The translations under genes were made by a program, and so were the position numbers. The notes under the pieces are model-generated. The model saw nothing but the letters and a program-made list of their open reading frames with translations, made no database searches and was not told where the DNA came from. This document shows positions 1 through 64,000 of a stretch of 64,000 nucleotides of DNA, piece by piece (the first letter of the stretch is position 1; each line of letters opens with the position of its first letter). The DNA is from Pseudomonadota bacterium (lineage in GTDB: Bacteria; Verrucomicrobiota; Verrucomicrobiia; Limisphaerales; SXTU01), in NCBI GenBank assembly GCA_009922615.1, contig RFVF01000006.1, positions 34,609-98,608 of the forward strand. The letters run 5' to 3'.

Positions 1-379
1 CCTGTGCTTCGGGAACTACAAGGGCCGCGCCGTCGGACCGCGCCGCTACGCGCCGATGTTCCCGGCATTTCTCGACCTGCACGTGGACGAAATCCACGTC
101 GAGATGGCGAGCCGTGAGTTTGCGGAGCTGGAAGTCATCGGGGAGATTGCGAAGCGTCACATCGCCGCCGTGGGCATCGTGGACGTGAAGAGCTACTACA
201 TCGAGACGCCGGAGGACATCGCCGCGCGCGTTCGGGCCTGCCTGAAGCACGCTCCGCCGGAGAAGCTCGCCTTCGCCCCTGACTGCGGCCTCTCGCAGAC
301 GGCGCGCTGGGCGGCGAAGCAGAAGTTGGCGAACATGGTCGCCGGTGTGCGGCGCGTGCGCGAGGAATTCGGCGGTTGA
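1..379 (+). CDS. C-terminal fragment of a cobalamin-independent methionine synthase (MetE C-terminal domain) family protein; the 5' end lies outside the window
   Basis: The frame is open from position 2 (LCFGNYKGRAVGP...) to the stop at 377-379. LCFGN and PDCGLSQT motifs resemble the Zn-ligand regions of the MetE C-terminal fold. The gene is convergent with the next gene. Confidence 0.65.
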   Translation, partial: LCFGNYKGRAVGPRRYAPMFPAFLDLHVDEIHVEMASREFAELEVIGEIAKRHIAAVGIVDVKSYYIETPEDIAARVRACLKHAPPEKLAFAPDCGLSQTARWAAKQKLANMVAGVRRVREEFGG

Positions 380-1252
380 CTATTTGCCATCGAGGCCGCG
401 CAGGTAGGCGAAGATGAGGTCGGGGAGATCGTTGCTGTAGCCGCCTTCGAGCACGCTGACGATGGGCACGCCGAGGGCGCGGAAGGATTGACCGAGCCAG
501 TGGTAATCCTCGGCTTCGAGTGTCTCCTGCGCGAGCGGGTCGCGGGCGTAGGCGTCGAAGCCGGCGCTCACCACGACGACATCGGGCCTCTGTGCCTTGA
601 GCGCATCGAGGGCGCGGACGAGCACCTTTCGGTATTCCTCGCGCGGTGTGCGCGGGGCGACTGGGTAGTTGAAGCAGTTGTCGCCGACGTTCTGCGTGCC
701 GGTGCCGGGATAGCACGGGTGTTGATGGATGGAGTGAAAGAACGCGCCGGGTTTGCCGAGGAGGATGGCCTCGGTGCCGTTGCCGTGGTGGACATCGAAG
801 TCATAGACGGCGGCACGCTTCGCCCCGGTCGCGAGGGCTTCGAGGACGGTGATTGCAACTTGGTTCAAGTAGCAGAAACCCATCGCGCGCGTGCTGGTGG
901 CGTGGTGGCCGGGCGGGCGCAGCAGGCTGAAGGGGTGTCCGCCTCTGCGCGCGAGTTCAAGGGCGCGGAGTCCACCGCCGATGGAGCGCAACGCGTGGTC
1001 GTGAATGCCGGCGTGAGCCGGTGTGTCGCCGTCGAAATCACCGCCGGCGGCCTTGATGCGGGCGAGATGTTCCTTGGTGTGGGCGCGGAGGATGACGGCT
1101 TCGGGCACCTCGGCGGGCGCGTGCCATTCGAGTTTGAGGTCGGACTGCTCACGGAGCTTGGCGAGTGTGCGCGTGATGCGCTGGGGCCGTTCGGGATGGC
1201 CGGGAGAATGGTAGTTGACGCAACGTTCGTCGGTGATGAGGTGCAACGGCAT
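380..1252 (-). CDS. Histone deacetylase / acetoin utilization (AcuC-like) family deacetylase
   Basis: Motifs HPERPQRI, RPPGHHA, DFDVHHGNGT and GGY near the C-terminus. I prefer the ATG at 1252 (MPLHLITDE) over the TTG at 1318 used by the ORF track. Confidence 0.85.
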   Translation of the reverse strand: MPLHLITDERCVNYHSPGHPERPQRITRTLAKLREQSDLKLEWHAPAEVPEAVILRAHTKEHLARIKAAGGDFDGDTPAHAGIHDHALRSIGGGLRALELARRGGHPFSLLRPPGHHATSTRAMGFCYLNQVAITVLEALATGAKRAAVYDFDVHHGNGTEAILLGKPGAFFHSIHQHPCYPGTGTQNVGDNCFNYPVAPRTPREEYRKVLVRALDALKAQRPDVVVVSAGFDAYARDPLAQETLEAEDYHWLGQSFRALGVPIVSVLEGGYSNDLPDLIFAYLRGLDGK

Positions 1253-1311
1253 GGTTGGGAGATACGGCAGGCGGGGTCGATTGGCAATCGGCGGATTGGC
1301 CAGAAATGTTT

Positions 1312-1340
1312 TTGACAAAGGGCCAGCCCATTCCTACCGT
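1312..1340 (+). promoter_or_regulatory. Candidate sigma70-type promoter for tRNA-Ala
   Basis: Perfect TTGACA at 1312-1317, a 17-nt spacer, then TACCGT (T1, A2, T6 conserved) at 1335-1340, about 22 nt before the tRNA 5' end. Pattern match only. Confidence 0.3.
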
Positions 1341-1362
1341 GCGCCCCGCACTGAGACTGGTC

Positions 1363-1438
1363 GGGGTCGTAGCTCAGTTGGTAGAGCACCACAATGGCAT
1401 TGTGGGGGTCGTAGGTTCGAATCCTATCGGCTCCACCA
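1363..1438 (+). tRNA. tRNA-Ala (anticodon GGC), CCA encoded
   Basis: Cloverleaf read by hand. Acceptor GGGGTCG/CGGCTCC carries the G3:U70 alanine identity pair. D arm GCTC-AGTTGGTA-GAGC. Anticodon stem CCACA/TGTGG with loop AT-GGC-AT. T arm GTAGG-TTCGAAT-CCTAT. Discriminator A plus CCA. Confidence 0.95.
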
Positions 1439-1530
1439 AATTTTCAGTGCGAGAGAGCGAGGGTTTTCAATTTTCGGATGGCTTTGTCTTTCCTTCACTC
1501 TTGGTTCCTCCCCGTTCACAGTGCGCCGAT

Positions 1531-2286
1531 ATGAGTGGATCAGTGCGCCGTGGGACGCAAGCCTTCCGGACGTTGGGGTGGCTGGCCGTCGGGCTGGTCT
1601 GCCTGGGGAGCTTGGCGTGTGATCGCACCAAACAGGCACCACCTGCGGTGCAACCGACGAATGCGCCCGTGCCCTTGACGGTGGTCGCGCCGCCGCCGGC
1701 CCCTACGAATTCCGCGCCACTCGCCAAAATGCCGGAGCGCACGCCGGAGGAATTGTTTCGTGCGGGGCTGAAGTTGTGGGAGGGCAAGGGCGCGAAGAAA
1801 GACCCGGCGGAGGCGGCCAAGTTGTTCGCCAAGGCGGCGGAGCAGGGGCACGCGGAGGCGCAGGCTTATCTCGCCGGAGCGTATCGCACTGGCAGCGGAG
1901 TGGCCAACGATGCGGCGGAGGCGGCGCGTTGGTTCCTGGCCGCTGCCGAGCAATGCGACGCGCGTTCTCAAGGTGTGCTGGCTTCGATGTATGGCACTGG
2001 CGAGGGCGTGGCCAAAGATCCGGCCGCCGCGGTGAAGTGGTATCGTCGCGCGGCCGAGCAGGGGTTGGTGCGCGCGCAGGGAAACTTGGGCGCGATGCTG
2101 TTCCTCGGTCAGGGTGTGGCGAAAGATCCCGTGGAAGCCTACAAATGGCTGCATCTCGCCGCGCAAAAGGGCGATCCGGAAGCGGTGAAGAACCGCGGGC
2201 TCGTGGCGCAGAAACTTTCCGCCGCGCAGATGATCGAAGGACGCAAACGGGCGGCGGAATTTGTGCCGGTGAAACCAGGGAAGTGA
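1531..2286 (+). CDS. Sel1-like (TPR-family) repeat lipoprotein
   Basis: The internal ATG at 1531 gives a signal peptide with lipobox LGSLAC. Repeated Sel1 units follow (AAKLFAKAAEQGHAEAQAYLAGAYRTGSGVANDAAEAARWF... several times). The ORF-track start at 1255 would read through the tRNA gene. Confidence 0.8.
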   Translation: MSGSVRRGTQAFRTLGWLAVGLVCLGSLACDRTKQAPPAVQPTNAPVPLTVVAPPPAPTNSAPLAKMPERTPEELFRAGLKLWEGKGAKKDPAEAAKLFAKAAEQGHAEAQAYLAGAYRTGSGVANDAAEAARWFLAAAEQCDARSQGVLASMYGTGEGVAKDPAAAVKWYRRAAEQGLVRAQGNLGAMLFLGQGVAKDPVEAYKWLHLAAQKGDPEAVKNRGLVAQKLSAAQMIEGRKRAAEFVPVKPGK

Positions 2287-2380
2287 TTGGACGAATGATT
2301 TAATGACCGGTGGGGACCGCGTGCCTTGACGCTGTCGGGATGGATGCCATTATCCACGGCGCGATCATCGGTTATCAGCT

Positions 2381-2734
2381 ATGCCAACCTACGAATACGT
2401 TTGCGACAAGTGCGGACACCAGTTCGAGAAGTTCCAATCCATGAAGGACGCGGCCTTGACCACGTGCCTGAAGGAAGTTTGCGGGCAGAAGCGCTGGGGC
2501 AAGGGCAAGGTCCGGCGCATGATGAGTGCCGGGGCCGGGCTGATCTTCAAGGGCAGCGGCTTCTACATTACCGACTACCGCAGCGAGAACTACAAGCAGG
2601 GCGCGAAAAAGGACTCGGCACCCGCCGCCAGTTCCACGGGCGAAAGCAAGGGCAGCGGTGATGCCAAACCTGCTGCTGCGACCCCCGCCAAAACAGAGAG
2701 CAAGCCAGTCAAGGGCAAGTCGGCCGCGACTTGA
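2381..2734 (+). CDS. FmdB-family zinc-ribbon protein (CxxC...CxxC) with a Lys/Ala/Ser-rich tail
   Basis: MPTYEYVCDKCGHQFE...LTTCLKEVCGQ is the classic FmdB/CxxC_CxxC_SSSS N-terminus. The stop overlaps the next start (TGATG). Confidence 0.8.
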   Translation: MPTYEYVCDKCGHQFEKFQSMKDAALTTCLKEVCGQKRWGKGKVRRMMSAGAGLIFKGSGFYITDYRSENYKQGAKKDSAPAASSTGESKGSGDAKPAAATPAKTESKPVKGKSAAT

Positions 2735-4086
2735 TGCGCGTTGTTTTCCTCAATCGTGGTCTTGCGTTGGCCTTTCTGGGCTGCGTGCTGCTGGCCCTCA
2801 CGGACGCTTGGGGGCAGTTGCGGCCGTTGCCCGTAATGCCGGGCGCACGATCCTACGAAAGCCGCTCGCTGCAATTCACTGTGATTGGAGCGATGCCCGG
2901 CACAGCGCTGGGCCCCCCCTCGCAGTCACTTATTCTTACCAACCATGTGCAGATGGACCCCACGCTGCTGGTCATCGTCTGCGAGCGCGTGAAATCCGAG
3001 CTGCTGCAACTGCTCGGCAGCTCCGATCCATGGGCGGGGCGCATTTTGATCACGGTGCAGGGCGACGCCTTGCCTACCGAAGCGGTGAACGTGCAGGCGC
3101 AATGGTCCCCCGGGCGCTGGAACTACCGGCTCGTTGTGCCTGGTCAACTGGAGCGTCCCCAACTCGTCCGTGTGCTGACCCGGGTGTTGCTCTTGGAGAT
3201 CGCCAATCGCGAAAACCCTTCGCAGCGGGTGGCTGAAATCCCGCTCTGGCTGGAGGAGGGGCTGGCCACTCACCTGCTGGCCACCTGTGGCGATGATCTA
3301 GTTCCCGAGATGCGCACAATGATATCTGAGACTCGGCTGACTTATCCCGATGCCTTCGCCGCGACCCGGGAAATTCTCCGTGGTCGGGCGCCAACCTCCT
3401 TGGCGGACCTCACGATGGTGCGAAGCAATGACATGGAACCGGAGGCTTGGGAACGGTTCCGTCGCAGCTCGCAACTGCTCGTCGCCGAATTGTTGAACCT
3501 GCCGGACGGGAAGCCGGCCATGCGGCAGTTCCTGCGGCAGTTGCCGACCTACTTGAACAGCCAGCTCGCGTTCGAGCGAGCCTATGCGGCGGACTTTGCC
3601 ACGCTGCTCGAGGCGGAAAAATGGTGGGCCGTGGTGTGGATGAACTTCGCCTCGCGCGAGCGCCATATGCGGCTCTCGCAGGACCGCAGCCTGGGCCAGC
3701 TCGACGAAATTCTGGCCGCTCCCATCGCCGTGCGGCGCGGCACCAACGCCGTGCCGGGGCGCAAGGACCTGCCGTTGCGCGAGCTCATCGCGAACACTGA
3801 CTTCGCGCAGCATCAGCCCGCCGTGATGCAAGCGGCGGCGCAGTTGCAGCTCCTCCAACACCACACGCCCATCGAGCTGACGCGGCTCATCGGCGACTAT
3901 CGGGAGGCGCTGCTGGTTTATCTCAAACGTCGGACCGGGCTCTCGGCGAAATCCAGCTCGCCCAGTGCTGACGCGAAGCTCGCCACCAAGGACGTCATCG
4001 CCAAGCTCGATCTGCTCGACGTCATCCGCACCGACTTCGAGCGGGTGGATTCGGCCGTGCTGGCCCAGCCTCAGCCGTCCGAGTGA
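2734..4086 (+). CDS. Secreted hypothetical protein, possibly a degenerate MA-clan peptidase-like fold
   Basis: Signal-like N-terminus (MRVVFLNRGLALAFLGCVLLALTDAWG). The region LLEIANR...WLEEGLATHL resembles HExxH...EGLA peptidase cores but lacks the His ligands. It is translationally coupled to the FmdB-like gene. Confidence 0.55.
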   Translation: MRVVFLNRGLALAFLGCVLLALTDAWGQLRPLPVMPGARSYESRSLQFTVIGAMPGTALGPPSQSLILTNHVQMDPTLLVIVCERVKSELLQLLGSSDPWAGRILITVQGDALPTEAVNVQAQWSPGRWNYRLVVPGQLERPQLVRVLTRVLLLEIANRENPSQRVAEIPLWLEEGLATHLLATCGDDLVPEMRTMISETRLTYPDAFAATREILRGRAPTSLADLTMVRSNDMEPEAWERFRRSSQLLVAELLNLPDGKPAMRQFLRQLPTYLNSQLAFERAYAADFATLLEAEKWWAVVWMNFASRERHMRLSQDRSLGQLDEILAAPIAVRRGTNAVPGRKDLPLRELIANTDFAQHQPAVMQAAAQLQLLQHHTPIELTRLIGDYREALLVYLKRRTGLSAKSSSPSADAKLATKDVIAKLDLLDVIRTDFERVDSAVLAQPQPSE

Positions 4087-4098
4087 GCCGGCGCGTCA

Positions 4099-4104
4099 TA
4101 TAAT
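4099..4104 (+). promoter_or_regulatory. Candidate -10 box (perfect TATAAT) upstream of the dehydratase gene
   Basis: A TATAAT hexamer in a GC-rich background, 21 nt before the GTG start at 4125. No convincing -35 element. Confidence 0.25.
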
Positions 4105-4124
4105 TTTCCAATCGCATTATCCTC

Positions 4125-5069
4125 GTGTCACCCACTCTTGCCGACATTCGCGCCGCTGCCCACCGCATCGCCCCCACCGCCGCACGCACTCCGGTCCAAA
4201 CCTCGCACAGTCTGGACGCTCTCTCGGGAGCGTCGATTTTCTGCAAGTGTGAGAACTTCCAGAAGGGCGGAGCCTACAAGTTTCGCGGTGCCCTCAATGC
4301 TGTGCGCCAGTTGACGAACGAGCAGGCCCGTTGTGGCGTGGTCACGCACTCCTCGGGCAATCACGCCACCTGCCTCGCGCTTGCTGCCCGGGAGCGTGGC
4401 ATTCCGGCCTACATCGTGGTGCCGCGCAACGCCCCGCAGATCAAGCAGCGTGCCATTGCGGCCTTCGGTGGACGTCTCACGCTCTGTGAATCCAACCTCA
4501 CCGCCCGCACCGCGGAGGCCGAGCGCATCCAGCGCGAGACGGGTGCGACTTTCATTCACCCCTACGACAACCCTTCGGTCATCGCCGGCCAGGCCACGCT
4601 GGCATTGGAAATGTTTGAGCAAGTCCCGCAGTTGGAAGTGCTCGTGGCTCCCGTCAGCGGTGGCGGTTTGTTGAGCGGCCTTTGCCTCGCGGCCCATGGG
4701 CTGGCTCCGAACACCGAAGTCTGGGGGGCCGAGCCCGCGCTGGCCGACGACGCATTTCGTTCGCTGCGCGAGGGCAAGCTCCTAGCCAATCACGATACTT
4801 CGACCGTAGCCGACGGCCTCCGCGCCTCGCTCAGTGAACGCACGTTCGGCATCATCCGCCAGCACGTGCGCGGTATCGTGACGGTCTCCGAGGATCAGAT
4901 CATCGCAACGATGCGGCTGGTGTGGGAGCGGATGAAGCTGGTGGTTGAACCCTCCGGCGTGGTCTCACTGGCGGCGGTGTTGGCTGCACCGGAGAAATTC
5001 CGGGGCCGCCGGGTGGGCGTGATCCTCACGGGGGGCAACGTGGATTTGGATCGGTTGCCCTGGCAGTGA
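4125..5069 (+). CDS. PLP-dependent serine/threonine dehydratase (serine racemase / threo-3-hydroxyaspartate ammonia-lyase-like)
   Basis: PLP-lysine motif FQKGGAYKFRGA, HSSGNHA, and the glycine loop VSGGGLLSG. Length 314 aa. Confidence 0.85.
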   Translation: MSPTLADIRAAAHRIAPTAARTPVQTSHSLDALSGASIFCKCENFQKGGAYKFRGALNAVRQLTNEQARCGVVTHSSGNHATCLALAARERGIPAYIVVPRNAPQIKQRAIAAFGGRLTLCESNLTARTAEAERIQRETGATFIHPYDNPSVIAGQATLALEMFEQVPQLEVLVAPVSGGGLLSGLCLAAHGLAPNTEVWGAEPALADDAFRSLREGKLLANHDTSTVADGLRASLSERTFGIIRQHVRGIVTVSEDQIIATMRLVWERMKLVVEPSGVVSLAAVLAAPEKFRGRRVGVILTGGNVDLDRLPWQ

Positions 5070-5098
5070 CTTCGGCCGGAGGCGCGATGCGCGCCATC

Positions 5099-5830
5099 TC
5101 ATTTCAGCGCGGCCCAGACGCGGTGCACATCGTCGTGCTCGTCCAAGTCATGGAGAAACTCTCCGACCTCGGCGCGTTGCGCGTCGGTAAGTTCAGGGAA
5201 GCTCTTGGGCACGTAGCCCATTTCGCTGGTGACCACGGTCCAGCCGTTTTTTGACAACCATTGCGAGACGGAGTGGATCGCGGTGCGGTCCGTGATGAAG
5301 CGGGCACCCGTGACATCTGCGGGGATGTCGTCATTCTGCACGGAGTCAAGTGGCTCGACTTCATTTGCCCCGGCCTCAATGGCGGCTGCCTCGATGTCAG
5401 TGTCGGCGGCGGGATGGTGGGCCTCCACCAGACCGACATGGTCGAAGAGGAACTTGTTACTGCCGGTGGTTCCGAGCTGGCCCTTCTTGAACAGCACGCG
5501 GATGTCCGGTGCGGTGCGGTTCACGTTCTCCGTCATGCATTCGACGATGACGGGCACTTTGTAGGGCGCGTAGCCCTCAAAGACGACGTGCTCCATGATG
5601 AGCTTGTCGTCGCCGGTGCCCGAGCCTTTCTTGATGGCGCGCTCGATCACGTCCCGGCTGACGCTCTCCTTGCGGGCCTTCTCGACGGCAGTGAAGAGGC
5701 GTGCGTTGCCGGCGGGATCCGCGCCGCCCATCTTGGCGGCGACCATGATTTCGCGGACGAGTTTGGCGTTCGTCTTGCCCTTCTTCAGGTTGTTGACGAG
5801 GCGTTTGGCGTGTAACCACTGGCGACCCAT
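5099..5830 (-). CDS. yebC: YebC/PmpR family DNA-binding regulator / translation-associated protein
   Basis: MGRQWLHAKRLVNNLKKGKTNAKLVREIMVAAKMGGADPAGNARL matches the YebC N-terminus. I prefer the ATG at 5830 over the TTG at 5872. Confidence 0.9.
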   Translation of the reverse strand: MGRQWLHAKRLVNNLKKGKTNAKLVREIMVAAKMGGADPAGNARLFTAVEKARKESVSRDVIERAIKKGSGTGDDKLIMEHVVFEGYAPYKVPVIVECMTENVNRTAPDIRVLFKKGQLGTTGSNKFLFDHVGLVEAHHPAADTDIEAAAIEAGANEVEPLDSVQNDDIPADVTGARFITDRTAIHSVSQWLSKNGWTVVTSEMGYVPKSFPELTDAQRAEVGEFLHDLDEHDDVHRVWAALK

Positions 5831-5862
5831 GCGCGGAGAGTAACGAGGGCAGGGAGGCGGTT

Positions 5863-5883
5863 CAAAGTGCAAAGTGCAATGTC
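5863..5883. repeat. Tandem heptamer (CAAAGTG x2 plus a degenerate unit) upstream of yebC
   Basis: The sequence caaagtg caaagtg caatgtc was read directly. It shares the 15-mer TTCAAAGTGCAAAGT with 16408-16422 on the opposite strand. Confidence 0.7.
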
Positions 5884-5927
5884 ATTGCCACACGAAGCCG
5901 ACTTTGAGCCGGAAACCTTGAACCCGG

Positions 5928-6734
5928 CTACAGCCCGCTGAACTGGCGCAGATACTTGACCGTCACGCGCAGATCCTTCGGCCATTCGGCGGTGATGGTG
6001 GTCAATTCGCCGGTCGCCGGGTGCTTGATTTCCAAGCGCTCCGCGTGCAGCGCCACGCGGCCCATGAGGGGCCGTTCCGGTTCGTTGAACTTGGGCCGGT
6101 AGCTGGACTTGAGCTGCGAGAGGAAAAGCGGTTTGCCCATGTAGGCTTCGTCGCCGACGATGTGCAGGCCGACGGAGCGCAGGTGGACGCGGATCTGGTG
6201 CGTGCGGCCGGTGAGCGGGTGGCAGTGCAAAAGGGTGAAGCCCCGAAACTGTTCGAGCACCCGAAAGTCGGTGATGGATTTCTTTCCGCCCTGCGGATCA
6301 ATTCGCATCAAGCCGAGCTGGCGTGTTTGCGGTCCGATCTTCGCATCCACCGTGAACACGGGCTCCGCAGGCATCCCCCGCGTGAGCGCGACGTAGGTTT
6401 TGAGCGGCTTGTTCGAGCCGAACTCGTTGGCCAGAGCGACGAGCGCGGGCTTGGTCTTGGCGAGAAGGAGCACGCCGCTGGTTTCGAAGTCCAGCCGGTG
6501 CGCGTTAGCGAGGTAGGTGAGGTTGCGCGATTTGGCCCAGGCGGCTCCCGCCGCGACGCCGTCGTGCAACAGGCGCATCAGGTTGGGGCGCTCGGGGTCG
6601 TAACGGTCCGGCGATGTCAGCAAGCCAGCGGGCTTGGCGATGGCGAAGAGCTGCTCGTCCTCGTGCAGGACGGGGATTTCCCAAAACTCGCGGGTGGCGG
6701 GGACGGAGAGCTTGATGGCGGCGCCGACGGGCAT
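5928..6734 (-). CDS. RluA-family pseudouridine synthase
   Basis: Catalytic motif HRLDFETSGVLLLAK. The ATG at 6734 sits 2 nt after the stop of the upstream gene (6737-6739). Confidence 0.85.
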   Translation of the reverse strand: MPVGAAIKLSVPATREFWEIPVLHEDEQLFAIAKPAGLLTSPDRYDPERPNLMRLLHDGVAAGAAWAKSRNLTYLANAHRLDFETSGVLLLAKTKPALVALANEFGSNKPLKTYVALTRGMPAEPVFTVDAKIGPQTRQLGLMRIDPQGGKKSITDFRVLEQFRGFTLLHCHPLTGRTHQIRVHLRSVGLHIVGDEAYMGKPLFLSQLKSSYRPKFNEPERPLMGRVALHAERLEIKHPATGELTTITAEWPKDLRVTVKYLRQFSGL

Positions 6735-6736
6735 GG

Positions 6737-8419
6737 CTACTCGCCGATGCTGCCGCGGGCCTGCTGCTTGAGCGTGCCCATCACGCCGGAGCGCTCGACC
6801 TCGCGACCGAGCCACTCGCGGAAGGCGTAGTTGGCGCGGTTCTCACGCAGGGATTCCGCGTATTTCGCAAGCTCGGCCTTGACCTGCTCCTCGGCGACGG
6901 GCTGGAAGCCTTTTACGTAAATCACAAAGCCACCGCTGCTGGTCGATTGGAATTTGCTGACTTTGCCGGCCGTAAGGGCAAAGGCCTGGTCACGAAACTC
7001 ATCCACGCTCAGGCCGCGGTCCTCGATGATGTCGAGCTTGCGGGCGGCCCGGTTGAAGGGCGGCATTTCGAGCGCGACGTGGCCGAGTTCCTTCGCCGCG
7101 TCTTTGAAGGTTTTTCCCTTCGCCAGCGCCTCGGTGGCGGCCTGCACGAGTTTGGTGCCTTCCTGCAACGTGAGTTCGGTGGCTTGGTTTTTCCGGTAGT
7201 CCTCGGTGACTTTGGCCTTCACCTGCGCGAACGGCGGGTCCACCGGGGCGAGGCGTTCTTTGAAGGCGATCAGATACACGCCATCGATGCCCTCGAGCAT
7301 CTGACCCAGCGCCTCTTCTTTGGAGAGGGCGAAGGCGGTGCGACCGAAGTTGGCCGGCGCATTCGTGAGCTTGGGTCCTTCAAACTCGGTGAACGGCTCG
7401 GTGGCGCTGACTTTCAGGCCTTTTTGCACGGCTACCCGGAACAGGCTTTCGGCCTGGTTGGGCAGCTTGAAAACTTCGTTGGCAAACTCGCCGGCCTTTT
7501 GCTGGCCGAGCCGTGCGGCGGCCTCGTCGCGGAACTCGGTGCGAATCTGTTCTTTCACCTGCTCGAACGGTTTCGCCGTGCCGTTGGTGTCGCGGAAGCG
7601 GAAGGTGTTCGTCTTGAAATAGGCCTCCATGAGGCTCGCGAGGTTGGTGTTCGCGCTGAGGGTTTTGTCTGCCTCGGCATTGTAGTTCGTGTAGGGGAAG
7701 TAAACGTAGTGGACCGACACACGCTCGGGGATGCGGTAGGTGGTGAGGTTGTTCGTGTGGTAGGCGCGCAAAGCGGCCTCGTCCACCTTTACCTTCGCGA
7801 GGTTGTTCGAGTTGGCAAAGAAGACGAACTCGGTCAACGCCTGCTCGTTCTCACGGCGGAAGAAACCATCCGCCGCGCGATCCGTGATGAGCTTGCCCGA
7901 GAGGCCGAAGGTGCGGGCCAGTTGCTGGCGCCCCAGCTCGTTTTTCAGGAAGCGTTCAAAGCTCGCCTCCGAAACTCCGGCGGAGGCGAAGTGCTGTTTC
8001 AGCATCGTGTCGTAACGTTGGAGGCTGAACGCGCCGGATTGTGGGTCGGTGAAGATGTTTTTGATTTCCTGCGCCACCGCTGCGTCCCCCGCATCGATGC
8101 CGTGCTGCTTGAGCTGATAATTCAACAACAGCCGCTGCCGTGCCTCGGCGTCCAGATTGAAGCCGAACATCCGCGCCCGTTCGTCGCGGTCCGGCCATTG
8201 CCCGGTGCTCAGGAAGTAGCCGAGTCGCGCATCCGAGTAGGCCTGCACGAGGTCATCCCGCTTGATCGGCTCGCCATAGATCGTCCCGTAACTGGCCTCA
8301 CCCCGCGAGCGCCCCAGCTTGTTGGCGTCCGGCGTGAAGAAGATCACGAAGGAGATGATCACCACCGTGATGATGATGGCCCAGAGCCACTGCGAGTGTT
8401 TGCGAATCGTTCCAATCAT
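6737..8419 (-). CDS. PpiD-like periplasmic chaperone / peptidyl-prolyl isomerase (SurA N-terminal domain family)
   Basis: N-terminal anchor MIGTIRKHSQWLWAIIITVVIISFVIFF is typical of PpiD. It is a long, mostly helical chaperone-like body of 560 aa. Confidence 0.75.
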   Translation of the reverse strand: MIGTIRKHSQWLWAIIITVVIISFVIFFTPDANKLGRSRGEASYGTIYGEPIKRDDLVQAYSDARLGYFLSTGQWPDRDERARMFGFNLDAEARQRLLLNYQLKQHGIDAGDAAVAQEIKNIFTDPQSGAFSLQRYDTMLKQHFASAGVSEASFERFLKNELGRQQLARTFGLSGKLITDRAADGFFRRENEQALTEFVFFANSNNLAKVKVDEAALRAYHTNNLTTYRIPERVSVHYVYFPYTNYNAEADKTLSANTNLASLMEAYFKTNTFRFRDTNGTAKPFEQVKEQIRTEFRDEAAARLGQQKAGEFANEVFKLPNQAESLFRVAVQKGLKVSATEPFTEFEGPKLTNAPANFGRTAFALSKEEALGQMLEGIDGVYLIAFKERLAPVDPPFAQVKAKVTEDYRKNQATELTLQEGTKLVQAATEALAKGKTFKDAAKELGHVALEMPPFNRAARKLDIIEDRGLSVDEFRDQAFALTAGKVSKFQSTSSGGFVIYVKGFQPVAEEQVKAELAKYAESLRENRANYAFREWLGREVERSGVMGTLKQQARGSIGE

Positions 8420-8555
8420 ATTAAGGCCGAAAAATCAGGGGGGAAACCTAGCCGCCTGTTTACCAGCCGGTCAAACTCTAAAGCAGTCGGCCGCAATTCA
8501 TATCCGCAATCTCTGCGCTTGTGCCGGCCCCGCTGGCTGCATAGTTTCACGCGCG

Positions 8556-8954
8556 ATGCCGACCATCATGCTGGCTGAAGACGAGCCGCAAACCGCCCAA
8601 TTGATCCAGTTCAAGCTCAAGCAGGCGGGCTTTGCAGTCGTGCATGCCACCGACGGCGAGCAAGCCCTCACCCTCGTCGCGGCCGCCCGTCCGGACTTGA
8701 TCATTCTCGATGGCCTGATGCCGGTCTTCGACGGCTTCGAAGTCTTGCGCCGGATCAAGGAAGACCCGCGTCACCGGCACATCCCGGTCATCATGCTCAC
8801 TGCCCGCAGCCGGGACAAAGACGTCGTCTCCGGCCTCGAACTCGGGGCGGCGGACTACATGGTCAAGCCCTTCAGTCCCTCCGAGTTGCTCGCTCGCGTC
8901 CGCAAGGTGCTCGGCCCGGCGGCAGAGCCCAAGGTCGGCGAGGCCGCCCGCTGA
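8556..8954 (+). CDS. Stand-alone response regulator receiver protein
   Basis: MPTIMLAEDEP...DLIILDGLMPVFDGFEVLRRIK...PVIMLTA...DYMVKPF. The acidic pocket, phospho-acceptor Asp, and Thr/Lys positions are present. There is no output domain. Confidence 0.85.
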   Translation: MPTIMLAEDEPQTAQLIQFKLKQAGFAVVHATDGEQALTLVAAARPDLIILDGLMPVFDGFEVLRRIKEDPRHRHIPVIMLTARSRDKDVVSGLELGAADYMVKPFSPSELLARVRKVLGPAAEPKVGEAAR

Positions 8955-8970
8955 GTGGGGCTGGGAAGCA

Positions 8971-9046
8971 AGATCAGGATTAGGATTACGAGCAAGCTGC
9001 AGAACCGTCTTGGCCGTTCTTGCTCTTAATCCTAATCTTAATTCTG
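8971..9046. repeat. Long imperfect hairpin built from hexamer repeats (AGGATT x2 / TAATCY x3)
   Basis: gattaggattaCgagcaag (left) pairs with cttgctcTtaatcctaatc (right) across a loop of about 22 nt. It lies between the receiver gene stop and the amidohydrolase start. Confidence 0.6.
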
Positions 9047-9054
9047 TTCCGCCC

Positions 9055-9840
9055 ATGACCATCTGGGACCTTCACGTCCACATGTCCGGCGCCCCCGGCG
9101 CGACGCCCACTGAGCGCATGGCACAGCTCATTGCCTTCGCCGACCGTATGGGCATTGAGCGGCTCTGTGTTTACATGGGCATCCCGTGGTCGAAAGACCC
9201 GCCACCTGAAACCTTCCGCAAAGAGAACGACCAAGTCCTCGAAGCCATCGGCAAGTTTCCCGACCGCACGTTCGGCTTCGTCTATCTCAATCCTAAGCAC
9301 GTCGAAGCCAGCCTCGCCGAACTCGACCGCTGCGTCGCCCGCGGTCCGATGGTGGGCGTGAAACTCTGGGTCGCGCACCGCTGCAACGCCGCCGAACTCG
9401 ACCCCATCATCAAGCGCGCCGGTGAGTTGCAGGCCGTCATCTTCCAGCACACCTGGCTCAAGGTCACCGGCAACGACCCCGGCGAGTCCACGCCCTTTGA
9501 CCTCGCGGAACTCGCTGCACGCTACCCAGCCACGCCCATCATCTGCGGTCACACCGGCGGCGATTGGGAACGCGGCATCCGCGCCATCCGAGCGCACAAG
9601 AATCTCTACGCCGACCTCGCCGGCTCCGACCCCGTCGCGGGCTACACCGAGATGGCCGTGCGTGAACTCGGCCCCGAGCGCGTCATCTACGGCAGCGACG
9701 CCGGCGGCCGCAGCTTCGCCTCGCAATTGGGCAAAGTCCTTGGTGCACAAATCTCCGACGCCGCCAAGCAACTCATCCTCAGCGGTAATCTGCGCCGCCT
9801 AATCACACCCATTCTCCAGCGGAAAGGCATCAAGGCATGA
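9055..9840 (+). CDS. Amidohydrolase_2-type TIM-barrel metal-dependent hydrolase (no signal peptide)
   Basis: MTIWDLHVHMSG (HxH metal motif), ...HTGGDW..., ...YGSDAG. I prefer the ATG at 9055. Confidence 0.75.
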   Translation: MTIWDLHVHMSGAPGATPTERMAQLIAFADRMGIERLCVYMGIPWSKDPPPETFRKENDQVLEAIGKFPDRTFGFVYLNPKHVEASLAELDRCVARGPMVGVKLWVAHRCNAAELDPIIKRAGELQAVIFQHTWLKVTGNDPGESTPFDLAELAARYPATPIICGHTGGDWERGIRAIRAHKNLYADLAGSDPVAGYTEMAVRELGPERVIYGSDAGGRSFASQLGKVLGAQISDAAKQLILSGNLRRLITPILQRKGIKA

Positions 9841-10706
9841 CCGTAGATTTCCCCCGTCGCACTTTCCTGAAGTCCTCGCTAGCGGTGGCCGCGCTTGCCA
9901 CGCCGGCGGCGCGCGCCGCCGATTCCACCCGCGCCGCTGGCCTTGGCTTGGTTGACACGAACGTCAACCTCTCCCGCTGGCCGTTCCGCCGCTGTCCACT
10001 GGACGAGCCGCCCGCGCTGGTTGCCAAGCTCCGCGAGCACGGCGTTGAGCAATCTTGGGCTGGCACCTTCGACGGCCTGCTGCACAAGGACCTCGGCTCA
10101 GCCAACGCCCGCCTCGCCGCCGAGTGCCGCGCGCATGGCAACTTGCTCGTGCCCTTCGGCTCCGTGAATCCGAAGCTGCCCGACTGGGAGCAGGAATTGC
10201 GTCGCTGCGCCGAAGTGCACCGGATGCCGGGCATTCGCCTGCATCCGAATTACCACGGCTACAAGCTCGACGACCCCGCCTTCGCGCGCCTGCTCACGCT
10301 GGCCTCCGAGCGCAAGCTCGTCGTCCAACTCGCCGTCGTCATGGAGGACGAGCGCACGCTGCATCCGCTGGTGCAAGTTCCCCCCGTGGACACCGCACCA
10401 CTCGTGGACTTGCTGAAGAAAACTCCCGGCGTCCGGCTGCAACTGCTCAATGCCTTTCGCACCGTGCGCGGCGAACCGCTCCTGCGCCTCGCTGCCGCCG
10501 GCGCGCACTTCGAGATCGCGATGCTTGAAGGCGTCGGCAGCGTGGCAGGCCTCACGAAGCAGCTTCCGGCGGAACGCATTCTCTTCGGCTCGCACGCGCC
10601 GCTGTTCTACTTTGAGAGTGCCGTGCTCAAGCTCAAGGAATCCATCTTTACACCCGAGCAAGACCGGGCCATCCGCAGTGGCAATGCGCTCCGGCTGCGG
10701 GCTTAA
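9837..10706 (+). CDS. Tat-exported amidohydrolase_2-type hydrolase
   Basis: Canonical twin-arginine signal MTVDFPRRTFLKSSLAVAALATPAARA. It has an ATGA overlap with the preceding amidohydrolase. ...LFGSHAPLFY... is consistent with the same fold. Confidence 0.7.
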   Translation: MTVDFPRRTFLKSSLAVAALATPAARAADSTRAAGLGLVDTNVNLSRWPFRRCPLDEPPALVAKLREHGVEQSWAGTFDGLLHKDLGSANARLAAECRAHGNLLVPFGSVNPKLPDWEQELRRCAEVHRMPGIRLHPNYHGYKLDDPAFARLLTLASERKLVVQLAVVMEDERTLHPLVQVPPVDTAPLVDLLKKTPGVRLQLLNAFRTVRGEPLLRLAAAGAHFEIAMLEGVGSVAGLTKQLPAERILFGSHAPLFYFESAVLKLKESIFTPEQDRAIRSGNALRLRA

Positions 10707-10783
10707 ACAACCATTGGTTGGCCCAGGCCAAATTCGGACTGAGCTAGAGCGACGGCCGGTTCGTCAACCCTGCACTGTTTGAA

Positions 10784-12232
10784 ATGTCACTGTGCCCGCC
10801 ACGCCACTTGCTGACGGCAGCCCTGCTCTTGGTTTGCGTCTGGCCCCTCGCCGTCGTCCGTGCGGAGAAGGTAGCGCCGGTTCAAATTCCTGAGCTGCGC
10901 GCCGCCGTCGCCAAGGCGCTGCCGTTGCTGGAACGCAGCTCCGCCTTCGCGTTGCAGGAGCGCGCGTGCTTTACCTGCCATCACGGCGCGCACCCGTCGC
11001 TCGTCATCCACGACGCATGGGCGCGTGGTTTTGGCATCAACACCACCAACTTCGAGGATCAATTGACCCGCGCCTATCGCGGCCTGATCGAGGACGGCCC
11101 GCGCTTCAAGGACGGTTGGTCCATCGCCGGCACGGCCGACGGTCCGGGCACGGCCCTGTGGATGCTTGAAGTCGCCGGCTGGCAGCCCGATGCCATCACG
11201 GCTTCGGCCACCGAATTCTTTCTGAACGACGTCAAGCATCCCGATCATTGGGCACCGCCGATGCGTCGCCCACCGACGGTGGGCAGCGAGTTCACGACCA
11301 CTTACCTCGTGCTGCGCGGGTTGCGCAATCACCGCACGCCGGAGCTGGCCTCGCGCATTCGGGCCCGCAGCACCGCCGTCGGGAAGTGGCTGATGACCGC
11401 CCCGGCGCGCGACACCGAGGACAGCGTTCATCGCCTGCGGGCGTTGCAGTTGCTCGATGTCGATGAAGCCACTTTCCAAACCGAGCTGAAGGAACTGCTC
11501 GCCGTGCAACATGCCGACGGCGGCTGGCCGCAGAAGCTCGACACGGAAAGCGATCCCTACGCCACCGGCACCGTGCTCGCGGCGCTCCACGACACCGGGG
11601 CGCTTGCGGTGGGGGATGCCATCTTTCAGCGCGGCCTGCGCTACCTGCTCCAGGTCCAGGCGACCGATGGCTCCTGGCACGTGCGCAAGCGCACGCACGA
11701 CGTGCAGCCGTTCTTCGACAGCTCGTTCCCGCACGGCGTAGACCAGTTCATCTCCATCTCTGCGACCAGTTGGGCCAGCTACGCGCTCCTGCGCGCGGTG
11801 CCACTGACCGCGAAGAAAACTTACCTCGCCGCCCATCCGCAAGCGGCGGCCCGCGTGCTCGCCGGAGCCAGGCCGAACGCCGAGCCGCATTTCACCGAGG
11901 CACAACTCGCCTTTTTCCGTGAGAAAATCGAGCCTGTGCTGGTCGCACAATGCTACGAGTGCCATTCCGTGCGCGCGAAGAAGTTGAAAGCCCACCTCTT
12001 TCTCGACACGCGCGCGGGTCTGCTCGCGGGCGGCGACAGCGGGCCAGTCCTGCGTCCGCACGATCCCGATCACAGCCTGATCCTCCGCGCGCTGCTGAAC
12101 GATCATCAGGACCTAATGCCGCCGAAGAAGCCGCTTGCCGAGGCCGTCATCGCCGACTTTCGCCGGTGGATCGAAATGGGGGCGCCCGACTCGCGCGCCG
12201 AGCCGACAGCGAAACCGACGGCTTACAAGTGA
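10784..12232 (+). CDS. Prenyltransferase/squalene-oxidase-repeat (alpha/alpha toroid) protein with N-terminal CxxCH and a C-terminal planctomycete-type cytochrome c domain
   Basis: Signal peptide. CFTCHH near the N-terminus. QxxDGGW/DGSW-type toroid repeats (VQHADGGWPQK, VQATDGSWH). C-terminal CYECHS...GGDSGP...LMPPKK (PSCyt1-like). Confidence 0.7.
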   Translation: MSLCPPRHLLTAALLLVCVWPLAVVRAEKVAPVQIPELRAAVAKALPLLERSSAFALQERACFTCHHGAHPSLVIHDAWARGFGINTTNFEDQLTRAYRGLIEDGPRFKDGWSIAGTADGPGTALWMLEVAGWQPDAITASATEFFLNDVKHPDHWAPPMRRPPTVGSEFTTTYLVLRGLRNHRTPELASRIRARSTAVGKWLMTAPARDTEDSVHRLRALQLLDVDEATFQTELKELLAVQHADGGWPQKLDTESDPYATGTVLAALHDTGALAVGDAIFQRGLRYLLQVQATDGSWHVRKRTHDVQPFFDSSFPHGVDQFISISATSWASYALLRAVPLTAKKTYLAAHPQAAARVLAGARPNAEPHFTEAQLAFFREKIEPVLVAQCYECHSVRAKKLKAHLFLDTRAGLLAGGDSGPVLRPHDPDHSLILRALLNDHQDLMPPKKPLAEAVIADFRRWIEMGAPDSRAEPTAKPTAYK

Positions 12233-12276
12233 GGGTGTGCCTGAACCCATGCCGGCGGTTTCCAGTCACCAGCACA

Positions 12277-13419
12277 TCAATTCGCTCGTCGCGCCCACCT
12301 CAGTTTAGCCGGTGAAGAACGCGGGTTGTCGCGCCGTTCCTCGGGCGTTGGGCGGAGCACTTCCTCTGCGATGGCTGCGTAAACCCCGTCGCGCAGGCCT
12401 GCGGCAAAGGCTTTTTTCACGCGCCGGTCTTCGCCGGAATGGAACGTCAGGATCGCCACGCGACCGCGAGGATTCAGGCACGCGGGCAGATGCCGCAGCA
12501 ACGTGTCCAACGCGCCGAACTCATCATTCACCGCGATGCGCAAGGCTTGAAACACGCGCCGAACCGTGAGGTCCGCTTCGTCCCGGCCCACACGGGGCAC
12601 GGCGGTGCGGATCGCGTCTGCGAGCGAGCGCGTCGTGGCGAAGTGGTGCTGGGCCAGCGCGGCGGCGAGCTCGGTGGCACGCGGTTCGTCGGCGTTTTCT
12701 TGCAGCAACTGCGCGAGGGCGGCGGGCGAAATCTTTGCGAGCAGGGCGGACACCGGCTGGCCGCGCTGCGGGTTCATGCGCATGTCCAGCGGCCCATCGC
12801 CCTTCGTCGAGAAGCCGCGCGCCGGATCGTCGATCTGCATCGAGGACACGCCAAGGTCCGCGAGGACGCAGTCGGCTTTGGAAATCCCGAATTCCGAATT
12901 CCGAATTCCGAATTCAGCCAGCGCCTGCGGCAGCCCGGCGAAGTTGCTGCGCACCGGAGTGAAGACCTCTGGCCCGAAGCCCGCCTCGCGCAGCCGCGCC
13001 TCTGTCCTCGGCAGTTCCACCGGGTCCGCATCCAAGCCGAGCAGATGACCACCGGGCTGGAGCCGCTTGAGCAATTCGCGCGCGTGGCCGCCGTAGCCCA
13101 GCGTGCAATCCACCGCCACCGCGCCGGGCTGGGGCGCGAGCAGGGCGAGAATCTCCGCGACCATGATGGGCCGGTGCGTGCCGGCGGGTGTCTTGCCCGA
13201 CGCGAGCACCTTGGCGACCGTCTCCGCGTAACGCTGTGGATCGCGCTCCTTGTATTTCTCCTCGAACTGCCGGGGGTTCTTACCCGAGTAACGCGGGCGG
13301 CGGCGGTGCGGCGGCGAGGTCGGAGAGTTGTCGGGGGATGGCAAAGGTGAGTCGGTCACAGCGACGCCATTGTGTTGCCAACCACGGTCGAGTGCAACGC
13401 GCCGCGTTGAGCATCGCAA
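12277..13419 (-). CDS. rsmH: 16S rRNA (cytosine1402-N4)-methyltransferase RsmH with an N-terminal extension
   Basis: HRPIMVAEIL, LGYGGHA, DLGVSSMQID, PLDMRM, FHSGEDRRVK. The start is uncertain (TTG at 13419 in the ORF track). There is no in-frame ATG before the conserved core. Confidence 0.85.
   Translation of the reverse strand: MRCSTRRVALDRGWQHNGVAVTDSPLPSPDNSPTSPPHRRRPRYSGKNPRQFEEKYKERDPQRYAETVAKVLASGKTPAGTHRPIMVAEILALLAPQPGAVAVDCTLGYGGHARELLKRLQPGGHLLGLDADPVELPRTEARLREAGFGPEVFTPVRSNFAGLPQALAEFGIRNSEFGISKADCVLADLGVSSMQIDDPARGFSTKGDGPLDMRMNPQRGQPVSALLAKISPAALAQLLQENADEPRATELAAALAQHHFATTRSLADAIRTAVPRVGRDEADLTVRRVFQALRIAVNDEFGALDTLLRHLPACLNPRGRVAILTFHSGEDRRVKKAFAAGLRDGVYAAIAEEVLRPTPEERRDNPRSSPAKLRWARRAN
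12887..12914. repeat. Perfect tandem heptamer (CCGAATT)x4 inside rsmH, self-complementary via GAATTC
   Basis: Read directly. It encodes ...FGIRNSEFGIS... between conserved RsmH blocks. Confidence 0.9.
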
Positions 13420-13488
13420 AGTAGGTTAGTGCTTCCAGCCTGACCTCCCACTTTCCTAGCCCACTCAAGCGGAATGATTCAGATGGAA

Positions 13489-13510
13489 GGACAGGCGGGA
13501 CGCGCTGTCC
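13489..13510. repeat. REP-like palindromic motif GGACAGGCGGGACGCGCTGTCC (copy 1)
   Basis: 6-bp stem ggacag/ctgtcc. A near-identical 25-mer, including the trailing TAC, occurs at 40893-40917. It abuts the stop codon of the 13510-13956 gene. Confidence 0.6.
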
Positions 13511-13956
13511 TACTTGGGTGGCGCGCCAGCCACGCCTGAAGTTGAAGGCAGCACATGGCCCTTGTCGGCGTGGCTGCAACGCGGCGGCTCGTTGACCGCG
13601 CCGAGGGTGTAGGTGCCGCCGGCGGGGCAAACGGGCATACGGCCCCCTTTGAGAAATGGCGAGAGGTCGGAAGCTTGCGCAGTAGCTGATGCCTCCGGTT
13701 TGGTCAGCGTGGCCCAAATTCTTTTAGCCTCGGCGAGCTGCTTCATGTTGGCGATGCAGCTGTTTTTGCGCGCTGCAGGGCCAGCGGGCAAGGCACTCTG
13801 CGGTCCGAGCGCCAACTCCAGAAATGCCCACGCGAGTGCTGGCACAAGCCACACTTTCGATGCTCCACGCTTTTTTACGAACCAGATGGCTATGACCGTC
13901 GGTGCGAAGGCTCCTATCACCACCAACGGCATTATGAGAAGAATTGGTTCGCGCAT
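13510..13956 (-). CDS. Small membrane protein with a Cys-containing C-terminal domain resembling PVC-group pseudopilin-like proteins
   Basis: Two hydrophobic segments, then NSCIANMKQLAEAKRIWA...CPAGGTYTLGAVNEPPRCS. It lies 10 nt downstream of the preceding gene, with GAGG before the ATG. Confidence 0.55.
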   Translation of the reverse strand: MREPILLIMPLVVIGAFAPTVIAIWFVKKRGASKVWLVPALAWAFLELALGPQSALPAGPAARKNSCIANMKQLAEAKRIWATLTKPEASATAQASDLSPFLKGGRMPVCPAGGTYTLGAVNEPPRCSHADKGHVLPSTSGVAGAPPK

Positions 13957-13966
13957 ACCTCGCTCC

Positions 13967-16336
13967 TCACTCCTTCGGCACCTGATTCAGTGTGTAGTGC
14001 AGCGTGTCATTCCGCAGCGCGTCGCCCCGATTGTTCTTCAATTCCAGCGCGCGGAGCATGACGACGTGGCGCGGCTTCAGGCCTTCCACCGTCAGGCGCA
14101 CGGAGAGTTTGTCATCGGCCACGGCGGCGTGGGTTACGCGCACGGGCGGGCCGGGGATTTTCTCGTCGCGGTCTTTCTCGGGCGCGTTGTGCCTGCCGTC
14201 GTAGGCGTAGGTGTATTGTGTGGCGTCCCAGTTCTCGGCGTTGCCGGCGAGCGCGGCGTCCACGGGCTGAGTGAAGGCCACGACGAACCCATTCGCGCGT
14301 GCAGACACAGTCTTGAACTCGAAGGGCACGCGGCCTCGGAAGGTCACGCGATCAAGCGAGTGCGGCTGTGGCGCGATGTTCGTCCAGTGCCCGAAGCGCA
14401 GCCCGCCCACGTAGAGCCGCGAGTCCGGCCCGTAGGCCAGGCGGTTCACGCCGGAGGCAAAACCTTTCACGAGCGGAAACACCGCGCCCTGCCACTGGCC
14501 GTTCACCCGTTCCAGCGCGACGCGGAAGACGGCGGCATTTTGAAATTCGCCCACGAGCATCTGGCCCGCGAATGGCCCGAAGCGCGCGTCGCTCACGTTG
14601 GCGATGCCGCTGGCGGAGCGCACCCACGCGTAGGGAAACCACACGGCGGGCGGCGTGAAGTTGGTGTCGCCGTTGAATTGCGCGGGCGGTGCGGGCCACG
14701 CGCTGGGGTGGCCGTAGAAGTTGGTGAATTGCAGATGATTCAACTTGTTCGCCGCGATCCAGTGGCCCTGGTTGTCGGTCATGAAGAGGTCGCCGCGAAA
14801 TTCGCCAAAGCCATTGGGCACGCGCAGGCCGGAGCAGAAGGGATCGGTGCGCCAGGTGTCGGCGAAGGGAACTTCGCCGGTGTTGTTCGGATGCGGCGTG
14901 ATCTTCAGGCACCAGCCCATGCCGGTAATCTCGGGCATGGTGCGATGGCCCGTGATCAACGCGCCGAGCACACCGCTCTCATCCACGAGCGGCCCGGTGG
15001 CGAAGGAATGATAATTCCCCGTGTAGCCCCAGGCGTCGCTGACGCACTCGAAAACATCCGCCACGCCGTCGCCATCGGTGTCGCGCAGGCGCGTGAGCTC
15101 GCACTTTTGCATCACGTAGATTGCGCCGCCCACGACGCGCAGGCCGCCGGGTTCGTTCAAGCCGCTGGCGTAACGATGCCACTTCGCGGCCTTCGGATCG
15201 TCGGCCGTGCCCTCGATGAGGAAGACGTCGCCTTGATACGTGGCGATGGCGAGATTGCCGTCGGGCAAAAAATCCATGCCGGCGACGGTGAGTTTGAGTT
15301 CCTTGGGAATGGGAAAATGTTCGATGGCGTAGAAGTCATCGCCGCCGGGAGTGTCAGAAAAATTTGGGTCCGGCAGAAAGACGGGCGCGGGGTTCGTGAC
15401 TTTCGCCGGTGTGGGCAAGGGCTTCAACGGGCCGGCGAGTTGCTTCGCCAGCGCGCTCGCGGTGTTCAGGTCCGCACAGAGCGCCGTCGCGATTTCAAAC
15501 GTCTGGGATTGTTCGCTCGGGGCGATGGCGACGCGCAACGAGACCTTGCGACCGGCGACGGAGTTGGTGAGCAGCGCGGAGTAGGGCCCTTTGCCATCGC
15601 GTTCGCTGACGAGGAATTCCGTGACCGGCGCGGTGGATACGAGCGGTATGAAACTGCCGCCCGGCAACCCGCGCAGCACGGCAACGAGCACGCCCGCCGG
15701 GGTGCGAATGCCCTGCGCGCCGGACGCGCCGAGGAGGTTGACGGGATCGCCGGGTTCGTCGTGCGCGTTGAAGCGGACGCGGCGCGTGAGCGGAGCGATT
15801 TCAAAGCGGCGGATGATGACGGCGTGCTCGCCGACGCGTTCCAGCCGAGGCGATTCAATGACGCCGACGGACGGATCACCCGGTGGAAACAATTCATAGA
15901 CGAAGGCCGTCGCGCCACCGCGTGTGCTGTGGCCCTTGAAGCGCGTGAGTGGGCCGTCCGCTTCCGCCGTCACGGCGTCGAAGGACCACGGACTCCGCGC
16001 GAGGCTGCCCCAGAGCCGCGTGCCGGTGATGTCGCACACGAAGCGCGCGGCGGTGCCGGTGTAGGGCGGGCCGTAGAGATTCAGCGGTTCGCCCTGCCAG
16101 ACGGTGTGCGTGCGGAGCAGGAGAGCATCGAAGGCGAGGTGAACATTCGTGGCCAGCGGCACCACGATGCTCCGGCTGGACTGGGCCATCGGAGCACGGC
16201 GGAAGGGGAGATCGGGGGCGTCGTGCGCGGCGGGGAGAGCGGCCGGTGCAGCGGGCTTTTGCGGGATTTGCGCCGGAGCTGACGCGACCAACCCGGCGGA
16301 GAGCACCGTCAACAGGAAGTTCAATGGATGCCGCAT
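13967..16336 (-). CDS. Secreted beta-propeller protein of the Pirellula/Verrucomicrobium 'putative membrane-bound dehydrogenase' type, without a heme domain (paralog A)
   Basis: ATG at 16336 (MRHPLNFLLTVLSAGLVASAPAQ signal). Contains QKCELTRLRDTDGDGVADVFECVSDAWG. Has a C-terminal Ig-like module. It is clearly paralogous to 37823-40111 and to the C-terminal half of 40958-44494. No CxxCH was seen. Confidence 0.7.
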   Translation of the reverse strand: MRHPLNFLLTVLSAGLVASAPAQIPQKPAAPAALPAAHDAPDLPFRRAPMAQSSRSIVVPLATNVHLAFDALLLRTHTVWQGEPLNLYGPPYTGTAARFVCDITGTRLWGSLARSPWSFDAVTAEADGPLTRFKGHSTRGGATAFVYELFPPGDPSVGVIESPRLERVGEHAVIIRRFEIAPLTRRVRFNAHDEPGDPVNLLGASGAQGIRTPAGVLVAVLRGLPGGSFIPLVSTAPVTEFLVSERDGKGPYSALLTNSVAGRKVSLRVAIAPSEQSQTFEIATALCADLNTASALAKQLAGPLKPLPTPAKVTNPAPVFLPDPNFSDTPGGDDFYAIEHFPIPKELKLTVAGMDFLPDGNLAIATYQGDVFLIEGTADDPKAAKWHRYASGLNEPGGLRVVGGAIYVMQKCELTRLRDTDGDGVADVFECVSDAWGYTGNYHSFATGPLVDESGVLGALITGHRTMPEITGMGWCLKITPHPNNTGEVPFADTWRTDPFCSGLRVPNGFGEFRGDLFMTDNQGHWIAANKLNHLQFTNFYGHPSAWPAPPAQFNGDTNFTPPAVWFPYAWVRSASGIANVSDARFGPFAGQMLVGEFQNAAVFRVALERVNGQWQGAVFPLVKGFASGVNRLAYGPDSRLYVGGLRFGHWTNIAPQPHSLDRVTFRGRVPFEFKTVSARANGFVVAFTQPVDAALAGNAENWDATQYTYAYDGRHNAPEKDRDEKIPGPPVRVTHAAVADDKLSVRLTVEGLKPRHVVMLRALELKNNRGDALRNDTLHYTLNQVPKE

Positions 16337-16407
16337 GGACGCAGCGTAGCCCGGCGGGCTTGGGCGGCGAGCGGGAAGTGAGGCCGATGGCGAGGTTGAC
16401 GGCGCGA

Positions 16408-16428
16408 ACTTTGCACTTTGAAGTTTCC
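16408..16428. repeat. Tandem heptamer (ACTTTGC ACTTTGA AGTTTCC) in the divergent region upstream of the GrpE-like gene
   Basis: Read directly. 16408-16422 is the reverse complement of 5861-5875. Confidence 0.7.
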
Positions 16429-16452
16429 GCGTTCGCCGTAACCTCCGCCGCC

Positions 16453-17292
16453 ATGAGTGACCGACCCGAGACACGTCTCGCCCGCTGGCCGTCCGTCCTG
16501 CCGTTCCTGATCGGCGCGGCGGCGCTGGATTATGCCGCTTGGTGGGTGGTGGAGAAGAGCGATCACCCCATCAACATCTGGATGGCGGTGTTGGCGCTGG
16601 TGGCGGTCGGCGGAGCCGCGTGGGTTTCGGTGATGCCGTTTCTGACGGATGCCGCGAATGCCACGAAGCTGGAGGAGTTGGAGAAGCTTCAGTCCACGGC
16701 GAATCAAATTCAAAACCTGGAGAAGATCGCCACCCAAGTCACCATCGCCACCGCGCAGTGGCAGAACGTGCAGGAGCACAACACCAAGGCGATCGACGCC
16801 GCGAAGCAGGTGTCCGATGAAATGACGCAAGAGGCGTTGCGCTTCGGCGAGTTCATGAAGAAGGCCAACGACTCCGAGAAGGCCACGCTGCGGCTCGAAG
16901 TCGAGAAGCTGAAGCGCGCCGAGACGGACTGGCTCCAAGTGCTCGTGCGCGTCCTGGATCACGTTTACGCGCTGCACCGCGCGGGCAAGCATTCCGGCCA
17001 GCAAAACTTGATCGACCAACTGGCGCATTTTCAAAACGCCTGCCGCGATGCGGCGCGTCGCATTGGGCTCGTCGCGTTCGCCCCGGCAGCGGGGGACGGT
17101 TTCGAGCCGGGGCAGCATCAGACGGCGGATGGGCGCAAGGATATTCCGGAGGATGCCAAGATTTTTGAGACAGTGGCCACGGGCTACACCTTCCAAGGCC
17201 AGATGCTCCGGCCTGCGTTGGTAATGCTCGAAGCGCCCAAGGCTCCGCTTCCCGTTGTTGCGCCCGAAACGGACGCCGTTGCGGAGCAATGA
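16453..17292 (+). CDS. Two-TM membrane protein with a coiled coil and a C-terminal GrpE-like nucleotide-exchange-factor domain
   Basis: Hydrophobic segments WPSVLPFLIGAAALDYAAWWVV and IWMAVLALVAVGGAAWVSVMPFL, followed by heptad-rich helices. Then LVRVLDHVYAL...IGLVAFAPAAGDGFEPGQHQTA...TVATGYTFQGQMLRPALVML, matching the GrpE signature (G-x-x-F-D/E-P-x-x-H ... G-Y-x-x-x-x-x-x-L-R-P-A-x-V). An alternative in-frame ATG lies at 16387. Confidence 0.6.
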   Translation: MSDRPETRLARWPSVLPFLIGAAALDYAAWWVVEKSDHPINIWMAVLALVAVGGAAWVSVMPFLTDAANATKLEELEKLQSTANQIQNLEKIATQVTIATAQWQNVQEHNTKAIDAAKQVSDEMTQEALRFGEFMKKANDSEKATLRLEVEKLKRAETDWLQVLVRVLDHVYALHRAGKHSGQQNLIDQLAHFQNACRDAARRIGLVAFAPAAGDGFEPGQHQTADGRKDIPEDAKIFETVATGYTFQGQMLRPALVMLEAPKAPLPVVAPETDAVAEQ

Positions 17293-17391
17293 TTTGCTGA
17301 GTTGAACACGCGCGTGTTGCGGCAAAGTTGCTTCGCGGAGCAATGACGGTTGGGCGTTTGACCGGGACCGTTTAGTTTAACGGCAAAGCTT

Positions 17392-18930
17392 GTGGCACAA
17401 ATTCCTCAACCGATCCTCTTTGGCCTCGAGACCGAATACGGCATCGCGCGGGACGGCGTGGAGGACTTGGACGTGGTGGCGGAATCCATCGCACTGGTGC
17501 GCAGCGCCATGGAGCCGGGCGTGCGGATGCGCTGGGATTATGAGGCCGAGAACCCTCACCACGACGACCGCGGTTGGGACGTGCCCGAGCTGCGGCAGGA
17601 CTTCGACGAGGCGGACTACTTCGAGCAGGACACGCATCGCGAGCTGACCTTTGCCGAGATCAAGAGCGACCTCGCGCTCGGCAACGGCGCGCGCTTCTAC
17701 AACGACCATGCCCACCCGGAATACTGCACGCCCGAGTGCTCCACGCTCGCCGAGCTGGTCGCGCACGACCGCGCGGGCGAGCGCGTGGTGATGGCCTGCG
17801 CCCAGCGGCTTTCCAAGGCGCGCGGCGCAACGGTCCGACTCTACAAGAACAACACCGACTTCCGCGGCCACAGCTACGGCTGCCACGAGAATTACCTGCT
17901 GCCCCGCGCGCTGCCGTGGGAACGGCTGGCGGCAGGGGCGCAGGCGTTTCTTGTCACGCGGCAAATCTTTGCCGGCGCGGGCAAGTTCGCCATCGAGGCG
18001 GAGGACAAGTTCGTCTCGCCGCATTTCCAAATCGCCCAGCGAAGCGACTTCTTCAGCGAGTTGCAGAGCGTGGACACGATGCAGAAGCGCCCGCTCATCA
18101 ACACTCGCGACGAGCCGCACGCCGACCCGTGCCAGTGGCGGCGCTTCCACGTCATCATCGGCGACGCGAACCTTTCACCCTTCGCCACGCGCCTGAAGGT
18201 GGGCACCACCGCGCTGATACTTGAAGCCATCCTCCGCGACCCGAAGCGCATCTTCCCCGAGCTCGCCGACCCGCTCGACGCCCTGCCTGCCATCTCGCGC
18301 GACGCGCGCCATCGCTGGGAAGTGAAGCTGGCGAACCGCCGACCTTCCACCGCACTCGCCGTCCAGCGCGACTACCTCGCGGCGGCGAAGGAACTCTGTG
18401 ACTTGTCCGCGCCGGAGCGCGCCGCACTCGTAGTCGATTGGGAAGCCGTGCTGAACGATCTCGAAGCCGACGCCATGCGTTGCCGCGACCGGCTGGACTG
18501 GGTCGCCAAGCTCGCGCTCATCCGCGAGTTTCAAGCCGCCCAAGGTCTCGCAGACGACGACCCGTGGCTGCAAAGCCTCGACCTCGAATACCACCGGCTC
18601 GACTTCGACGCGGGGCTTTACTTCGGCTTGGAGCAGTCGGGCACGATGCGTGGCGTGCCGCCGGAAGCCGCCGTCCATCGCGCGATGTTCGAGCCGCCGG
18701 AGACCACGCGTGCGCTCATCCGGGGCAAGCTCATCCAGAAGTTTTCCGCCGCCGTGCTCTCGGCGCAGTGGGACCATGTCACGCTCGCTTGCGGCGACGG
18801 CGAGTTGAAGGTGTCGCTGCTGGAAATGTTCGCGCCGGAGCGCATCGCGTTCACCGCTCAGGCCATCGCCGCGTCAAATTCACCGGCAGAATTGCGCGAG
18901 CGCCTTTTTCGTGCCACTGTCCGTCAGTAA
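17392..18930 (+). CDS. Pup-ligase/deamidase family enzyme (Dop/PafA homolog; Dop-like by synteny)
   Basis: ILFGLETEYGI, NGARFYNDHAHPEYCTPEC, LYKNNTDFRGHSYGCHENYLL, FLVTRQIFAGAGKF. It lies immediately upstream of the tag gene, as dop does in actinobacteria. GTG start. Confidence 0.85.
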   Translation: MAQIPQPILFGLETEYGIARDGVEDLDVVAESIALVRSAMEPGVRMRWDYEAENPHHDDRGWDVPELRQDFDEADYFEQDTHRELTFAEIKSDLALGNGARFYNDHAHPEYCTPECSTLAELVAHDRAGERVVMACAQRLSKARGATVRLYKNNTDFRGHSYGCHENYLLPRALPWERLAAGAQAFLVTRQIFAGAGKFAIEAEDKFVSPHFQIAQRSDFFSELQSVDTMQKRPLINTRDEPHADPCQWRRFHVIIGDANLSPFATRLKVGTTALILEAILRDPKRIFPELADPLDALPAISRDARHRWEVKLANRRPSTALAVQRDYLAAAKELCDLSAPERAALVVDWEAVLNDLEADAMRCRDRLDWVAKLALIREFQAAQGLADDDPWLQSLDLEYHRLDFDAGLYFGLEQSGTMRGVPPEAAVHRAMFEPPETTRALIRGKLIQKFSAAVLSAQWDHVTLACGDGELKVSLLEMFAPERIAFTAQAIAASNSPAELRERLFRATVRQ

Positions 18931-18934
18931 CACT

Positions 18935-19108
18935 ATGCCCGACCAAGCCCAGAAAACCCGCCCGGTGACACCCAGCCCCAGCGGCGGCGGGGGCGACGGC
19001 CCCAGCGCGCCCAAGGTGGACAAGCCCAATGTCGAGGAACTCCTCAAGCGCATGAAGAAGGTGGACCCCGACCAGGCGAAGCGCTACCGCCAGCGCACCG
19101 GGCAATGA
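18935..19108 (+). CDS. UBact/Pup-like small protein modifier (57 aa) ending in RTGQ
   Basis: MPDQAQKTRPVTPSPSGGGGDGPSAPKVDKPNVEELLKRMKKVDPDQAKRYRQRTGQ has a disordered N-terminus, a basic helical C-terminus and a C-terminal Gln. It starts 4 nt after the dop-like stop. Its stop overlaps the prcB-like start (ATGA). Confidence 0.75.
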   Translation: MPDQAQKTRPVTPSPSGGGGDGPSAPKVDKPNVEELLKRMKKVDPDQAKRYRQRTGQ

Positions 19109-19875
19109 GCGCTACCCCGCAAATCTCCGGCGACTTCGTTTCGCTGCTCGCCTCGCATAACCTCGCGCCGCTGCGGGTGGACGCCACGCACGCGGCGCCG
19201 GTCGAGACGCAGGCCACCACGGTCTTTGCCTTCCATTTCGCCGATGGCGTGCTGATGGCAGGCGACCGGCGGGCGACGGCGGGCAACGTCATCGTCACCG
19301 ACCGCGTTGAGAAGGTCATCGAGCTGGACGCGCACTCGCTGCTGGCCATCGCGGGCGTGCCGGCGACGGCGTTCGAGATGGCGCGCGTGCTGCAAACGTC
19401 CTTCGAGTATTACCGCCGCAGCCAGCTCCAGTCGTTGAGCCTCCCGGCGAAAGTCCGCGCTCTCGCCCGCCTGCTCCGCGACAACCTGCCGATGACCATG
19501 CAAGGCGTCGGCGTGGTGGTGCCGCTCTTCGCTGGCGTGGACACCACGACGCAGCCGGCCAAGCCGCAGATTTTCTTCTACGACCCGCTGGGCGCGCAGT
19601 TTCAAGCGGTCGGCTATGCGACGAGCGGCTCGGGTTCGCAGACCATTCGCAGCGTGCTGAGTTATCAGGAGCGCTACGGCCAGCCGCGTCCGTCGGAGAT
19701 GACCTTGCCCCAAGCCGTGCAATTTGCGCTGCGCTTGCTGATGACGGCCTCGGAGTTTGATTCAGCCACCGGCGGCGTGCGGCCAGACACACTGGCCTTC
19801 GCGACGCTTAAGGTGCTGCGGGCGTCCGGTGTGGAGACGATTTCCGACGCGCAGCAGGCGGAGTGGCTCGGGTAG
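19105..19875 (+). CDS. prcB: Proteasome beta subunit (PrcB-like) with propeptide
   Basis: ...QA|TTVFAFHFADGVLMAGDRRATAGNVIVTDRVEKV... closely resembles mature PrcB (TTIVAL..GGV.MAGDRR.T.GN.I). Equivalents of Thr1, Asp17 and Lys33 are present. Confidence 0.8.
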   Translation: MSATPQISGDFVSLLASHNLAPLRVDATHAAPVETQATTVFAFHFADGVLMAGDRRATAGNVIVTDRVEKVIELDAHSLLAIAGVPATAFEMARVLQTSFEYYRRSQLQSLSLPAKVRALARLLRDNLPMTMQGVGVVVPLFAGVDTTTQPAKPQIFFYDPLGAQFQAVGYATSGSGSQTIRSVLSYQERYGQPRPSEMTLPQAVQFALRLLMTASEFDSATGGVRPDTLAFATLKVLRASGVETISDAQQAEWLG

Positions 19876-19952
19876 GACGAATGCCGGCGACTTCCATTCG
19901 CGGCCGGTGGAAAACAGCAGGACAGAGGTGCTCGCCAAGCCAACCTGCAACG

Positions 19953-19971
19953 CGGCGGCTGGAAGCCGCCG
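19953..19971. terminator. GC hairpin between convergent genes (possible bidirectional terminator, no U-tract)
   Basis: cggcggc-tggaa-gccgccg, a 7-bp stem. It lies in the 120-nt gap between prcB-like and the convergent propeller gene. Confidence 0.25.
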
Positions 19972-19995
19972 ACACGAGGTTGGGTTCGCTCGCAA

Positions 19996-21219
19996 CTACT
20001 TCACCTTCACGCAGACCAAGTCCCCGCGCGCATTGCGGCAATAGACTTTTGCATCCGCCAGGACCGGGACGGTCCAGCAGCGGCCACCGAGGACTTGGTG
20101 CCGGGCCGTGGCTTTGAAGCCCGTGGGCGTGGCCGGAGCGGCCAACATCTCCCCGCGCTCACTGAGAATCAGCAGCGTCCCGTCCGCAGTGGCCATCAGG
20201 GAGCCGCAGCCGAGGCCGTCGCTGGCGGGCACGCGCCACTTTTCCTTGCCGCTTGCGAATTCGAGGCAAACGAATTCTGTGGGCCGGCCGCGATGTGCGG
20301 TGCCATCGAAACCGTAGAGGTGGCCTTCGAGCAGCACGGAGTTGTTCATGTGGTTGCACATGGCCTTGTGCTCGTAGCGCGGCTTAAGCGCGCTGCCGTT
20401 CAGCTCGAACAGCGCACAGCCCCGGTCGTAGCCGGTTGAGATGAAGATGAGCCCATCGTGGACGATGGGCGTGGTCGCGGTGGTGTCGAAGGAAGTTTTC
20501 CACGGCGTGGTGGCGATGGTCTTGCCGCTCGTGGCGTCGAGCACGGTCAGGCCCTCGGCCTTCATCACCGCAACGAGTTTCCGCTCGCCGGACGCGAAGG
20601 CCGTTGGCGTGCCATAAGCGGGTGTGAACGGTTCACCCTTCCATTTCACGCGGCCTGTGGCGGGGTCGAGCGCAAACGTCGGGCCGGCTTCGATGAGCAG
20701 CGTGTCGTCGCTGAGGAAATACGGTGAGCAGGCGAAACCCCATTCGGGTGGCGCGTCCAGCCCGGCTTCGGCCATCATGTCGCGCTGCCAGACGAGCTTG
20801 CCAGTCGCGGCCTCGTAGCAGTGCAGGCGGCCGTGTTTGCTGTAAGTGAAGACCTTGCCGCCGCGCACCGTGGGCGTCGCGCCGGGGCCGCCTTCGTAGA
20901 ATCGATCTATGAGCGGGGCCGGGTAGCTGTGTTTCCAAACCTCCTTGCCGGTCGCGCCGTCGAAGCACCACACCGTTTCGTCACCGCCGCTCTTCGCCCC
21001 GTTGTGGCCCATCGTGAAGACGCGCCCGTCTGCGATGGCCACGGAGGAAAAACCGACACCGACCTTCTTCTGCCACAAGGTTTCGGTGAAGTCCGGCCTA
21101 GCCGGCAGGCGCTCAGTGGAAATGCCGTCTTCGTTCGATCCGCGCCACTGCGGCCAATCAGCCGCCAAAACGGTCCATGTGTTCAGGAACAACAGGGCGA
21201 GCAGACGATGGCAGTGCAT
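19996..21219 (-). CDS. PQQ-like / BamB-like beta-propeller repeat protein, secreted
   Basis: The ATG at 21219 gives MHCHRLLALLFLNTWTVLAADWPQWRG (the typical DWPxWRG start of PQQ-like repeat proteins), followed by repeated ...G.V....G.L.a.da.tGk..W blades. The longer ORF-track start would overlap the peroxiredoxin gene. Confidence 0.8.
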   Translation of the reverse strand: MHCHRLLALLFLNTWTVLAADWPQWRGSNEDGISTERLPARPDFTETLWQKKVGVGFSSVAIADGRVFTMGHNGAKSGGDETVWCFDGATGKEVWKHSYPAPLIDRFYEGGPGATPTVRGGKVFTYSKHGRLHCYEAATGKLVWQRDMMAEAGLDAPPEWGFACSPYFLSDDTLLIEAGPTFALDPATGRVKWKGEPFTPAYGTPTAFASGERKLVAVMKAEGLTVLDATSGKTIATTPWKTSFDTTATTPIVHDGLIFISTGYDRGCALFELNGSALKPRYEHKAMCNHMNNSVLLEGHLYGFDGTAHRGRPTEFVCLEFASGKEKWRVPASDGLGCGSLMATADGTLLILSERGEMLAAPATPTGFKATARHQVLGGRCWTVPVLADAKVYCRNARGDLVCVKVK

Positions 21220-21263
21220 ACGCGAAACGGCTGCCTCGCTGGGCTGCGCGTGCCGAGGCGGGC

Positions 21264-21899
21264 TTACTTGTTCGGCTGCGGCGTGTAACGGAGGTAGGGT
21301 TTCACCTTCCGCGCGCCCTTGGGGAACAGCGCCGGGATTTCCTCGTCCTTCACCGCGAGCGTGATGATGCAGTCCTGCCCATCCTTCCAGTCGGCCGGCG
21401 TGGCCACTTTGTGCTTGGCTGAGAGCTGGAGGGAGTCCACGACGCGCAGGATTTCCATGAAGTTGCGCCCGCACGACATCGGGTAGGTGAGCGTGAGCTT
21501 CACCTTCTTGTCCGGCCCGATGACGAAGACGGAGCGCACAGTGGCCTTGTCGTCCATGTTCGGGTGAATCATGTCGTAAAGCGCGGCGACGGTTTTTGCG
21601 GGGTCGGCGATGATCGGAAAATTCATCGTGGTGCCCTGAGTTTCGTTGATGTCCTTGACCCAACCGTGGTGGGACTCGACCGGGTCCACGGACACGGCGA
21701 TGCACTTGACGTTGCGCTTGGCGAACTCGTCCTTGAGCTTGGCGACCGCGCCCAGCTCAGTGGTGCAGACGGGCGTGTAGTCGGCGGGATGGGAGAAGAG
21801 GATACCCCAGCCGGTGCCGAGCCACTGATGGAAATCAATGCGGCCTTCGGTGGTGTCGGCCTGAAAGTTCGGAGCGAGGTCGTTAAGTCGGAGTGCCAT
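21264..21899 (-). CDS. 1-Cys peroxiredoxin (Prx6-like)
   Basis: MALRLNDLAPNFQADTTEGRIDFHQWLG..WGILFSHPADYTPVCTTELG. Confidence 0.9.
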   Translation of the reverse strand: MALRLNDLAPNFQADTTEGRIDFHQWLGTGWGILFSHPADYTPVCTTELGAVAKLKDEFAKRNVKCIAVSVDPVESHHGWVKDINETQGTTMNFPIIADPAKTVAALYDMIHPNMDDKATVRSVFVIGPDKKVKLTLTYPMSCGRNFMEILRVVDSLQLSAKHKVATPADWKDGQDCIITLAVKDEEIPALFPKGARKVKPYLRYTPQPNK

Positions 21900-22006
21900 A
21901 GATCAATAGTTGGTTTTGTTTCGCGGTCGGAAATTAAGAAACGTTGCCCCATCACACAAGGGAATCTCTCGATGACCTCCGCCGGGGCAGGGCAGGGGAC
22001 AGGCGT

Positions 22007-23461
22007 TTATCCGAGAATGTCCTTCACCACATGGCCATGCACGTCGGTAAGGCGATAGTCGCGGCCTTGGAAGCGGAAGGTCAACTTCTCATGGTCAAAG
22101 CCAAGCTGGTGCATGATCGTGGCCTGCAAGTCGTGGACGTGGACCTTGTTCTCCACGATGCCGAAGCCGAGCTCATCGGTCTCGCCATAACTAAAGCCCT
22201 TCTTGATGCCCGCGCCGGCGAGCATGAGCGAATAGCAGTCAGGGTAGTGATCGCGCCCGAGCACCTGGCCGCCCGCCGTGCGGCCCTCGCGGAAGGGCGT
22301 GCGCCCGAACTCGCCGCCCCAGACGATCAGCGTGTCGTCGAGCAATCCACGCTGCTTCAAGTCCTCGATCAACGCCGTCACGGGCTTGTCCGTCCGCGCC
22401 ATTTTGTTCGTCAGGCCGCCGCGAATGTCCTCGTTCGGGCCGGTCCCGTGGAAGTCCCAGCCCCAGTCAAAGAGCTGCACGTAGCGCACGCCCTGCTCGA
22501 CGAGTCGGCGCGCGAGCAGGCAGTTGTTCGCGAAGCTCGCCTCGCCGGGCTTCGCGCCGTAGGCCTCCAGCAGCGCGGCGGGTTCCCGCGAAATGTCCAT
22601 GACTTCGGGCACGCTCGTCTGCATGCGGAAGGCGAGTTCGTATTGCGCGATGCGTGTCGCGGTCTCGGGATTGCCCAGCTCGCGCGACTGCTCCTCGTTC
22701 AACTCGCGCAACGTGTCGAGCGTGCGCCGGCGCATCTCGCGGTCCATGCCGGGCGGGTTGGAAACGTAGAGCACCGGGTCACCCTTCGAGCGGCACTGCA
22801 CGCCTTGATAAACGGAGGGGAGAAAGCCGCTGCTCCAGCAGCTTTGGCCGCCGCTGGGTTGCACGCCGCTACTGATGAGCACGACGAAACCGGGAAGATT
22901 TTCGTTCTCCGTGCCGAGGCCGTAAGTCGCCCACGTGCCCATGCTGGGCCGCCCTTGCCGTGCGGAGCCAGTGTAGAGCAGCAGTTCGGCGGGCGCGTGG
23001 TTGAACTCGTCCGTGGTCATGGACTTGATGACCGTGATCTCGTTGGCCACGCGCGGGAGGTTGGTGAGCGCGTCGGACATCCAGATGCCACCCCGCCCGT
23101 GCTGCGCGTAGTTGCGCGGCGTGCCCATGAGCTTCGGCACGCCGGAGGTGAACGCGAAGCGACGGCCTTTCAGGAACTGATCGGGGCAATCCTGCCCGTT
23201 GCGCTTCACCAGCTCGGGCTTGTAGTCGAAAATGTCCAAATGCGGCGGCGCACCGCTCATGTGCAGGTAGATGACACGTTTGGCCTTCGGCTCGAAATGC
23301 GGCGAGCGCGGCGCGAGCGGACGCGACGGGTCGGTCGGCTCGGCAACGGCCTTCGTGCCGACCAACGCCTCCATCGCAATCGCGCCCAGGCTGAACTGCC
23401 CGGCGCTGCGCAGGAACGTGCGGCGGGTTTGGTGCTGGAGTCGGAGGAGGTGGGGATTCAT
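22007..23461 (-). CDS. DUF1501 family protein (sulfatase-like fold), Tat signal
   Basis: QTRRTFLRSAGQFSLGA signal, ...FDWGWDFHG..., ...VWGGEFGRTP...GRDH. It pairs with the DUF1549/DUF1553 gene upstream. Confidence 0.85.
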   Translation of the reverse strand: MNPHLLRLQHQTRRTFLRSAGQFSLGAIAMEALVGTKAVAEPTDPSRPLAPRSPHFEPKAKRVIYLHMSGAPPHLDIFDYKPELVKRNGQDCPDQFLKGRRFAFTSGVPKLMGTPRNYAQHGRGGIWMSDALTNLPRVANEITVIKSMTTDEFNHAPAELLLYTGSARQGRPSMGTWATYGLGTENENLPGFVVLISSGVQPSGGQSCWSSGFLPSVYQGVQCRSKGDPVLYVSNPPGMDREMRRRTLDTLRELNEEQSRELGNPETATRIAQYELAFRMQTSVPEVMDISREPAALLEAYGAKPGEASFANNCLLARRLVEQGVRYVQLFDWGWDFHGTGPNEDIRGGLTNKMARTDKPVTALIEDLKQRGLLDDTLIVWGGEFGRTPFREGRTAGGQVLGRDHYPDCYSLMLAGAGIKKGFSYGETDELGFGIVENKVHVHDLQATIMHQLGFDHEKLTFRFQGRDYRLTDVHGHVVKDILG

Positions 23462-23517
23462 GGGGGAAGTTTTTCGGTTTTAAGTGCCGCCGAGATCGCG
23501 GTGTGTGAAGAGACTTC

Positions 23518-23871
23518 TCAGGGAGTTGTTTTCGTCGGGGAAGAGTCGGTTGCTTCGGTGGTGCGCTTGTTCCGCGACAGGTCGAACGGCAGGAGAACCG
23601 TGTCCAGCGCCGCCGAAAAGGGCAGGTCCAGTATGTTCATGAATTGCAATGACGGTTTATCCGCCAGTTGCGGGTTGGCCAGGTAATGAGCGTTACCTTT
23701 TACACCGGCATACGGTTCGGGCGCGCTCCCATTTGTCCGCATACCAATGGCAGCACAGCCCGTTAAACTCAAGAGACACGCGCCGACAAACAGCCCGATT
23801 CCAACACCAGCAGTGTCCGAATGTTCACCACGGAAAACTGAAAACTGAAAACTGAAAACTCGCCTTTTCAT
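23518..23871 (-). CDS. Small lipoprotein, YceK/YidQ-like (tentative)
   Basis: Lipobox LSLTGC. The ...YAGVKGN...LDLPFSAALDTVLLPFD motif resembles the YceK family. The ATG overlaps the upstream stop (ATGA at 23868-23871). Confidence 0.55.
   Translation of the reverse strand: MKRRVFSFQFSVFRGEHSDTAGVGIGLFVGACLLSLTGCAAIGMRTNGSAPEPYAGVKGNAHYLANPQLADKPSLQFMNILDLPFSAALDTVLLPFDLSRNKRTTEATDSSPTKTTP
23833..23860. repeat. Perfect tandem heptamer (GAAAACT)x4 in the first codons of the lipoprotein gene
   Basis: Read directly. It encodes ...VFSFQFSVFR... on the minus strand. Confidence 0.9.
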
Positions 23872-26800
23872 CGCTTCATCAACGCTTCATCCAAGTTCAG
23901 CAGCACATTCGCCACGGTCGTCCAGGCGGCGAGGTCGGCGGGTTCCATCTTGTCGCGCAGCGGGCCGAGCGGATCGGTTGCGAGGGCGATGGCTTTGTCC
24001 TTGTCCTTGAGAAACTCCGTGCGTGCGTCGTCGTGCAGCTTCACGAGCTTGGACAGTTCGCTCGCGGTCGGCGGACGCGCGACCAGGCGGCGGAAGGCGT
24101 AGCGCGCCTTGTCGGCGTCGGTCGAGCCGCCTTCGCTCGTGAGGTTGCGCGCAAGCGCCTGCGCGGCCTCCACGTAAACCGGATCGTTCATCGTCACCAG
24201 TGCCTGCAACGGCGTGTTCGTGCGGTTGCGGCGCAGCGAACAGGCCTCGCGGCTTGGCGCGTCGAACGTGGCCATCGAGGGATACGGGCTGGTGCGCCGC
24301 CATTCGGTGTAGAGGCCGCGCCGGTAGCGGTCCTCGCCGGTGCTCGTGGTCCAGTCCAGCCCGCCGCCGAACGCCGCGTTCAAGCCCATGCTCGGGCGCG
24401 TGGGGCGCACGCTGGGGCCGAACATCTTCGCACTGAGCAATCCGCTCGCGGCGAGCGCCTGATCGCGCACCATCTCGGCGGTGAGCCGCAGCCGCGGGCC
24501 GCGCGAGAGCAGGCGGTTCTCCGGGTCCTTCTCCAACGCCTCGGGCGTGACTTTCGAGGACTGGCGGTAGGCTTGCGACGTAACGATCAAGCGGAGGAAT
24601 TGCTTCGTATCCCATTTCATCGCGACTAGCTCGGTGGCCAGCCAGTCGAGCAACTCCGGGTGTGTGGGCAACTCGCCTTGCGCGCCGAACTCCTCGCTCG
24701 TGCGCACGAGGCCAGTGCCAAAAATCGCTTCCCAGTAGCGGTTCGCCACGACGCGCGCGGTGAGCGGGTTGTTCTCGTCCACGAGCCACTTGGCGAGCGT
24801 GAGGCGGTTGCGCGGCGCGTCCTTCGGCAACGGATGCCACGCGGCCGGCACGGCGGCGGTGACTTCCTCGCCGAGGTTCTGCCAGTTACCGCGAATCTGC
24901 ACCTGCGTCTTGCGCTGTTTGTCAGCGGCCAACTCGCGGTAGATGGGCACGGTCATCGGTTTGAGGTCGGCGAGCGATTTGGTGAGCGCAGCGAACTGCG
25001 TGCGCTCTGACTTTAACTCCGGTGCGAGGTTGCGCGCGAAGTAGTCCACGACCTTCGCACGGTCGCCCGGCGGAAGAGCATTCAGTGTCCAGTTTTCAGC
25101 GTTCAGTGAGCGGCTGCTGGCCAGCGTGGAAACAATCGCCGCCGGCGTGCGCGCGAACTCGGCGGCCTGCGCGTCCGCCGTCACGCCGAGACGGAAGTGA
25201 CCGAGCGTGGCTTTCGCGGTGGTGGACTGCTGTTCCAGCGTGACGGAGACGCGGGAGCCGGCGGGAAGCTCGACCGGCTTGTCCGCGATGAGTGTGAGCG
25301 TGTGCGGCTTGCCGGTTGCGCCGCCGACGGCCCAGCCGCGCGTGCGGTCGCGCTTCGGCACGTCGTCGTGCAGCACGTTGTCGGCGTCGAAGTTCGCCTG
25401 GGTGAAGTCCGCGAGAGCCGTGCTGAACTTGATTTCCCGCGCGCCGTTCATGGCGAACGCCAGGTCTTTCTTCGGCGCGTCGTTGCCGGCCTTGTCCCAC
25501 ACCACGTTGCGCTGCGCATCGAGCGCGACCACACGGAAGCCTTTCAATCGCTCGCCGGCCTCGGCGCGATTCCACACCACGATGCGCTCCAGCGCGCGCG
25601 CCTCCTTCAAGTCCACCTCCCACCACGGATTATCCTGCGCCTCGGTGTGGGCGACCGAACCTTTGTCGTATTCGCCATCGGTTTTGCCATCAATCGCGCG
25701 CGCTGCGGCCGCACCCATGTAAGTGCTGCTCTGCTTGGCCTCGCCCTTGAGCGCAATGTTCTCGCCGCCGCTGAAGACCTGCACCTCGGCGAGTTGCAGA
25801 AATTGGTTCTTCGCGGGCAGCTCGATGCGCACGAAGCGCCCGACCGGGCCCTTGCTCTCGGCGGGCGGCAGCACGCTGGCACGCACGCGCGTGACGACGA
25901 AGTTGCCGCCCGCGTGACCGGGGCCTTTGCCGGGCAGCTTGTCGTTCGGCAATGCTTCGAGCCGCAGTGCCGTGAGCTTCTGTGCGTCGGTCAAGGTCAG
26001 CTCCACGGTGAAATTATCCTTGGCCGCGTCGTTCTTGGCGACGACCACGCTGCCGTCGTCCTGCGCCGCGAGCGCGGCCCCGGAAGTGGCTTTCGCTACG
26101 CTGGGCTTGGGGGAAGTCCAGTCGAGCTTCACGGGGAACGACTGCGCCCACTTGTCTGCCGCCGCGATGACCGCCGGAGACGGCGACTTCAGCTTCGACT
26201 CGATCGCCGCGAGTTCAGTTTCCCACTTCGTGCGTTGCTGCTTTTGCTCCTCGGTGAAGAACGAGAGCAGCGGCGACTCGTCGCGCTTGTCGGCGTCCTC
26301 GGTCTGGTTGAGGAACGCGAAGAGCTGGTAATACTCCTTCTGCGCGATGGGATCATATTTGTGCGTGTGACACTGCGCGCACGCCATCGAAGTGCCCATC
26401 CACACGGCGAAGGTCGTGTTCACGCGGTCCACGACGGCGACATTGCGGAACTCCTCGTCGTTGGTGCCGCCCTCGTTGTTCGTCATCGTGTTGCGATGGA
26501 AAGCTGTGGCCTTGAGCTGATCGTCGGTCGGATTTTCGAGCAAGTCGCCAGCGAGCTGCTCGATGGTGAATTGATCGAACGGGAGGTTCTTGTTGAACGC
26601 GCTGATCACATAATCGCGGTAGGCCCAGATCGTGCGCGGCGGGTCGTCCGCGTAACCCGCGCTGTCCGCGTAACGCGCCAGATCGAGCCACAGCCGCGCC
26701 CAATGCTCGCCGTAGCTGGGCTTGGCGAGCTGTAAATCCACAAAGCGCTCATAAGCCTTCGGCGCCTGATCTGCGACGAACGCGTCCACCTCCGCCACGC

Positions 26801-27470
26801 TCGGCGGTAAGCCGGTCAAGTCCAGCGCCACGCGCCGCGCGAGCGCGTAACGATCGGCCTCGGGTTGTGGGAGCAGACCATCCTGCGCCAGTCGGCGGAG
26901 GATGAAGACGTCGATTGGGGAGGAGTAATTAGCGATTAGTGATTGAGTCCGAGGCCCGACCGATCTTTCGCCGGTCTTCGTGAGCAGGTTACTAATTACT
27001 TCCTTACTGATCACTGGCACCGTCGGCCGCTTTGGCTTCTCGTAAGCCCAGTGCCCGGACATCTTCGCCCCCGTTTGCACCCACGCGGTCAGCAGCTCCA
27101 CCTCGCGCGCCGTGAGTTGCTTGCCGAACTTCTTCGGCGGCATCACATCGTCGGCGTCCTTCGTCGTGACGCGCTGAAGCAAGAGGCTTTTCTGTGGCTG
27201 GCCCGCGACAATCGCCCGGCGGCCGTCGCCGAGATCTGCGGTGAGCCCATCCGCCGTGTCCACCCGGAAGCCCACGCCCTTTTTGCCGCCCTTGCGTTCT
27301 TTCTCATCCGGCCCGTGGCAGGCGAAGCACTTGTCCGACAAAATCGGGCGGATGTCCCGTTGGAAATCCGGAGCCAGCGGAGCATTCGGGGCCGGGGCCG
27401 CTACCAGCACGCCCACGGCGCACATCCAACCCGCACAACCCACAGGTATCAGCGTTCGCTTCATACTCAT
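23868..27470 (-). CDS. PSCyt1 (CxxCH) - DUF1549 - F5/8 type C (discoidin) - DUF1553 multidomain protein
   Basis: CFACHGPDEKERKGG, ...MPPKK..., CAQCHTHKYDPI (DUF1549 core). The discoidin-like block is AKQSSTYMGAAAARAIDGKTDG...NPWWEVDL...VWNR. The DUF1553-like C-terminus has ...FDAPSREACSLRRNRTNTPLQAL. I prefer the start at 27470/27464 (MSMKRTL). Confidence 0.85.
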   Translation of the reverse strand: MSMKRTLIPVGCAGWMCAVGVLVAAPAPNAPLAPDFQRDIRPILSDKCFACHGPDEKERKGGKKGVGFRVDTADGLTADLGDGRRAIVAGQPQKSLLLQRVTTKDADDVMPPKKFGKQLTAREVELLTAWVQTGAKMSGHWAYEKPKRPTVPVISKEVISNLLTKTGERSVGPRTQSLIANYSSPIDVFILRRLAQDGLLPQPEADRYALARRVALDLTGLPPSVAEVDAFVADQAPKAYERFVDLQLAKPSYGEHWARLWLDLARYADSAGYADDPPRTIWAYRDYVISAFNKNLPFDQFTIEQLAGDLLENPTDDQLKATAFHRNTMTNNEGGTNDEEFRNVAVVDRVNTTFAVWMGTSMACAQCHTHKYDPIAQKEYYQLFAFLNQTEDADKRDESPLLSFFTEEQKQQRTKWETELAAIESKLKSPSPAVIAAADKWAQSFPVKLDWTSPKPSVAKATSGAALAAQDDGSVVVAKNDAAKDNFTVELTLTDAQKLTALRLEALPNDKLPGKGPGHAGGNFVVTRVRASVLPPAESKGPVGRFVRIELPAKNQFLQLAEVQVFSGGENIALKGEAKQSSTYMGAAAARAIDGKTDGEYDKGSVAHTEAQDNPWWEVDLKEARALERIVVWNRAEAGERLKGFRVVALDAQRNVVWDKAGNDAPKKDLAFAMNGAREIKFSTALADFTQANFDADNVLHDDVPKRDRTRGWAVGGATGKPHTLTLIADKPVELPAGSRVSVTLEQQSTTAKATLGHFRLGVTADAQAAEFARTPAAIVSTLASSRSLNAENWTLNALPPGDRAKVVDYFARNLAPELKSERTQFAALTKSLADLKPMTVPIYRELAADKQRKTQVQIRGNWQNLGEEVTAAVPAAWHPLPKDAPRNRLTLAKWLVDENNPLTARVVANRYWEAIFGTGLVRTSEEFGAQGELPTHPELLDWLATELVAMKWDTKQFLRLIVTSQAYRQSSKVTPEALEKDPENRLLSRGPRLRLTAEMVRDQALAASGLLSAKMFGPSVRPTRPSMGLNAAFGGGLDWTTSTGEDRYRRGLYTEWRRTSPYPSMATFDAPSREACSLRRNRTNTPLQALVTMNDPVYVEAAQALARNLTSEGGSTDADKARYAFRRLVARPPTASELSKLVKLHDDARTEFLKDKDKAIALATDPLGPLRDKMEPADLAAWTTVANVLLNLDEALMKR
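26924..27015. repeat. Low-GC, inverted-repeat-flanked segment lying in frame inside the DUF1549/DUF1553 gene
   Basis: agtaattagcgattagtgattgag ... ctaattacttccttactgatcact. It encodes ISKEVISNLLTKTGERSVGPRTQSLIAN. The paralog at 47220 has about 19 fewer residues at this position. Confidence 0.55.
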
Positions 27471-27586
27471 CAGCGGAATACTTAGTTGACCATCGCAATC
27501 ACGAGCTTGGACGGCTATTGCGGCCGGACGATTGACTAATTGCGAGGCAATTTTCAGCGCTGGCTCTTCAGCGGAAACCTCCGCCA

Positions 27587-28468
27587 TCATTTCGCGTTGG
27601 GCGTGCCCTCGAACTTCAGCAACACCTCGGCGAAGCGCCGGCCCACGTCCAGCGTGCCGGCGGAATCCCAGTGCGCGCTGTTCGCGATGGTTGCGCCCGC
27701 CGTGTCCACGTAGGCGCAACGCGGGTCCTTCGCGGCGAGCGCTTGCTGCGCCTCTACAATCTTCGGCATGAAGGCGTTCTTGCCGCCGCCGAACTGCGTG
27801 TTGACGGCCACGAGCGCGATGAGCTGCGGCGCGTTGAGGTCCTTGCGCAGCGCGGCAATCATGTCGCCCAGCGCCTGCGTGTAGCGCGGGGCGGACGTGG
27901 CGTTTGCGTCACTCTCGCCCTGCACCCACGCGAGCGCGCGTGGGCGCAGCGTGATGCCCTGCGCCTTCGCGGCGGCGAGCGCGGCCTTCGTCTCCGCTAC
28001 GAGCGCGCGGTAGCACGAGCCGCCGGGGCCGGCGTCGGCGGGGTTCCAATCCTGCGCCATGCCTGTGCCGCTCCACGCGGCCTTCACCACGGCGAGCGGC
28101 TTCTTCTCCTTCGCAAACAGCGCGCGGGCGAAACCCATCTCTGGACCGAAGCCGCCGGCCGCACCGGAGAAGTTCCCGTATTGGCGCGCCATCTTGCCTT
28201 TCTCCATCGGCGTGCCCTTGGGCTGCGCTTGCAGCGCGGTGAGCCACTTGCCACCGCTGGTGGTGTCGTGCTCATCCGGCGGCGGGTCGCCCGCGCGGAA
28301 CCAAAACATGACCTGCTTGTCAGCGTCATCGGCGGGCAAGTCGGACGGCTTAGCGTCGTAGCCCACGGCATTCGACTGGCCGGCGATGAGGAGCAGGTCG
28401 CGCGTCTCCGCAGCGGGGGCTGAACCACAGAGGACACAGAGAGCACAGAGTAGAGAGAAGCGTTTCAT
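27587..28468 (-). CDS. Sialate O-acetylesterase-like (SASA/DUF303) carbohydrate esterase, secreted
   Basis: Signal peptide MKRFSLLCALCVLCGSAPA from the ATG at 28468. GQSN motif (LLIAGQSNAVGY). ...WVQGESDA... Confidence 0.75.
   Translation of the reverse strand: MKRFSLLCALCVLCGSAPAAETRDLLLIAGQSNAVGYDAKPSDLPADDADKQVMFWFRAGDPPPDEHDTTSGGKWLTALQAQPKGTPMEKGKMARQYGNFSGAAGGFGPEMGFARALFAKEKKPLAVVKAAWSGTGMAQDWNPADAGPGGSCYRALVAETKAALAAAKAQGITLRPRALAWVQGESDANATSAPRYTQALGDMIAALRKDLNAPQLIALVAVNTQFGGGKNAFMPKIVEAQQALAAKDPRCAYVDTAGATIANSAHWDSAGTLDVGRRFAEVLLKFEGTPNAK
28426..28452. repeat. Tandem nonamer (CACAGAGNN x3) encoding the LCA-LCV-LCG core of a signal peptide
   Basis: cacagagga cacagagag cacagagta was read directly. 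The 9-nt period keeps the frame. Confidence 0.7.
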
Positions 28469-28488
28469 TTTTAGAGGAAGCCGGACTT

Positions 28489-31212
28489 TTACTTGGCCAG
28501 CATCGAGATTTCTTCGGATGCCAGCACCCGATGCAGGACCACCGTCCGGCCAATCAGCCCGCGATAGTAGGCGTCGTGGAGGTAGAAGATTTCTGCGCCG
28601 AGGATGAGCGAAGGCACGATGGCGGATTCGGCGGGGAACTTCTTGGTCTGGCCTTCGCCGACGGGCTGGCCGTCGAGGTAGAGGCGGACTTGCCACTGGC
28701 CGTCCTTCGGCTCGGCGGTCATGGCGACGTGCTGCCACTTGTCGGCGGCGAGCTTGGTGGTGGAGACGATGCTGTCGTTCACGTTGATGCGCGCGGCGAG
28801 TTGGTAGGGGGCGGTCTGCCCGTGCAGGCCGAGGATGAAGCGGCGCGCGCCGTAGCCAATCACGTCGCCGCGTCCGCCGTTGTGCGGGCCGCCCATCGCG
28901 GGAGCGGGCTTCACCCATGCGGCGAGCGTGAGGCCAGGGATGGGCGCGCCGCCGCCGTGATGACCGGTGAGGGCGACCGGAAGGGTGTCCTTACCTGCGT
29001 AGCTGGGGTGGCTGAGGTAGGAGCGATTCAGTCCGCTGTCGAAGCGGTAGGCTTTGCGCCCGGTCGTGTTGTCCGCGAAGCGAAGGGCTGGGCGGCCTTC
29101 GTCCGTGACCCAGTCCAGATTGGCAAGGTCAAGGTGACCGAGGCCGCCGCCACTGCCGTGGTTCAGCACGACCAAGCCTTTGCCCTCCAGCATCCGGTAG
29201 TCCGCGATGGCCCCAGCGGGCGCGGGCGGAATCGGCGCGGGCGTATCGTTGGCCTTCGCGAGCACGCCAGCGGGCAATGCCTCGCCGTCGCCGAGCTTGC
29301 GGAACTCCACTTCGGTCACGAGGAAGTCGCCGGTGCCGGCGTTGCCGAAAGCGATCTCCAGCGCGCCCGCGTCCTCGGGCACGTCGAAGGCGAAGCCCTG
29401 CTTGCGCCAGTCGAACGTGCCGTTGCCCACGAAGTGCCGCGCCTCGGCGAGCTTCTTGTTGGTCTTCGCCTGCGTCGCGGTCAGCTCGATGCGGCCGCCG
29501 GGGCCGTGGACATTCGCCGCCCTCACGAGCGCGGTGACGACGTAGCGGCCCTTCGCCAGCGGTGCGGCCTTGGGCAAGTTCGCTTTGCCGAATGACGCCG
29601 GGCCGAGCTTGAGCGCGAAGCCGCTGCCCGCACCGCAGTTTTTTTCCAGCTCGTAGGTCGGGCGCTGGTTGTGCGCGGTCATGAACGGCGTGCGGCCGAG
29701 AATCCACGTCTCGCTCATCGGCACGTGCTGGCTGAACGTCAGCTTCGGCCACTCGTCTGCGAAGACGTAGTGATGCTGCGGGTCGAGCGTGGGCGAGTCG
29801 TAGATTTTCGACGCGTCGAAGAGCGCCTTCGCCTCAGCGGCAGGGGCGCCGGTGTAGCGATATTTCACTTCGAGGCGCGTGCCGGGTTTGGCGGTCTCGG
29901 GCGCGAAGCTCACGCCGGTGTCGTAGAACGCGGCGCAAACGGCGGTGTTCAGCTTGCGGCCGGTGCTCGTGCCGCTGCTGATGTCGTATTCCACCGCAGG
30001 CGCGATGTGCATCTGCTCCATGTGCCGGCCAAACCACACGCGTGAGCCCCCGGCAGTCTCCAAGTCATACTGCGGGCCGGGGTCAATCGGATACACAGGG
30101 CGGTGATAAGTGCCCGCACCGCCCGCGCGCTTGGCGATGAGATACTGCCAGCGGAACGGGTCGAGCGGCGTGTGATGCTCGAAGTCGAAGCCGTAGCGAA
30201 AATGAAACGGCTCGCCGGGCAGCATCTCCAGCGCGCTCTCGATGTCGTAGGTGTAAGTGCCGCGCTTCGCGTCGTAGCCGACGGTAAGCGTGCTCTTCGT
30301 GGTGAAGCGGTCCTTCACATGGCGCGCGGACCAAGTGGCTTTTAGCGAGGTGCCGCCACCGCTCGTCTCGGGCGCGGTCCACTTGGAGTCGGCGTCCTTG
30401 AACGCGCCTTGGTTCGCCAGATCCCAGTGCGAATCGAAGGTGAGCTGCGGCTTGTAGCCCGGGCGCAACTTGGCGAAGACGCTGGGGTCCTTCTCGTAAT
30501 GGAGCTGGAGCACGGGCTCGTCGCCATCGAAGACAAACTGCCGCCGGCCGAGGAATGCACGGACTGAGAAGTGCGGGAAGTGCGGACCCGATGGCGGACG
30601 CGTGATGGATGGAGCCGGTTCCACCAGCACGTCGGAGAAAGTCGCCTTCGCCCCGTCCTGCACGGCGATGCCCGCCGCGCCGGAAGCCAGCGGCAGGAAG
30701 ACATCGTCCCACGCAATCATGTCCACCCCGTCCACGCGCACCGAGATGCGCGAGCCTTGTGCGCTGACGGCGAGCTTGTGCGGCTCCTTGAGCTTCACTT
30801 CACACGGCACCACGCGCACGTAGCCGCCCTCAGGCCACTTCACGAGCGCGACGACCTGATACATGTGCGAGAGCTGGACGCGGTAGCCACTGTTTGTGCC
30901 TGCCCGCAAGATTAAGCCGGCATCGAATCCGCCGTCACTGAACGTCGCATCCGGCCACGCGCTCCAGCCTTGGCCGAAGAAGCGCATAGTCTTCGCCGGC
31001 TCAAGGATGGTGACCGTGGCCGCGAGGTGGACATCAGCAAACTCTTTGGGCGCGCGAAGCGAGGGCCACTTGTCACCGGTGAGAGTGGCAGACGTGCCCG
31101 TGATGGCTGCGCTCTTCCAGTCGGTGGGATGCGCCGTCCACTCGCTCAATGATTCGGCACCGATAGCTGAAAGTGCAGACGCCAGCAGCGAGACAAGGAG
31201 GCCAGTTTTCAT
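28489..31212 (-). CDS. Large secreted protein with an N-terminal concanavalin/DUF1080-like beta-sandwich and a C-terminal LamG-like lectin domain
   Basis: Signal peptide MKTGLLVSLLASALSAIGA. The C-terminus has LTLAAWVKP...KWQHVAMT...WQVRLYLDGQPVGEG, typical of LamG/pentraxin-like domains. The function of the central region is unknown. Confidence 0.6.
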   Translation of the reverse strand: MKTGLLVSLLASALSAIGAESLSEWTAHPTDWKSAAITGTSATLTGDKWPSLRAPKEFADVHLAATVTILEPAKTMRFFGQGWSAWPDATFSDGGFDAGLILRAGTNSGYRVQLSHMYQVVALVKWPEGGYVRVVPCEVKLKEPHKLAVSAQGSRISVRVDGVDMIAWDDVFLPLASGAAGIAVQDGAKATFSDVLVEPAPSITRPPSGPHFPHFSVRAFLGRRQFVFDGDEPVLQLHYEKDPSVFAKLRPGYKPQLTFDSHWDLANQGAFKDADSKWTAPETSGGGTSLKATWSARHVKDRFTTKSTLTVGYDAKRGTYTYDIESALEMLPGEPFHFRYGFDFEHHTPLDPFRWQYLIAKRAGGAGTYHRPVYPIDPGPQYDLETAGGSRVWFGRHMEQMHIAPAVEYDISSGTSTGRKLNTAVCAAFYDTGVSFAPETAKPGTRLEVKYRYTGAPAAEAKALFDASKIYDSPTLDPQHHYVFADEWPKLTFSQHVPMSETWILGRTPFMTAHNQRPTYELEKNCGAGSGFALKLGPASFGKANLPKAAPLAKGRYVVTALVRAANVHGPGGRIELTATQAKTNKKLAEARHFVGNGTFDWRKQGFAFDVPEDAGALEIAFGNAGTGDFLVTEVEFRKLGDGEALPAGVLAKANDTPAPIPPAPAGAIADYRMLEGKGLVVLNHGSGGGLGHLDLANLDWVTDEGRPALRFADNTTGRKAYRFDSGLNRSYLSHPSYAGKDTLPVALTGHHGGGAPIPGLTLAAWVKPAPAMGGPHNGGRGDVIGYGARRFILGLHGQTAPYQLAARINVNDSIVSTTKLAADKWQHVAMTAEPKDGQWQVRLYLDGQPVGEGQTKKFPAESAIVPSLILGAEIFYLHDAYYRGLIGRTVVLHRVLASEEISMLAK

Positions 31213-31219
31213 AGGTGGT

Positions 31220-32059
31220 TTACTTGGCGCCCTTGACGCCGGACAGCGGATAGCCCGTCACTGTCTCCCATGCGATTTGCCGGAGGAGCGGATCGAGTTC
31301 AGGACTGAGCTTGTCCAATGCCGCGTTGGCCACCTTCAGCCCGACCGGCGACACGCCGTAGATGCAGGCAAAGTTGCAATACGTGGCGAGGGCAAGAATC
31401 GGTTCCTTTCCGTGTCCGATCTGGTCGGTGAACAGGTCGGTCTGCTTCGTGAGTCCGGGCGCTTTGCCGGCAGCGATGAGTTCGCGCAGCTTCAACACGG
31501 CCCCGCCGACGGGCGTGATGGAAACGGCATCGCGGCCCAGTTTCTGGTTGAGGGCTTTGACCTGCGCTTCGAGGTTCGTGCGCCACTTGAGATTTGCCGC
31601 CCGGACGATGTCGAGCGAGCGCGTGTCGCGGTCTTCGTTTTTGGCGATTTTGTCGGTGCCTTCCCACCCGTCCCAAGGCATCCACGAGTGCTGCACGAAG
31701 AAGCGCAGCTTGGGATTGTGCCTCACGCCCAGCTCAACGAAATGGTTGATGCCCTCGTCCGGCAGATACACGTGCGGCGACATCGTCATCACGTCCACCT
31801 TGCCTTCGGTGAGCGCGGGTTTGGCCTTCTGCTTCTCGTCCGGGAGGTCACAATGCTGAATGACCTTCGACCCGCCAATCATCTGCGCGGCGACCAGTTC
31901 GTGCCCCTCGATGCCCGCCGCCTTGGCCAGCGGAGCGAGCCGTGGCGCGATGAAGATGTGGAAACTGTGCGCCGTTACGAGCACACGCTCGCCTTTGGGT
32001 GCGGCAGGCAGCGAAGTGGCTAGAAACAGACAAAGAAAACCCGCGCGTAGGAGCTGCAT
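31220..32059 (-). CDS. Secreted hypothetical protein (possibly an SGNH-like fold)
   Basis: Signal peptide MQLLRAGFLCLFLATSLPAAP. It is co-directional with, and 7 nt upstream of, the LamG gene. No diagnostic motif was recognised. Confidence 0.5.
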   Translation of the reverse strand: MQLLRAGFLCLFLATSLPAAPKGERVLVTAHSFHIFIAPRLAPLAKAAGIEGHELVAAQMIGGSKVIQHCDLPDEKQKAKPALTEGKVDVMTMSPHVYLPDEGINHFVELGVRHNPKLRFFVQHSWMPWDGWEGTDKIAKNEDRDTRSLDIVRAANLKWRTNLEAQVKALNQKLGRDAVSITPVGGAVLKLRELIAAGKAPGLTKQTDLFTDQIGHGKEPILALATYCNFACIYGVSPVGLKVANAALDKLSPELDPLLRQIAWETVTGYPLSGVKGAK

Positions 32060-32198
32060 AAGTGATGCGTGCGACGGGTGAAACAGCGGGTGAATTCACC
32101 ATGCCGCGTGCCGGCGGTTTGCCACCGCGAGCACTGGCAATTCGCCGCTCGCGCTTTCAACCGCTATCCATTTCACTCACCTCCCGTCAGCAACAGCG

Positions 32199-33014
32199 AT
32201 GAACACAACCACCGTTCCCCAAGACGCGCACGCGGTGCGCGCCGAAGTCCGCAAAGCCTATGCCGCCGTTGCCGCGCGCGCGTCGAACTGTGGCCCCAGC
32301 GCGGCCTCCACGTGTTGCGGTGGTGGTGGCCCGCCCGCCATCGGCGCCGAGAAGTTGGGCTACCGCGACCACGAAATCGCCGCCGCGCCCGAGGGGGCAA
32401 ACCTCGGCCTCGGTTGCGGGAATCCGCACGCGATCGCCTCGCTCCGCCCCGGCGAGACAGTGCTCGACCTCGGCAGCGGCGCGGGCTTTGACTGTTTCCT
32501 CGCCGCGCGCGCCGTGGGACCGACTGGCCGCGTCATCGGCGTGGACATGACGCCGGCGATGGTGCAACAGGCACGGGCCAATGCGGGGAAAGCAGGCGTG
32601 CGGCACATTGAGTTCCGGCTCGGAGAAATCGAGTCGTTGCCCGTGGATGGGGCCTCCGTGGATGTGATCCTTTCCAATTGCGTCATCAACCTCTCGCCGG
32701 CCAAGGCGCGCGTTTTTCGGGAGTCATTCCGCGTGTTGCGCCCGGGGGGACGCCTGGCGATCGCGGACGTCGTGCGAACGGCGGAGCTTCCGGCTGACAT
32801 CTTGGCGGACCTCGCGGCGCACTGTGGCTGCGTGGCGGGGGCGGCAGCGGTGGAGGAATTGGAGGAGTGGCTGAGGGAGGCGGGCTTTGTGGACATCCGG
32901 ATTACGCCGATGGATGCGAGCCGGGAGTTTATCCACGAGTGGCTGCCGGGGAAGAACCCGGGGGACTATGTGCTGTCCGCGAGCATTGCGGCGGTGAAGC
33001 CGGGGCGAGAGTAA
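32199..33014 (+). CDS. arsM: Arsenite S-adenosylmethionine methyltransferase (ArsM)-like
   Basis: VRKAYAAVA..., Cys pair STCCGGGG, GLGCGNP, SAM motif VLDLGSGAGFDCF, LSNCVINLSP, RVLRPGGRLAI. Confidence 0.8.
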   Translation: MNTTTVPQDAHAVRAEVRKAYAAVAARASNCGPSAASTCCGGGGPPAIGAEKLGYRDHEIAAAPEGANLGLGCGNPHAIASLRPGETVLDLGSGAGFDCFLAARAVGPTGRVIGVDMTPAMVQQARANAGKAGVRHIEFRLGEIESLPVDGASVDVILSNCVINLSPAKARVFRESFRVLRPGGRLAIADVVRTAELPADILADLAAHCGCVAGAAAVEELEEWLREAGFVDIRITPMDASREFIHEWLPGKNPGDYVLSASIAAVKPGRE

Positions 33015-33091
33015 TTCAGCGATCAATAATCCGTGCGGGCCACCGGCGAGTACGGGTGACGGGAGACGAAGGATTGGACGTTGAGCTGGGG

Positions 33092-34078
33092 CTACTTCGC
33101 CTTCGCAACTTCAGCGATCTTCGCTTCCAACTCGGTCCACTTGGCCTGTGCTTCGGCTACGGGCAGGCCCTTCTTCATGCCGGGCCGCAGGTGCTCGCAC
33201 TCGGTGAGCCAGGCGTCTTTCATCACGGCCTGGCGCTCGGCGATGAGCTTGAGCAGTTCCGCGCCGCGCGGGTGGATGGCAGCGAGGAAAGCGGAGCCGT
33301 CCTTGGCCTCGGCCAGTTTGTCTTCCGGGCCCTTGAACTCGCGCAGCACTTCGCGCGCGATGAGCCAGTGGCCGGTGCCATTGATGTGGACCCCGTCGCC
33401 CGCCAGCCGGTAGGCGGGATCACGCTGGCGTTCGGTGGCAAGGTGTTTCGCCATGGGTGAGTGCGTGTCGACCACGAGCCAGCCTTGCGCGCGCTGGCTG
33501 ATGAGCCATTCAGAATAGCGATCCAGCACGGTGTTGTAGCCCTCGAAGGGTTGCTTGTATTCCGCCAAGCCAGCGGGAAGCGTGCGGCCTTTGATGGGGA
33601 CGGCGTCGAAGACGGGAGGCGTGAGGTGGATGACTTTTGCACCGGCGGCGACAGCTTTCTTGCGAAAGAGCTCGATGCCTTCGCGATACTTGGCAAAGCG
33701 CTCGTCGCTGAGCGGATAATACATGCCGCAGTTCATGCCGTAGCAGGCGACGAGGAGGTCGGGCTTGGTCTTGGCAAGCACGCGGTCGAGGCGTTCATGG
33801 ACGGTGGGGCGGGGGAATCTACCGCCGGCATGGCCGGGCTCACTCAGGCCACTGACGGTTTCGCTCGGCAGACCAATGTCTAAGAACTCGATGGCTTGGT
33901 CGGGATGGGCGGCGCGGAAGGTGGCTTCAAGTATGTCCACGTAGCCACCCGCGTAGGTGATGCTGTCGCCGAGGAAGACGATGCGCTTGACGCCTTGCAT
34001 GAGGGCATCGGGGTCGGCGGCGGAGGCGGAGGTGATGGCGGCGAGGAGTAATGCGACAAGAATGGGCAGTGGCTTCAT
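33092..34078 (-). CDS. SGNH/GDSL hydrolase family protein, secreted
   Basis: The ATG at 34078 gives the signal MKPLPILVALLLAAITSASA. Block I is RIVFLGDSITYAGGY. ...GDGVHINGTGH (block V-like). Confidence 0.75.
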   Translation of the reverse strand: MKPLPILVALLLAAITSASAADPDALMQGVKRIVFLGDSITYAGGYVDILEATFRAAHPDQAIEFLDIGLPSETVSGLSEPGHAGGRFPRPTVHERLDRVLAKTKPDLLVACYGMNCGMYYPLSDERFAKYREGIELFRKKAVAAGAKVIHLTPPVFDAVPIKGRTLPAGLAEYKQPFEGYNTVLDRYSEWLISQRAQGWLVVDTHSPMAKHLATERQRDPAYRLAGDGVHINGTGHWLIAREVLREFKGPEDKLAEAKDGSAFLAAIHPRGAELLKLIAERQAVMKDAWLTECEHLRPGMKKGLPVAEAQAKWTELEAKIAEVAKAK

Positions 34079-34155
34079 GCGAATGTGTCGGGAAGCGTAT
34101 GCCTCCAAGCCACGCTGCTGCAAGTCTCGGAGGCGGCCAAGTTCGCATGGCGTCC

Positions 34156-34210
34156 TGGACTGCGGTGGCAAAGCGCAGCGGCGTGGCGCTCCGCTTCCCG
34201 CCGCAGTCCA
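34156..34210. repeat. Palindromic intergenic element (TGGACTGCGG ... CCGCAGTCCA arms)
   Basis: Perfect 10-bp terminal arms with further partial pairing inside (aagcg/cgctt). It is translated in spurious ORFs as ...LDCGGKAQRRG... / ...RSGVALRFPPQSKT... Confidence 0.55.
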
Positions 34211-34246
34211 AGACATCGCAGGACTTCGATAGCCTTTGGGCTCACT

Positions 34247-34987
34247 TCACCGCAGCAAGCCGCCATGAGCCTTGAGCCAACGCTCGGCCTCCGCCCAGCG
34301 CGGGAAGGCGTCGGCCACGTGCCGCCAGTAGCGCGCCGAGTGGTTCATCTCGCGGCGGTGCATCAGCTCGTGGACACAGATGTAATCGCGCACAAAGTCC
34401 GGCGTCTGCACGAGCCGCCAGTTCAACGAGATGGTCCCAGCCCGCGAACAACTGCCCCACCGCGAGCGCTGGTTGCGCACTGTGACGCGCTGGACGGTGA
34501 CCGCAAGTGACGCAGCAAGTTCGTGCAAGCGGGGTGGCAGCTCGTGCGCGGCAAGCTGCCAGAGGTGGCGCTCTACGGCCGGGCGGAGGTTGGTCGCGGG
34601 CTGGCGGAGCGCGAAGCTTTGGTCCGCGAATTTCACCAGGCAGCCAGTGGCGTGAGTTTCCAGTTGCAACGCAACGCGCTCACCGCGAAAGAGGATTTCT
34701 GTTGCGTGCCGCCATTCGGTGGCGTGCCGGGCACGCGGGGGTTTGGCGAGTTGCTGCTCCAGCCACGAGGTCTGCCGGTGGGCGAAAGCAAACGCCTCGG
34801 CGCGATTGCCCAAGCGCGGCACCGTCACGCGCACGATGCGCTCCGGCGTGAGCCGCAGGATGTAACGGCGGGCCTTGGCATTGCGCACGAACTCGACGGG
34901 GAGCTCGGTCTCGCCCACGCGCAGCGTGTCGGTCGGCGCGGCCGGACGCACGCGGTTCAGGAGGCGAGTGAAGAGGTCGAGCTGCAC
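34247..34987 (-). CDS. YgjP-like (DUF45) M48-family metal-dependent hydrolase
   Basis: VHELMHRREMNHSARYW (the HExxH...NH..FW signature). GTG start. Confidence 0.8.
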   Translation of the reverse strand: MQLDLFTRLLNRVRPAAPTDTLRVGETELPVEFVRNAKARRYILRLTPERIVRVTVPRLGNRAEAFAFAHRQTSWLEQQLAKPPRARHATEWRHATEILFRGERVALQLETHATGCLVKFADQSFALRQPATNLRPAVERHLWQLAAHELPPRLHELAASLAVTVQRVTVRNQRSRWGSCSRAGTISLNWRLVQTPDFVRDYICVHELMHRREMNHSARYWRHVADAFPRWAEAERWLKAHGGLLR

Positions 34988-35011
34988 GCGCGGGGCGGCG
35001 GGGGGGAAAGG

Positions 35012-35443
35012 TTACGCGGCGGTCGCCGGCACGAGCTGCCGGGCGAGCGTGGCGATGGCGGCGGGCGGGACTTCGCCTTTGCGCTGAAAGTGCTGGGCTT
35101 GCTCCGCCACGAGCGCCCGCTCGTTCTCGTTGAGCGGCTTGGCACTGAGGACGATGACGGGGACGAGTTGCCAGTTGGTGCGGCGGCGCAACTGCGTGAG
35201 GAACTGAAAGCCATCCATGCCGGCCATCATCAAGTCCAGCACGATGACGTTGGGTTGGTGGTTGTCCAGCAGCAGCAGGGCGTGACCGCCGTTTTCCGAC
35301 TCAACCACCTTGAACTTTTCCTGCTCCAGCGCGCGGCGATAAATCTGCCGGATCACGGGATTATCGTCCACGAGCAGCACGACGCCGTCGGTGGCCGGCT
35401 TGGGCGTAGCGGGCGGCTCATTGCGCGATTTCGTCTGGGCCAT
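35012..35443 (-). CDS. Stand-alone response regulator receiver protein
   Basis: VVLLVDDNPVIRQ...NVIVLDLMMAGMDGFQFL...PVIVLSAKP. The start is uncertain (ATG at 35443 chosen; the ORF extends to 35659). Confidence 0.75.
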   Translation of the reverse strand: MAQTKSRNEPPATPKPATDGVVLLVDDNPVIRQIYRRALEQEKFKVVESENGGHALLLLDNHQPNVIVLDLMMAGMDGFQFLTQLRRRTNWQLVPVIVLSAKPLNENERALVAEQAQHFQRKGEVPPAAIATLARQLVPATAA

Positions 35444-35546
35444 GCGCGATGCTGCGCGCCGGGCGGGCGTGATTGCAAGCCGGGAGACGTTGGGCTTGTG
35501 CATTGCACGCTCGCCAAGTGGCGAAGGCTCTGCGATATCACCCCGC

Positions 35547-37652
35547 ATGAAGCTGTTGTCCATCTCGCTGACACTTTCACTGGCGCTGGTTTCCGTCTCG
35601 GCGGCGGAGAAAAAAGCCACCGACACCAAGGCCCCGGCCAAGAAAGCCCCGCCCGCCAACCTTCAGCCCAATCCCCGGAAGCTCAACCCACCGCCTGGCG
35701 TGGTCGTGCCCGCTGACGTGAAGGCTGAACTCACCGCCGGAGCCGCCGCGCTGGGCAAGGAGATCGAAGCCTTGCGTGAAACCCTGAAGAGCAAGCCCGC
35801 GCTCCTCGCGCTCCTGTCCGACGTGCAGATTTACCACAACGCCGTCCGCTACGCGCTGGAGGATGACATCTTCACCAGCCCGAACCAGTTCAACTCCGCG
35901 CGCGCTCTGCTCAAGGTTGGTCACGAGCGCGCGCAGCAGCTCGCCGCCGGCAACGCGCCGTGGAACACCAAGGCCGGCCTGCTCGCGCTGAAGAAGGAAC
36001 TCGAAGGCAAGGCCAAGACGCCGACCACGCTCACACACGTGCCCGTCGTGCGCGGCTACGTGTCGAAGATTGACGGCTCGGTGCAGCCTTACGGGCTGAA
36101 GGTGCCGGTGACTTACCTCACCGGCGATGACAAGCCGCGCCGTCTCGACTTCTGGCTGCACGGCCGCGGCGACACGCTCAACGAGATTGCCTTCATTGAC
36201 GGCCAGTCGCGCGCGGGCGGCACGTTCCTGCCCGACGACGCCTTCGTGCTGGACCCTTACGGTCGCTTCATGAACGCCTTCAAGTTCGCGGGCGAGACGG
36301 ATGTGTGGGAAGGCCTCGACCACGCGGCGAAGCACTACCCGATTGACCGCAACAAGCTCGCCATGCGCGGCTTCTCGATGGGCGGCGCGGGCGCGTGGCA
36401 CCTCGGCGCGCACCACGCGGACAAGTTCGCCTCCGTCAATCCCGGCGCGGGCTTCGTGGACGTGAAGAACTATCAGAAGCTCGGCGACAAGCTCGACACC
36501 ATCCCGTGGTGGGAACAAAAACTCTGGAGCCTCTACGACCCCCTCGCGTGCCCCATCAATCTCATCAACTCGACGCTTATTGCTTACAGCGGCGAGATTG
36601 ACGCGCAGAAAGCCGCCGCCGACATGATGGAGGCCGCGCTCGCCAAGGAAGGCATCAAGATGACCCACATTATCGGCCCCAAGACTGGCCACGCCTTCGA
36701 GCCGGAAGCGAAGAAAGTCGTGGCGAAGCTCGTGGATGAGGCGACGAACAAGGGCATCAACCACCTGCCGAAGAAGGTCACGCTGGTGACGCACTCGCTG
36801 AAGTTCAACTCGGCACATTGGGTGACGATTGACGCGATGGAGAAGCAATGGGAGGAAGCGCGTGTTGATGCTGAGAACACGCCGAAGGGACTTGTGCTCA
36901 AAACTCGAAACATCATTGGCTTGTCGTTGAGACCATCAGCACCAGCTAACGAGACTCCCACCACGCGTGAGTTGAACGTCCTCGTCGACGGCCAAAAGGT
37001 TGGTGGGCCATTGCCTATCAAAGGCAGCTACTGGGACGTGCGTTTGAACAAGATCGGTGGCAAGTGGCAGTTGGGCGTGAAACTTGCGAATGGAAAGCAA
37101 CACAACCTCCAAGGCCCCATTGACGACGCCTTCATGGACTCGTTCGTGATGGTGCGGCCCACCGGCCAGCCGTTGAACGCCGCCGTCGGGCAGTGGGCGA
37201 AGACCGAGCTGGCCGAGGCCGCGTTCCACTGGCGGCGCTACTTCCGCGGCGAGCCGCGCGTGAAGGACGACTCCGCCATCACCGACGCCGACATCAAGAA
37301 CAGCAACCTCGTCCTCTGGGGCGACCCGTCCTCGAACAAGCTCCTCGCCCGCATTGCTGATAAATTGCCGATCAAATGGAGCGCGAAGGAAATCAAAGTC
37401 GGCGACAAAACCTACGACGCCACGAAGCACGCGCCCGCGTTCATCTTCCCCAACCCGCTGAACCCGAATCGCTACGTGGTCATCAACTCCGGCTTCACGT
37501 TCCCGCAATACGCCGGGGCCTCGAACTCGCAGCAAACCCCCAAGCTCCCCGACTGGGCCGTGTTGGACATGAGCGTCCCGCTCGCCGACCGCGTCCTCGG
37601 CAAAGGAGTCGTCGTCGCCGACTTCTTCGGCGAGAAATGGGAGCTGAAGTGA
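35547..37652 (+). CDS. Secreted alpha/beta hydrolase (esterase / S9 peptidase-like)
   Basis: The ATG at 35547 gives the signal MKLLSISLTLSLALVSVSAA. The nucleophile elbow is MRGFSMGGAGAW. There is a long C-terminal extension of unknown function. Confidence 0.7.
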   Translation: MKLLSISLTLSLALVSVSAAEKKATDTKAPAKKAPPANLQPNPRKLNPPPGVVVPADVKAELTAGAAALGKEIEALRETLKSKPALLALLSDVQIYHNAVRYALEDDIFTSPNQFNSARALLKVGHERAQQLAAGNAPWNTKAGLLALKKELEGKAKTPTTLTHVPVVRGYVSKIDGSVQPYGLKVPVTYLTGDDKPRRLDFWLHGRGDTLNEIAFIDGQSRAGGTFLPDDAFVLDPYGRFMNAFKFAGETDVWEGLDHAAKHYPIDRNKLAMRGFSMGGAGAWHLGAHHADKFASVNPGAGFVDVKNYQKLGDKLDTIPWWEQKLWSLYDPLACPINLINSTLIAYSGEIDAQKAAADMMEAALAKEGIKMTHIIGPKTGHAFEPEAKKVVAKLVDEATNKGINHLPKKVTLVTHSLKFNSAHWVTIDAMEKQWEEARVDAENTPKGLVLKTRNIIGLSLRPSAPANETPTTRELNVLVDGQKVGGPLPIKGSYWDVRLNKIGGKWQLGVKLANGKQHNLQGPIDDAFMDSFVMVRPTGQPLNAAVGQWAKTELAEAAFHWRRYFRGEPRVKDDSAITDADIKNSNLVLWGDPSSNKLLARIADKLPIKWSAKEIKVGDKTYDATKHAPAFIFPNPLNPNRYVVINSGFTFPQYAGASNSQQTPKLPDWAVLDMSVPLADRVLGKGVVVADFFGEKWELK

Positions 37653-37654
37653 GC

Positions 37655-37675
37655 GGGGAATGGGGAATGAGGAAT
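37655..37675. repeat. Tandem heptamer (GGGGAAT GGGGAAT GAGGAAT) immediately after a stop codon
   Basis: Read directly. It runs into the left arm of the structured element that follows. Confidence 0.8.
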
Positions 37676-37821
37676 GGGGAGCGCACGCGCCCCGCGTGCA
37701 GTTTTCCGCGCCCTCGCGGAAAACTTCGACGACCCTCGAACGCGGAGCAACTGGAGAATCGAGCGCATCAGTGCCAACCGCGAGGGCGCGGTTGGCAGCA
37801 CCCGGGGCGCGTGCGCTCCCC
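37676..37821. repeat. 146-bp MITE/REP-like structured element with perfect 19-bp terminal inverted repeats and two perfect internal 10-bp hairpins
   Basis: GGGGAGCGCACGCGCCCCG (37676-37694) pairs with CGGGGCGCGTGCGCTCCCC (37803-37821). Hairpin 1 is GTTTTCCGCG-CCCT-CGCGGAAAAC (37701-37724). Hairpin 2 is GCCAACCGCG-AGGG-CGCGGTTGGC (37773-37796). The element ends 1 nt before the ATG at 37823. Confidence 0.75.
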
Positions 37822-37822
37822 G

Positions 37823-40111
37823 ATGCATTCTGCCTTCCTATTTCTTTTCCTCCTCGCCCTCCCGCTCCCCGCCCAAACCTTCCGCGACCCCGCCGACCAG
37901 CCGTTCCGGCGCGCGCCCATGTCCGTCGCGGCGCGCAGCGTGGTTCTCCCGCTCGCCACGAACGTCCACCTTGCTTTCGACACCGAGACGCTTCGCACCC
38001 ACACGGCATGGCGCGGGCCGTCGCTGAACATGCACGGCTCACCCTACGACGGCGCGGCGGGCCGGTTCCTCGCGGACTTCACCGGCGACTTCCTCTTCAC
38101 GAACCCTCCGCTTTTCCCGTGGGCCGGCGGCAAGCCCGCGCGCAACATCCTCACCGACTTCCCCTCAAAGCCGCGTTTCCTCGGCCTCAGCACGCGCGAC
38201 GGCATCCGCACGTTGATGTATGAACTGCCGCTCGACGCTGAGGAGACCGTGCGCGTGCATGAGTCACCGTCGGTGCAATGGGTGGACGGCACGCCTGTGG
38301 TGGTGCGGAGGTTCGAGCTCTCGGCGAGTTACATGGACCTCGAGTTCACCGCGCACATGGAGGCTGGCCGCATGACGACAATCAGCCAGAATGCGGCTGC
38401 GATGGGCATCCTGCGCGAGAAAGATTTGTTGCTCGTGGCCTTTCGTGGGCGTCCGCTGCTCGGTTGGAAACCGGCGACCGCGCAGGCAGATTACGTCGTC
38501 GAGCTGCATCGCGAGAAGGACGGCGAGAGCGAAATCATCCCGCGCTACGTTACGGGCGACGAGACGCATGCCGTTGTTCACATCCCGGCGCATCGCGGGG
38601 AGATCTCGTTTGAAGTGCTCTCCGTCGTGTGCGCGGACAAGCCCGAGGCCGAGCGGCTGTTGCCGAAGCTCGTTCCCGCGAAGGTCGCGCCGCCCGAGTT
38701 GATGCGCGTGTCCGAACCGTCTGCCAGCAAGCCGACGAACGCCGCGCCCTCGTGGGTGGTGACGAACGCGCCAGCGGTGCGGGCGGAAGCAGGCTTTCTC
38801 ATTGAGCAACTCGAAATCCTCAACTCGAAATCCGAATCCGCTCCCATCACCGGTCTCGACTTTCTGCCCAACGGCGACCTGGCCTTCTGCACGGCACGCG
38901 GCGAGGTGTTCATCGCAGGCCCATGGGACAATCCCACGAACCCGCCGGTATTTCGCCGGTTCGCGCGCGGGCTGATGGAACCGGGCGGCTTGCGTGTGTT
39001 CAGCGGCGAAATGTTCGTCGCGCAGAAGTGCGAGTTGACACGCCTGCGCGACACGGACGGCGACGGCGAGGCGGACTACTTTGAATGCGTGAGCCAAGCG
39101 TGGGGTTTCAACGGTAATGCCCGGCAGTTCGCGGTTGGACCGGTCGCGGACAAGGAAGGCAAATTTCATGTGCTGCTCGACGGACGGGGCAGCCGCTGGG
39201 AAGTTCCGTTTCGCGCTTGGGATGTGCGTTTCAGTCGCGCGGGCAAGGATTTCGAAGGCTGGGCCAGTGGCTTCCACTCGCCCGGCGGCGGTGGCGTGTT
39301 TGGCGGCGAAGTCTTCGCGACCGACAACGCCGGTCCGTGGGCTCCGGCGGCCAAACTCGTCGCGGTTCGGGAATCACAACCGCACGGTTATCCGGCGGCC
39401 CAACCTGCGCCACAGGAGCAGTTCAATGAGCCGAAAGAGATGACCGCACCGGCCGTGTGGTTCCCGGCACGTCTGGCGAAGCGGGTGACGGGGCTGGCGG
39501 CGTTGCCGGAGCGTTGGGGCCAGTTTGCCGGGCAGTTGATTGTGGCGGATGGCGAAGGCGCCTTGCTACGAGTGCATCTGGAGCAGGTGAACGGCGACTG
39601 GCAGGGCGCGGTGTGGCCGTTTCTCAAGGTCCCCGCTGTGCGCGTCACGCGGCTGGCCTTCAATGCCACTGGCCAGCTTTACGTGGGCGGTGCGGCGGCA
39701 GATGGCAAAGGCCCGGGCTTGGGGCGCATCGCTGCGGCCGGTGCAATGCCGTTCGAGGTGCGACAAGTAAAGGCGCTGGCCGATGGCTTCGAACTGACGT
39801 TCACAGAGCCGGTTGACGTTGCGTCGGCGATGAAGGTCGCCAGTTACGATGCTGCCCAATTCAACTACCGGCATGAGCTCGCCGCCGGGCTGGAATATGA
39901 CTTCGCCGGCACGCCGAACAAGTCGTCGGCGCTGAAGGTGGTGAGTGTGACGGTTGCTCCGGATGGCTTGAGCGCACGATTGAGGCTGGGCGGAATGCGC
40001 GCGGGTTTTGTCACGAGCATTCGCGCGGCGGGAGTGCGCAGCGCCGCCGCCCAGCCGTTGCTGCACGACGTGTTTTTCTACACACTGAATCAACTACCCA
40101 AGCAGCCCTAG
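37823..40111 (+). CDS. Secreted beta-propeller 'putative membrane-bound dehydrogenase'-type protein without a heme domain (paralog B)
   Basis: Signal MHSAFLFLFLLALPLPAQ. FRRAPMSVAARSVVLPLATNVHLAFD and QKCELTRLRDTDGDGEADYFECVSQAWG are near-identical to paralog A. It has the same C-terminal Ig-like module. Confidence 0.7.
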   Translation: MHSAFLFLFLLALPLPAQTFRDPADQPFRRAPMSVAARSVVLPLATNVHLAFDTETLRTHTAWRGPSLNMHGSPYDGAAGRFLADFTGDFLFTNPPLFPWAGGKPARNILTDFPSKPRFLGLSTRDGIRTLMYELPLDAEETVRVHESPSVQWVDGTPVVVRRFELSASYMDLEFTAHMEAGRMTTISQNAAAMGILREKDLLLVAFRGRPLLGWKPATAQADYVVELHREKDGESEIIPRYVTGDETHAVVHIPAHRGEISFEVLSVVCADKPEAERLLPKLVPAKVAPPELMRVSEPSASKPTNAAPSWVVTNAPAVRAEAGFLIEQLEILNSKSESAPITGLDFLPNGDLAFCTARGEVFIAGPWDNPTNPPVFRRFARGLMEPGGLRVFSGEMFVAQKCELTRLRDTDGDGEADYFECVSQAWGFNGNARQFAVGPVADKEGKFHVLLDGRGSRWEVPFRAWDVRFSRAGKDFEGWASGFHSPGGGGVFGGEVFATDNAGPWAPAAKLVAVRESQPHGYPAAQPAPQEQFNEPKEMTAPAVWFPARLAKRVTGLAALPERWGQFAGQLIVADGEGALLRVHLEQVNGDWQGAVWPFLKVPAVRVTRLAFNATGQLYVGGAAADGKGPGLGRIAAAGAMPFEVRQVKALADGFELTFTEPVDVASAMKVASYDAAQFNYRHELAAGLEYDFAGTPNKSSALKVVSVTVAPDGLSARLRLGGMRAGFVTSIRAAGVRSAAAQPLLHDVFFYTLNQLPKQP

Positions 40112-40168
40112 CCCGCGCGGCTTCACTCGTGGCTCGCCAGTCACTTTCCATCGCAGGCACACTGCGGC

Positions 40169-40822
40169 GTGCCCAAGTGGCTGAAGTTCATCGTGGGAAT
40201 CCTGCTGTTGCCCGTGTGCGCGGGGGCGTTGCCGGTTTTCGTGAAAGTGTTCCGCGCGTGTGGTGGGGCCTCCGAGGTTTGGGTGCCGCTGGCGGCGGGG
40301 GCGGCGTGCTGGCTGGTCATCTTCGCATTGCTGCCCAAGCCAATGTGGATTTACGTCGTCGGGCACGAACTGACGCACGTCGTGTGGTCGTGGCTCTTCG
40401 GCGGTAAGGTGAAGAAGTTCAAGGCCACGTCGCAGGGCGGCGAGGTCGTGATCACGAAGTCAAACTTCCTCGTCGCGCTTGCGCCGTATTTCTTCCCGCT
40501 CTACGCAGTGCTGGTGGTGTTGATCTTCCTCGCCGGTCATCTCATCTGGGGCTGGACGCGATGGACACCGCTGTTCCACTTACTGCTCGGCGCGGCCTAC
40601 GCCTTTCACCTCACGCTTACGTGGGAGATTCTCAAGACGAAGCAATCGGACATCACCGGTCAAGGCTACTTGTTTTCCAGTGCGGTCATCTTCCTCGGCA
40701 ACGTGTTGGTGCTGCTGCTGGGCATCCCGCTGCTGACGGGGCAGGGGTGCCTGCTCACCGTGCTGGGCTGGTGGCTGGAGGCGACGGGGGCAGTGCTGAA
40801 GCGGCTGGGTTCGCTCCTTTGA
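40169..40822 (+). CDS. Polytopic membrane protein with an HExxH motif (peptidase M50B-like)
   Basis: About 6 hydrophobic segments. YVVGHELTHVVWSWLFGG lies at a membrane boundary. GTG start. Confidence 0.55.
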   Translation: MPKWLKFIVGILLLPVCAGALPVFVKVFRACGGASEVWVPLAAGAACWLVIFALLPKPMWIYVVGHELTHVVWSWLFGGKVKKFKATSQGGEVVITKSNFLVALAPYFFPLYAVLVVLIFLAGHLIWGWTRWTPLFHLLLGAAYAFHLTLTWEILKTKQSDITGQGYLFSSAVIFLGNVLVLLLGIPLLTGQGCLLTVLGWWLEATGAVLKRLGSLL

Positions 40823-40892
40823 AGTAGGTCAGTGCGTCCTGCCTCACTTCCGTTTGTTTGCAACTGGTTGAGCGGGAGTTGGCTAATCAGAG

Positions 40893-40914
40893 GGACAGGC
40901 GGGATGCTCTGTCC
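40893..40914. repeat. REP-like palindromic motif GGACAGGCGGGATGCTCTGTCC (copy 2)
   Basis: It has the same orientation as, and 23/25 identity including the trailing TAC with, 13489-13513. Related GGACAGGCG cores occur at 21997-22005, and a G-variant occurs in the terminator at 47114. Confidence 0.6.
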
Positions 40915-40957
40915 TACGTTGCGCGCCATCCCGCAACCGCCTACGGTTCTGCCAGCC

Positions 40958-43900
40958 ATGAAACGTATCTTGCGTTCGCTGCTTCTCCTCGCGATTGCGT
41001 GCTCCCCGCTCGCACGGGCTTCCGCTGCGCCCGCCATCTTTGACCGCACCAACCTGGTCGCCTGGTGCATCGTGCCGTTCGACTCCAAGAAGCGTGGACC
41101 CGCCGAGCGCGCCGAGATGGCTGCCAAACTCGGTTTCAAGCACATCGCCTACGACTGGCGGCAGGAGCACGTCGCGGAGTTCGAGACGGAGATTCTGGAA
41201 TACCAGAAGCACAAACTCGGTTACTTCGCCTTCTGGGCGATGCACGAGGAGGCGTTCAAGCTCTTCGCGAAGCACGATCTTCATCCGCAGATTTGGATGA
41301 CCGTCCCCAGCCCGGCGGGCACAACGCAAGCCGAGCGCGTGGAGAAGGCCGCCGCGCAACTGCTCCCGGCCGTCCAGCGCGCGGGGAAGGCTGGCTGCCA
41401 GTTCGGCCTCTATAACCACGGCGGCTGGGGCGGTGAGCCTGAAAGCATGGTCGCCATCTGCGAGCAACTCCGCACCAAGCACGGCGCGACCAACGTCGGC
41501 ATCATCTACAACCAGCACCACGGCCATGACCACGTGGATCGCTTTGCCAAGGTGCTGGGCGAAATGAAGCCGTATCTCTTCTGCCTCAATCTAAACGGCA
41601 TGACCCGCGACGGCGAGAAGCGCGGGCAGAAGATTCTCCCGCTTGGCTCTGGCGAATTGGATTTGCCGCTCCTGAAAGTCATCGCCGCGTCCGGTTATCG
41701 CGGTCCCATCGGCATCATCGGTCACACTCAAGACGACGTGGAGCAGCGGCTGCGCGACAATCTCGACGGGCTCGACTGGCTTCTACCGCAGCTCGACGGC
41801 AAGCCCGCAGGCGCGAAGCCCAAGTATCGCACGCTCGCCGCCGCAAAACCTGTGGCTGCCGTTGCACAAATGCCAGGCGCTGTAAGCGGACAGTCTGCCG
41901 CGCCTTCCCTCTCGAAGGAATTCGGCCACGCACTGGCCGGCGGCATCGTCGAGGAGGGCAAGGCGGCTTACCGCGAACTGCCCATCACCGTCGAATTGCG
42001 CGCGCGCGTTCATTCGGCCAAGCAGTTCAACATCCTCGTCGCCAGCGACTCGAAGGCATCCGCGCAGCATTGGGAGCTCTACACTTATTCAGGCAGCGGC
42101 GTCTTCAGCCTCTACATGCCAGGCAGGGGAGGGGAGTTCAAATCTTCCGCGAACATTTGCGACGGCCAGTGGCACGCACTCGCGGCCATCATCGAACCGG
42201 CGCGCGTGCGGCTCTATGTGAATGGCAGACAAGTCCTCGATGCGCCCGCCAAGCCGCTCAACGGTTCACCGAAGCCCGGCGGCCTCGCCATCGGTCGACT
42301 CGTGGAAGGCGGCCTCGGCTGCGACGGCTTGCTGGATGACATCCGCATCTCGAAGGGCGTGCGGGAAATCAAAGGCGTGGCGAAGGAGCCGCTGAAGGCG
42401 GACGCGCAGACGGTGGGTCTATGGAACTTCGACGACCTCCGTGCCGGCGACTTGCTGTCGCCGTCTGGTGCCTCCAGCACGACCGCAGAGCGGCGACTGC
42501 AAGTCGCCGGCACGGGAGCGTCGCTGACTCCAGCGGTGCCGAAGCTGCAGCTCGTTTACTCCAAACTTGCCACGCGCGAGGCCACCGAAGCCGCTGTCAC
42601 TGCCGCCACGCTGAAGCAACTCCCTGCCGCTCGACTCGCTTCGATTCACGCTCTTCCCGTCGCACCCACGCTTAAGCCCGACGGTTCCGCCGATATCTCC
42701 GGCGCGAAAACCATCACTCTCCCCAATGCCCAGTGGACCACGCTCGACGCATCCGCGAAGTCCCTCCTCTTCACCTTCCACGCCGATGCCGAGCGCGAGG
42801 TCACGCTGCGCATCGGCTGCAAGCGCCCCGTGCAGACCAAGTTCAACAACGGTCCAATGCCTTCCGACCTCGGCCCGCCGGGCTGGCTCGCGGGCCAGAT
42901 TGGTAACATCGCCGACCCCGTGCCGTTCCACGTGAAGCTGCGCGCGGGAGACAATTTTCTCGCCGTCACTTTCACCGAGATGGTGCCGTTCTACTTCGAG
43001 CTGGACCCGCTAGGCCGCGACTTGCGCGAGCAGCTCAACGCCCGGCTCACCGCCGATTTTCCACCGACCGGCGAGGCGCGTTACTACAAGATTGAAACCG
43101 TCGCCATTCCCAGCGGGATCGCGCTCGAAGTCGGCGGCATGGCCTTTAACACCGACGGCTCGCTGATGATCTGCACGCGACGTGGGGAAATCTGGCGCTA
43201 CGTGAACGCCGCGCTCCAAGCCGAGTGTGCCAAGCCGGGACTTAATCGCGCCGCGATGCTTGCCGGCAAGACGCCGTCGACCAGCGCTTTCTTCGGCGAC
43301 CGCTGGGAATTGTTCGCCACTGGTCTGCATGAGCCGCTCGGCCTGCTCACCGGCAAGCCCGGTGAAGTCTTCGTCGTGCAACGCTCCGAGCTGACGCGCA
43401 TTGTGGACACCGACGGCGATGGCAAGGCCGACCTTTTCGAGACGCTCGACCAGAACTGCGGCGTCTCCGCCAGCCAACACGCCTACATCTTCGGCCCCGT
43501 GCGGGACAAGGCGGGCAACCTTTGGGGCGCGATCTCAGGCATCGGCATCAGCGGGCCGGGCAAGTATTTCGGCTGGAGCTTCAAGGTCACGCCCAAGGGC
43601 GAGTTCATCCCCGTCAGCAGCGGACTGCGCTCGCCCAACGGCCTGTGCATGACACCCGACGGTGATCTCTTCATCACCGACAACCAGGGCGAATGGGTCG
43701 GCACCTCGCCGCTGCATCATGTCAGCCCCGGCGCGTTCCACGGCCACCCGGCGTCGCTCAAGTGGGACGCGAACTTCAAGGGCGACGCGAGCAAGGCCGA
43801 GGAGCTCGCCAAGATTCGCAAGCTCCCCGCCATCCAGTTTCCCTACGGCACGATGGGACAGTCGCTCGCCGAGCCGGTGGTGGACACGACCGGCGGAAAG

Positions 43901-44494
43901 TTCGGCCCCTTCGCCGGGCAGATGTTCGTGGCCGACGAGAGCAAGTGCATCGTCGTGCGTGTGGCGCTGGAGAAGGTGGACGGCGAATGGCAGGGCGCGT
44001 GTCTGCCGTTCCGCAGCGGCTTCCAAGGCGGCAACAACCGCGCGGCCTTCGCGCCCGACGGCAGTCTCTACGTCGGCCAGACCGACCGCGGCTGGGGCAG
44101 CACGGGCGGGAAATCCTTCGGCCTGCAACGCGTCGTGTGGAATGGCGAAGTGCCCTTCGAGATTGAAACCATGAAACTCACCGCCGACGGCTTCGACGTG
44201 CGCTTCACGCGCCCCGTGGATCGCTCCGCCGCCGCCACGCCCGCAAACTGGTCTCTCTCGCACTACCACTATCTCTACCGCGCGCAATACGGCTCGCCGC
44301 AGCAGGACATCACGCCCGTGAAAGTCTCCTCCGCCACCGTCTCCACCGACGGTCGCGCCGTGCGGCTCAAGCTGCCGGAGCTGCGCACGGGAAAAATTTA
44401 CGAACTCCACCACGCCAACCTTCGCGCCGCTGACGGCACCGAGCCCCTGCACACCTCGGCGTATTACACGCTGAACCGAGTGGGGAGAAAGTGA
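40958..44494 (+). CDS. Fusion protein: xylose-isomerase-like TIM barrel + LamG-like domain + dehydrogenase-type beta-propeller + Ig-like module (paralog C)
   Basis: Signal MKRILRSLLLLAIACSPLARASA. TIM-barrel-like N-terminus (LVAWCIVPFD...GFKHIAYDW...YNQHHGHDH). LamG block (WHALAAIIEP..VRLYVNGRQV). Propeller (VVQRSELTRIVDTDGDGKADLFETL). The C-terminus is homologous to paralogs A and B. Confidence 0.7.
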   Translation: MKRILRSLLLLAIACSPLARASAAPAIFDRTNLVAWCIVPFDSKKRGPAERAEMAAKLGFKHIAYDWRQEHVAEFETEILEYQKHKLGYFAFWAMHEEAFKLFAKHDLHPQIWMTVPSPAGTTQAERVEKAAAQLLPAVQRAGKAGCQFGLYNHGGWGGEPESMVAICEQLRTKHGATNVGIIYNQHHGHDHVDRFAKVLGEMKPYLFCLNLNGMTRDGEKRGQKILPLGSGELDLPLLKVIAASGYRGPIGIIGHTQDDVEQRLRDNLDGLDWLLPQLDGKPAGAKPKYRTLAAAKPVAAVAQMPGAVSGQSAAPSLSKEFGHALAGGIVEEGKAAYRELPITVELRARVHSAKQFNILVASDSKASAQHWELYTYSGSGVFSLYMPGRGGEFKSSANICDGQWHALAAIIEPARVRLYVNGRQVLDAPAKPLNGSPKPGGLAIGRLVEGGLGCDGLLDDIRISKGVREIKGVAKEPLKADAQTVGLWNFDDLRAGDLLSPSGASSTTAERRLQVAGTGASLTPAVPKLQLVYSKLATREATEAAVTAATLKQLPAARLASIHALPVAPTLKPDGSADISGAKTITLPNAQWTTLDASAKSLLFTFHADAEREVTLRIGCKRPVQTKFNNGPMPSDLGPPGWLAGQIGNIADPVPFHVKLRAGDNFLAVTFTEMVPFYFELDPLGRDLREQLNARLTADFPPTGEARYYKIETVAIPSGIALEVGGMAFNTDGSLMICTRRGEIWRYVNAALQAECAKPGLNRAAMLAGKTPSTSAFFGDRWELFATGLHEPLGLLTGKPGEVFVVQRSELTRIVDTDGDGKADLFETLDQNCGVSASQHAYIFGPVRDKAGNLWGAISGIGISGPGKYFGWSFKVTPKGEFIPVSSGLRSPNGLCMTPDGDLFITDNQGEWVGTSPLHHVSPGAFHGHPASLKWDANFKGDASKAEELAKIRKLPAIQFPYGTMGQSLAEPVVDTTGGKFGPFAGQMFVADESKCIVVRVALEKVDGEWQGACLPFRSGFQGGNNRAAFAPDGSLYVGQTDRGWGSTGGKSFGLQRVVWNGEVPFEIETMKLTADGFDVRFTRPVDRSAAATPANWSLSHYHYLYRAQYGSPQQDITPVKVSSATVSTDGRAVRLKLPELRTGKIYELHHANLRAADGTEPLHTSAYYTLNRVGRK

Positions 44495-44802
44495 ACCCAC
44501 AACTGGAATTTGGGAGCTTGCTCTGCGATGAACTGATTACAGAGGCGAATGCTTCAATGGAGCACGTCATCCCCAACGCGCTTGGTCACCATAACGCTGA
44601 AAGGACGATTGACGCCCATTTGTCTAGGTGCTTGGGATCGATTGCCAGCCTTCTCGATGTTCCTCGTTTTCGTGGTGAGCACCCGACCTTCTCTCCCTCC
44701 GGGCCGAATCCACGCGGCTCAAACTGCCGCGATTGCAGGTCCAGATTTTTGTTTCCTCCCCGGCCGCGTCCACGAAATAGTCCACGCAAACGTGACCAAT
44801 GA
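44491..44802 (+). pseudogene. Possible degraded HNH-endonuclease remnant in a low-GC patch
   Basis: The translation LLCDELITEANASMEHVIPNALG resembles the C..C...S.EH(I/V)IP.ALGG core of HNH nucleases, but the second Cys and the downstream CN motif are missing. The ORF tail is Arg/Pro-rich junk that overlaps the receiver gene. Local GC is clearly below the surroundings. Confidence 0.3.
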
Positions 44803-45238
44803 AGCAATTATCCTCGTGGCCGATGATGACGACGGCCATGCCCGGCTCATCGAGAAGAATCTCGTCCGGGCCGGTCTGCGCAATCCCATCCAGCGCTTCG
44901 AGGACGGCCAGCAAATTCTAGATTTTCTCTTCCGTCTGGGCGAGGGAGTGAAGCGCGAAGCCAGTGCCTCCTATCTGCTACTGCTGGACATCCGCATGCC
45001 CAAGGTGGATGGCGTGGAGGTGCTGCGTCAGGTCAAAGCGGATGCGGAATTGCGCAAGCTGCCGGTCATCATGCTCACCACCACCGAGGACCCGCGTGAG
45101 GTGGAACGGTGTCATCTGTTGGGCTGCAACAGCTACATCACCAAGCCGGTGGATTACGACAAGTTCTCGGAAGCGATCAAGCAGATCGGCGTGTTTCTTT
45201 CGTTTGTGAAAGTGCCGGCGGTTAACGACAGGTCATAG
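44792..45238 (+). CDS. Stand-alone response regulator receiver protein (Rcp1-like)
   Basis: AIILVADDDDGHARL...YLLLLDIRMPKVDGVEVLRQVKADAELRKLPVIMLTTT...YITKPVDYDKF. GTG at 44792 is the only plausible start near the domain. Confidence 0.8.
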   Translation: MTNEAIILVADDDDGHARLIEKNLVRAGLRNPIQRFEDGQQILDFLFRLGEGVKREASASYLLLLDIRMPKVDGVEVLRQVKADAELRKLPVIMLTTTEDPREVERCHLLGCNSYITKPVDYDKFSEAIKQIGVFLSFVKVPAVNDRS

Positions 45239-45414
45239 CGGTCGGTTTTGGCTTTTTTTTGGCGTGAATCGCACGGCCGCTTCCGTTGTGGGATGCGTTG
45301 GGGGGCAATTACCGCTGGTGAACGGGTTGATTTGTCCCCGTTCCAAGATTCCACTTGAGCCGCTGGTGTTCGTTTGGCTTAATCCGCGTCCCGCGAGAGA
45401 TCGCATGGCTGGGT

Positions 45415-45500
45415 GGTAGGATACCCAAGTGGCCAACGGGGGCAGACTGTAAATCTGCTGGCTCACGCCTTCGCTGGTTCGAATCCAGCTCCTACCACCA
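45415..45500 (+). tRNA. tRNA-Tyr (anticodon GTA), long variable arm, CCA encoded
   Basis: Acceptor GGTAGGA/TCCTACC. D arm CCCA-AGTGGCCAAC-GGGG. Anticodon stem GCAGA/TCTGC with loop CT-GTA-AA. 14-nt variable arm. T arm GCTGG-TTCGAAT-CCAGC. It is collinear with the E. coli tRNA-Tyr layout. Confidence 0.95.
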
Positions 45501-45669
45501 CTTTCGTTCCGGGCCGCGCTGGGTTGGTGCGGCCAGTTGTTCAAGGATTGTAACCCGCCGTTGGTATTTCCCGTCCACCCTCGCAAGGCCGGGGTGAATA
45601 GTTCGTCTTGGCTGGCCGTAGATGGAATGACGTCCGCAGTCGCGGGTGGAATTTTAACGACATCAAAGT

Positions 45670-47067
45670 ATGGACCCGAAACAACATCAGCCGCAGATCG
45701 CGGATTTCATCAGCACCCGCCGCCAGTTTTTGAACCGGTTTGGCATGGGCATGGGTGGGTTGAGTCTCGCTTGGTTGCTGGGCTCGGAGAGTGCCGCCCG
45801 TGCGAGCACCGCCGTCAATCCGCTCGCCCCAAAGCAGCCGCATTTCACGGGCCGCGCCAAGCGCGTCATCCACATCTTCGCGCAGGGCGGACCGTCTCAC
45901 GTGGACACTTGGGATCCTAAGCCGGAACTGGGCAAGCACGGCGAAGAGAAGGTGGATGCCATCGGCGGCGTGCCGCTGCCCACGCAGTTCAAGTTCGAGA
46001 AGCGCGGCAAGTCCGGCGTCGAGGTTAGCGAAATCTGGCCGCACATCGGCGAGATGATCGACGAGGTGTGCGTCATCCGCTCGATGACCACGGACATCCC
46101 GGCGCACGAGTTTGCGACGTTGATGATGAACACCGGTGCGGGTCGGTTGGTGAAGCCGTCGTTTGGTTCGTGGGTGACATACGGGCTGGGCACCGAGAAT
46201 CAAAACCTCCCCGGCTTCATTGCGCTCGGCGGCGGCCTCGGTGGTGCCTCGAACTGGCGTTCGGCATTTCTGCCCGGCGCGTATCAGGGCACGTTGGTGA
46301 ACAATCCCTCGGCCTCGGTGGACAAGATCATCGAGAACATCAAGAGCCAGCATCTCAGCCTCGCGCGTCAGCGTGAGCAACTGGACTTGGTGAAGGCGTT
46401 CAACGAATTGCATCAGGAGAAGCTCGGGCAGGAAGCGTTGCTCGAATCGCGCATCCAGTCGTTTGAACTCGCCTACCAGATGCAGACCGAGGCCACGGAT
46501 GCCTTTGACATTTCGCGCGAGCCGCAGAGCGTCCGCGACCTGTATGGTGATTCTGCGCAAGGCCGCCAGTTACTCGTGGCGCGTCGCCTCGTGGAGAAGG
46601 GCGTGCGTTTCGTGCAGACGTGGCATGGCGGCTGGGACCATCACACGGCCGTGGGCACGAATCTTCGCAAGAAGGCCGGTGAATGCGATCAGGCCATTGG
46701 CGCGCTTCTCAAGGACCTCAAGCAACGCGGCATGCTCGAAGACACGCTCGTGGTCTGGGGTGGCGAGTTCGGTCGCACGCCGCGGCATGATCGCGGTCAG
46801 CGCGGCGAACCGGGGCGTGACCACCACAACAAGGGTTTTTGCTCCTGGGTCGCCGGTGGTGGCGTCAAGGGTGGCCAGACCTACGGTGCGACGGACGAGT
46901 TCGGCTACAACGCCGTCGAGAACAAGGTGCATGTGCACGACCTACACGCGACGCTGTTGCACGCGCTGGGCTTCGATCACGAAAAGCTCACGTTCCGCTA
47001 CAATGGCCGCGACTTCCGTCTGACGGATGTTTACGGCAGCGTGGTGAAGGATATCCTCAAAGCCTGA
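45670..47067 (+). CDS. DUF1501 family protein (sulfatase-like fold), Tat signal
   Basis: STRRQFLNRFGMGMGGLSLA, ...TWHGGWDHH..., VWGGEFGRTP...GRDHH. It is a paralog of 22007-23461. Confidence 0.85.
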   Translation: MDPKQHQPQIADFISTRRQFLNRFGMGMGGLSLAWLLGSESAARASTAVNPLAPKQPHFTGRAKRVIHIFAQGGPSHVDTWDPKPELGKHGEEKVDAIGGVPLPTQFKFEKRGKSGVEVSEIWPHIGEMIDEVCVIRSMTTDIPAHEFATLMMNTGAGRLVKPSFGSWVTYGLGTENQNLPGFIALGGGLGGASNWRSAFLPGAYQGTLVNNPSASVDKIIENIKSQHLSLARQREQLDLVKAFNELHQEKLGQEALLESRIQSFELAYQMQTEATDAFDISREPQSVRDLYGDSAQGRQLLVARRLVEKGVRFVQTWHGGWDHHTAVGTNLRKKAGECDQAIGALLKDLKQRGMLEDTLVVWGGEFGRTPRHDRGQRGEPGRDHHNKGFCSWVAGGGVKGGQTYGATDEFGYNAVENKVHVHDLHATLLHALGFDHEKLTFRYNGRDFRLTDVYGSVVKDILKA

Positions 47068-47113
47068 GCGGCGGTTTGCGAATCCTGATCGAATGATCTT
47101 TTCGGCAATCACG

Positions 47114-47141
47114 GGGCAGGCCGGGTGGCCTGTCCTTTTTT
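47114..47141 (+). terminator. Rho-independent terminator between the DUF1501 and DUF1549/DUF1553 genes
   Basis: 9-bp stem GGGCAGGCC / GGCCTGTCC (one G-U pair), a GGGT loop, then TTTTTT at 47136-47141. It lies 47 nt after the stop. Confidence 0.6.
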
Positions 47142-47219
47142 GCCTTTGCCATCGCCAGCCACGGTGATTTTTCGCAGGTATCTTTTTTGCGTCCTGTTTC
47201 GTCCTAGCCTCTGAATCAT

Positions 47220-50200
47220 ATGAAGCTGTCCCTTTCCGCCCTCGCAGTCGCGACCACCTGTCTTGTTGCCAGCGCTACCGCCGCACCGGCCAAGCTGGAT
47301 CCCGAACAGCTTCAGTTCTTCGAGAAGAAGATCCGTCCCGTCCTGGCCGAGCACTGCTACAGTTGCCACTCCGCCAAGGCCGACAAACTCAAGGGTGGTC
47401 TCTACGTGGACAGCAAAGAAGGCTTGATCAAGGGAGGCACCAGCGGCACCGCTATCGTCCCAGGCAAGCCGGAGAAGAGCCTCCTCATCAAGGACATGAA
47501 GTCTACGAACCCGGACGACATGATGCCGCCCAAGGGCGATCGTCTGTCTCCGCAGATCATCGCGGACTTCGAGACATGGATTCGCATGGGGGCACCCGAC
47601 CCGCGCACCGAGACGAGCAGCGCGGTGGCCGCGCTCAAGGTTGACTGGGACAAGGCCCGGGAACACTGGGCCTTTCAGCCGGTGAAGGCACCGGTCGTTC
47701 CCAAAGTGAAGGACGCGGGAAAGTGGGTGAAGAACGAACTCGATAAATTCGTGCTCGCAAAGCTGGAGTCCAAAGGCATCACCCCGTCGGCCGCAGCCGA
47801 CCGGCGCACGCTCCTTCGCCGGGCGACCTACGACCTCACCGGCCTACCGCCGAGCGCGCAGGAAGTAAATGATTTCCTCGCTGATCGTTCGCCGAATGCG
47901 TTTGAAAAAGTAATCGACCGCCTGCTCGCCTCGCCCGCCTACGGCGAACGCTGGGGCCGGCACTGGCTTGACGTCGCGCGTTATGCGGACACCAGCGGCG
48001 ACCGGAACAATAACGCGAAGAACAAGCCGCTCTATCCGTTTGCGTGGACCTATCGCGATTACGTCATCAAGGCGTTCAACGAGGACAAGCCTTACGATCA
48101 ATTCCTGCGCGAACAGATCGCCGGGGATCGCCTCGCCTCGGCGGAGCATCGCGAGCCTTTGGCGGCGATGGGTTTCCTGACGGTGGGCAAGCGTTTCATG
48201 GGAAATATCAACGAAGTCATAGATGACCGCATCGACGTGATCACGCAGGGCCTGATGGGCGTGACCGCTGCGTGCGCACGCTGCCACGATCACAAGTTCG
48301 ACCCCGTCTCGCAGAAAGACTATTACGCCCTGCACGGTGTCTTCAGTTCCTCCATCGAGCCGGCAGATGAACCGCTGCTCGGCAAGCCCAAGTCCGACAA
48401 GGACTACGAGGATTTCCAGAAGAAATCCGAAGAGATTCTAGCCAAGGTGGCGGCCGTGCGCGGCAATGAGGAGGCGCGTGTGCTCGGCACGTTCCGGACC
48501 GCAGTGGATAAATACCTCCTCGGCGTGCGCACCGTCGGGGATAAAAAGCTCCCGCTCAATCTGGGTCTCGACCCCGACATCTTCGAGCAGTGGCGGACCT
48601 ACCTCAAAGAGGCGGCGAAAAAGTCCGACCCGGTGTTCGGTCCGTGGTTTGCGTTTGCGGCGCTGGAGGACAAGGAATTCACCACGAAGGCGGCTGGGTT
48701 GGCCGCGAAGTTTGCTGTCGACAAATCCGTGAACGAGCTGGTCGCAAAGCTGTTCACGACTCCGCCCGAAAATCTCAAGGCCGTCGCCGAGGCTTACGGC
48801 AAACTTTTTCGCGAGACCGAGAAACTCGCCGACAAGGGCGAGAAGGCGGCGGGTGCGCGGGCCGAGTTGCACGCCGTGCTGCACGGACCGGATTCTCCCA
48901 TCCACATTTCGGACAAGGGCCTGCGCCGCATCGTGGGCGCGGCGCTGAACAACAAGGAGGCCGCCGAACGCGCCAAGCTCGAGGAGTTGAAACGGGTTCA
49001 CCCCGGCAGCCCGCCGCGCGCGATGGTGCTTTCCGATTCCGACAAACCCAAGGATTCCTTCGTGATGATCCGCGGCGAGCCGACCAACAAAGGCCCGGTC
49101 GTCAAACGTCGTTGGTTGGAAATATTTGGCGGCTCGGAGGCCAAGCCATTCACCACCGGTTCCGGCCGCATGGACCTCGCGAACGAAGTGGCCAGCAAGG
49201 ACAACCCGCTCACTCCGCGCGTGTTTGTGAACCGGGTGTGGAACTGGCATTTCGGCGACGCCATCGTCCGCACGCTGGGCGACTTCGGCCTGCGCTCCGA
49301 ACCGCCCTCGAATCAGGAGTTGCTCGATTACGTGGCCGCGCGGTTCATGGCGGATGGCTGGAGCGTGAAGCAGCTGCACAAGCTGATCATGCTCTCTGCC
49401 ACGTGGCAGCAGGTGACCACCGACAACCCGGCTAACTCCAAGATCGACCCCGGCAATGCGCTTTTCTGGCGGCAGAACTTGCAACGGCTCGATTTTGAGT
49501 CCCTGCGTGACACGCTGCTGGCTTTGGGCGGCAAAAACGAATTCGACGAGCGCGGCGGACCTTCCGAGGATCTCGCTGGCTCGGGCCGGCGTACCGTTTA
49601 CGGCTACATCGATCGCGCAAAGATCTCGGATTCATTCCGCATCTTCGATTTTGCCAATCCTGATATGACCGCGCCGTCGCGCGTGTTGACGACGGTTCCG
49701 CTCCAGGCGCTTTACCTGATGAACAACGGCTTCGTGGTCGAGCAGACGCGCAACATCGCCTCGCGTCCCGAGCTGCTCTCCGGAGCCAAGGACGAGGAGA
49801 AGGTGGCCTTTATCTACCAGCTCTTCTTCCAGCGCGCCCCCTCGGCCACTGAGCAAAAACTGGCGCTCGACTACCTCGCTGATCAGCAGGCCAAGCCCGC
49901 GCTGGGCGGGGCCGATTTGCATGCGTGGCATTACGGTTACGGGGAATACGACGCGGATGCCAAGAAGCTCGTCAGCTTCGAGCCAATGCCGGCGTTCATT
50001 CGCGATTCCTGGGTGCTGGCCGACCGGGCTGAACTTAAAAAGAGTGCCGAGGCGAAGGTGCCGAAAAAAGACAAGGGCGCAGCCCCCCTGCCGGCACTGC
50101 GGGGCATGTCTTTCGCCGTGTCATTGAACGCGGTCGGTGGTGTGCCCGGTGATCACAAACATTCCGTCGTGCGCCGCTGGGTGGCGCCGCGCGATGGCGT

Positions 50201-50585
50201 GATCAGCATCGAGGGCCGGTTGGAACACGACGCGAAGACCGGTGACGGAGTGGAGGCCATCGTGGCACGTGCCACCGGCGGGCAGTTTGGTGCCTGGCAG
50301 GCGGCGGGCAAGGATGTGGCGACCAAAGTCAAGGACATCGCCGTCAAGCGCGGTGAGGCGATTGATTTCATCGTCACCAGCCGCGGAACTTCCGAGGATG
50401 ACGCGTTCCGCTGGGCCCCCGTCGTGCACATGCCCGGCGTGAAGCGGGGTGAGGAATACGTCTGGAATGCCCAGCAGGAATTCAGCGGCCCGATCAAGGA
50501 AAAAATTCAGAGCCACCCATTCACCGCGTGGGAACGCCTCACCCAGGCGCTGCTCATGAGCAACGAGCTCATCTACGTGAACTGA
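47220..50585 (+). CDS. PSCyt1 (CxxCH) - DUF1549 - DUF1553 multidomain protein
   Basis: CYSCHSAKADKLKGGL...MMPPKG, CARCHDHKFDPV. The C-terminus is of the DUF1553 type. Signal peptide MKLSLSALAVATTCLVASATA. Confidence 0.85.
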   Translation: MKLSLSALAVATTCLVASATAAPAKLDPEQLQFFEKKIRPVLAEHCYSCHSAKADKLKGGLYVDSKEGLIKGGTSGTAIVPGKPEKSLLIKDMKSTNPDDMMPPKGDRLSPQIIADFETWIRMGAPDPRTETSSAVAALKVDWDKAREHWAFQPVKAPVVPKVKDAGKWVKNELDKFVLAKLESKGITPSAAADRRTLLRRATYDLTGLPPSAQEVNDFLADRSPNAFEKVIDRLLASPAYGERWGRHWLDVARYADTSGDRNNNAKNKPLYPFAWTYRDYVIKAFNEDKPYDQFLREQIAGDRLASAEHREPLAAMGFLTVGKRFMGNINEVIDDRIDVITQGLMGVTAACARCHDHKFDPVSQKDYYALHGVFSSSIEPADEPLLGKPKSDKDYEDFQKKSEEILAKVAAVRGNEEARVLGTFRTAVDKYLLGVRTVGDKKLPLNLGLDPDIFEQWRTYLKEAAKKSDPVFGPWFAFAALEDKEFTTKAAGLAAKFAVDKSVNELVAKLFTTPPENLKAVAEAYGKLFRETEKLADKGEKAAGARAELHAVLHGPDSPIHISDKGLRRIVGAALNNKEAAERAKLEELKRVHPGSPPRAMVLSDSDKPKDSFVMIRGEPTNKGPVVKRRWLEIFGGSEAKPFTTGSGRMDLANEVASKDNPLTPRVFVNRVWNWHFGDAIVRTLGDFGLRSEPPSNQELLDYVAARFMADGWSVKQLHKLIMLSATWQQVTTDNPANSKIDPGNALFWRQNLQRLDFESLRDTLLALGGKNEFDERGGPSEDLAGSGRRTVYGYIDRAKISDSFRIFDFANPDMTAPSRVLTTVPLQALYLMNNGFVVEQTRNIASRPELLSGAKDEEKVAFIYQLFFQRAPSATEQKLALDYLADQQAKPALGGADLHAWHYGYGEYDADAKKLVSFEPMPAFIRDSWVLADRAELKKSAEAKVPKKDKGAAPLPALRGMSFAVSLNAVGGVPGDHKHSVVRRWVAPRDGVISIEGRLEHDAKTGDGVEAIVARATGGQFGAWQAAGKDVATKVKDIAVKRGEAIDFIVTSRGTSEDDAFRWAPVVHMPGVKRGEEYVWNAQQEFSGPIKEKIQSHPFTAWERLTQALLMSNELIYVN

Positions 50586-50615
50586 ATCGTCCGGAAGCGA
50601 CGGTTCAGTTCCCTT

Positions 50616-51773
50616 TCATCGCCGCGCGTCGATGAATTCAAAGCTCGCCGCCATGGCCCGGTGCTGCGAACCCCGGTCCGATTCCGCCTCAGCGTGGATC
50701 GGGCGCAGGCCCGTCTGGCTGCAATAGATGTTGTCCAGCCGCAACCAGGCCGGGAAATGGGCGTCGCCCGGAAAGGTCGCACCCACTCCCTGACCCCGCT
50801 CACTGAACGCTTCGCGCCAGTTCTCCCGGTAAAGCCGGTAACAATGACCGTGCGTCGGCACGTTGAAATCGCCGCAGACAATGAAGGGAGCCTTGGCCGC
50901 CCGGGTGATCTGCACCATTTGCCGGGCGAGTTCCAATTGGCGGAGAAAAAAGCGTTCGTTCTGTTCGTGGAGGGCGCCACTGTTACCGGTGCTCTTGCCC
51001 AGCATGCCCAAGATTGCGCTCGGGCTTTTCACCGCCATGATTTCCTGGCGCGGCGTGGGCATGTGCAGCATGAAGACCAGCAGGGGACGGCCTTCCACCT
51101 CCAGCTCGAACCAGGCGGCGACGCGGTGCCGGGGGTCAGCCGGATCAGGCATGGGCAACACATCCGCTGCATGGATCGGATACTTGCTGATCAGCACAAA
51201 CTGGTCCTTCGCAGCCACATGATGGTTGGGGTAATGCTCCGCCGCCTGTTTGCCATGCACCGTGGGGTTGGCATCCTGCAAGGCGATGATGTCCGCCTTT
51301 TGAAGGTCAGCGAAGCTCGTGTAACTCTTCTTGTGGTCCTGGCCGATGTTGTTCGTAACCACCTTGAAGGCCCGCCCCGTGGCGCTCACGTGGCTGTTCC
51401 AGCGCAAATCCATGAAGCCGAAAATCATGACCGGCACGCACAACGCCAGCGGGATCAACAGTCGCGCATAAACGAAAATGGCCAGCGCCCCCAGCGGAAT
51501 GATGGGCAGCAGCCACACCCACGGCGGGGCATACATTGCCACGCTGAAGAACTGGGAATTCTCTGCCTCATGCTCCATCCCGTAGAGCACCACCAGATAG
51601 AGCACACAATAAACCACCGTCAAGGCCGTCAGGAGCCACCGCGACCAGCCCAAAATCTTCTGCCCGAGGGTGACCCCGTCACCGGCCGCCACGCCGTGCT
51701 CGCGCGGCCGGGCCTTGCCGGGCGTGGGTTGAAATTCACCCGGGTTTTCCGGTGGATAATCGCGCGCAGCCAT
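50616..51773 (-). CDS. Membrane-anchored endonuclease/exonuclease/phosphatase (EEP) family protein
   Basis: N-terminal hydrophobic segments are followed by ...VVTNNIGQD..., ...IIALQD..., ...FIVCGDFNVP... and a C-terminal ...SDHRAM motif typical of EEP. Confidence 0.75.
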   Translation of the reverse strand: MAARDYPPENPGEFQPTPGKARPREHGVAAGDGVTLGQKILGWSRWLLTALTVVYCVLYLVVLYGMEHEAENSQFFSVAMYAPPWVWLLPIIPLGALAIFVYARLLIPLALCVPVMIFGFMDLRWNSHVSATGRAFKVVTNNIGQDHKKSYTSFADLQKADIIALQDANPTVHGKQAAEHYPNHHVAAKDQFVLISKYPIHAADVLPMPDPADPRHRVAAWFELEVEGRPLLVFMLHMPTPRQEIMAVKSPSAILGMLGKSTGNSGALHEQNERFFLRQLELARQMVQITRAAKAPFIVCGDFNVPTHGHCYRLYRENWREAFSERGQGVGATFPGDAHFPAWLRLDNIYCSQTGLRPIHAEAESDRGSQHRAMAASFEFIDARR

Positions 51774-51952
51774 AAGGTCGAGTTCAGTGACGGCGAGTGT
51801 GCCGTGCAGTCATGCTAACTGGCGCCAAGAAGTAGTCGGCGGTCCGCCGGATTGCACGGAAAAAGAAGCACCCCAAGGTTCGCTCGGGCAATTGCGTGGT
51901 TGCTCCGGCGAAGGGCATGCCGCCAGCAGGGGTTTATGAAGCAGGCAGCCGT

Positions 51953-52936
51953 TTACTTCGTCTCGCCGAGCAGCTTGACCAGCAGCGGCTCGATGGCTTC
52001 GGCCCAAATCTCGTAGCCCTTGGCGCTGGGGTGCAGGTAATCGCCCATGATCTCACGGGCGATGGTGCCGTCGGGCTGGAGGAACTTCGCGCCGATGTCG
52101 AGGAAGGTGACTTTGCCCGGCGCGGCGAACTGGGCGAGGAGTTTGTTGGTGGTGTCCAGCTTGGCGCGCAGGGCGTCGGGCTTGGGGCCGCGCGGGAAGA
52201 TGGCCATGAGAATGACATGGGCCTGCGGCTGGCGCTGGTGGATTTCATCAAGGAGCGCGCGGACCCCAGCGGCGATTTCCTCCGGCGTGTTCTTGCCGGC
52301 GTTGTTCGTGCCGATGTGCATCACCACGACTTTGGCCTTCGCGCCGTCCAGCTCGCCGTGCCGCAAGCGCCAGAGCGTGTTCTCCAAGTAGTCGTAGCCG
52401 AAGCCGAGGTTCGCCACGCTGCGCTTGGCGTAGAACTTTTCCCAAACGTCCTTGCCCGGCTGGCTGCGGTCGTGCGGTTCGCCGCCGAACATCTGCGTGA
52501 TGGAGTCGCCGATGAAGACGAGGGAAGCCTTACGCTCGGTGGCGATTTTGGTGACGGCGGCGTGGCGCTTGGCCCAGTCATAAACCGGCCAATCGCGGTC
52601 CTGCGTGCAGGGCACGAGCGTGGCGGGCAGCGGCTTCGCGCCGGCTACGGCGTCGAACCTCGCCTCGAACAGCTCGCTCTTAACCTTGCGGTCCTCGGTG
52701 TAAGCGCGCGCCTTCACCGTGCCGCCCGCAGGTAAAACGATGGGCGCGAGGTAAGGCCCGCCCTTCGGCCCCGGGTCGGAGCCGTCCACCGAGTAGCGGA
52801 TGACCGCGCCGGGCGTGGCGCAGGTGAGGGTCACGACGCCGGCGGCATCGCGCTTCGCGTCGGGCTTGGCGGGAGGCGTGGGTTCCTGCGCGGCAAGTGC
52901 GAAGGCGAGGAACGGGAGAGCTAGGAGCTGGCGCAT
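51953..52936 (-). CDS. Secreted SGNH/GDSL esterase with an N-terminal chitobiase/hexosaminidase-C-like (FN3-associated) domain
   Basis: VTLTCATPGAVIRYSVDGSDP...VKARAY, then SLVFIGDSITQMFGG, ...HIGTNN..., ...DYLHPS. Confidence 0.75.
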   Translation of the reverse strand: MRQLLALPFLAFALAAQEPTPPAKPDAKRDAAGVVTLTCATPGAVIRYSVDGSDPGPKGGPYLAPIVLPAGGTVKARAYTEDRKVKSELFEARFDAVAGAKPLPATLVPCTQDRDWPVYDWAKRHAAVTKIATERKASLVFIGDSITQMFGGEPHDRSQPGKDVWEKFYAKRSVANLGFGYDYLENTLWRLRHGELDGAKAKVVVMHIGTNNAGKNTPEEIAAGVRALLDEIHQRQPQAHVILMAIFPRGPKPDALRAKLDTTNKLLAQFAAPGKVTFLDIGAKFLQPDGTIAREIMGDYLHPSAKGYEIWAEAIEPLLVKLLGETK

Positions 52937-52942
52937 GGCAGG

Positions 52943-53875
52943 TTAGTTGTTTTCGGGCAGACCTTCCTTGTGACCGAGGTTCTTCACCGGGGCGAAGATG
53001 GCTTGGACCTCGGCGAGGAGCTGCTGATCCAGCGGCTCGGCGGCCCATTTGGCCCAGTTACGGATGTTGTCCGGGTTCGCGCTGCCGCTGACGGTCGTCG
53101 CGATGTCGGGATTGGCGAGGCTGAACTGGAGCGCGAGCTTGGCGATGTCCACGCCCTTGCTCGCGCAGTGCGCGGCGGCGGCACGCGCGGCGGCCTTCAC
53201 GCTCTCCGGCTCCTTGAGCCATGCGGGCAATGGCGCGTTCGTGAGCAGGCGCGCGCTGAACGGGCCGGCGTTCATCACGCCCACGCCCTTGGCCTTGAGG
53301 TAGGGAATCGTCTCGTCGGCGAAGCGCGTGTTCTGGAGCGTGTATTGGTTGTAGCTGAGCACGCAGTCCACGGCGGTCTGGTCGCAGATGAACTTGAAAA
53401 TCTTCTGCGGGTAGCCGCTGAAGCCAATGAAGCGCACTTTGCCCGACTGCTGAATCTTGCGCAGCGCCGGGAGTGTCTCGTCCACGATCTGCTGCATCGG
53501 CACGAACTCGATGTCGTGGCAGAGGATGATGTCGAGGTGGTCGGTTCCAAGGCGGTGCAGGCTCACGTCCACGCTCTCGGCCACGCGTTTGGCACTGAAG
53601 TCGAAGTGCGCGAGGTCGTAGCGGCCGAGCTTGGTGCAGAGCGTGTAGCTGTCGCGCGGCACGCCCTTGAGCGCGATGCCCAGGAGCACTTCGCTCATGC
53701 CGCGTCCGTAAAAGGGCGAGGTGTCGATGAAGTTCAGGCCACCGTCCAGCGCGACGCGCACGCTGGCGAGGGCTTCATCGAGTTTCACGCTGCGAAACTC
53801 CGCGCCGAGCGAGGACGCGCCGAAGCTCAGGATGGGGAGATTGAGGCCGGTTTTGCCGAGGGGGCGGGTTTGCAT
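52943..53875 (-). CDS. Aldo/keto reductase (D-threo-aldose / L-fucose dehydrogenase-like)
   Basis: MQTRPLGKTGLNLPILSFGASSLG, ...IDTSPFYG..., ...DILLCHD... I prefer the ATG at 53875 over the GTG at 53890. Confidence 0.8.
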   Translation of the reverse strand: MQTRPLGKTGLNLPILSFGASSLGAEFRSVKLDEALASVRVALDGGLNFIDTSPFYGRGMSEVLLGIALKGVPRDSYTLCTKLGRYDLAHFDFSAKRVAESVDVSLHRLGTDHLDIILCHDIEFVPMQQIVDETLPALRKIQQSGKVRFIGFSGYPQKIFKFICDQTAVDCVLSYNQYTLQNTRFADETIPYLKAKGVGVMNAGPFSARLLTNAPLPAWLKEPESVKAAARAAAAHCASKGVDIAKLALQFSLANPDIATTVSGSANPDNIRNWAKWAAEPLDQQLLAEVQAIFAPVKNLGHKEGLPENN

Positions 53876-53884
53876 ATTTGCTTT

Positions 53885-53962
53885 AGCCACAGATGGGACA
53901 CAAATGAAACACGGATGGGAAGCGCTTCGAGTCTGTGTTCAATCCGTGTTTCATCTGTGGCT
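53885..53962. repeat. Intergenic hairpin AGCCACAGATG(...)AAACACGGAT / ATCCGTGTTTCATCTGTGGCT
   Basis: The 21-nt right arm is the reverse complement of the left arm except for a 10-nt insertion in the left arm. A 17-mer of the right arm recurs at 55378-55394 with one mismatch. Confidence 0.65.
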
Positions 53963-53967
53963 TAAAA

Positions 53968-55386
53968 TCAGGTCGGGAGTTCCAGTTGAGACACGCCTTT
54001 CGGCAGCGCGATGCACACAAGCGTGGCGTCGCCGTCGCGGCACCAAGTGCCGGGAGTGAGCTTGAGCTGAGCGGGGACTTCGGTAAGCGGCTTCGCGTTG
54101 TCGGCGACGCGGAGTTGCGGGGGCTTTGTGGAGCTAACGGCGACGCGCAGGGTGAAGTCGGGACAGGCGAAGGGAGCACGGAGTTTCACGGTGTTCCCGG
54201 TGCGCTCGATGCGCGTGAGTTCCTTCGCGGCCCAATAGCGCGCGACCTCGCTGTTCTTCATCCAGAGCAAGTTGTCGAAGCGGGCTTGGAGCCGCTTCAC
54301 CACGTCTTGCAAAATCTTGAAGCCGACTTCGTAGCCGTTGAAGTAAATCCCGGTCCAGTGGCCGAACATCAGCGCGGGCTCGCCGCTTTGGATGACGTCC
54401 ACCATGCGGCCGCTCTTGCCGTCGGCGGTGATGAACTTGTCCGCGCCGCCGGGGTTGGTGCAGTCCCAGCCGGCGGTCCAATCGCCCGTGCAGCCGGGCA
54501 CATAGACGACGCAGCGCGGGTCGGGGCCGTCGAGGTCGGACGCGTTTTGCACCACGGGCGCGACGCTGCGGCCCGGCTCAGTGAAAAGGTCCGTGAAGTA
54601 GTGCGGAATCTCCGTGCCGCACACGTCGCGGCAGGCCTGCAAGGTGGCGAGCGCCATCTGCGGACGTGCCTTTTTGCCGAAGCCGCCGGGTGTGGTGATG
54701 CCGTCGGCGGGCAGGCCGGCGTCCTTGAGTATTTGCAGCGCGTAGGCGAGGTAAGCGCCGATTTCGTCAGCGCTCTTGCCCGTGGTCCACTCCCAGTTCT
54801 CCATGAACTTCGGCGTGACCTCGGGATACGGGTGGCCGGTCTTCAGATCGATCACGCGCGTGTGCGTGACCATCTCGGGCGTGAGGTCCCAGTGCGGGGC
54901 CATCTCCTCGCGCACGAGCTTGAGGCTGTCGGCCAGCTCGGCGCGCGTCCAGCCAGGCAGCTCGCGGTCGAGGCGGCCCACGCACGCGGGGAACGGCACG
55001 ATGCTGAACTTGCCGCGCACGCCCGCGCCGACGGCCCAGTCGTTGAAGGCGCGGAGGAACTTGTCGGGAATCTCGACCGGCCAGTCGCGCCAGTTGCGTT
55101 GGTAGGTTTTGTTCGCGCCGAGATACACCTCGTTGAACTGCGGCATGGCGAAACGGTTCAAGTTCACCAGGCAGGTCGAGTCATCAATGATGAGGCCCAC
55201 GGGCACGCGCGTGCGCGGGTTGACCACCGTGACGCCGTCGGCGCGCGGCGGGCGTTCGCCGCTGGCGGAGACTTGCGCGAAACTCTGAACCGCCGGACTC
55301 ATCAGCGCCGCGCCGGCTGCCGTTTTCAAGCTGCGCGCCAGGAAGCTGCGTCGCGTCAGGGCCTCCGTGCTTGATCTGCGTTTCAT
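53968..55386 (-). CDS. Tat-exported hypothetical protein
   Basis: MKRRSSTEALTRRSFLARSLKTAAGAALMSPAVQSFA (twin-arginine signal). The 472-aa body has no motif I can assign. Confidence 0.6.
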   Translation of the reverse strand: MKRRSSTEALTRRSFLARSLKTAAGAALMSPAVQSFAQVSASGERPPRADGVTVVNPRTRVPVGLIIDDSTCLVNLNRFAMPQFNEVYLGANKTYQRNWRDWPVEIPDKFLRAFNDWAVGAGVRGKFSIVPFPACVGRLDRELPGWTRAELADSLKLVREEMAPHWDLTPEMVTHTRVIDLKTGHPYPEVTPKFMENWEWTTGKSADEIGAYLAYALQILKDAGLPADGITTPGGFGKKARPQMALATLQACRDVCGTEIPHYFTDLFTEPGRSVAPVVQNASDLDGPDPRCVVYVPGCTGDWTAGWDCTNPGGADKFITADGKSGRMVDVIQSGEPALMFGHWTGIYFNGYEVGFKILQDVVKRLQARFDNLLWMKNSEVARYWAAKELTRIERTGNTVKLRAPFACPDFTLRVAVSSTKPPQLRVADNAKPLTEVPAQLKLTPGTWCRDGDATLVCIALPKGVSQLELPT

Positions 55387-55403
55387 CTGTGGCTCCGGTT
55401 GGT

Positions 55404-55799
55404 TCAAGCAGCCTTGCGCGCGACACGTTTCGCGAAGCTCTCGACGGTGATAACGGCGCGCTTGTGCAGACCGCGCGCGATGACCTCGTGGGCGTCGCGC
55501 ACTTCGAACTGAAAGTCCACCGTGCGCGTTTCCGTGCCGATGACGCGCGTGGTGATGGTCACGGGCTGGCCCAGCGGCGTGGGCGCGAGGTGGCGGATTT
55601 CAATTTCGGCTCCCACCGTGCGCTCGTGGTCGTTGAGGAACGGATACAGCGACTCGCGCGCGCACCGTTCGACGAGTGCCACGAGCCGGGGCGTGCTCAA
55701 CACCGCCGGCATCCCGCCGGTGGCGAAGTCAATGACGTGCTCTTGTGCGACCGTGAACTTCAGTTCGCCGACGGTGCCGATGCGGGGGCGGGATTTCAT
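55404..55799 (-). CDS. Hotdog-fold thioesterase (FlK / fluoroacetyl-CoA thioesterase-like family)
   Basis: ELKFTVAQEHVIDF...MPAVLSTPRLVALVERCA...TVGAEIEIRHLAPTPLG is typical of this small thioesterase family. Confidence 0.65.
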   Translation of the reverse strand: MKSRPRIGTVGELKFTVAQEHVIDFATGGMPAVLSTPRLVALVERCARESLYPFLNDHERTVGAEIEIRHLAPTPLGQPVTITTRVIGTETRTVDFQFEVRDAHEVIARGLHKRAVITVESFAKRVARKAA

Positions 55800-55808
55800 G
55801 AGGACGGA

Positions 55809-56255
55809 TCAGTTCGTCCGGCAGCCGAGGGTAAGCAGGACGTTGGCCCAGAGCGCCTGGTCGCCGGTTTGGATGGTGAGGACGTGGTCGGGCGATTCGA
55901 CGTGCTTGTAGAAATCCCACTTTGAGATGGGCTCAATGTTCGCGGTCACGCCGGCTTCCTTCGCGATGGCGCGGAACTCGGCCCACGCGGGCGGCTCGCC
56001 GAACTTGGCGTAGGCGTCGTCTGCGGGGATGCCCATCGTGTTCACGAAGTCCACCGGCACCGCGCTCAAGACCGCGCGCAGCACTTGCGCCACTGTCACG
56101 CAACCGGGCGCGAGGTTTAGGCAGACCAGCTCGGCGTTCGGGCCCTTCTTCGTCGAGGCGGGGTAATTGCCGTCGGCGATGAGTATCTTCGCATGGTGTC
56201 CGGCCTGCGCGCAGATGCGGAGGATGTCGGGATGGAGGAGTTGGGTTTTGAGCAT
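55809..56255 (-). CDS. RbsD/FucU family sugar mutarotase
   Basis: MLKTQLLHPDILRICAQAGHHAKILIADGNYP is the conserved RbsD/FucU N-terminus. Confidence 0.85.
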   Translation of the reverse strand: MLKTQLLHPDILRICAQAGHHAKILIADGNYPASTKKGPNAELVCLNLAPGCVTVAQVLRAVLSAVPVDFVNTMGIPADDAYAKFGEPPAWAEFRAIAKEAGVTANIEPISKWDFYKHVESPDHVLTIQTGDQALWANVLLTLGCRTN

Positions 56256-56256
56256 G

Positions 56257-56298
56257 GGTGGCTGGATGCTGGATGCTGGTGGCTAGCTGCTGGATGAA
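56257..56298. repeat. Six-unit tandem heptamer array (GGTGGCT GGATGCT GGATGCT GGTGGCT AGCTGCT GGATGAA)
   Basis: Read directly. It fills the gap between two genes and supplies the last codons (..LTSSSS stop) of the TIM-barrel gene. Confidence 0.85.
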
Positions 56299-57104
56299 GT
56301 CAGCTTGCGAAAACTCGCCATCGTCTGCGACGCGGCGGTCTCGGCGTCGGGCAGCGGGAGGATTTCCGCTGAGAGGTAGCCCGCGTAGCCGATGTCCCGC
56401 AGCGCGGCGGCAATGGGCGCGATGTCCGTGTGACCCAGGCCGATGGCACGACGATTCGAATCCGCGAAGTGAACGTGGCCCACGAGCGCGCCGGTCTGGC
56501 GCAGCGACTCGGCGAGGTTCTGCTCCTCGATGTTCATGTGGTATAGGTCGCAGAGGAGCCGGACGTTCTTGAGGCCCCGTTGCGTGAGGAACTCGACGGC
56601 GTCGGCGTTGCGATTGAAGAGGTTCGTCTCGTAGCGATTGAGCGGTTCGTAGAGAAGCACCTGTCCGTGCGCGGCGGCGCGTTCGGACAGTGCCTTGAGT
56701 TCTTCCGCGAGCCAGTCGAGCGCCCGCTCGCGCGTGACCACGCCTTCCCAGCGGCCTTGCATGGAGCCGATGATCGTGGGCGCGCCGAGGTAGCCAGCGA
56801 GGTTGATGATGCCGTAGATGAACTCGCGGCCCTTCGCGCGCACGGCGGGGTCGGGGTCGGTGAGGCGGAGCTTGTGCTTCACCCAGCCCGCGCCCGTGCC
56901 CACGGCGGCAACCTTGAGCGAATGCTTCTCCATCAACTCGCGCGCCGAGCCGACGGACACAGCGTTGGCGGCAGGCGGGAAAATCTCCACCGCATCGAAG
57001 CCATGCCGCGCGGCGGCGGCGAACCCGGCGGCGAGGTCGTCCCAATACACGAACGGGCCGCCGCGCGCTTCGTTTACGAGAGAAATGGTGATGGCTGATT
57101 TCAT
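56283..57104 (-). CDS. Sugar phosphate isomerase/epimerase (xylose isomerase-like TIM barrel)
   Basis: GFDAVEIF..., ...LLYEPLNRYETN..., ...GHVHFADSNR... Confidence 0.8.
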   Translation of the reverse strand: MKSAITISLVNEARGGPFVYWDDLAAGFAAAARHGFDAVEIFPPAANAVSVGSARELMEKHSLKVAAVGTGAGWVKHKLRLTDPDPAVRAKGREFIYGIINLAGYLGAPTIIGSMQGRWEGVVTRERALDWLAEELKALSERAAAHGQVLLYEPLNRYETNLFNRNADAVEFLTQRGLKNVRLLCDLYHMNIEEQNLAESLRQTGALVGHVHFADSNRRAIGLGHTDIAPIAAALRDIGYAGYLSAEILPLPDAETAASQTMASFRKLTSSSS

Positions 57105-57113
57105 GCAAAACTC

Positions 57114-58364
57114 CTAGCCGATGAACAACGGCTTGAGGTGCCGGTCGTAGAGATTCTCCGTCACGTTCTTCGCTACGATGGCTTCGTTGGCCTTCAGCAA
57201 GTCCGTGTAGTGCGTGCCGGCCTTGGCTGCGAGTTTGAACGAGACGTGCAGAAGTTGGCGGATGTGGGCGTTGAAGCCGGGGTGGCCGGGGATGTGCCGG
57301 ATGGCGCTGGCGAGCTGTGGGCCGGTCCAGGTGTTCACCACGTCGGCGCTCGGGAGCTTGGTGCGATCAATGTCGATGACGCTGGCGTAGGGCGCGCATA
57401 GCTCGTCCACGTGCGCGAGGGCGTAGGCATAAATCTCCTTGGCCAGCGCAAGGCCATCGCCACCCGCCTCGGCGAGGCCGATGAGTTCCTCCAGCCACGT
57501 CGTGCCGGCGGTCTTGAGGTGGACACCTGCGCCGGTGCGCTGGAGCGCGCGGCGGATGATGGGGTAGAGGCTGAACTTGTCGCTGCCGCTGTGGACGCTG
57601 AGCTTGAGGTTCTTCGGCAGGCCGTAAGCCTTCACGGCGTGCGCGATGACGGCGAGGTCGTCGTTGAACTCACGCTCGAACTGCGCGAGGTCGCCGACGT
57701 AATCCACGCCTTTGTTGAAGCGCCCGGTGAACTTCGGCGCGATGGTTTGCGCGTAAACCCCGGCGTCGGCGAGGAGAGCGAGGATGATGAGCAGTTCGGG
57801 CGGGGTCTGCGGCGTGTCGGTCTCGTCCATGGAGACCTCGGCGATGAATTGCTTCGCGCCTTTCGAGCGTTTGATGTGCTGGAAAATTTGCCCGGCCTCC
57901 CACGTGGCGCTGAGATATTTCCGCGCAATGGCGGCAACGCTGGTTGCGTCCGTCTGAAAAGGCTCGGCGATGCCCGCGATGGTCACGGTGCCGATGAGTT
58001 CGGGGTGCTTGGCGAGGAAGCGCTCGACGTAGCGATCCTCCGGCGGCTTGCCGATGCTGTCGGCCACGTCAATGGTGAAGAAGTCGGAGCACGGGAGAAA
58101 CTTGTCCACGGTTTCCATGCGGATGTGGTCGGCGTCCACGTGCCAGCCGCCGGTCCAGTTAAGCGCCTCAACCGCTGCCTGCGCGGCGTCGAAGACGCTC
58201 TGCGGGTGCGAGCCGATGAACGTGTGCTCGCGGTTGGATTTGTTCCAGACGGGCACGACGGCGACGCCTTGCGCGGCAGCGAGCTGGAAGGCTTTGAGTT
58301 GGGCCTTGGCTTGGTGGGCGAAGCGGTCGCCCACGCCGATGGTGAATTTTTCGAGTAGCAACAT
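57114..58364 (-). CDS. UxaE-like tagaturonate/fructuronate epimerase family protein (tentative)
   Basis: MLLLEKFTIGVGDRFAHQ..., ...WHVDADHI..., ...SVHSGSDKFSLYP..., ...HLKTAGTTWLEE... as I recall for the UxaE fold. I prefer the ATG at 58364. Confidence 0.5.
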   Translation of the reverse strand: MLLLEKFTIGVGDRFAHQAKAQLKAFQLAAAQGVAVVPVWNKSNREHTFIGSHPQSVFDAAQAAVEALNWTGGWHVDADHIRMETVDKFLPCSDFFTIDVADSIGKPPEDRYVERFLAKHPELIGTVTIAGIAEPFQTDATSVAAIARKYLSATWEAGQIFQHIKRSKGAKQFIAEVSMDETDTPQTPPELLIILALLADAGVYAQTIAPKFTGRFNKGVDYVGDLAQFEREFNDDLAVIAHAVKAYGLPKNLKLSVHSGSDKFSLYPIIRRALQRTGAGVHLKTAGTTWLEELIGLAEAGGDGLALAKEIYAYALAHVDELCAPYASVIDIDRTKLPSADVVNTWTGPQLASAIRHIPGHPGFNAHIRQLLHVSFKLAAKAGTHYTDLLKANEAIVAKNVTENLYDRHLKPLFIG

Positions 58365-58483
58365 GCGGGGCGAAGTGTGTGGACGCGGCGCTGGATGACA
58401 AGCGCGGACTAGCCGGTGAAATGCAGGTTGCGCCCGGCGGGCATGACGATTATGGAGAGCGCGCCGCTGGTTCCAGCGTTGGC

Positions 58484-59293
58484 ATGACCGAGTTTTACGA
58501 CACACACGCACATTTGGATTTTCCTGACTTCGCGCAGGAAGTGCCGCAGCTCGTGGCGCGGGCGGCGGCGGCGGGCATCACGCGAATTATCAGCATCGGG
58601 ACGGACTTGGAGAGCAGCGCGCGGGCGGTGGCCTCGGCTGAGGCGCACCCGGCGGTGTTTGCGGTGGTGGGCTGGCATCCGAATGAAGCGGTGAGCGCGC
58701 CGAAGGATTTCCGGGCTGAACTGCGCGCGCTGGCTAAGCATCCGAAGGTCGTGGGGATCGGCGAGACGGGCTTGGACTACTACCGGTTGCCCAGCGCCAA
58801 CGGCGGCTCGGCGGAGGACGACGCGCTCGTGAAGGCACGGCAAGCGGAGGTGTTTCAGCAACAGCTCGAAGTAGCGGCGGAGGTGGGGTTGAACTGCGTC
58901 ATTCACACGCGCGGCGACTGTTTCGACGAGACGTTGCGGTTGATGTCGCCGTTCGCCGGGCGTGTGCGCGGCGTATTTCATTGCTTCGTCGGCACGCCGG
59001 AGCAGATGCACCGGGTCATGGCGATCAATTCGTTTGTCAGCTTTACCGGCATCACGACATTCAAGAATGCGCAGACTGTGCGCGACACGCTGGCGGCGAC
59101 GCCGACGGGCCGATTCATGCTGGAGACGGACGCGCCGTTTCTCGCGCCGGTGCCGTATCGCGGCAAACGCTGCGAGCCAGCCCACGTGCGGGAGATCGCG
59201 GCAGCGGTGGCGCACGTGCGTGGATGTTCGTTGGAGCAACTGAGCGCGGCGACGTGCGCGGCGGCGCGGGAGTTTTTCCCTAAGCTGGTATGA
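58484..59293 (+). CDS. TatD-family metal-dependent hydrolase/DNase
   Basis: MTEFYDTHAHLDFPDF, ...IGETGLDYYR..., ...VIHTR..., ...ETDAPFLAPVPYRGKRCEPAHV. Confidence 0.9.
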   Translation: MTEFYDTHAHLDFPDFAQEVPQLVARAAAAGITRIISIGTDLESSARAVASAEAHPAVFAVVGWHPNEAVSAPKDFRAELRALAKHPKVVGIGETGLDYYRLPSANGGSAEDDALVKARQAEVFQQQLEVAAEVGLNCVIHTRGDCFDETLRLMSPFAGRVRGVFHCFVGTPEQMHRVMAINSFVSFTGITTFKNAQTVRDTLAATPTGRFMLETDAPFLAPVPYRGKRCEPAHVREIAAAVAHVRGCSLEQLSAATCAAAREFFPKLV

Positions 59294-59323
59294 GACGTTG
59301 TTGCACCTCAGAGCTTTCCTGAT

Positions 59324-62300
59324 TTGCGGCGACGGGCACTTGCCGTAGGCTTCAGCACGACGCAGTTGAAATCACTTTCCACATCGGGCCGTGTGGCCTT
59401 GGGAACCGGCTTGTTTTGCCTGGGGATAGGTGGCTTCGTGCTGGCCGGATGGTGGTTGGATATTTCAGCGTTCAAGGCCTTTCTGGCTCCCACGGGTTAC
59501 ATGAAGGCCAACTCCGCGTTGTGCTTCATCCTGGCGGGCGCGGCGCTCGCGTTGAACTCCACTTCGCAAGTTCGCCGCTGGGAATGGTTGGTGGCGGGCG
59601 TGCTTGCCGTGCTGGTCACGTTGATCGGCGGACTGACGTTGGGGGAGTATCTGTTCGGCTCGGATCTCGGCATCGATGAGCTGTTGGTCACGGATGCTGA
59701 CGGCGATGAGTTGGCACCGCCGGGGCGCATGTCGGTGAACGGGGCGCTCGGTTTCATGCTGGCGGGCACGGCGCTGCTGTTTCTGAACGGCCAGCCAAAG
59801 AAGCCGCGTCGGCCGATGGCGGTGGGCCTGCTCGCGTGCGTGTTGTTCGGCCTGGCATTGTTTTCCCTGTCTGGGCTCGCGTTCGATGTGCCGACGACTT
59901 ACCGGTGGGAGGGTGCAAAACCGATGGCTTTCCGTTCGGCGCTTGGCTTCATGGCGTTGGCCGCAGGCATCATGGCGGTGGCGCATGAGTGGGGGCAGCG
60001 TGAGGGGCTCGCGCTGGTGCGCTGGCTGCCGTTGGCTGTCGGCACCAGTGCGATGACGGTGACGTTGATGCTCTGGCAGGCGTTGCGCGTGCAGGAGGAG
60101 CGGCAGATCGACCGGTTCATGGCGCAGCAAGTGCGCGAGGTGCATCAGCTCATCAATGCGGAGTTGCAGGCGCGAATCCTCACGCTCACACGAGTGGCAC
60201 GGCGTTGGGAGGCGCCGGCTCAGGCTCCCCGCCGGGCCGCCGAGTGGGAATCGGACACGCTGCTTTATCAGAGTCACTATCCAGACTTGAAGGCGTTGGG
60301 TTGGGTGGATGAAAAACTGGTGCCGCGCCTCGTGTATCCGCGCCTTGGGTTGGCTGTGCTCGACACCAATGCGATTGGCAACCTGCGCCGCGACGAATTG
60401 CTGCGCGTGGCGCGGGACCGGGAGGAGCCGCTGGTCTCCACGACGACGGACATCGGTGGCGAACGGGGTTTTCTGGTTTTGGCCCCGATCCGGCAGGGGA
60501 CGAATTTCTCGGGGCTGGTGACGGGCTTGTTTGGCGTCAAGGGTCTGGTGGAGGCGGCGCTGGGCCCGGTGAAGCGCGGCCACTGGCTCAAGCTCAATGA
60601 AGGGGACCGCGAGATCTACCGCAGCAGCACGGTGCCGGACGAGCAGGCGCGCTCGCGGCAGGTGGAGATGCGCCTGCCGGAGGTGACGTGGACGTTGCGC
60701 GTCTGGCCCACGCGCGAGACATTGCAGGAATTGCGCACGCCGCTGGCCACCGTGGCCTTGGGCGGGGGCGCGACGCTGGCCGCGTTGCTGGGCATCGCGA
60801 CCTATCTGGCCCAAACTTCTCGCGCCCGGGAACAGCAGTTGCGCACGAGCAATCGCGCGCTGGAATCCGAGGTGGCGGATCGTCGTCAGGCACAGGAGCG
60901 AGAGCGCGAGAGCCAGCAGCGGTTGCTGGACATCTTGGACAACAGCTTTGCGGTGATCTACTTGAAGGACGCGCAGGGCCGTTACCTGCTCGTCAACCGC
61001 CGTTACGAAACACTTTTCCACGTCCAGCGCGAAACCGTGCTGGGCAAGACGGACTACGACATCTTCCCCAAGCTGATGGCGGATGCCTTTCGGGCCAACG
61101 ATGAGCGGGCGTTCAAGTTGCGCGATGCCATCACCATCGAGGAGATCGCGCCGCAGGATGACGGGCTGCACACTTACATCAGCGTGAAGTTCCCGCTGCG
61201 CGATGCGGCGGGCGAACCGTATGGCGTGTGCGGCATTTCGACGGACATCACGGCCCGCAAGCGGATCGAGTCCCAATTGCGCGCCAGCAACGGGGCGTTG
61301 GAATTCGCCAACCACCGGCTGCGCGGCATCATCGAGGGCACGCACGACCGCATCGCCGCGCTGGACATGCGCTATTGCTTTCTCACCTTCAACTCCGCGT
61401 ATCGTGATGCGTTCCGGCGGGACTTTGGGCGGGATATCCACATCGGGATGCGGCTTTCCGACCCGCTGGCACACGTGCCGGAGGAGCAGGAGGCGCAGTT
61501 GCTTCTCTGGGCGCGCGCGCTCAAGGGCGAAATTTTCACGGTCACGCGGGCGATGAAGTCCGGCGACGAGGTCCGGCATTTTGAAATCAGTTTCAGCCCG
61601 ATCCGCGACGAGCAGGGCGAGTTGCTCGGCGCGGCGCAGCACGTCCGGGACATCACGGACCGCCAGCGCGCCGAGGATGAACGCGCGCGGTTGCTGGCCG
61701 AGGTTGCCAGCCGCAATGCGCTGCTCGAGGCGGCGAACAAGGAGCTCGAGGCCTTCTCCTATTCCGTCTCGCACGATTTGCGCGCCCCGCTGCGGCACAT
61801 TGATGGCTTTGCGGGGTTGCTCCAGCGCACGGCGGCGGCGAAACACGATGAGAAGGAGCAGCGTTACCTCACGCTCATCACGGAGTCCGCCAAGCGCATG
61901 GGCCGGCTCATCGACGATCTGCTGGACTTCTCGCGCATGGGTCGCGCCGAGATGCGCCGGGACACCGTGGACATGGATGCCCTCGTGCGGGCGGTGTTGC
62001 GCGATTTGGAACCAGATACGCAGGGGCGCGTGATCGAATGGCGGGTTGCGCCGCTGCCGCCAGTATTGGGCGACGCCTCCTTGCTGCGGCAGGTATGGAT
62101 GAACCTGCTTTCCAACGCGGTGAAATACTCCCGCCCACGGGCTCGGGCCGTCATCGAGGTTGGGAGTGAAATGAGGTCCGTCGGCGAAATCAGGTTCTTC
62201 GTTCGCGATAATGGCGTAGGCTTCGAAATGAAGTATGCCGATCATTTGTTCGGCGTTTTCCATCGACTGCACCGGGCCGAGGATTTCGAGGGGACGGGCA

Positions 62301-62422
62301 TCGGGCTGGCGAACGTGCGGCGCATCATTGCACGGCACGGCGGGCGGACTTGGGCCGAGGGCCAGCCAGACGCGGGTGCCACGATCTGGTTCAGCCTGCC
62401 GAAAGCGGAGGAAAAGAGTTGA
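59324..62422 (+). CDS. Multi-TM sensor histidine kinase (periplasmic sensor, two PAS domains, HisKA, HATPase_c)
   Basis: It has N-terminal hydrophobic segments and a second TM segment (LATVALGGGATLAALLGIATYL). The PAS-like blocks are (FAVIYLKDAQGRYLLVNRRYE; RIAALDMRYCFLTFNSAYRD). The H-box is FSYSVSHDLRAPLRHI. The N/G boxes are (NLLSNAVKYS; DNGVGF; GTGIGLA). The start is uncertain (TTG at 59324, TTG at 59366 or GTG at 59393). Confidence 0.85.
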   Translation: MRRRALAVGFSTTQLKSLSTSGRVALGTGLFCLGIGGFVLAGWWLDISAFKAFLAPTGYMKANSALCFILAGAALALNSTSQVRRWEWLVAGVLAVLVTLIGGLTLGEYLFGSDLGIDELLVTDADGDELAPPGRMSVNGALGFMLAGTALLFLNGQPKKPRRPMAVGLLACVLFGLALFSLSGLAFDVPTTYRWEGAKPMAFRSALGFMALAAGIMAVAHEWGQREGLALVRWLPLAVGTSAMTVTLMLWQALRVQEERQIDRFMAQQVREVHQLINAELQARILTLTRVARRWEAPAQAPRRAAEWESDTLLYQSHYPDLKALGWVDEKLVPRLVYPRLGLAVLDTNAIGNLRRDELLRVARDREEPLVSTTTDIGGERGFLVLAPIRQGTNFSGLVTGLFGVKGLVEAALGPVKRGHWLKLNEGDREIYRSSTVPDEQARSRQVEMRLPEVTWTLRVWPTRETLQELRTPLATVALGGGATLAALLGIATYLAQTSRAREQQLRTSNRALESEVADRRQAQERERESQQRLLDILDNSFAVIYLKDAQGRYLLVNRRYETLFHVQRETVLGKTDYDIFPKLMADAFRANDERAFKLRDAITIEEIAPQDDGLHTYISVKFPLRDAAGEPYGVCGISTDITARKRIESQLRASNGALEFANHRLRGIIEGTHDRIAALDMRYCFLTFNSAYRDAFRRDFGRDIHIGMRLSDPLAHVPEEQEAQLLLWARALKGEIFTVTRAMKSGDEVRHFEISFSPIRDEQGELLGAAQHVRDITDRQRAEDERARLLAEVASRNALLEAANKELEAFSYSVSHDLRAPLRHIDGFAGLLQRTAAAKHDEKEQRYLTLITESAKRMGRLIDDLLDFSRMGRAEMRRDTVDMDALVRAVLRDLEPDTQGRVIEWRVAPLPPVLGDASLLRQVWMNLLSNAVKYSRPRARAVIEVGSEMRSVGEIRFFVRDNGVGFEMKYADHLFGVFHRLHRAEDFEGTGIGLANVRRIIARHGGRTWAEGQPDAGATIWFSLPKAEEKS

Positions 62423-62467
62423 AACTGCCTTCGCACTTCGCGTCGGATAGGGACTCAGCTAACTGAC

Positions 62468-62920
62468 ATGGCCTCGGGACTCAAACGCATCCTCCTCGCA
62501 GAGGATAATCCGAACGACGCGGAGCTTGCCCTCTCCGCGCTGGATGAACACCGGCTCGCCGACGAGGTCGTGCTCGTCCGTGACGGCGCAGAGGCGTTGG
62601 ATTACCTGCTGCGGCGCGGCCCGCACGCCAACCGGCCGGCTGGGCATCCCGTGGTGGCCTTCCTTGATCTGAAAATGCCGCGCGTGGACGGGCTCTCGGT
62701 CTTGCGCCAGATGAAGGCAGATCCCGAATTACGCACGATTCCGGTGGTGATTCTGACCTCGTCCCGCGAGGAATCGGATCTCGCGCAAAGCTACCAGGCC
62801 GGCGTGAATGCCTATGTGGTCAAGCCGGTGGATTTCCAGCAATACCTTGAGGCAGTCCAGCAGCTCGGCCGGTTTTGGGCACACATCAACGAGCCGCCGC
62901 CGGTGCGCGCCACGGCGTGA
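62468..62920 (+). CDS. Stand-alone response regulator receiver protein (Rcp1-like), cognate to the upstream kinase by position
   Basis: RILLAEDNPNDAELALSAL...VAFLDLKMPRVDGLSVLRQMKADPELRTIPVVILTSS...YVVKPVDFQQY. Confidence 0.85.
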   Translation: MASGLKRILLAEDNPNDAELALSALDEHRLADEVVLVRDGAEALDYLLRRGPHANRPAGHPVVAFLDLKMPRVDGLSVLRQMKADPELRTIPVVILTSSREESDLAQSYQAGVNAYVVKPVDFQQYLEAVQQLGRFWAHINEPPPVRATA

Positions 62921-64000
62921 GCGTGCCGCGTCCTACCTCACCGTGGTGTAGGCTGGCTGGGGTCTGGCTCCTTCAGCTCCTCGCGGTTTTCGCGCTCGCC
63001 CAGCCGCGCGTGGTCATCAACGAAATCCACTTTGACCCACCGGAGAAGAAGCCGCTGGAGTTCATCGAACTGCATAACGCCGGCGACGCGCCCGCGCACT
63101 TGCTTGGGTGGCAGTTGGAGAAATTCAAATTCCCGGAAACCACGCTCGCACCGGGTGGCTTCGTCGTAGTTGCGCAGGACCCGGTGGCGTTTCAGAAAGC
63201 CTACGGCTTCGCGCCGCTGGGACCATTGCCGGGCAAGCTGAAGAACAACGGCGAGCGCATCACGTTGCGCGACGCGGGCGGGCAGCTCGTGGATGAATTG
63301 CGCTACGGTGCGGGTTTTCCGTGGCCGACGGCGAGCGTCGGCGCCGGCTCGTCGCTGGAGCGCGTGCATCCGGCGCTGCCCGGCAAGTGGCCCGGTTCGT
63401 GGCGTGCTTCCGGGTTCCGCGTGGAGGGCGGGAGCGTGAACAAACCGCCGACGCCGGGCAAAACCAACTCCGTTTTCACGACGCAAATCCCCCCGGCCGT
63501 CGAGGCCGTCGCGCACACGCCGCAACAGCCGCGCGCAGGCGAGTCCGTCACCGTCACGGTGCGGCTGGCCGAAACGCGCGGCTGGACGGGCGCGAAGTTG
63601 TTCGTGCAAACCGTCGAGCCGGGCGCATACGTGCGCAAGACCGACCCGGCGTATGAGAAGTATTGGCGTGAGTTCGCGATGCGCGATGATGGCCATGATG
63701 GTGATGCGAGGGCAGGGGACGGCGTTTTCACAGTGGTGGTGCCTGGTGAGGTGCAAAAGCATCGGCGCCTGCTGCGCTACCGCATCGTCTTGACGGCGGA
63801 AGGCGGGTCCGCCGTGCGGCTGCCTTACTTGGATGATGACTGTCCGAACTTCGCGTGGTTTTGCTACGACGGCGTGCCGGCGTGGACGGGCGCGAGCCAG
63901 CCGGGCAAGACGCCGCCACTGACTTTTTCCTCCGAGTTCCTCACCACACTGCCAGTGTATCACCTGCTCGCGCGGCACGAGGACGTGGAGCGCAGCCAGT
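62917..64000 (+). CDS. Secreted lamin-tail-domain (LTD) protein, probably CotH-family downstream; 3' end outside the window
   Basis: It is not in the ORF track because it has no stop in the window. I translated the frame by hand from the GTG at 62917 (GTGA overlap with the receiver stop) to 63999 and found no stop. Signal-like LAGVWLLQLLAVFALAQP. LTD block VVINEIHFDP...EFIELHNAG...NNGERITLRD. Later ...RRLLRYRIVL...CPNFAWFCYDGVPAW. The 346-aa antisense ORF is the usual GC-rich shadow. Confidence 0.7.
   Translation, partial: MSVPRPTSPWCRLAGVWLLQLLAVFALAQPRVVINEIHFDPPEKKPLEFIELHNAGDAPAHLLGWQLEKFKFPETTLAPGGFVVVAQDPVAFQKAYGFAPLGPLPGKLKNNGERITLRDAGGQLVDELRYGAGFPWPTASVGAGSSLERVHPALPGKWPGSWRASGFRVEGGSVNKPPTPGKTNSVFTTQIPPAVEAVAHTPQQPRAGESVTVTVRLAETRGWTGAKLFVQTVEPGAYVRKTDPAYEKYWREFAMRDDGHDGDARAGDGVFTVVVPGEVQKHRRLLRYRIVLTAEGGSAVRLPYLDDDCPNFAWFCYDGVPAWTGASQPGKTPPLTFSSEFLTTLPVYHLLARHEDVERSQ

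Follow-up and report, generated by a model that had tools for sequence, protein, structure and literature searches.

A dop-ubact-prcB locus beside a GrpE-like gene in Limisphaerales, probably one fragment of a scattered UBact-proteasome system

Genes of the locus

The window, i.e. the whole 64-kb stretch of DNA that was analysed, harbours a dop-ubact-prcB locus preceded by a GrpE-like gene (Table 1). These four genes are co-directional and tightly packed, with a first gap of 99 nt, a second of 4 nt and then an ATGA overlap. A convergent PQQ_2/BamB-like gene comes next and closes the transcription unit. The gene layout given in the preliminary description was borne out. The convergent gene is found where prcA and pafA come next in canonical loci, and it is a neighbour common to loci L011, L154 and L183. 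For the GrpE-like gene, automated calling placed the start at an upstream ATG (16324). We preferred the start at 16453 because the homologues are 270-300 residues long.

On the left, the DUF7133/GSDH-like gene is 83.5% identical at the nucleotide level to, and syntenic with, a gene on contig 4 of the sister genome WRPG01 (L185), which likewise precedes a GrpE-like gene. It forms the left flank of the GrpE-like locus and lies outside the UBact system. On the right, the AhpC/peroxiredoxin gene is in synteny with sister dop loci: its counterparts in L013, L014, L015, L050 and L091 occupy the same place and share 89-92% identity with it. A promoter and terminator scan of positions 16000-20200 yielded nothing usable, and no promoter-like or terminator-like site was detected in the 99-nt spacer. 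The Rfam search of the window returned tRNAs only.

Table 1. Features of the dop-ubact-prcB locus and its flanks (positions in the window)
Feature	Position	Strand	Profile match or remark
DUF7133/GSDH-like gene, divergent	13967..16189	-	Pfam DUF7133, 29 bits
GrpE-like gene, predicted membrane-anchored GrpE-fold protein, 279 aa	16453..17292	+	Pfam GrpE, 40.6 bits
Spacer between the GrpE-like gene and dop, 99 nt	17293..17391	.	Holds the rearrangement junction
dop, Dop-type deamidase/depupylase, 512 aa, GTG start	17392..18930	+	Pup_ligase, 478 bits
ubact, UBact tag, 57 aa, C-terminus RYRQRTGQ	18935..19108	+	Pfam UBact, 83.4 bits
prcB, 20S proteasome beta subunit, 37-residue propeptide	19105..19875	+	Pfam Proteasome, 95 bits
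PQQ_2/BamB-like beta-propeller gene, convergent	19996..21219	-	Pfam PQQ_2, 85 bits
AhpC/peroxiredoxin gene	21264..21899	-	Pfam families

Profile searches confirmed the families proposed beforehand for the four genes, namely GrpE-like, Dop-type, UBact and proteasome beta. The dop product combines the Pup_ligase fold with a Dop loop, which characterizes Dop-type deamidases/depupylases. It scored 427 bits with the NCBIfam model of Dop versus 324 bits with that of PafA. The alignment with the Dop structure 4b0r (334 bits) begins at residue 10 and takes in the Dop-loop region, whereas that with the PafA structure 4b0t (213 bits) does not begin before residue 90. The protein has the conserved DHAHPEY motif, and dN/dS values relative to sister species are 0.07-0.12.

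The tag scored above the curated cut-offs of both the Pfam (PF20513; cut-off 27.8 bits) and NCBIfam (NF033388; 83.9 bits, cut-off 35) profiles. UBact-type tags end in Gly-Gln or Gly-Glu, and that of the window ends in RTGQ. Among 67 related tags, 55 terminate in RTGQ and 11 in RTGE, so that the Gln end noticed in the preliminary description is the norm. The protein is 93-100% identical to the copies found elsewhere in the sub-clade, except for an altered copy in L011, and its dN/dS is 0-0.16.

PrcB scored 153 bits with the NCBIfam model of the bacterial 20S beta subunit, below the cut-off of 191.9. Its best PDB matches are the PrcB proteins of Rhodococcus and M. tuberculosis, whose mature N-terminus aligns to T38. 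The catalytic Thr1, Asp17 and Lys33 correspond to T38, D54 and K70, respectively, and together with the propeptide they are the features of a 20S beta subunit. The QA/TTVF cleavage site, D54 and K70 are common to the window protein and 113 PrcB proteins of Verrucomicrobiota, with D54 and K70 invariant; dN/dS is 0.04-0.13. Within the sub-clade, selection on dop, ubact and prcB is strongly purifying (dN/dS 0.0-0.16). These low values and the intact catalytic residues indicate that all three are most likely functional genes.

UBact-proteasome genes in related genomes

We clustered the ORFs of 80 GTDB species-level loci. The ORFs of these loci were chosen by conservation; GC3-based calling missed the GrpE-like and PQQ genes. 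The order in most relatives is (WYL regulator)-mpa-dop-ubact-prcB-prcA-pafA. Profile searches identified the corresponding families (pup_AAA, 413 bits; 20S_bact_alpha, E=1e-14), and the second Pup_ligase gene of the relatives matches PafA end to end. Mpa is encoded upstream of dop in 52 of the 68 loci with enough flank, and UBact and PrcB are both present in 57 of 71. Downstream of PrcB, we found PrcA in 37 and PafA in 32 of the 45 loci with enough flank; both genes are missing there in 8 of these 45 species-level loci.

In metagenomes, 42 pafA loci had enough flank, 14 of which are contiguous and 28 split in several ways. UBact-proteasome genes of Verrucomicrobiota (Limisphaerales) are split over at least two loci as often as they are contiguous, and toxin-antitoxin and restriction genes are carried as cargo in the cluster spacers, which act as hot spots. 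As splitting is common in Limisphaerales, surveys based on gene clusters undercount complete systems, and 'lone beta subunit' or 'Dop-only' calls made on single contigs should not be taken as reduced systems. Splitting and loss of proteasome genes are also known in Actinobacteria.

Using the Mpa, PrcA, PafA and WYL regulator sequences of relatives as tblastn queries, we searched the 64-kb window for the missing components, and only dop itself was matched. No Mpa/ARC AAA ATPase with proteasomal OB domains (best E-value 0.44), no 20S alpha subunit and no PafA-type ligase were detected in the 64 kb, in agreement with the preliminary description.

In the sub-clade to which the window belongs, the genes are arranged as mpa-(variable cargo)-dop-ubact-prcB. 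The mpa gene is located 0.4-1.8 kb upstream of dop in L011, L014, L015, L050/L091 and L097, and the Mpa proteins of five sister lineages share 93-96% identity with one another. The closest Mpa clusters (P0124, P0121 and P0251) correspond to the sister lineages L091, L096 and L097 only.

The PafA of the sub-clade could not be separated with a canonical relative as the query, and it was found by scanning metagenomes with the stand-alone PafA of CAZPVD01, the nearest outgroup assembly. In the latter, pafA is alone on contig 7, and dop-ubact-prcB-prcA is on contig 5. The scan revealed a distinct PafA clade, 86-100% identical within and 70% identical to the next best match, as well as a matching, sub-clade-specific PrcA clade. 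They are encoded together at a second locus, murJ/prcA-x-pafA, and never adjoin dop. Their assignment to the sub-clade is suggested by the matching pattern of divergence and by contig L154, in which the prcA-pafA locus is 4.5 kb from a ubact-prcB pair coding for proteins 100% (UBact) and 97.6% (PrcB) identical to those of the window. L154 is a single 29-kb metagenomic contig, which may be chimeric.

Based on these analyses, dop-ubact-prcB very probably represents a piece of an ordinary tagging and proteasome system of the UBact (Pup-like) type, whose genes are scattered over several loci in this sub-clade of Limisphaerales, and we infer that mpa, prcA and pafA are kept elsewhere in the source genome. 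An alternative is a genuinely reduced system, in which these three genes have been lost and a minimal module is left with Dop, UBact(Q) and a single PrcB, for example with a homo-oligomeric beta-only protease like HslV, Anbu or BPH and with Dop as the only tag enzyme. The absence of the three genes from the 64 kb, the 8 of 45 loci devoid of prcA and pafA downstream of prcB and the purifying selection on the remaining genes would fit such a module. Nevertheless, we consider it unlikely. The sister lineages have mpa beside dop and prcA-pafA at a second locus, and the cleavage site and catalytic residues of the window PrcB are the same as in the PrcB proteins encoded next to PrcA. Furthermore, a Gln-ended tag would have no conjugation route without PafA, because Dop has no ligase activity in the characterized system (Hecht et al. 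2021, PMC7947786).

The GrpE-like gene and its junction with dop

The GrpE-like protein matches the Pfam GrpE profile over model positions 8-162 of 165, above the cut-off of 25.8 bits. Residues ~14-33 and ~40-64 each form a hydrophobic segment, and the initial view of a two-TM protein with a GrpE-type domain holds. The AlphaFold2 model (mean pLDDT of 80) shows the GrpE fold, with a long helix, a four-helix bundle and a beta domain. The best 12 PDB matches in Foldseek are all GrpE structures, and the target TM-score with E. coli GrpE (1dkg_B) is 0.66. The protein therefore resembles the GrpE exchange factor of DnaK/Hsp70 in its predicted helical and C-terminal beta domains. In contrast with that factor, it has two predicted N-terminal transmembrane helices, and its scores with the NCBIfam GrpE equivalog models (19-29 bits) are far below their cut-offs (137-231). 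No dnaK, dnaJ or hrcA genes were found next to the GrpE-like gene in the seven contexts seen. It is a member of a separate family of membrane-anchored GrpE-fold proteins with wide conservation, present across Limisphaerales/Pedosphaera and normally unlinked to dop.

Among the species-level dop loci of Verrucomicrobiota, 71 extend for at least 1.2 kb upstream of dop, and none of these has a GrpE-like gene there. Likewise, homologues of the GrpE-like protein (46-88% identity) are encoded in five different, unrelated contexts (L005, L007, L009, L010 and L185), all devoid of dop, and one of these five relatives is a sister genome whose Dop is 94% identical to that of the window. The two genes are on different contigs within each of the WRPG01 and CAZPVD01 assemblies. 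The preliminary description had proposed to test whether their adjacency is conserved in related Verrucomicrobiota, which is not the case. It had also pointed out that mpa, prcA and pafA lying together elsewhere in the genome, with a GrpE-like gene not conserved beside dop in relatives, would speak against a new variant and for a trivially split canonical system. This is essentially what the sister genomes contain, and the comparative evidence favours the split.

The window is a fusion of two loci found on separate contigs in WRPG01, which explains why the GrpE-like gene adjoins dop. Its left flank (DUF7133 and GrpE-like genes) matches contig 4 of that genome, and its right flank, which runs from dop to PSCyt, corresponds to the dop loci of the sister species. 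DNA homology with six sister species begins only at position 17410, and the conserved 30-nt dop leader of the sister species is missing from the window. The breakpoint falls within the stretch formed by the 99-nt spacer and the first dop codons. The rearrangement set the GrpE-like gene beside dop, in replacement of the native mpa-(cargo)-leader region.

The junction is not unique to one genome, as RFSE01 (L183) has it too; this is the only other lineage in which it was found. Only the RFSE01 spacer shows homology to that of the window, which contains a 14-nt palindrome, AACACGCGCGTGTT, at 17305-17318 that the RFSE01 spacer lacks. As the two lineages have diverged by ~15% at the DNA level, the junction has persisted for some time. 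The flanks upstream of the GrpE-like gene differ between them. In neighbour-joining trees of dop and of prcB, RFSE01 branches off first within the sub-clade and the window falls inside the crown, whereas for the GrpE-like gene the window and RFSE01 go together (87% versus 83% nucleotide identity). This conflict points to recombination. The mpa-dop spacer is a general hot spot of insertion and rearrangement, with unrelated cargo in each sister species. The GrpE-like gene is a recent neighbour placed by rearrangement and not an evolutionarily conserved partner. This removes a tempting false lead, as its position next to dop is no sign of a conserved partnership.

Under a functional recruitment, the GrpE-like gene would be co-transcribed with dop-ubact-prcB in the window and RFSE01 lineages, and its product would tether tagging or degradation to the membrane or link it to Hsp70. 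The rearrangement would then have put the three genes under the transcriptional control of the GrpE-like protein, and the pairing would have been kept since the protein now serves tagging, e.g. for membrane localization of Dop or the proteasome or as a link to Hsp70 clients. The persistence of the junction in two divergent lineages despite their different upstream flanks is compatible with this idea. So is the spacer, given that no terminator-like site was found in it and that the loss of the native dop leader makes co-transcription possible. Both the recruitment in general and this scenario for its origin are nevertheless highly improbable. There is no co-occurrence signal between the two genes (0/71 dop loci; 5/5 independent GrpE-like contexts unlinked), the GrpE-like family occurs much more widely than its adjacency to dop, and the mpa-dop spacer receives unrelated cargo in each sister species. 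The membrane-tethered, reduced or rewired tagging envisaged in the preliminary description is therefore unsupported, the adjacency being absent from the 71 species-level relatives, found in one other lineage only and explained by the fusion of loci.

Comparison with known systems and proposed function

A UBact-proteasome gene cluster was described in Gram-negative phyla (Lehmann, Udasin, Livneh, Ciechanover 2017, BBRC 483:946, as cited in PMC5751360). The window has the same tag family, with an RTG(Q/E) terminus, and the same dop-ubact-prcB order with ubact and prcB tightly coupled; its relatives have the full mpa-dop-ubact-prcB-prcA-pafA set. In contrast with that cluster, the genes of the sub-clade are broken into at least two loci, with mobile cargo in the mpa-dop and prcA-pafA spacers, and in the window an unrelated GrpE-like gene takes the place of the upstream mpa. 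In the searchable literature, we found only passing mentions of UBact and no conjugation experiments.

With the actinobacterial Pup-proteasome system (Mpa/ARC, Dop, Pup, PrcB, PrcA and PafA), the window shares a Dop that can be aligned end to end with the solved Dop structure, Dop-loop region included, a PrcB closest to those of Rhodococcus and M. tuberculosis with Thr1, Asp17 and Lys33, and a Gln-ended tag. The differences are that the tag is UBact and not Pup, that Ala and not Gly precedes Thr1, and that no component reaches the cut-off of its NCBIfam equivalog model trained on Actinobacteria.

If tagging by the scattered UBact system follows the actinobacterial Pup paradigm, the Gln end of the tag implies deamidation before ligation. 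Dop would convert this residue to Glu, and a PafA-type ligase encoded elsewhere would join UBact to substrate lysines. A Mpa-type AAA ATPase, also encoded elsewhere, would recognize UBact and feed the substrate to a 20S particle consisting of the window PrcB and a PrcA encoded at another locus. Dop would also remove the tag.

That dop-ubact-prcB might instead be a non-functional leftover of a system being lost in this lineage, as the high fragmentation of the locus in the sub-clade (mpa-dop only in L097; ubact-prcB without dop in L154) and the altered UBact C-terminus of L011 could suggest, is hardly credible with three intact reading frames, their low dN/dS values, conserved catalytic residues and a UBact nearly identical across the rest of the sub-clade.

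The four-gene locus and its counterparts in Verrucomicrobiota

The positions and co-directional packing of the four genes reported in the preliminary description were borne out, and profile searches backed all four family names. The GrpE-like gene and dop are 99 nt apart, dop and ubact 4 nt apart, and ubact and prcB share an ATGA overlap. Within the ligase family, the enzyme is orthologous to Dop: its matches to the Dop model and to the solved structure 4b0r both outscore PafA and extend from residue 10 across the Dop-loop region. PafA identity was rejected on the basis of the lower score and of an alignment that begins only at residue 90. The window PrcB aligns with those of Rhodococcus and M. 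tuberculosis, with T38 as the mature Thr1 and with Asp17 and Lys33 present. The residue before the catalytic Thr1 is usually Gly; in Verrucomicrobiota PrcBs it is Ala, and QA|TTVF was found in about 95% of the proteins compared (that of the window and 113 related PrcBs). No further match to Mpa, PrcA, PafA or the WYL regulator was detected in the 64 kb by tblastn with queries from relatives, in agreement with the initial failure to see an AAA ATPase, an alpha subunit or a second ligase there.

A scan with the Dop protein, at one genome per species, yielded 80 Verrucomicrobiota loci (63-95% identity), whose conserved ORFs were clustered and the clusters then checked by profiles. Their commonest order is (WYL/HTH regulator)-mpa-dop-ubact-prcB-prcA-pafA, and the canonical order that the preliminary description expected is thus the usual arrangement in relatives. 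Of 68 loci with sufficient flank, 52 encode Mpa upstream of dop, 41 of them directly so, and UBact and PrcB follow dop in 57/71 loci. Where enough sequence lies downstream of PrcB (45 loci), 37 loci encode PrcA and 32 encode PafA. Conservation of the tag is extreme. Since it ends in RTGQ in 55/67 loci and in RTGE in 11/67, a Gln end is the norm for these tags.

In canonical Verrucomicrobiota loci such as L030 (15-17 of the 80 GTDB loci), a WYL/WCX/HTH regulator adjoins mpa upstream, and a Rho-like RNA-binding ATPase paralogue is encoded further upstream. Regulators of this kind are of the PafBC type, a type with a link to pafA in Actinobacteria. The UBact of the sister genome WRPG01 ends in ...KKVDPAAARIT, not ...DQAKRYRQRTGQ, in an otherwise intact locus; the cause is an assembly error or else a frameshift or pseudogene. 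Several public MAG records with a clearly Verrucomicrobiota locus (L015, L024, L030, L038, L050, L053; protein P0002) carry the titles Klebsiella sp., Klebsiella pneumoniae, Akkermansia muciniphila, Methylomirabilota, Haliangiales, Omnitrophota or Proteobacteria, probably through binning or labelling errors. Elsewhere in the window, ARAGORN and Rfam agree on two tRNA genes, and ARAGORN alone called a third.

Features of the window and of homologous loci (L numbers) from related genomes or metagenomes; L011 and L185 are the dop and GrpE-like loci of WRPG01
Feature	Location	Strand	Remarks
GrpE-like gene	16453-17292	+	Pfam GrpE 40.6 bits (cut-off 25.8), nearly entire model covered
Palindrome	17305-17318
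dop	17392-18930	+	GTG start; Pup_ligase 478 bits
ubact	18935-19108	+	UBact 83 bits (Pfam) and 84 bits (NCBIfam), both above cut-off
prcB	19105-19875	+	Proteasome 95 bits; top NCBIfam match, bacterial 20S beta model
Ala-Thr1 site	19213-19224		PrcB residues 37-40
PQQ_2 beta-propeller gene	19996-21219		Convergent to prcB; first gene after it
PSCyt/DUF1501 pairs	22007-23461, about 23868-27590, other sites; L185 10981-16867
tRNA-Ala(GGC), tRNA-Tyr(GTA)	1363-1438, 45415-45500		ARAGORN and Rfam
Second tRNA-Ala(GGC)	56469-56538		ARAGORN
dop leader	L011 9965-10000
UBact with altered end	L011 11400-11678
Regulator and Rho-like ATPase	L030 4982-6046 and 3813-4937
mpa-dop spacer cargo	L011 8198-9853
mpa-dop spacer cargo	L014 8122-9949
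mpa-dop spacer cargo	L050 8224-9969
mpa-dop spacer cargo	L097 11903-12977
MazF-like pair upstream of dop	L012 2631-3238
prcA-pafA spacer cargo	L154 8357-9979		Mrr restriction enzyme and PIN toxin
Retropepsin-like ORF	L183 10557-10973 (= L184 10419-10835)		138 aa

Dispersal of the mpa, prcA and pafA genes

The window locus is a genomically fragmented member of the known UBact/Pup-proteasome kind. Of the two alternatives initially proposed, a system split across the genome is supported both by the position of mpa in sister lineages and by a second locus harbouring prcA and pafA. In the window's sub-clade, defined by Dop proteins at least 89% identical to that of the window, L011, L014, L015, L050/L091 and L097 have kept mpa on the upstream side of dop. 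No prcA or pafA gene follows prcB in the dop loci of the sub-clade; the same convergent genes as in the window, ahpC or PQQ, close these loci. The nearest outgroup, CAZPVD01 (Dop 78% identical), has dop-ubact-prcB-prcA on contig 5 and a stand-alone pafA adjoining metH on contig 7.

A metagenome scan with this stand-alone PafA as the query returned 80 loci, 10 of which form a tight clade (86-100% identical internally, against 70% for the next best match) that has a matching PrcA clade. Their contexts are murJ|prcA-(insert)-pafA or pafA alone, never beside dop. Loci with dop-ubact-prcB but no prcA-pafA form one clade and loci with prcA-pafA but no dop another; the two are complementary and most simply belong to the same genomes. 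The link is one 29-kb metagenomic contig, L154, a member of the tight PafA clade, on which a prcA-Mrr-PIN-pafA block lies 4.5 kb from a ubact-prcB pair. Its UBact and PrcB are 100% and 97.6% identical to those of the window and its PQQ neighbour is the same; homology to the window stops at the 3' end of dop. From the sister lineages, we infer that mpa, prcA and pafA are present in the window's organism.

Splitting of the UBact-proteasome genes is a general pattern. The 42 metagenomic pafA loci with sufficient flank comprise 14 that are contiguous, 14 with ubact-prcB-prcA-pafA without dop, 4 with prcA-x-pafA, 9 with pafA alone and 1 with the L154 arrangement. The 14 dop-less loci match 13 mpa-dop-only loci in the genome set. 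Single-contig loci with a lone beta subunit should therefore not be taken as reduced systems.

The three genes are maintained, given their low dN/dS values within the sub-clade (dop 0.07-0.12, ubact 0-0.16, prcB 0.04-0.13) and a PrcB cleavage site and catalytic residues identical to those of the 113 relatives, most of which are encoded beside a PrcA. In the characterized actinobacterial system Dop has no ligation ability (Hecht et al. 2021, PMC7947786), which, together with the conserved Gln-ended tag, implies a PafA encoded elsewhere. By analogy with the Pup paradigm, UBact would serve in tagging and degradation.

The GrpE-like gene and the junction with dop

The GrpE-like protein has two hydrophobic helices at its N-terminus. 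Its AlphaFold2 model (mean pLDDT 80) matched only GrpE in the PDB, the best 12 matches all being GrpE, with a target TM-score of 0.66 for E. coli GrpE. The preliminary description alternatively proposed a rewired system coupled to this protein, and suggested checking whether its adjacency to dop is conserved. Among the relatives' dop loci, 71 have 1.2 kb or more of sequence upstream, and none of these contains the GrpE-like gene. Its homologues are common in Limisphaerales and Pedosphaera, and in five relatives (46%, 52%, 55%, 81% and 88% protein identity) they occupy unrelated sites with different neighbours in each. In CAZPVD01 it is on contig 3 and dop on contig 5, and in WRPG01, whose Dop is 94% identical to that of the window, they are on contigs 4 and 19, respectively. 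GrpE coupling is therefore not supported; it keeps a low probability in the two lineages that have the junction described below, because there is no terminator-like site between the two genes and the native dop leader has been lost.

The two-TM GrpE-fold proteins form a family conserved across Limisphaerales and Pedosphaera (window, L005, L007, L009, L010 and L185). They are always encoded by solitary genes whose surroundings vary, and none of the loci seen has dnaK or dnaJ next to the gene. The family scores far under the GrpE equivalog cut-offs, and this membrane-tethered GrpE paralogue may be worth a study of its own.

Two loci have been fused in the window. The left flank, with a DUF7133 gene and the GrpE-like gene, matches contig 4 of WRPG01 (83.5% DNA identity), and the right flank, starting with dop, corresponds to the dop loci of six sister species. 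The latter homology starts at 17410, 18 nt inside dop, and the 30-nt leader that precedes the sisters' dop start codon is missing. This leader, with a tandem CCGTGTTYCAT repeat (alignment A1; L011, with equivalents in L012, L013, L014, L015 and L097), is conserved directly before dop in the six species despite divergent sequence further upstream in each. The window, L050 and the RFSE01 lineage lack this leader, which may be a regulatory or translation-initiation element.

One other lineage, RFSE01 (GCA_009924135.1), also represented by scaffold_90 from the same sample as the window's contig, has the same junction and a homologous spacer, with ~85% DNA identity across the common GrpE-like-to-dop block. 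Such a distribution makes the junction older than a single strain, yet it is confined to a shallow group. In the dop and prcB trees the window groups with the other sister species and RFSE01 is the earliest branch of the sub-clade, whereas in the GrpE-like gene tree the window groups with RFSE01; this conflict points to recombination. Pairs of paralogous PSCyt1/PSCyt2/PSD1 and DUF1501 genes, of a type known from Planctomycetes, occur several times, flanking the dop locus in the window and the GrpE-like locus in WRPG01; recombination between such pairs could plausibly have fused the two loci. Located 13 nt past the GrpE-like stop codon, a perfect 14-nt palindrome, AACACGCGCGTGTT, falls inside a 24-nt segment missing from RFSE01; no T run follows it.

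Insertions in the UBact cluster

The mpa-dop gap of the sisters ranges from 0.4 to 1.8 kb and holds different cargo in each, including a DnaJ-like gene on the opposite strand, ParD/ParE-type pairs and a 581-aa ORF. In L012, dop is immediately preceded by a MazF-like pair, and mpa was not found in the 3.5 kb of upstream sequence available there. The intergenic sites of the cluster behave as insertion hot spots, and these analyses describe its plasticity in Verrucomicrobiota. In the RFSE01 lineage, an ORF for a retropepsin-like aspartyl protease, seen in no other locus examined, separates dop from ubact. The ORF contains a DTGA motif and scores barely above the cut-off for Pfam Asp_protease_2 (25.9 bits), with a possible resemblance to eukaryotic Ddi1-type proteases.
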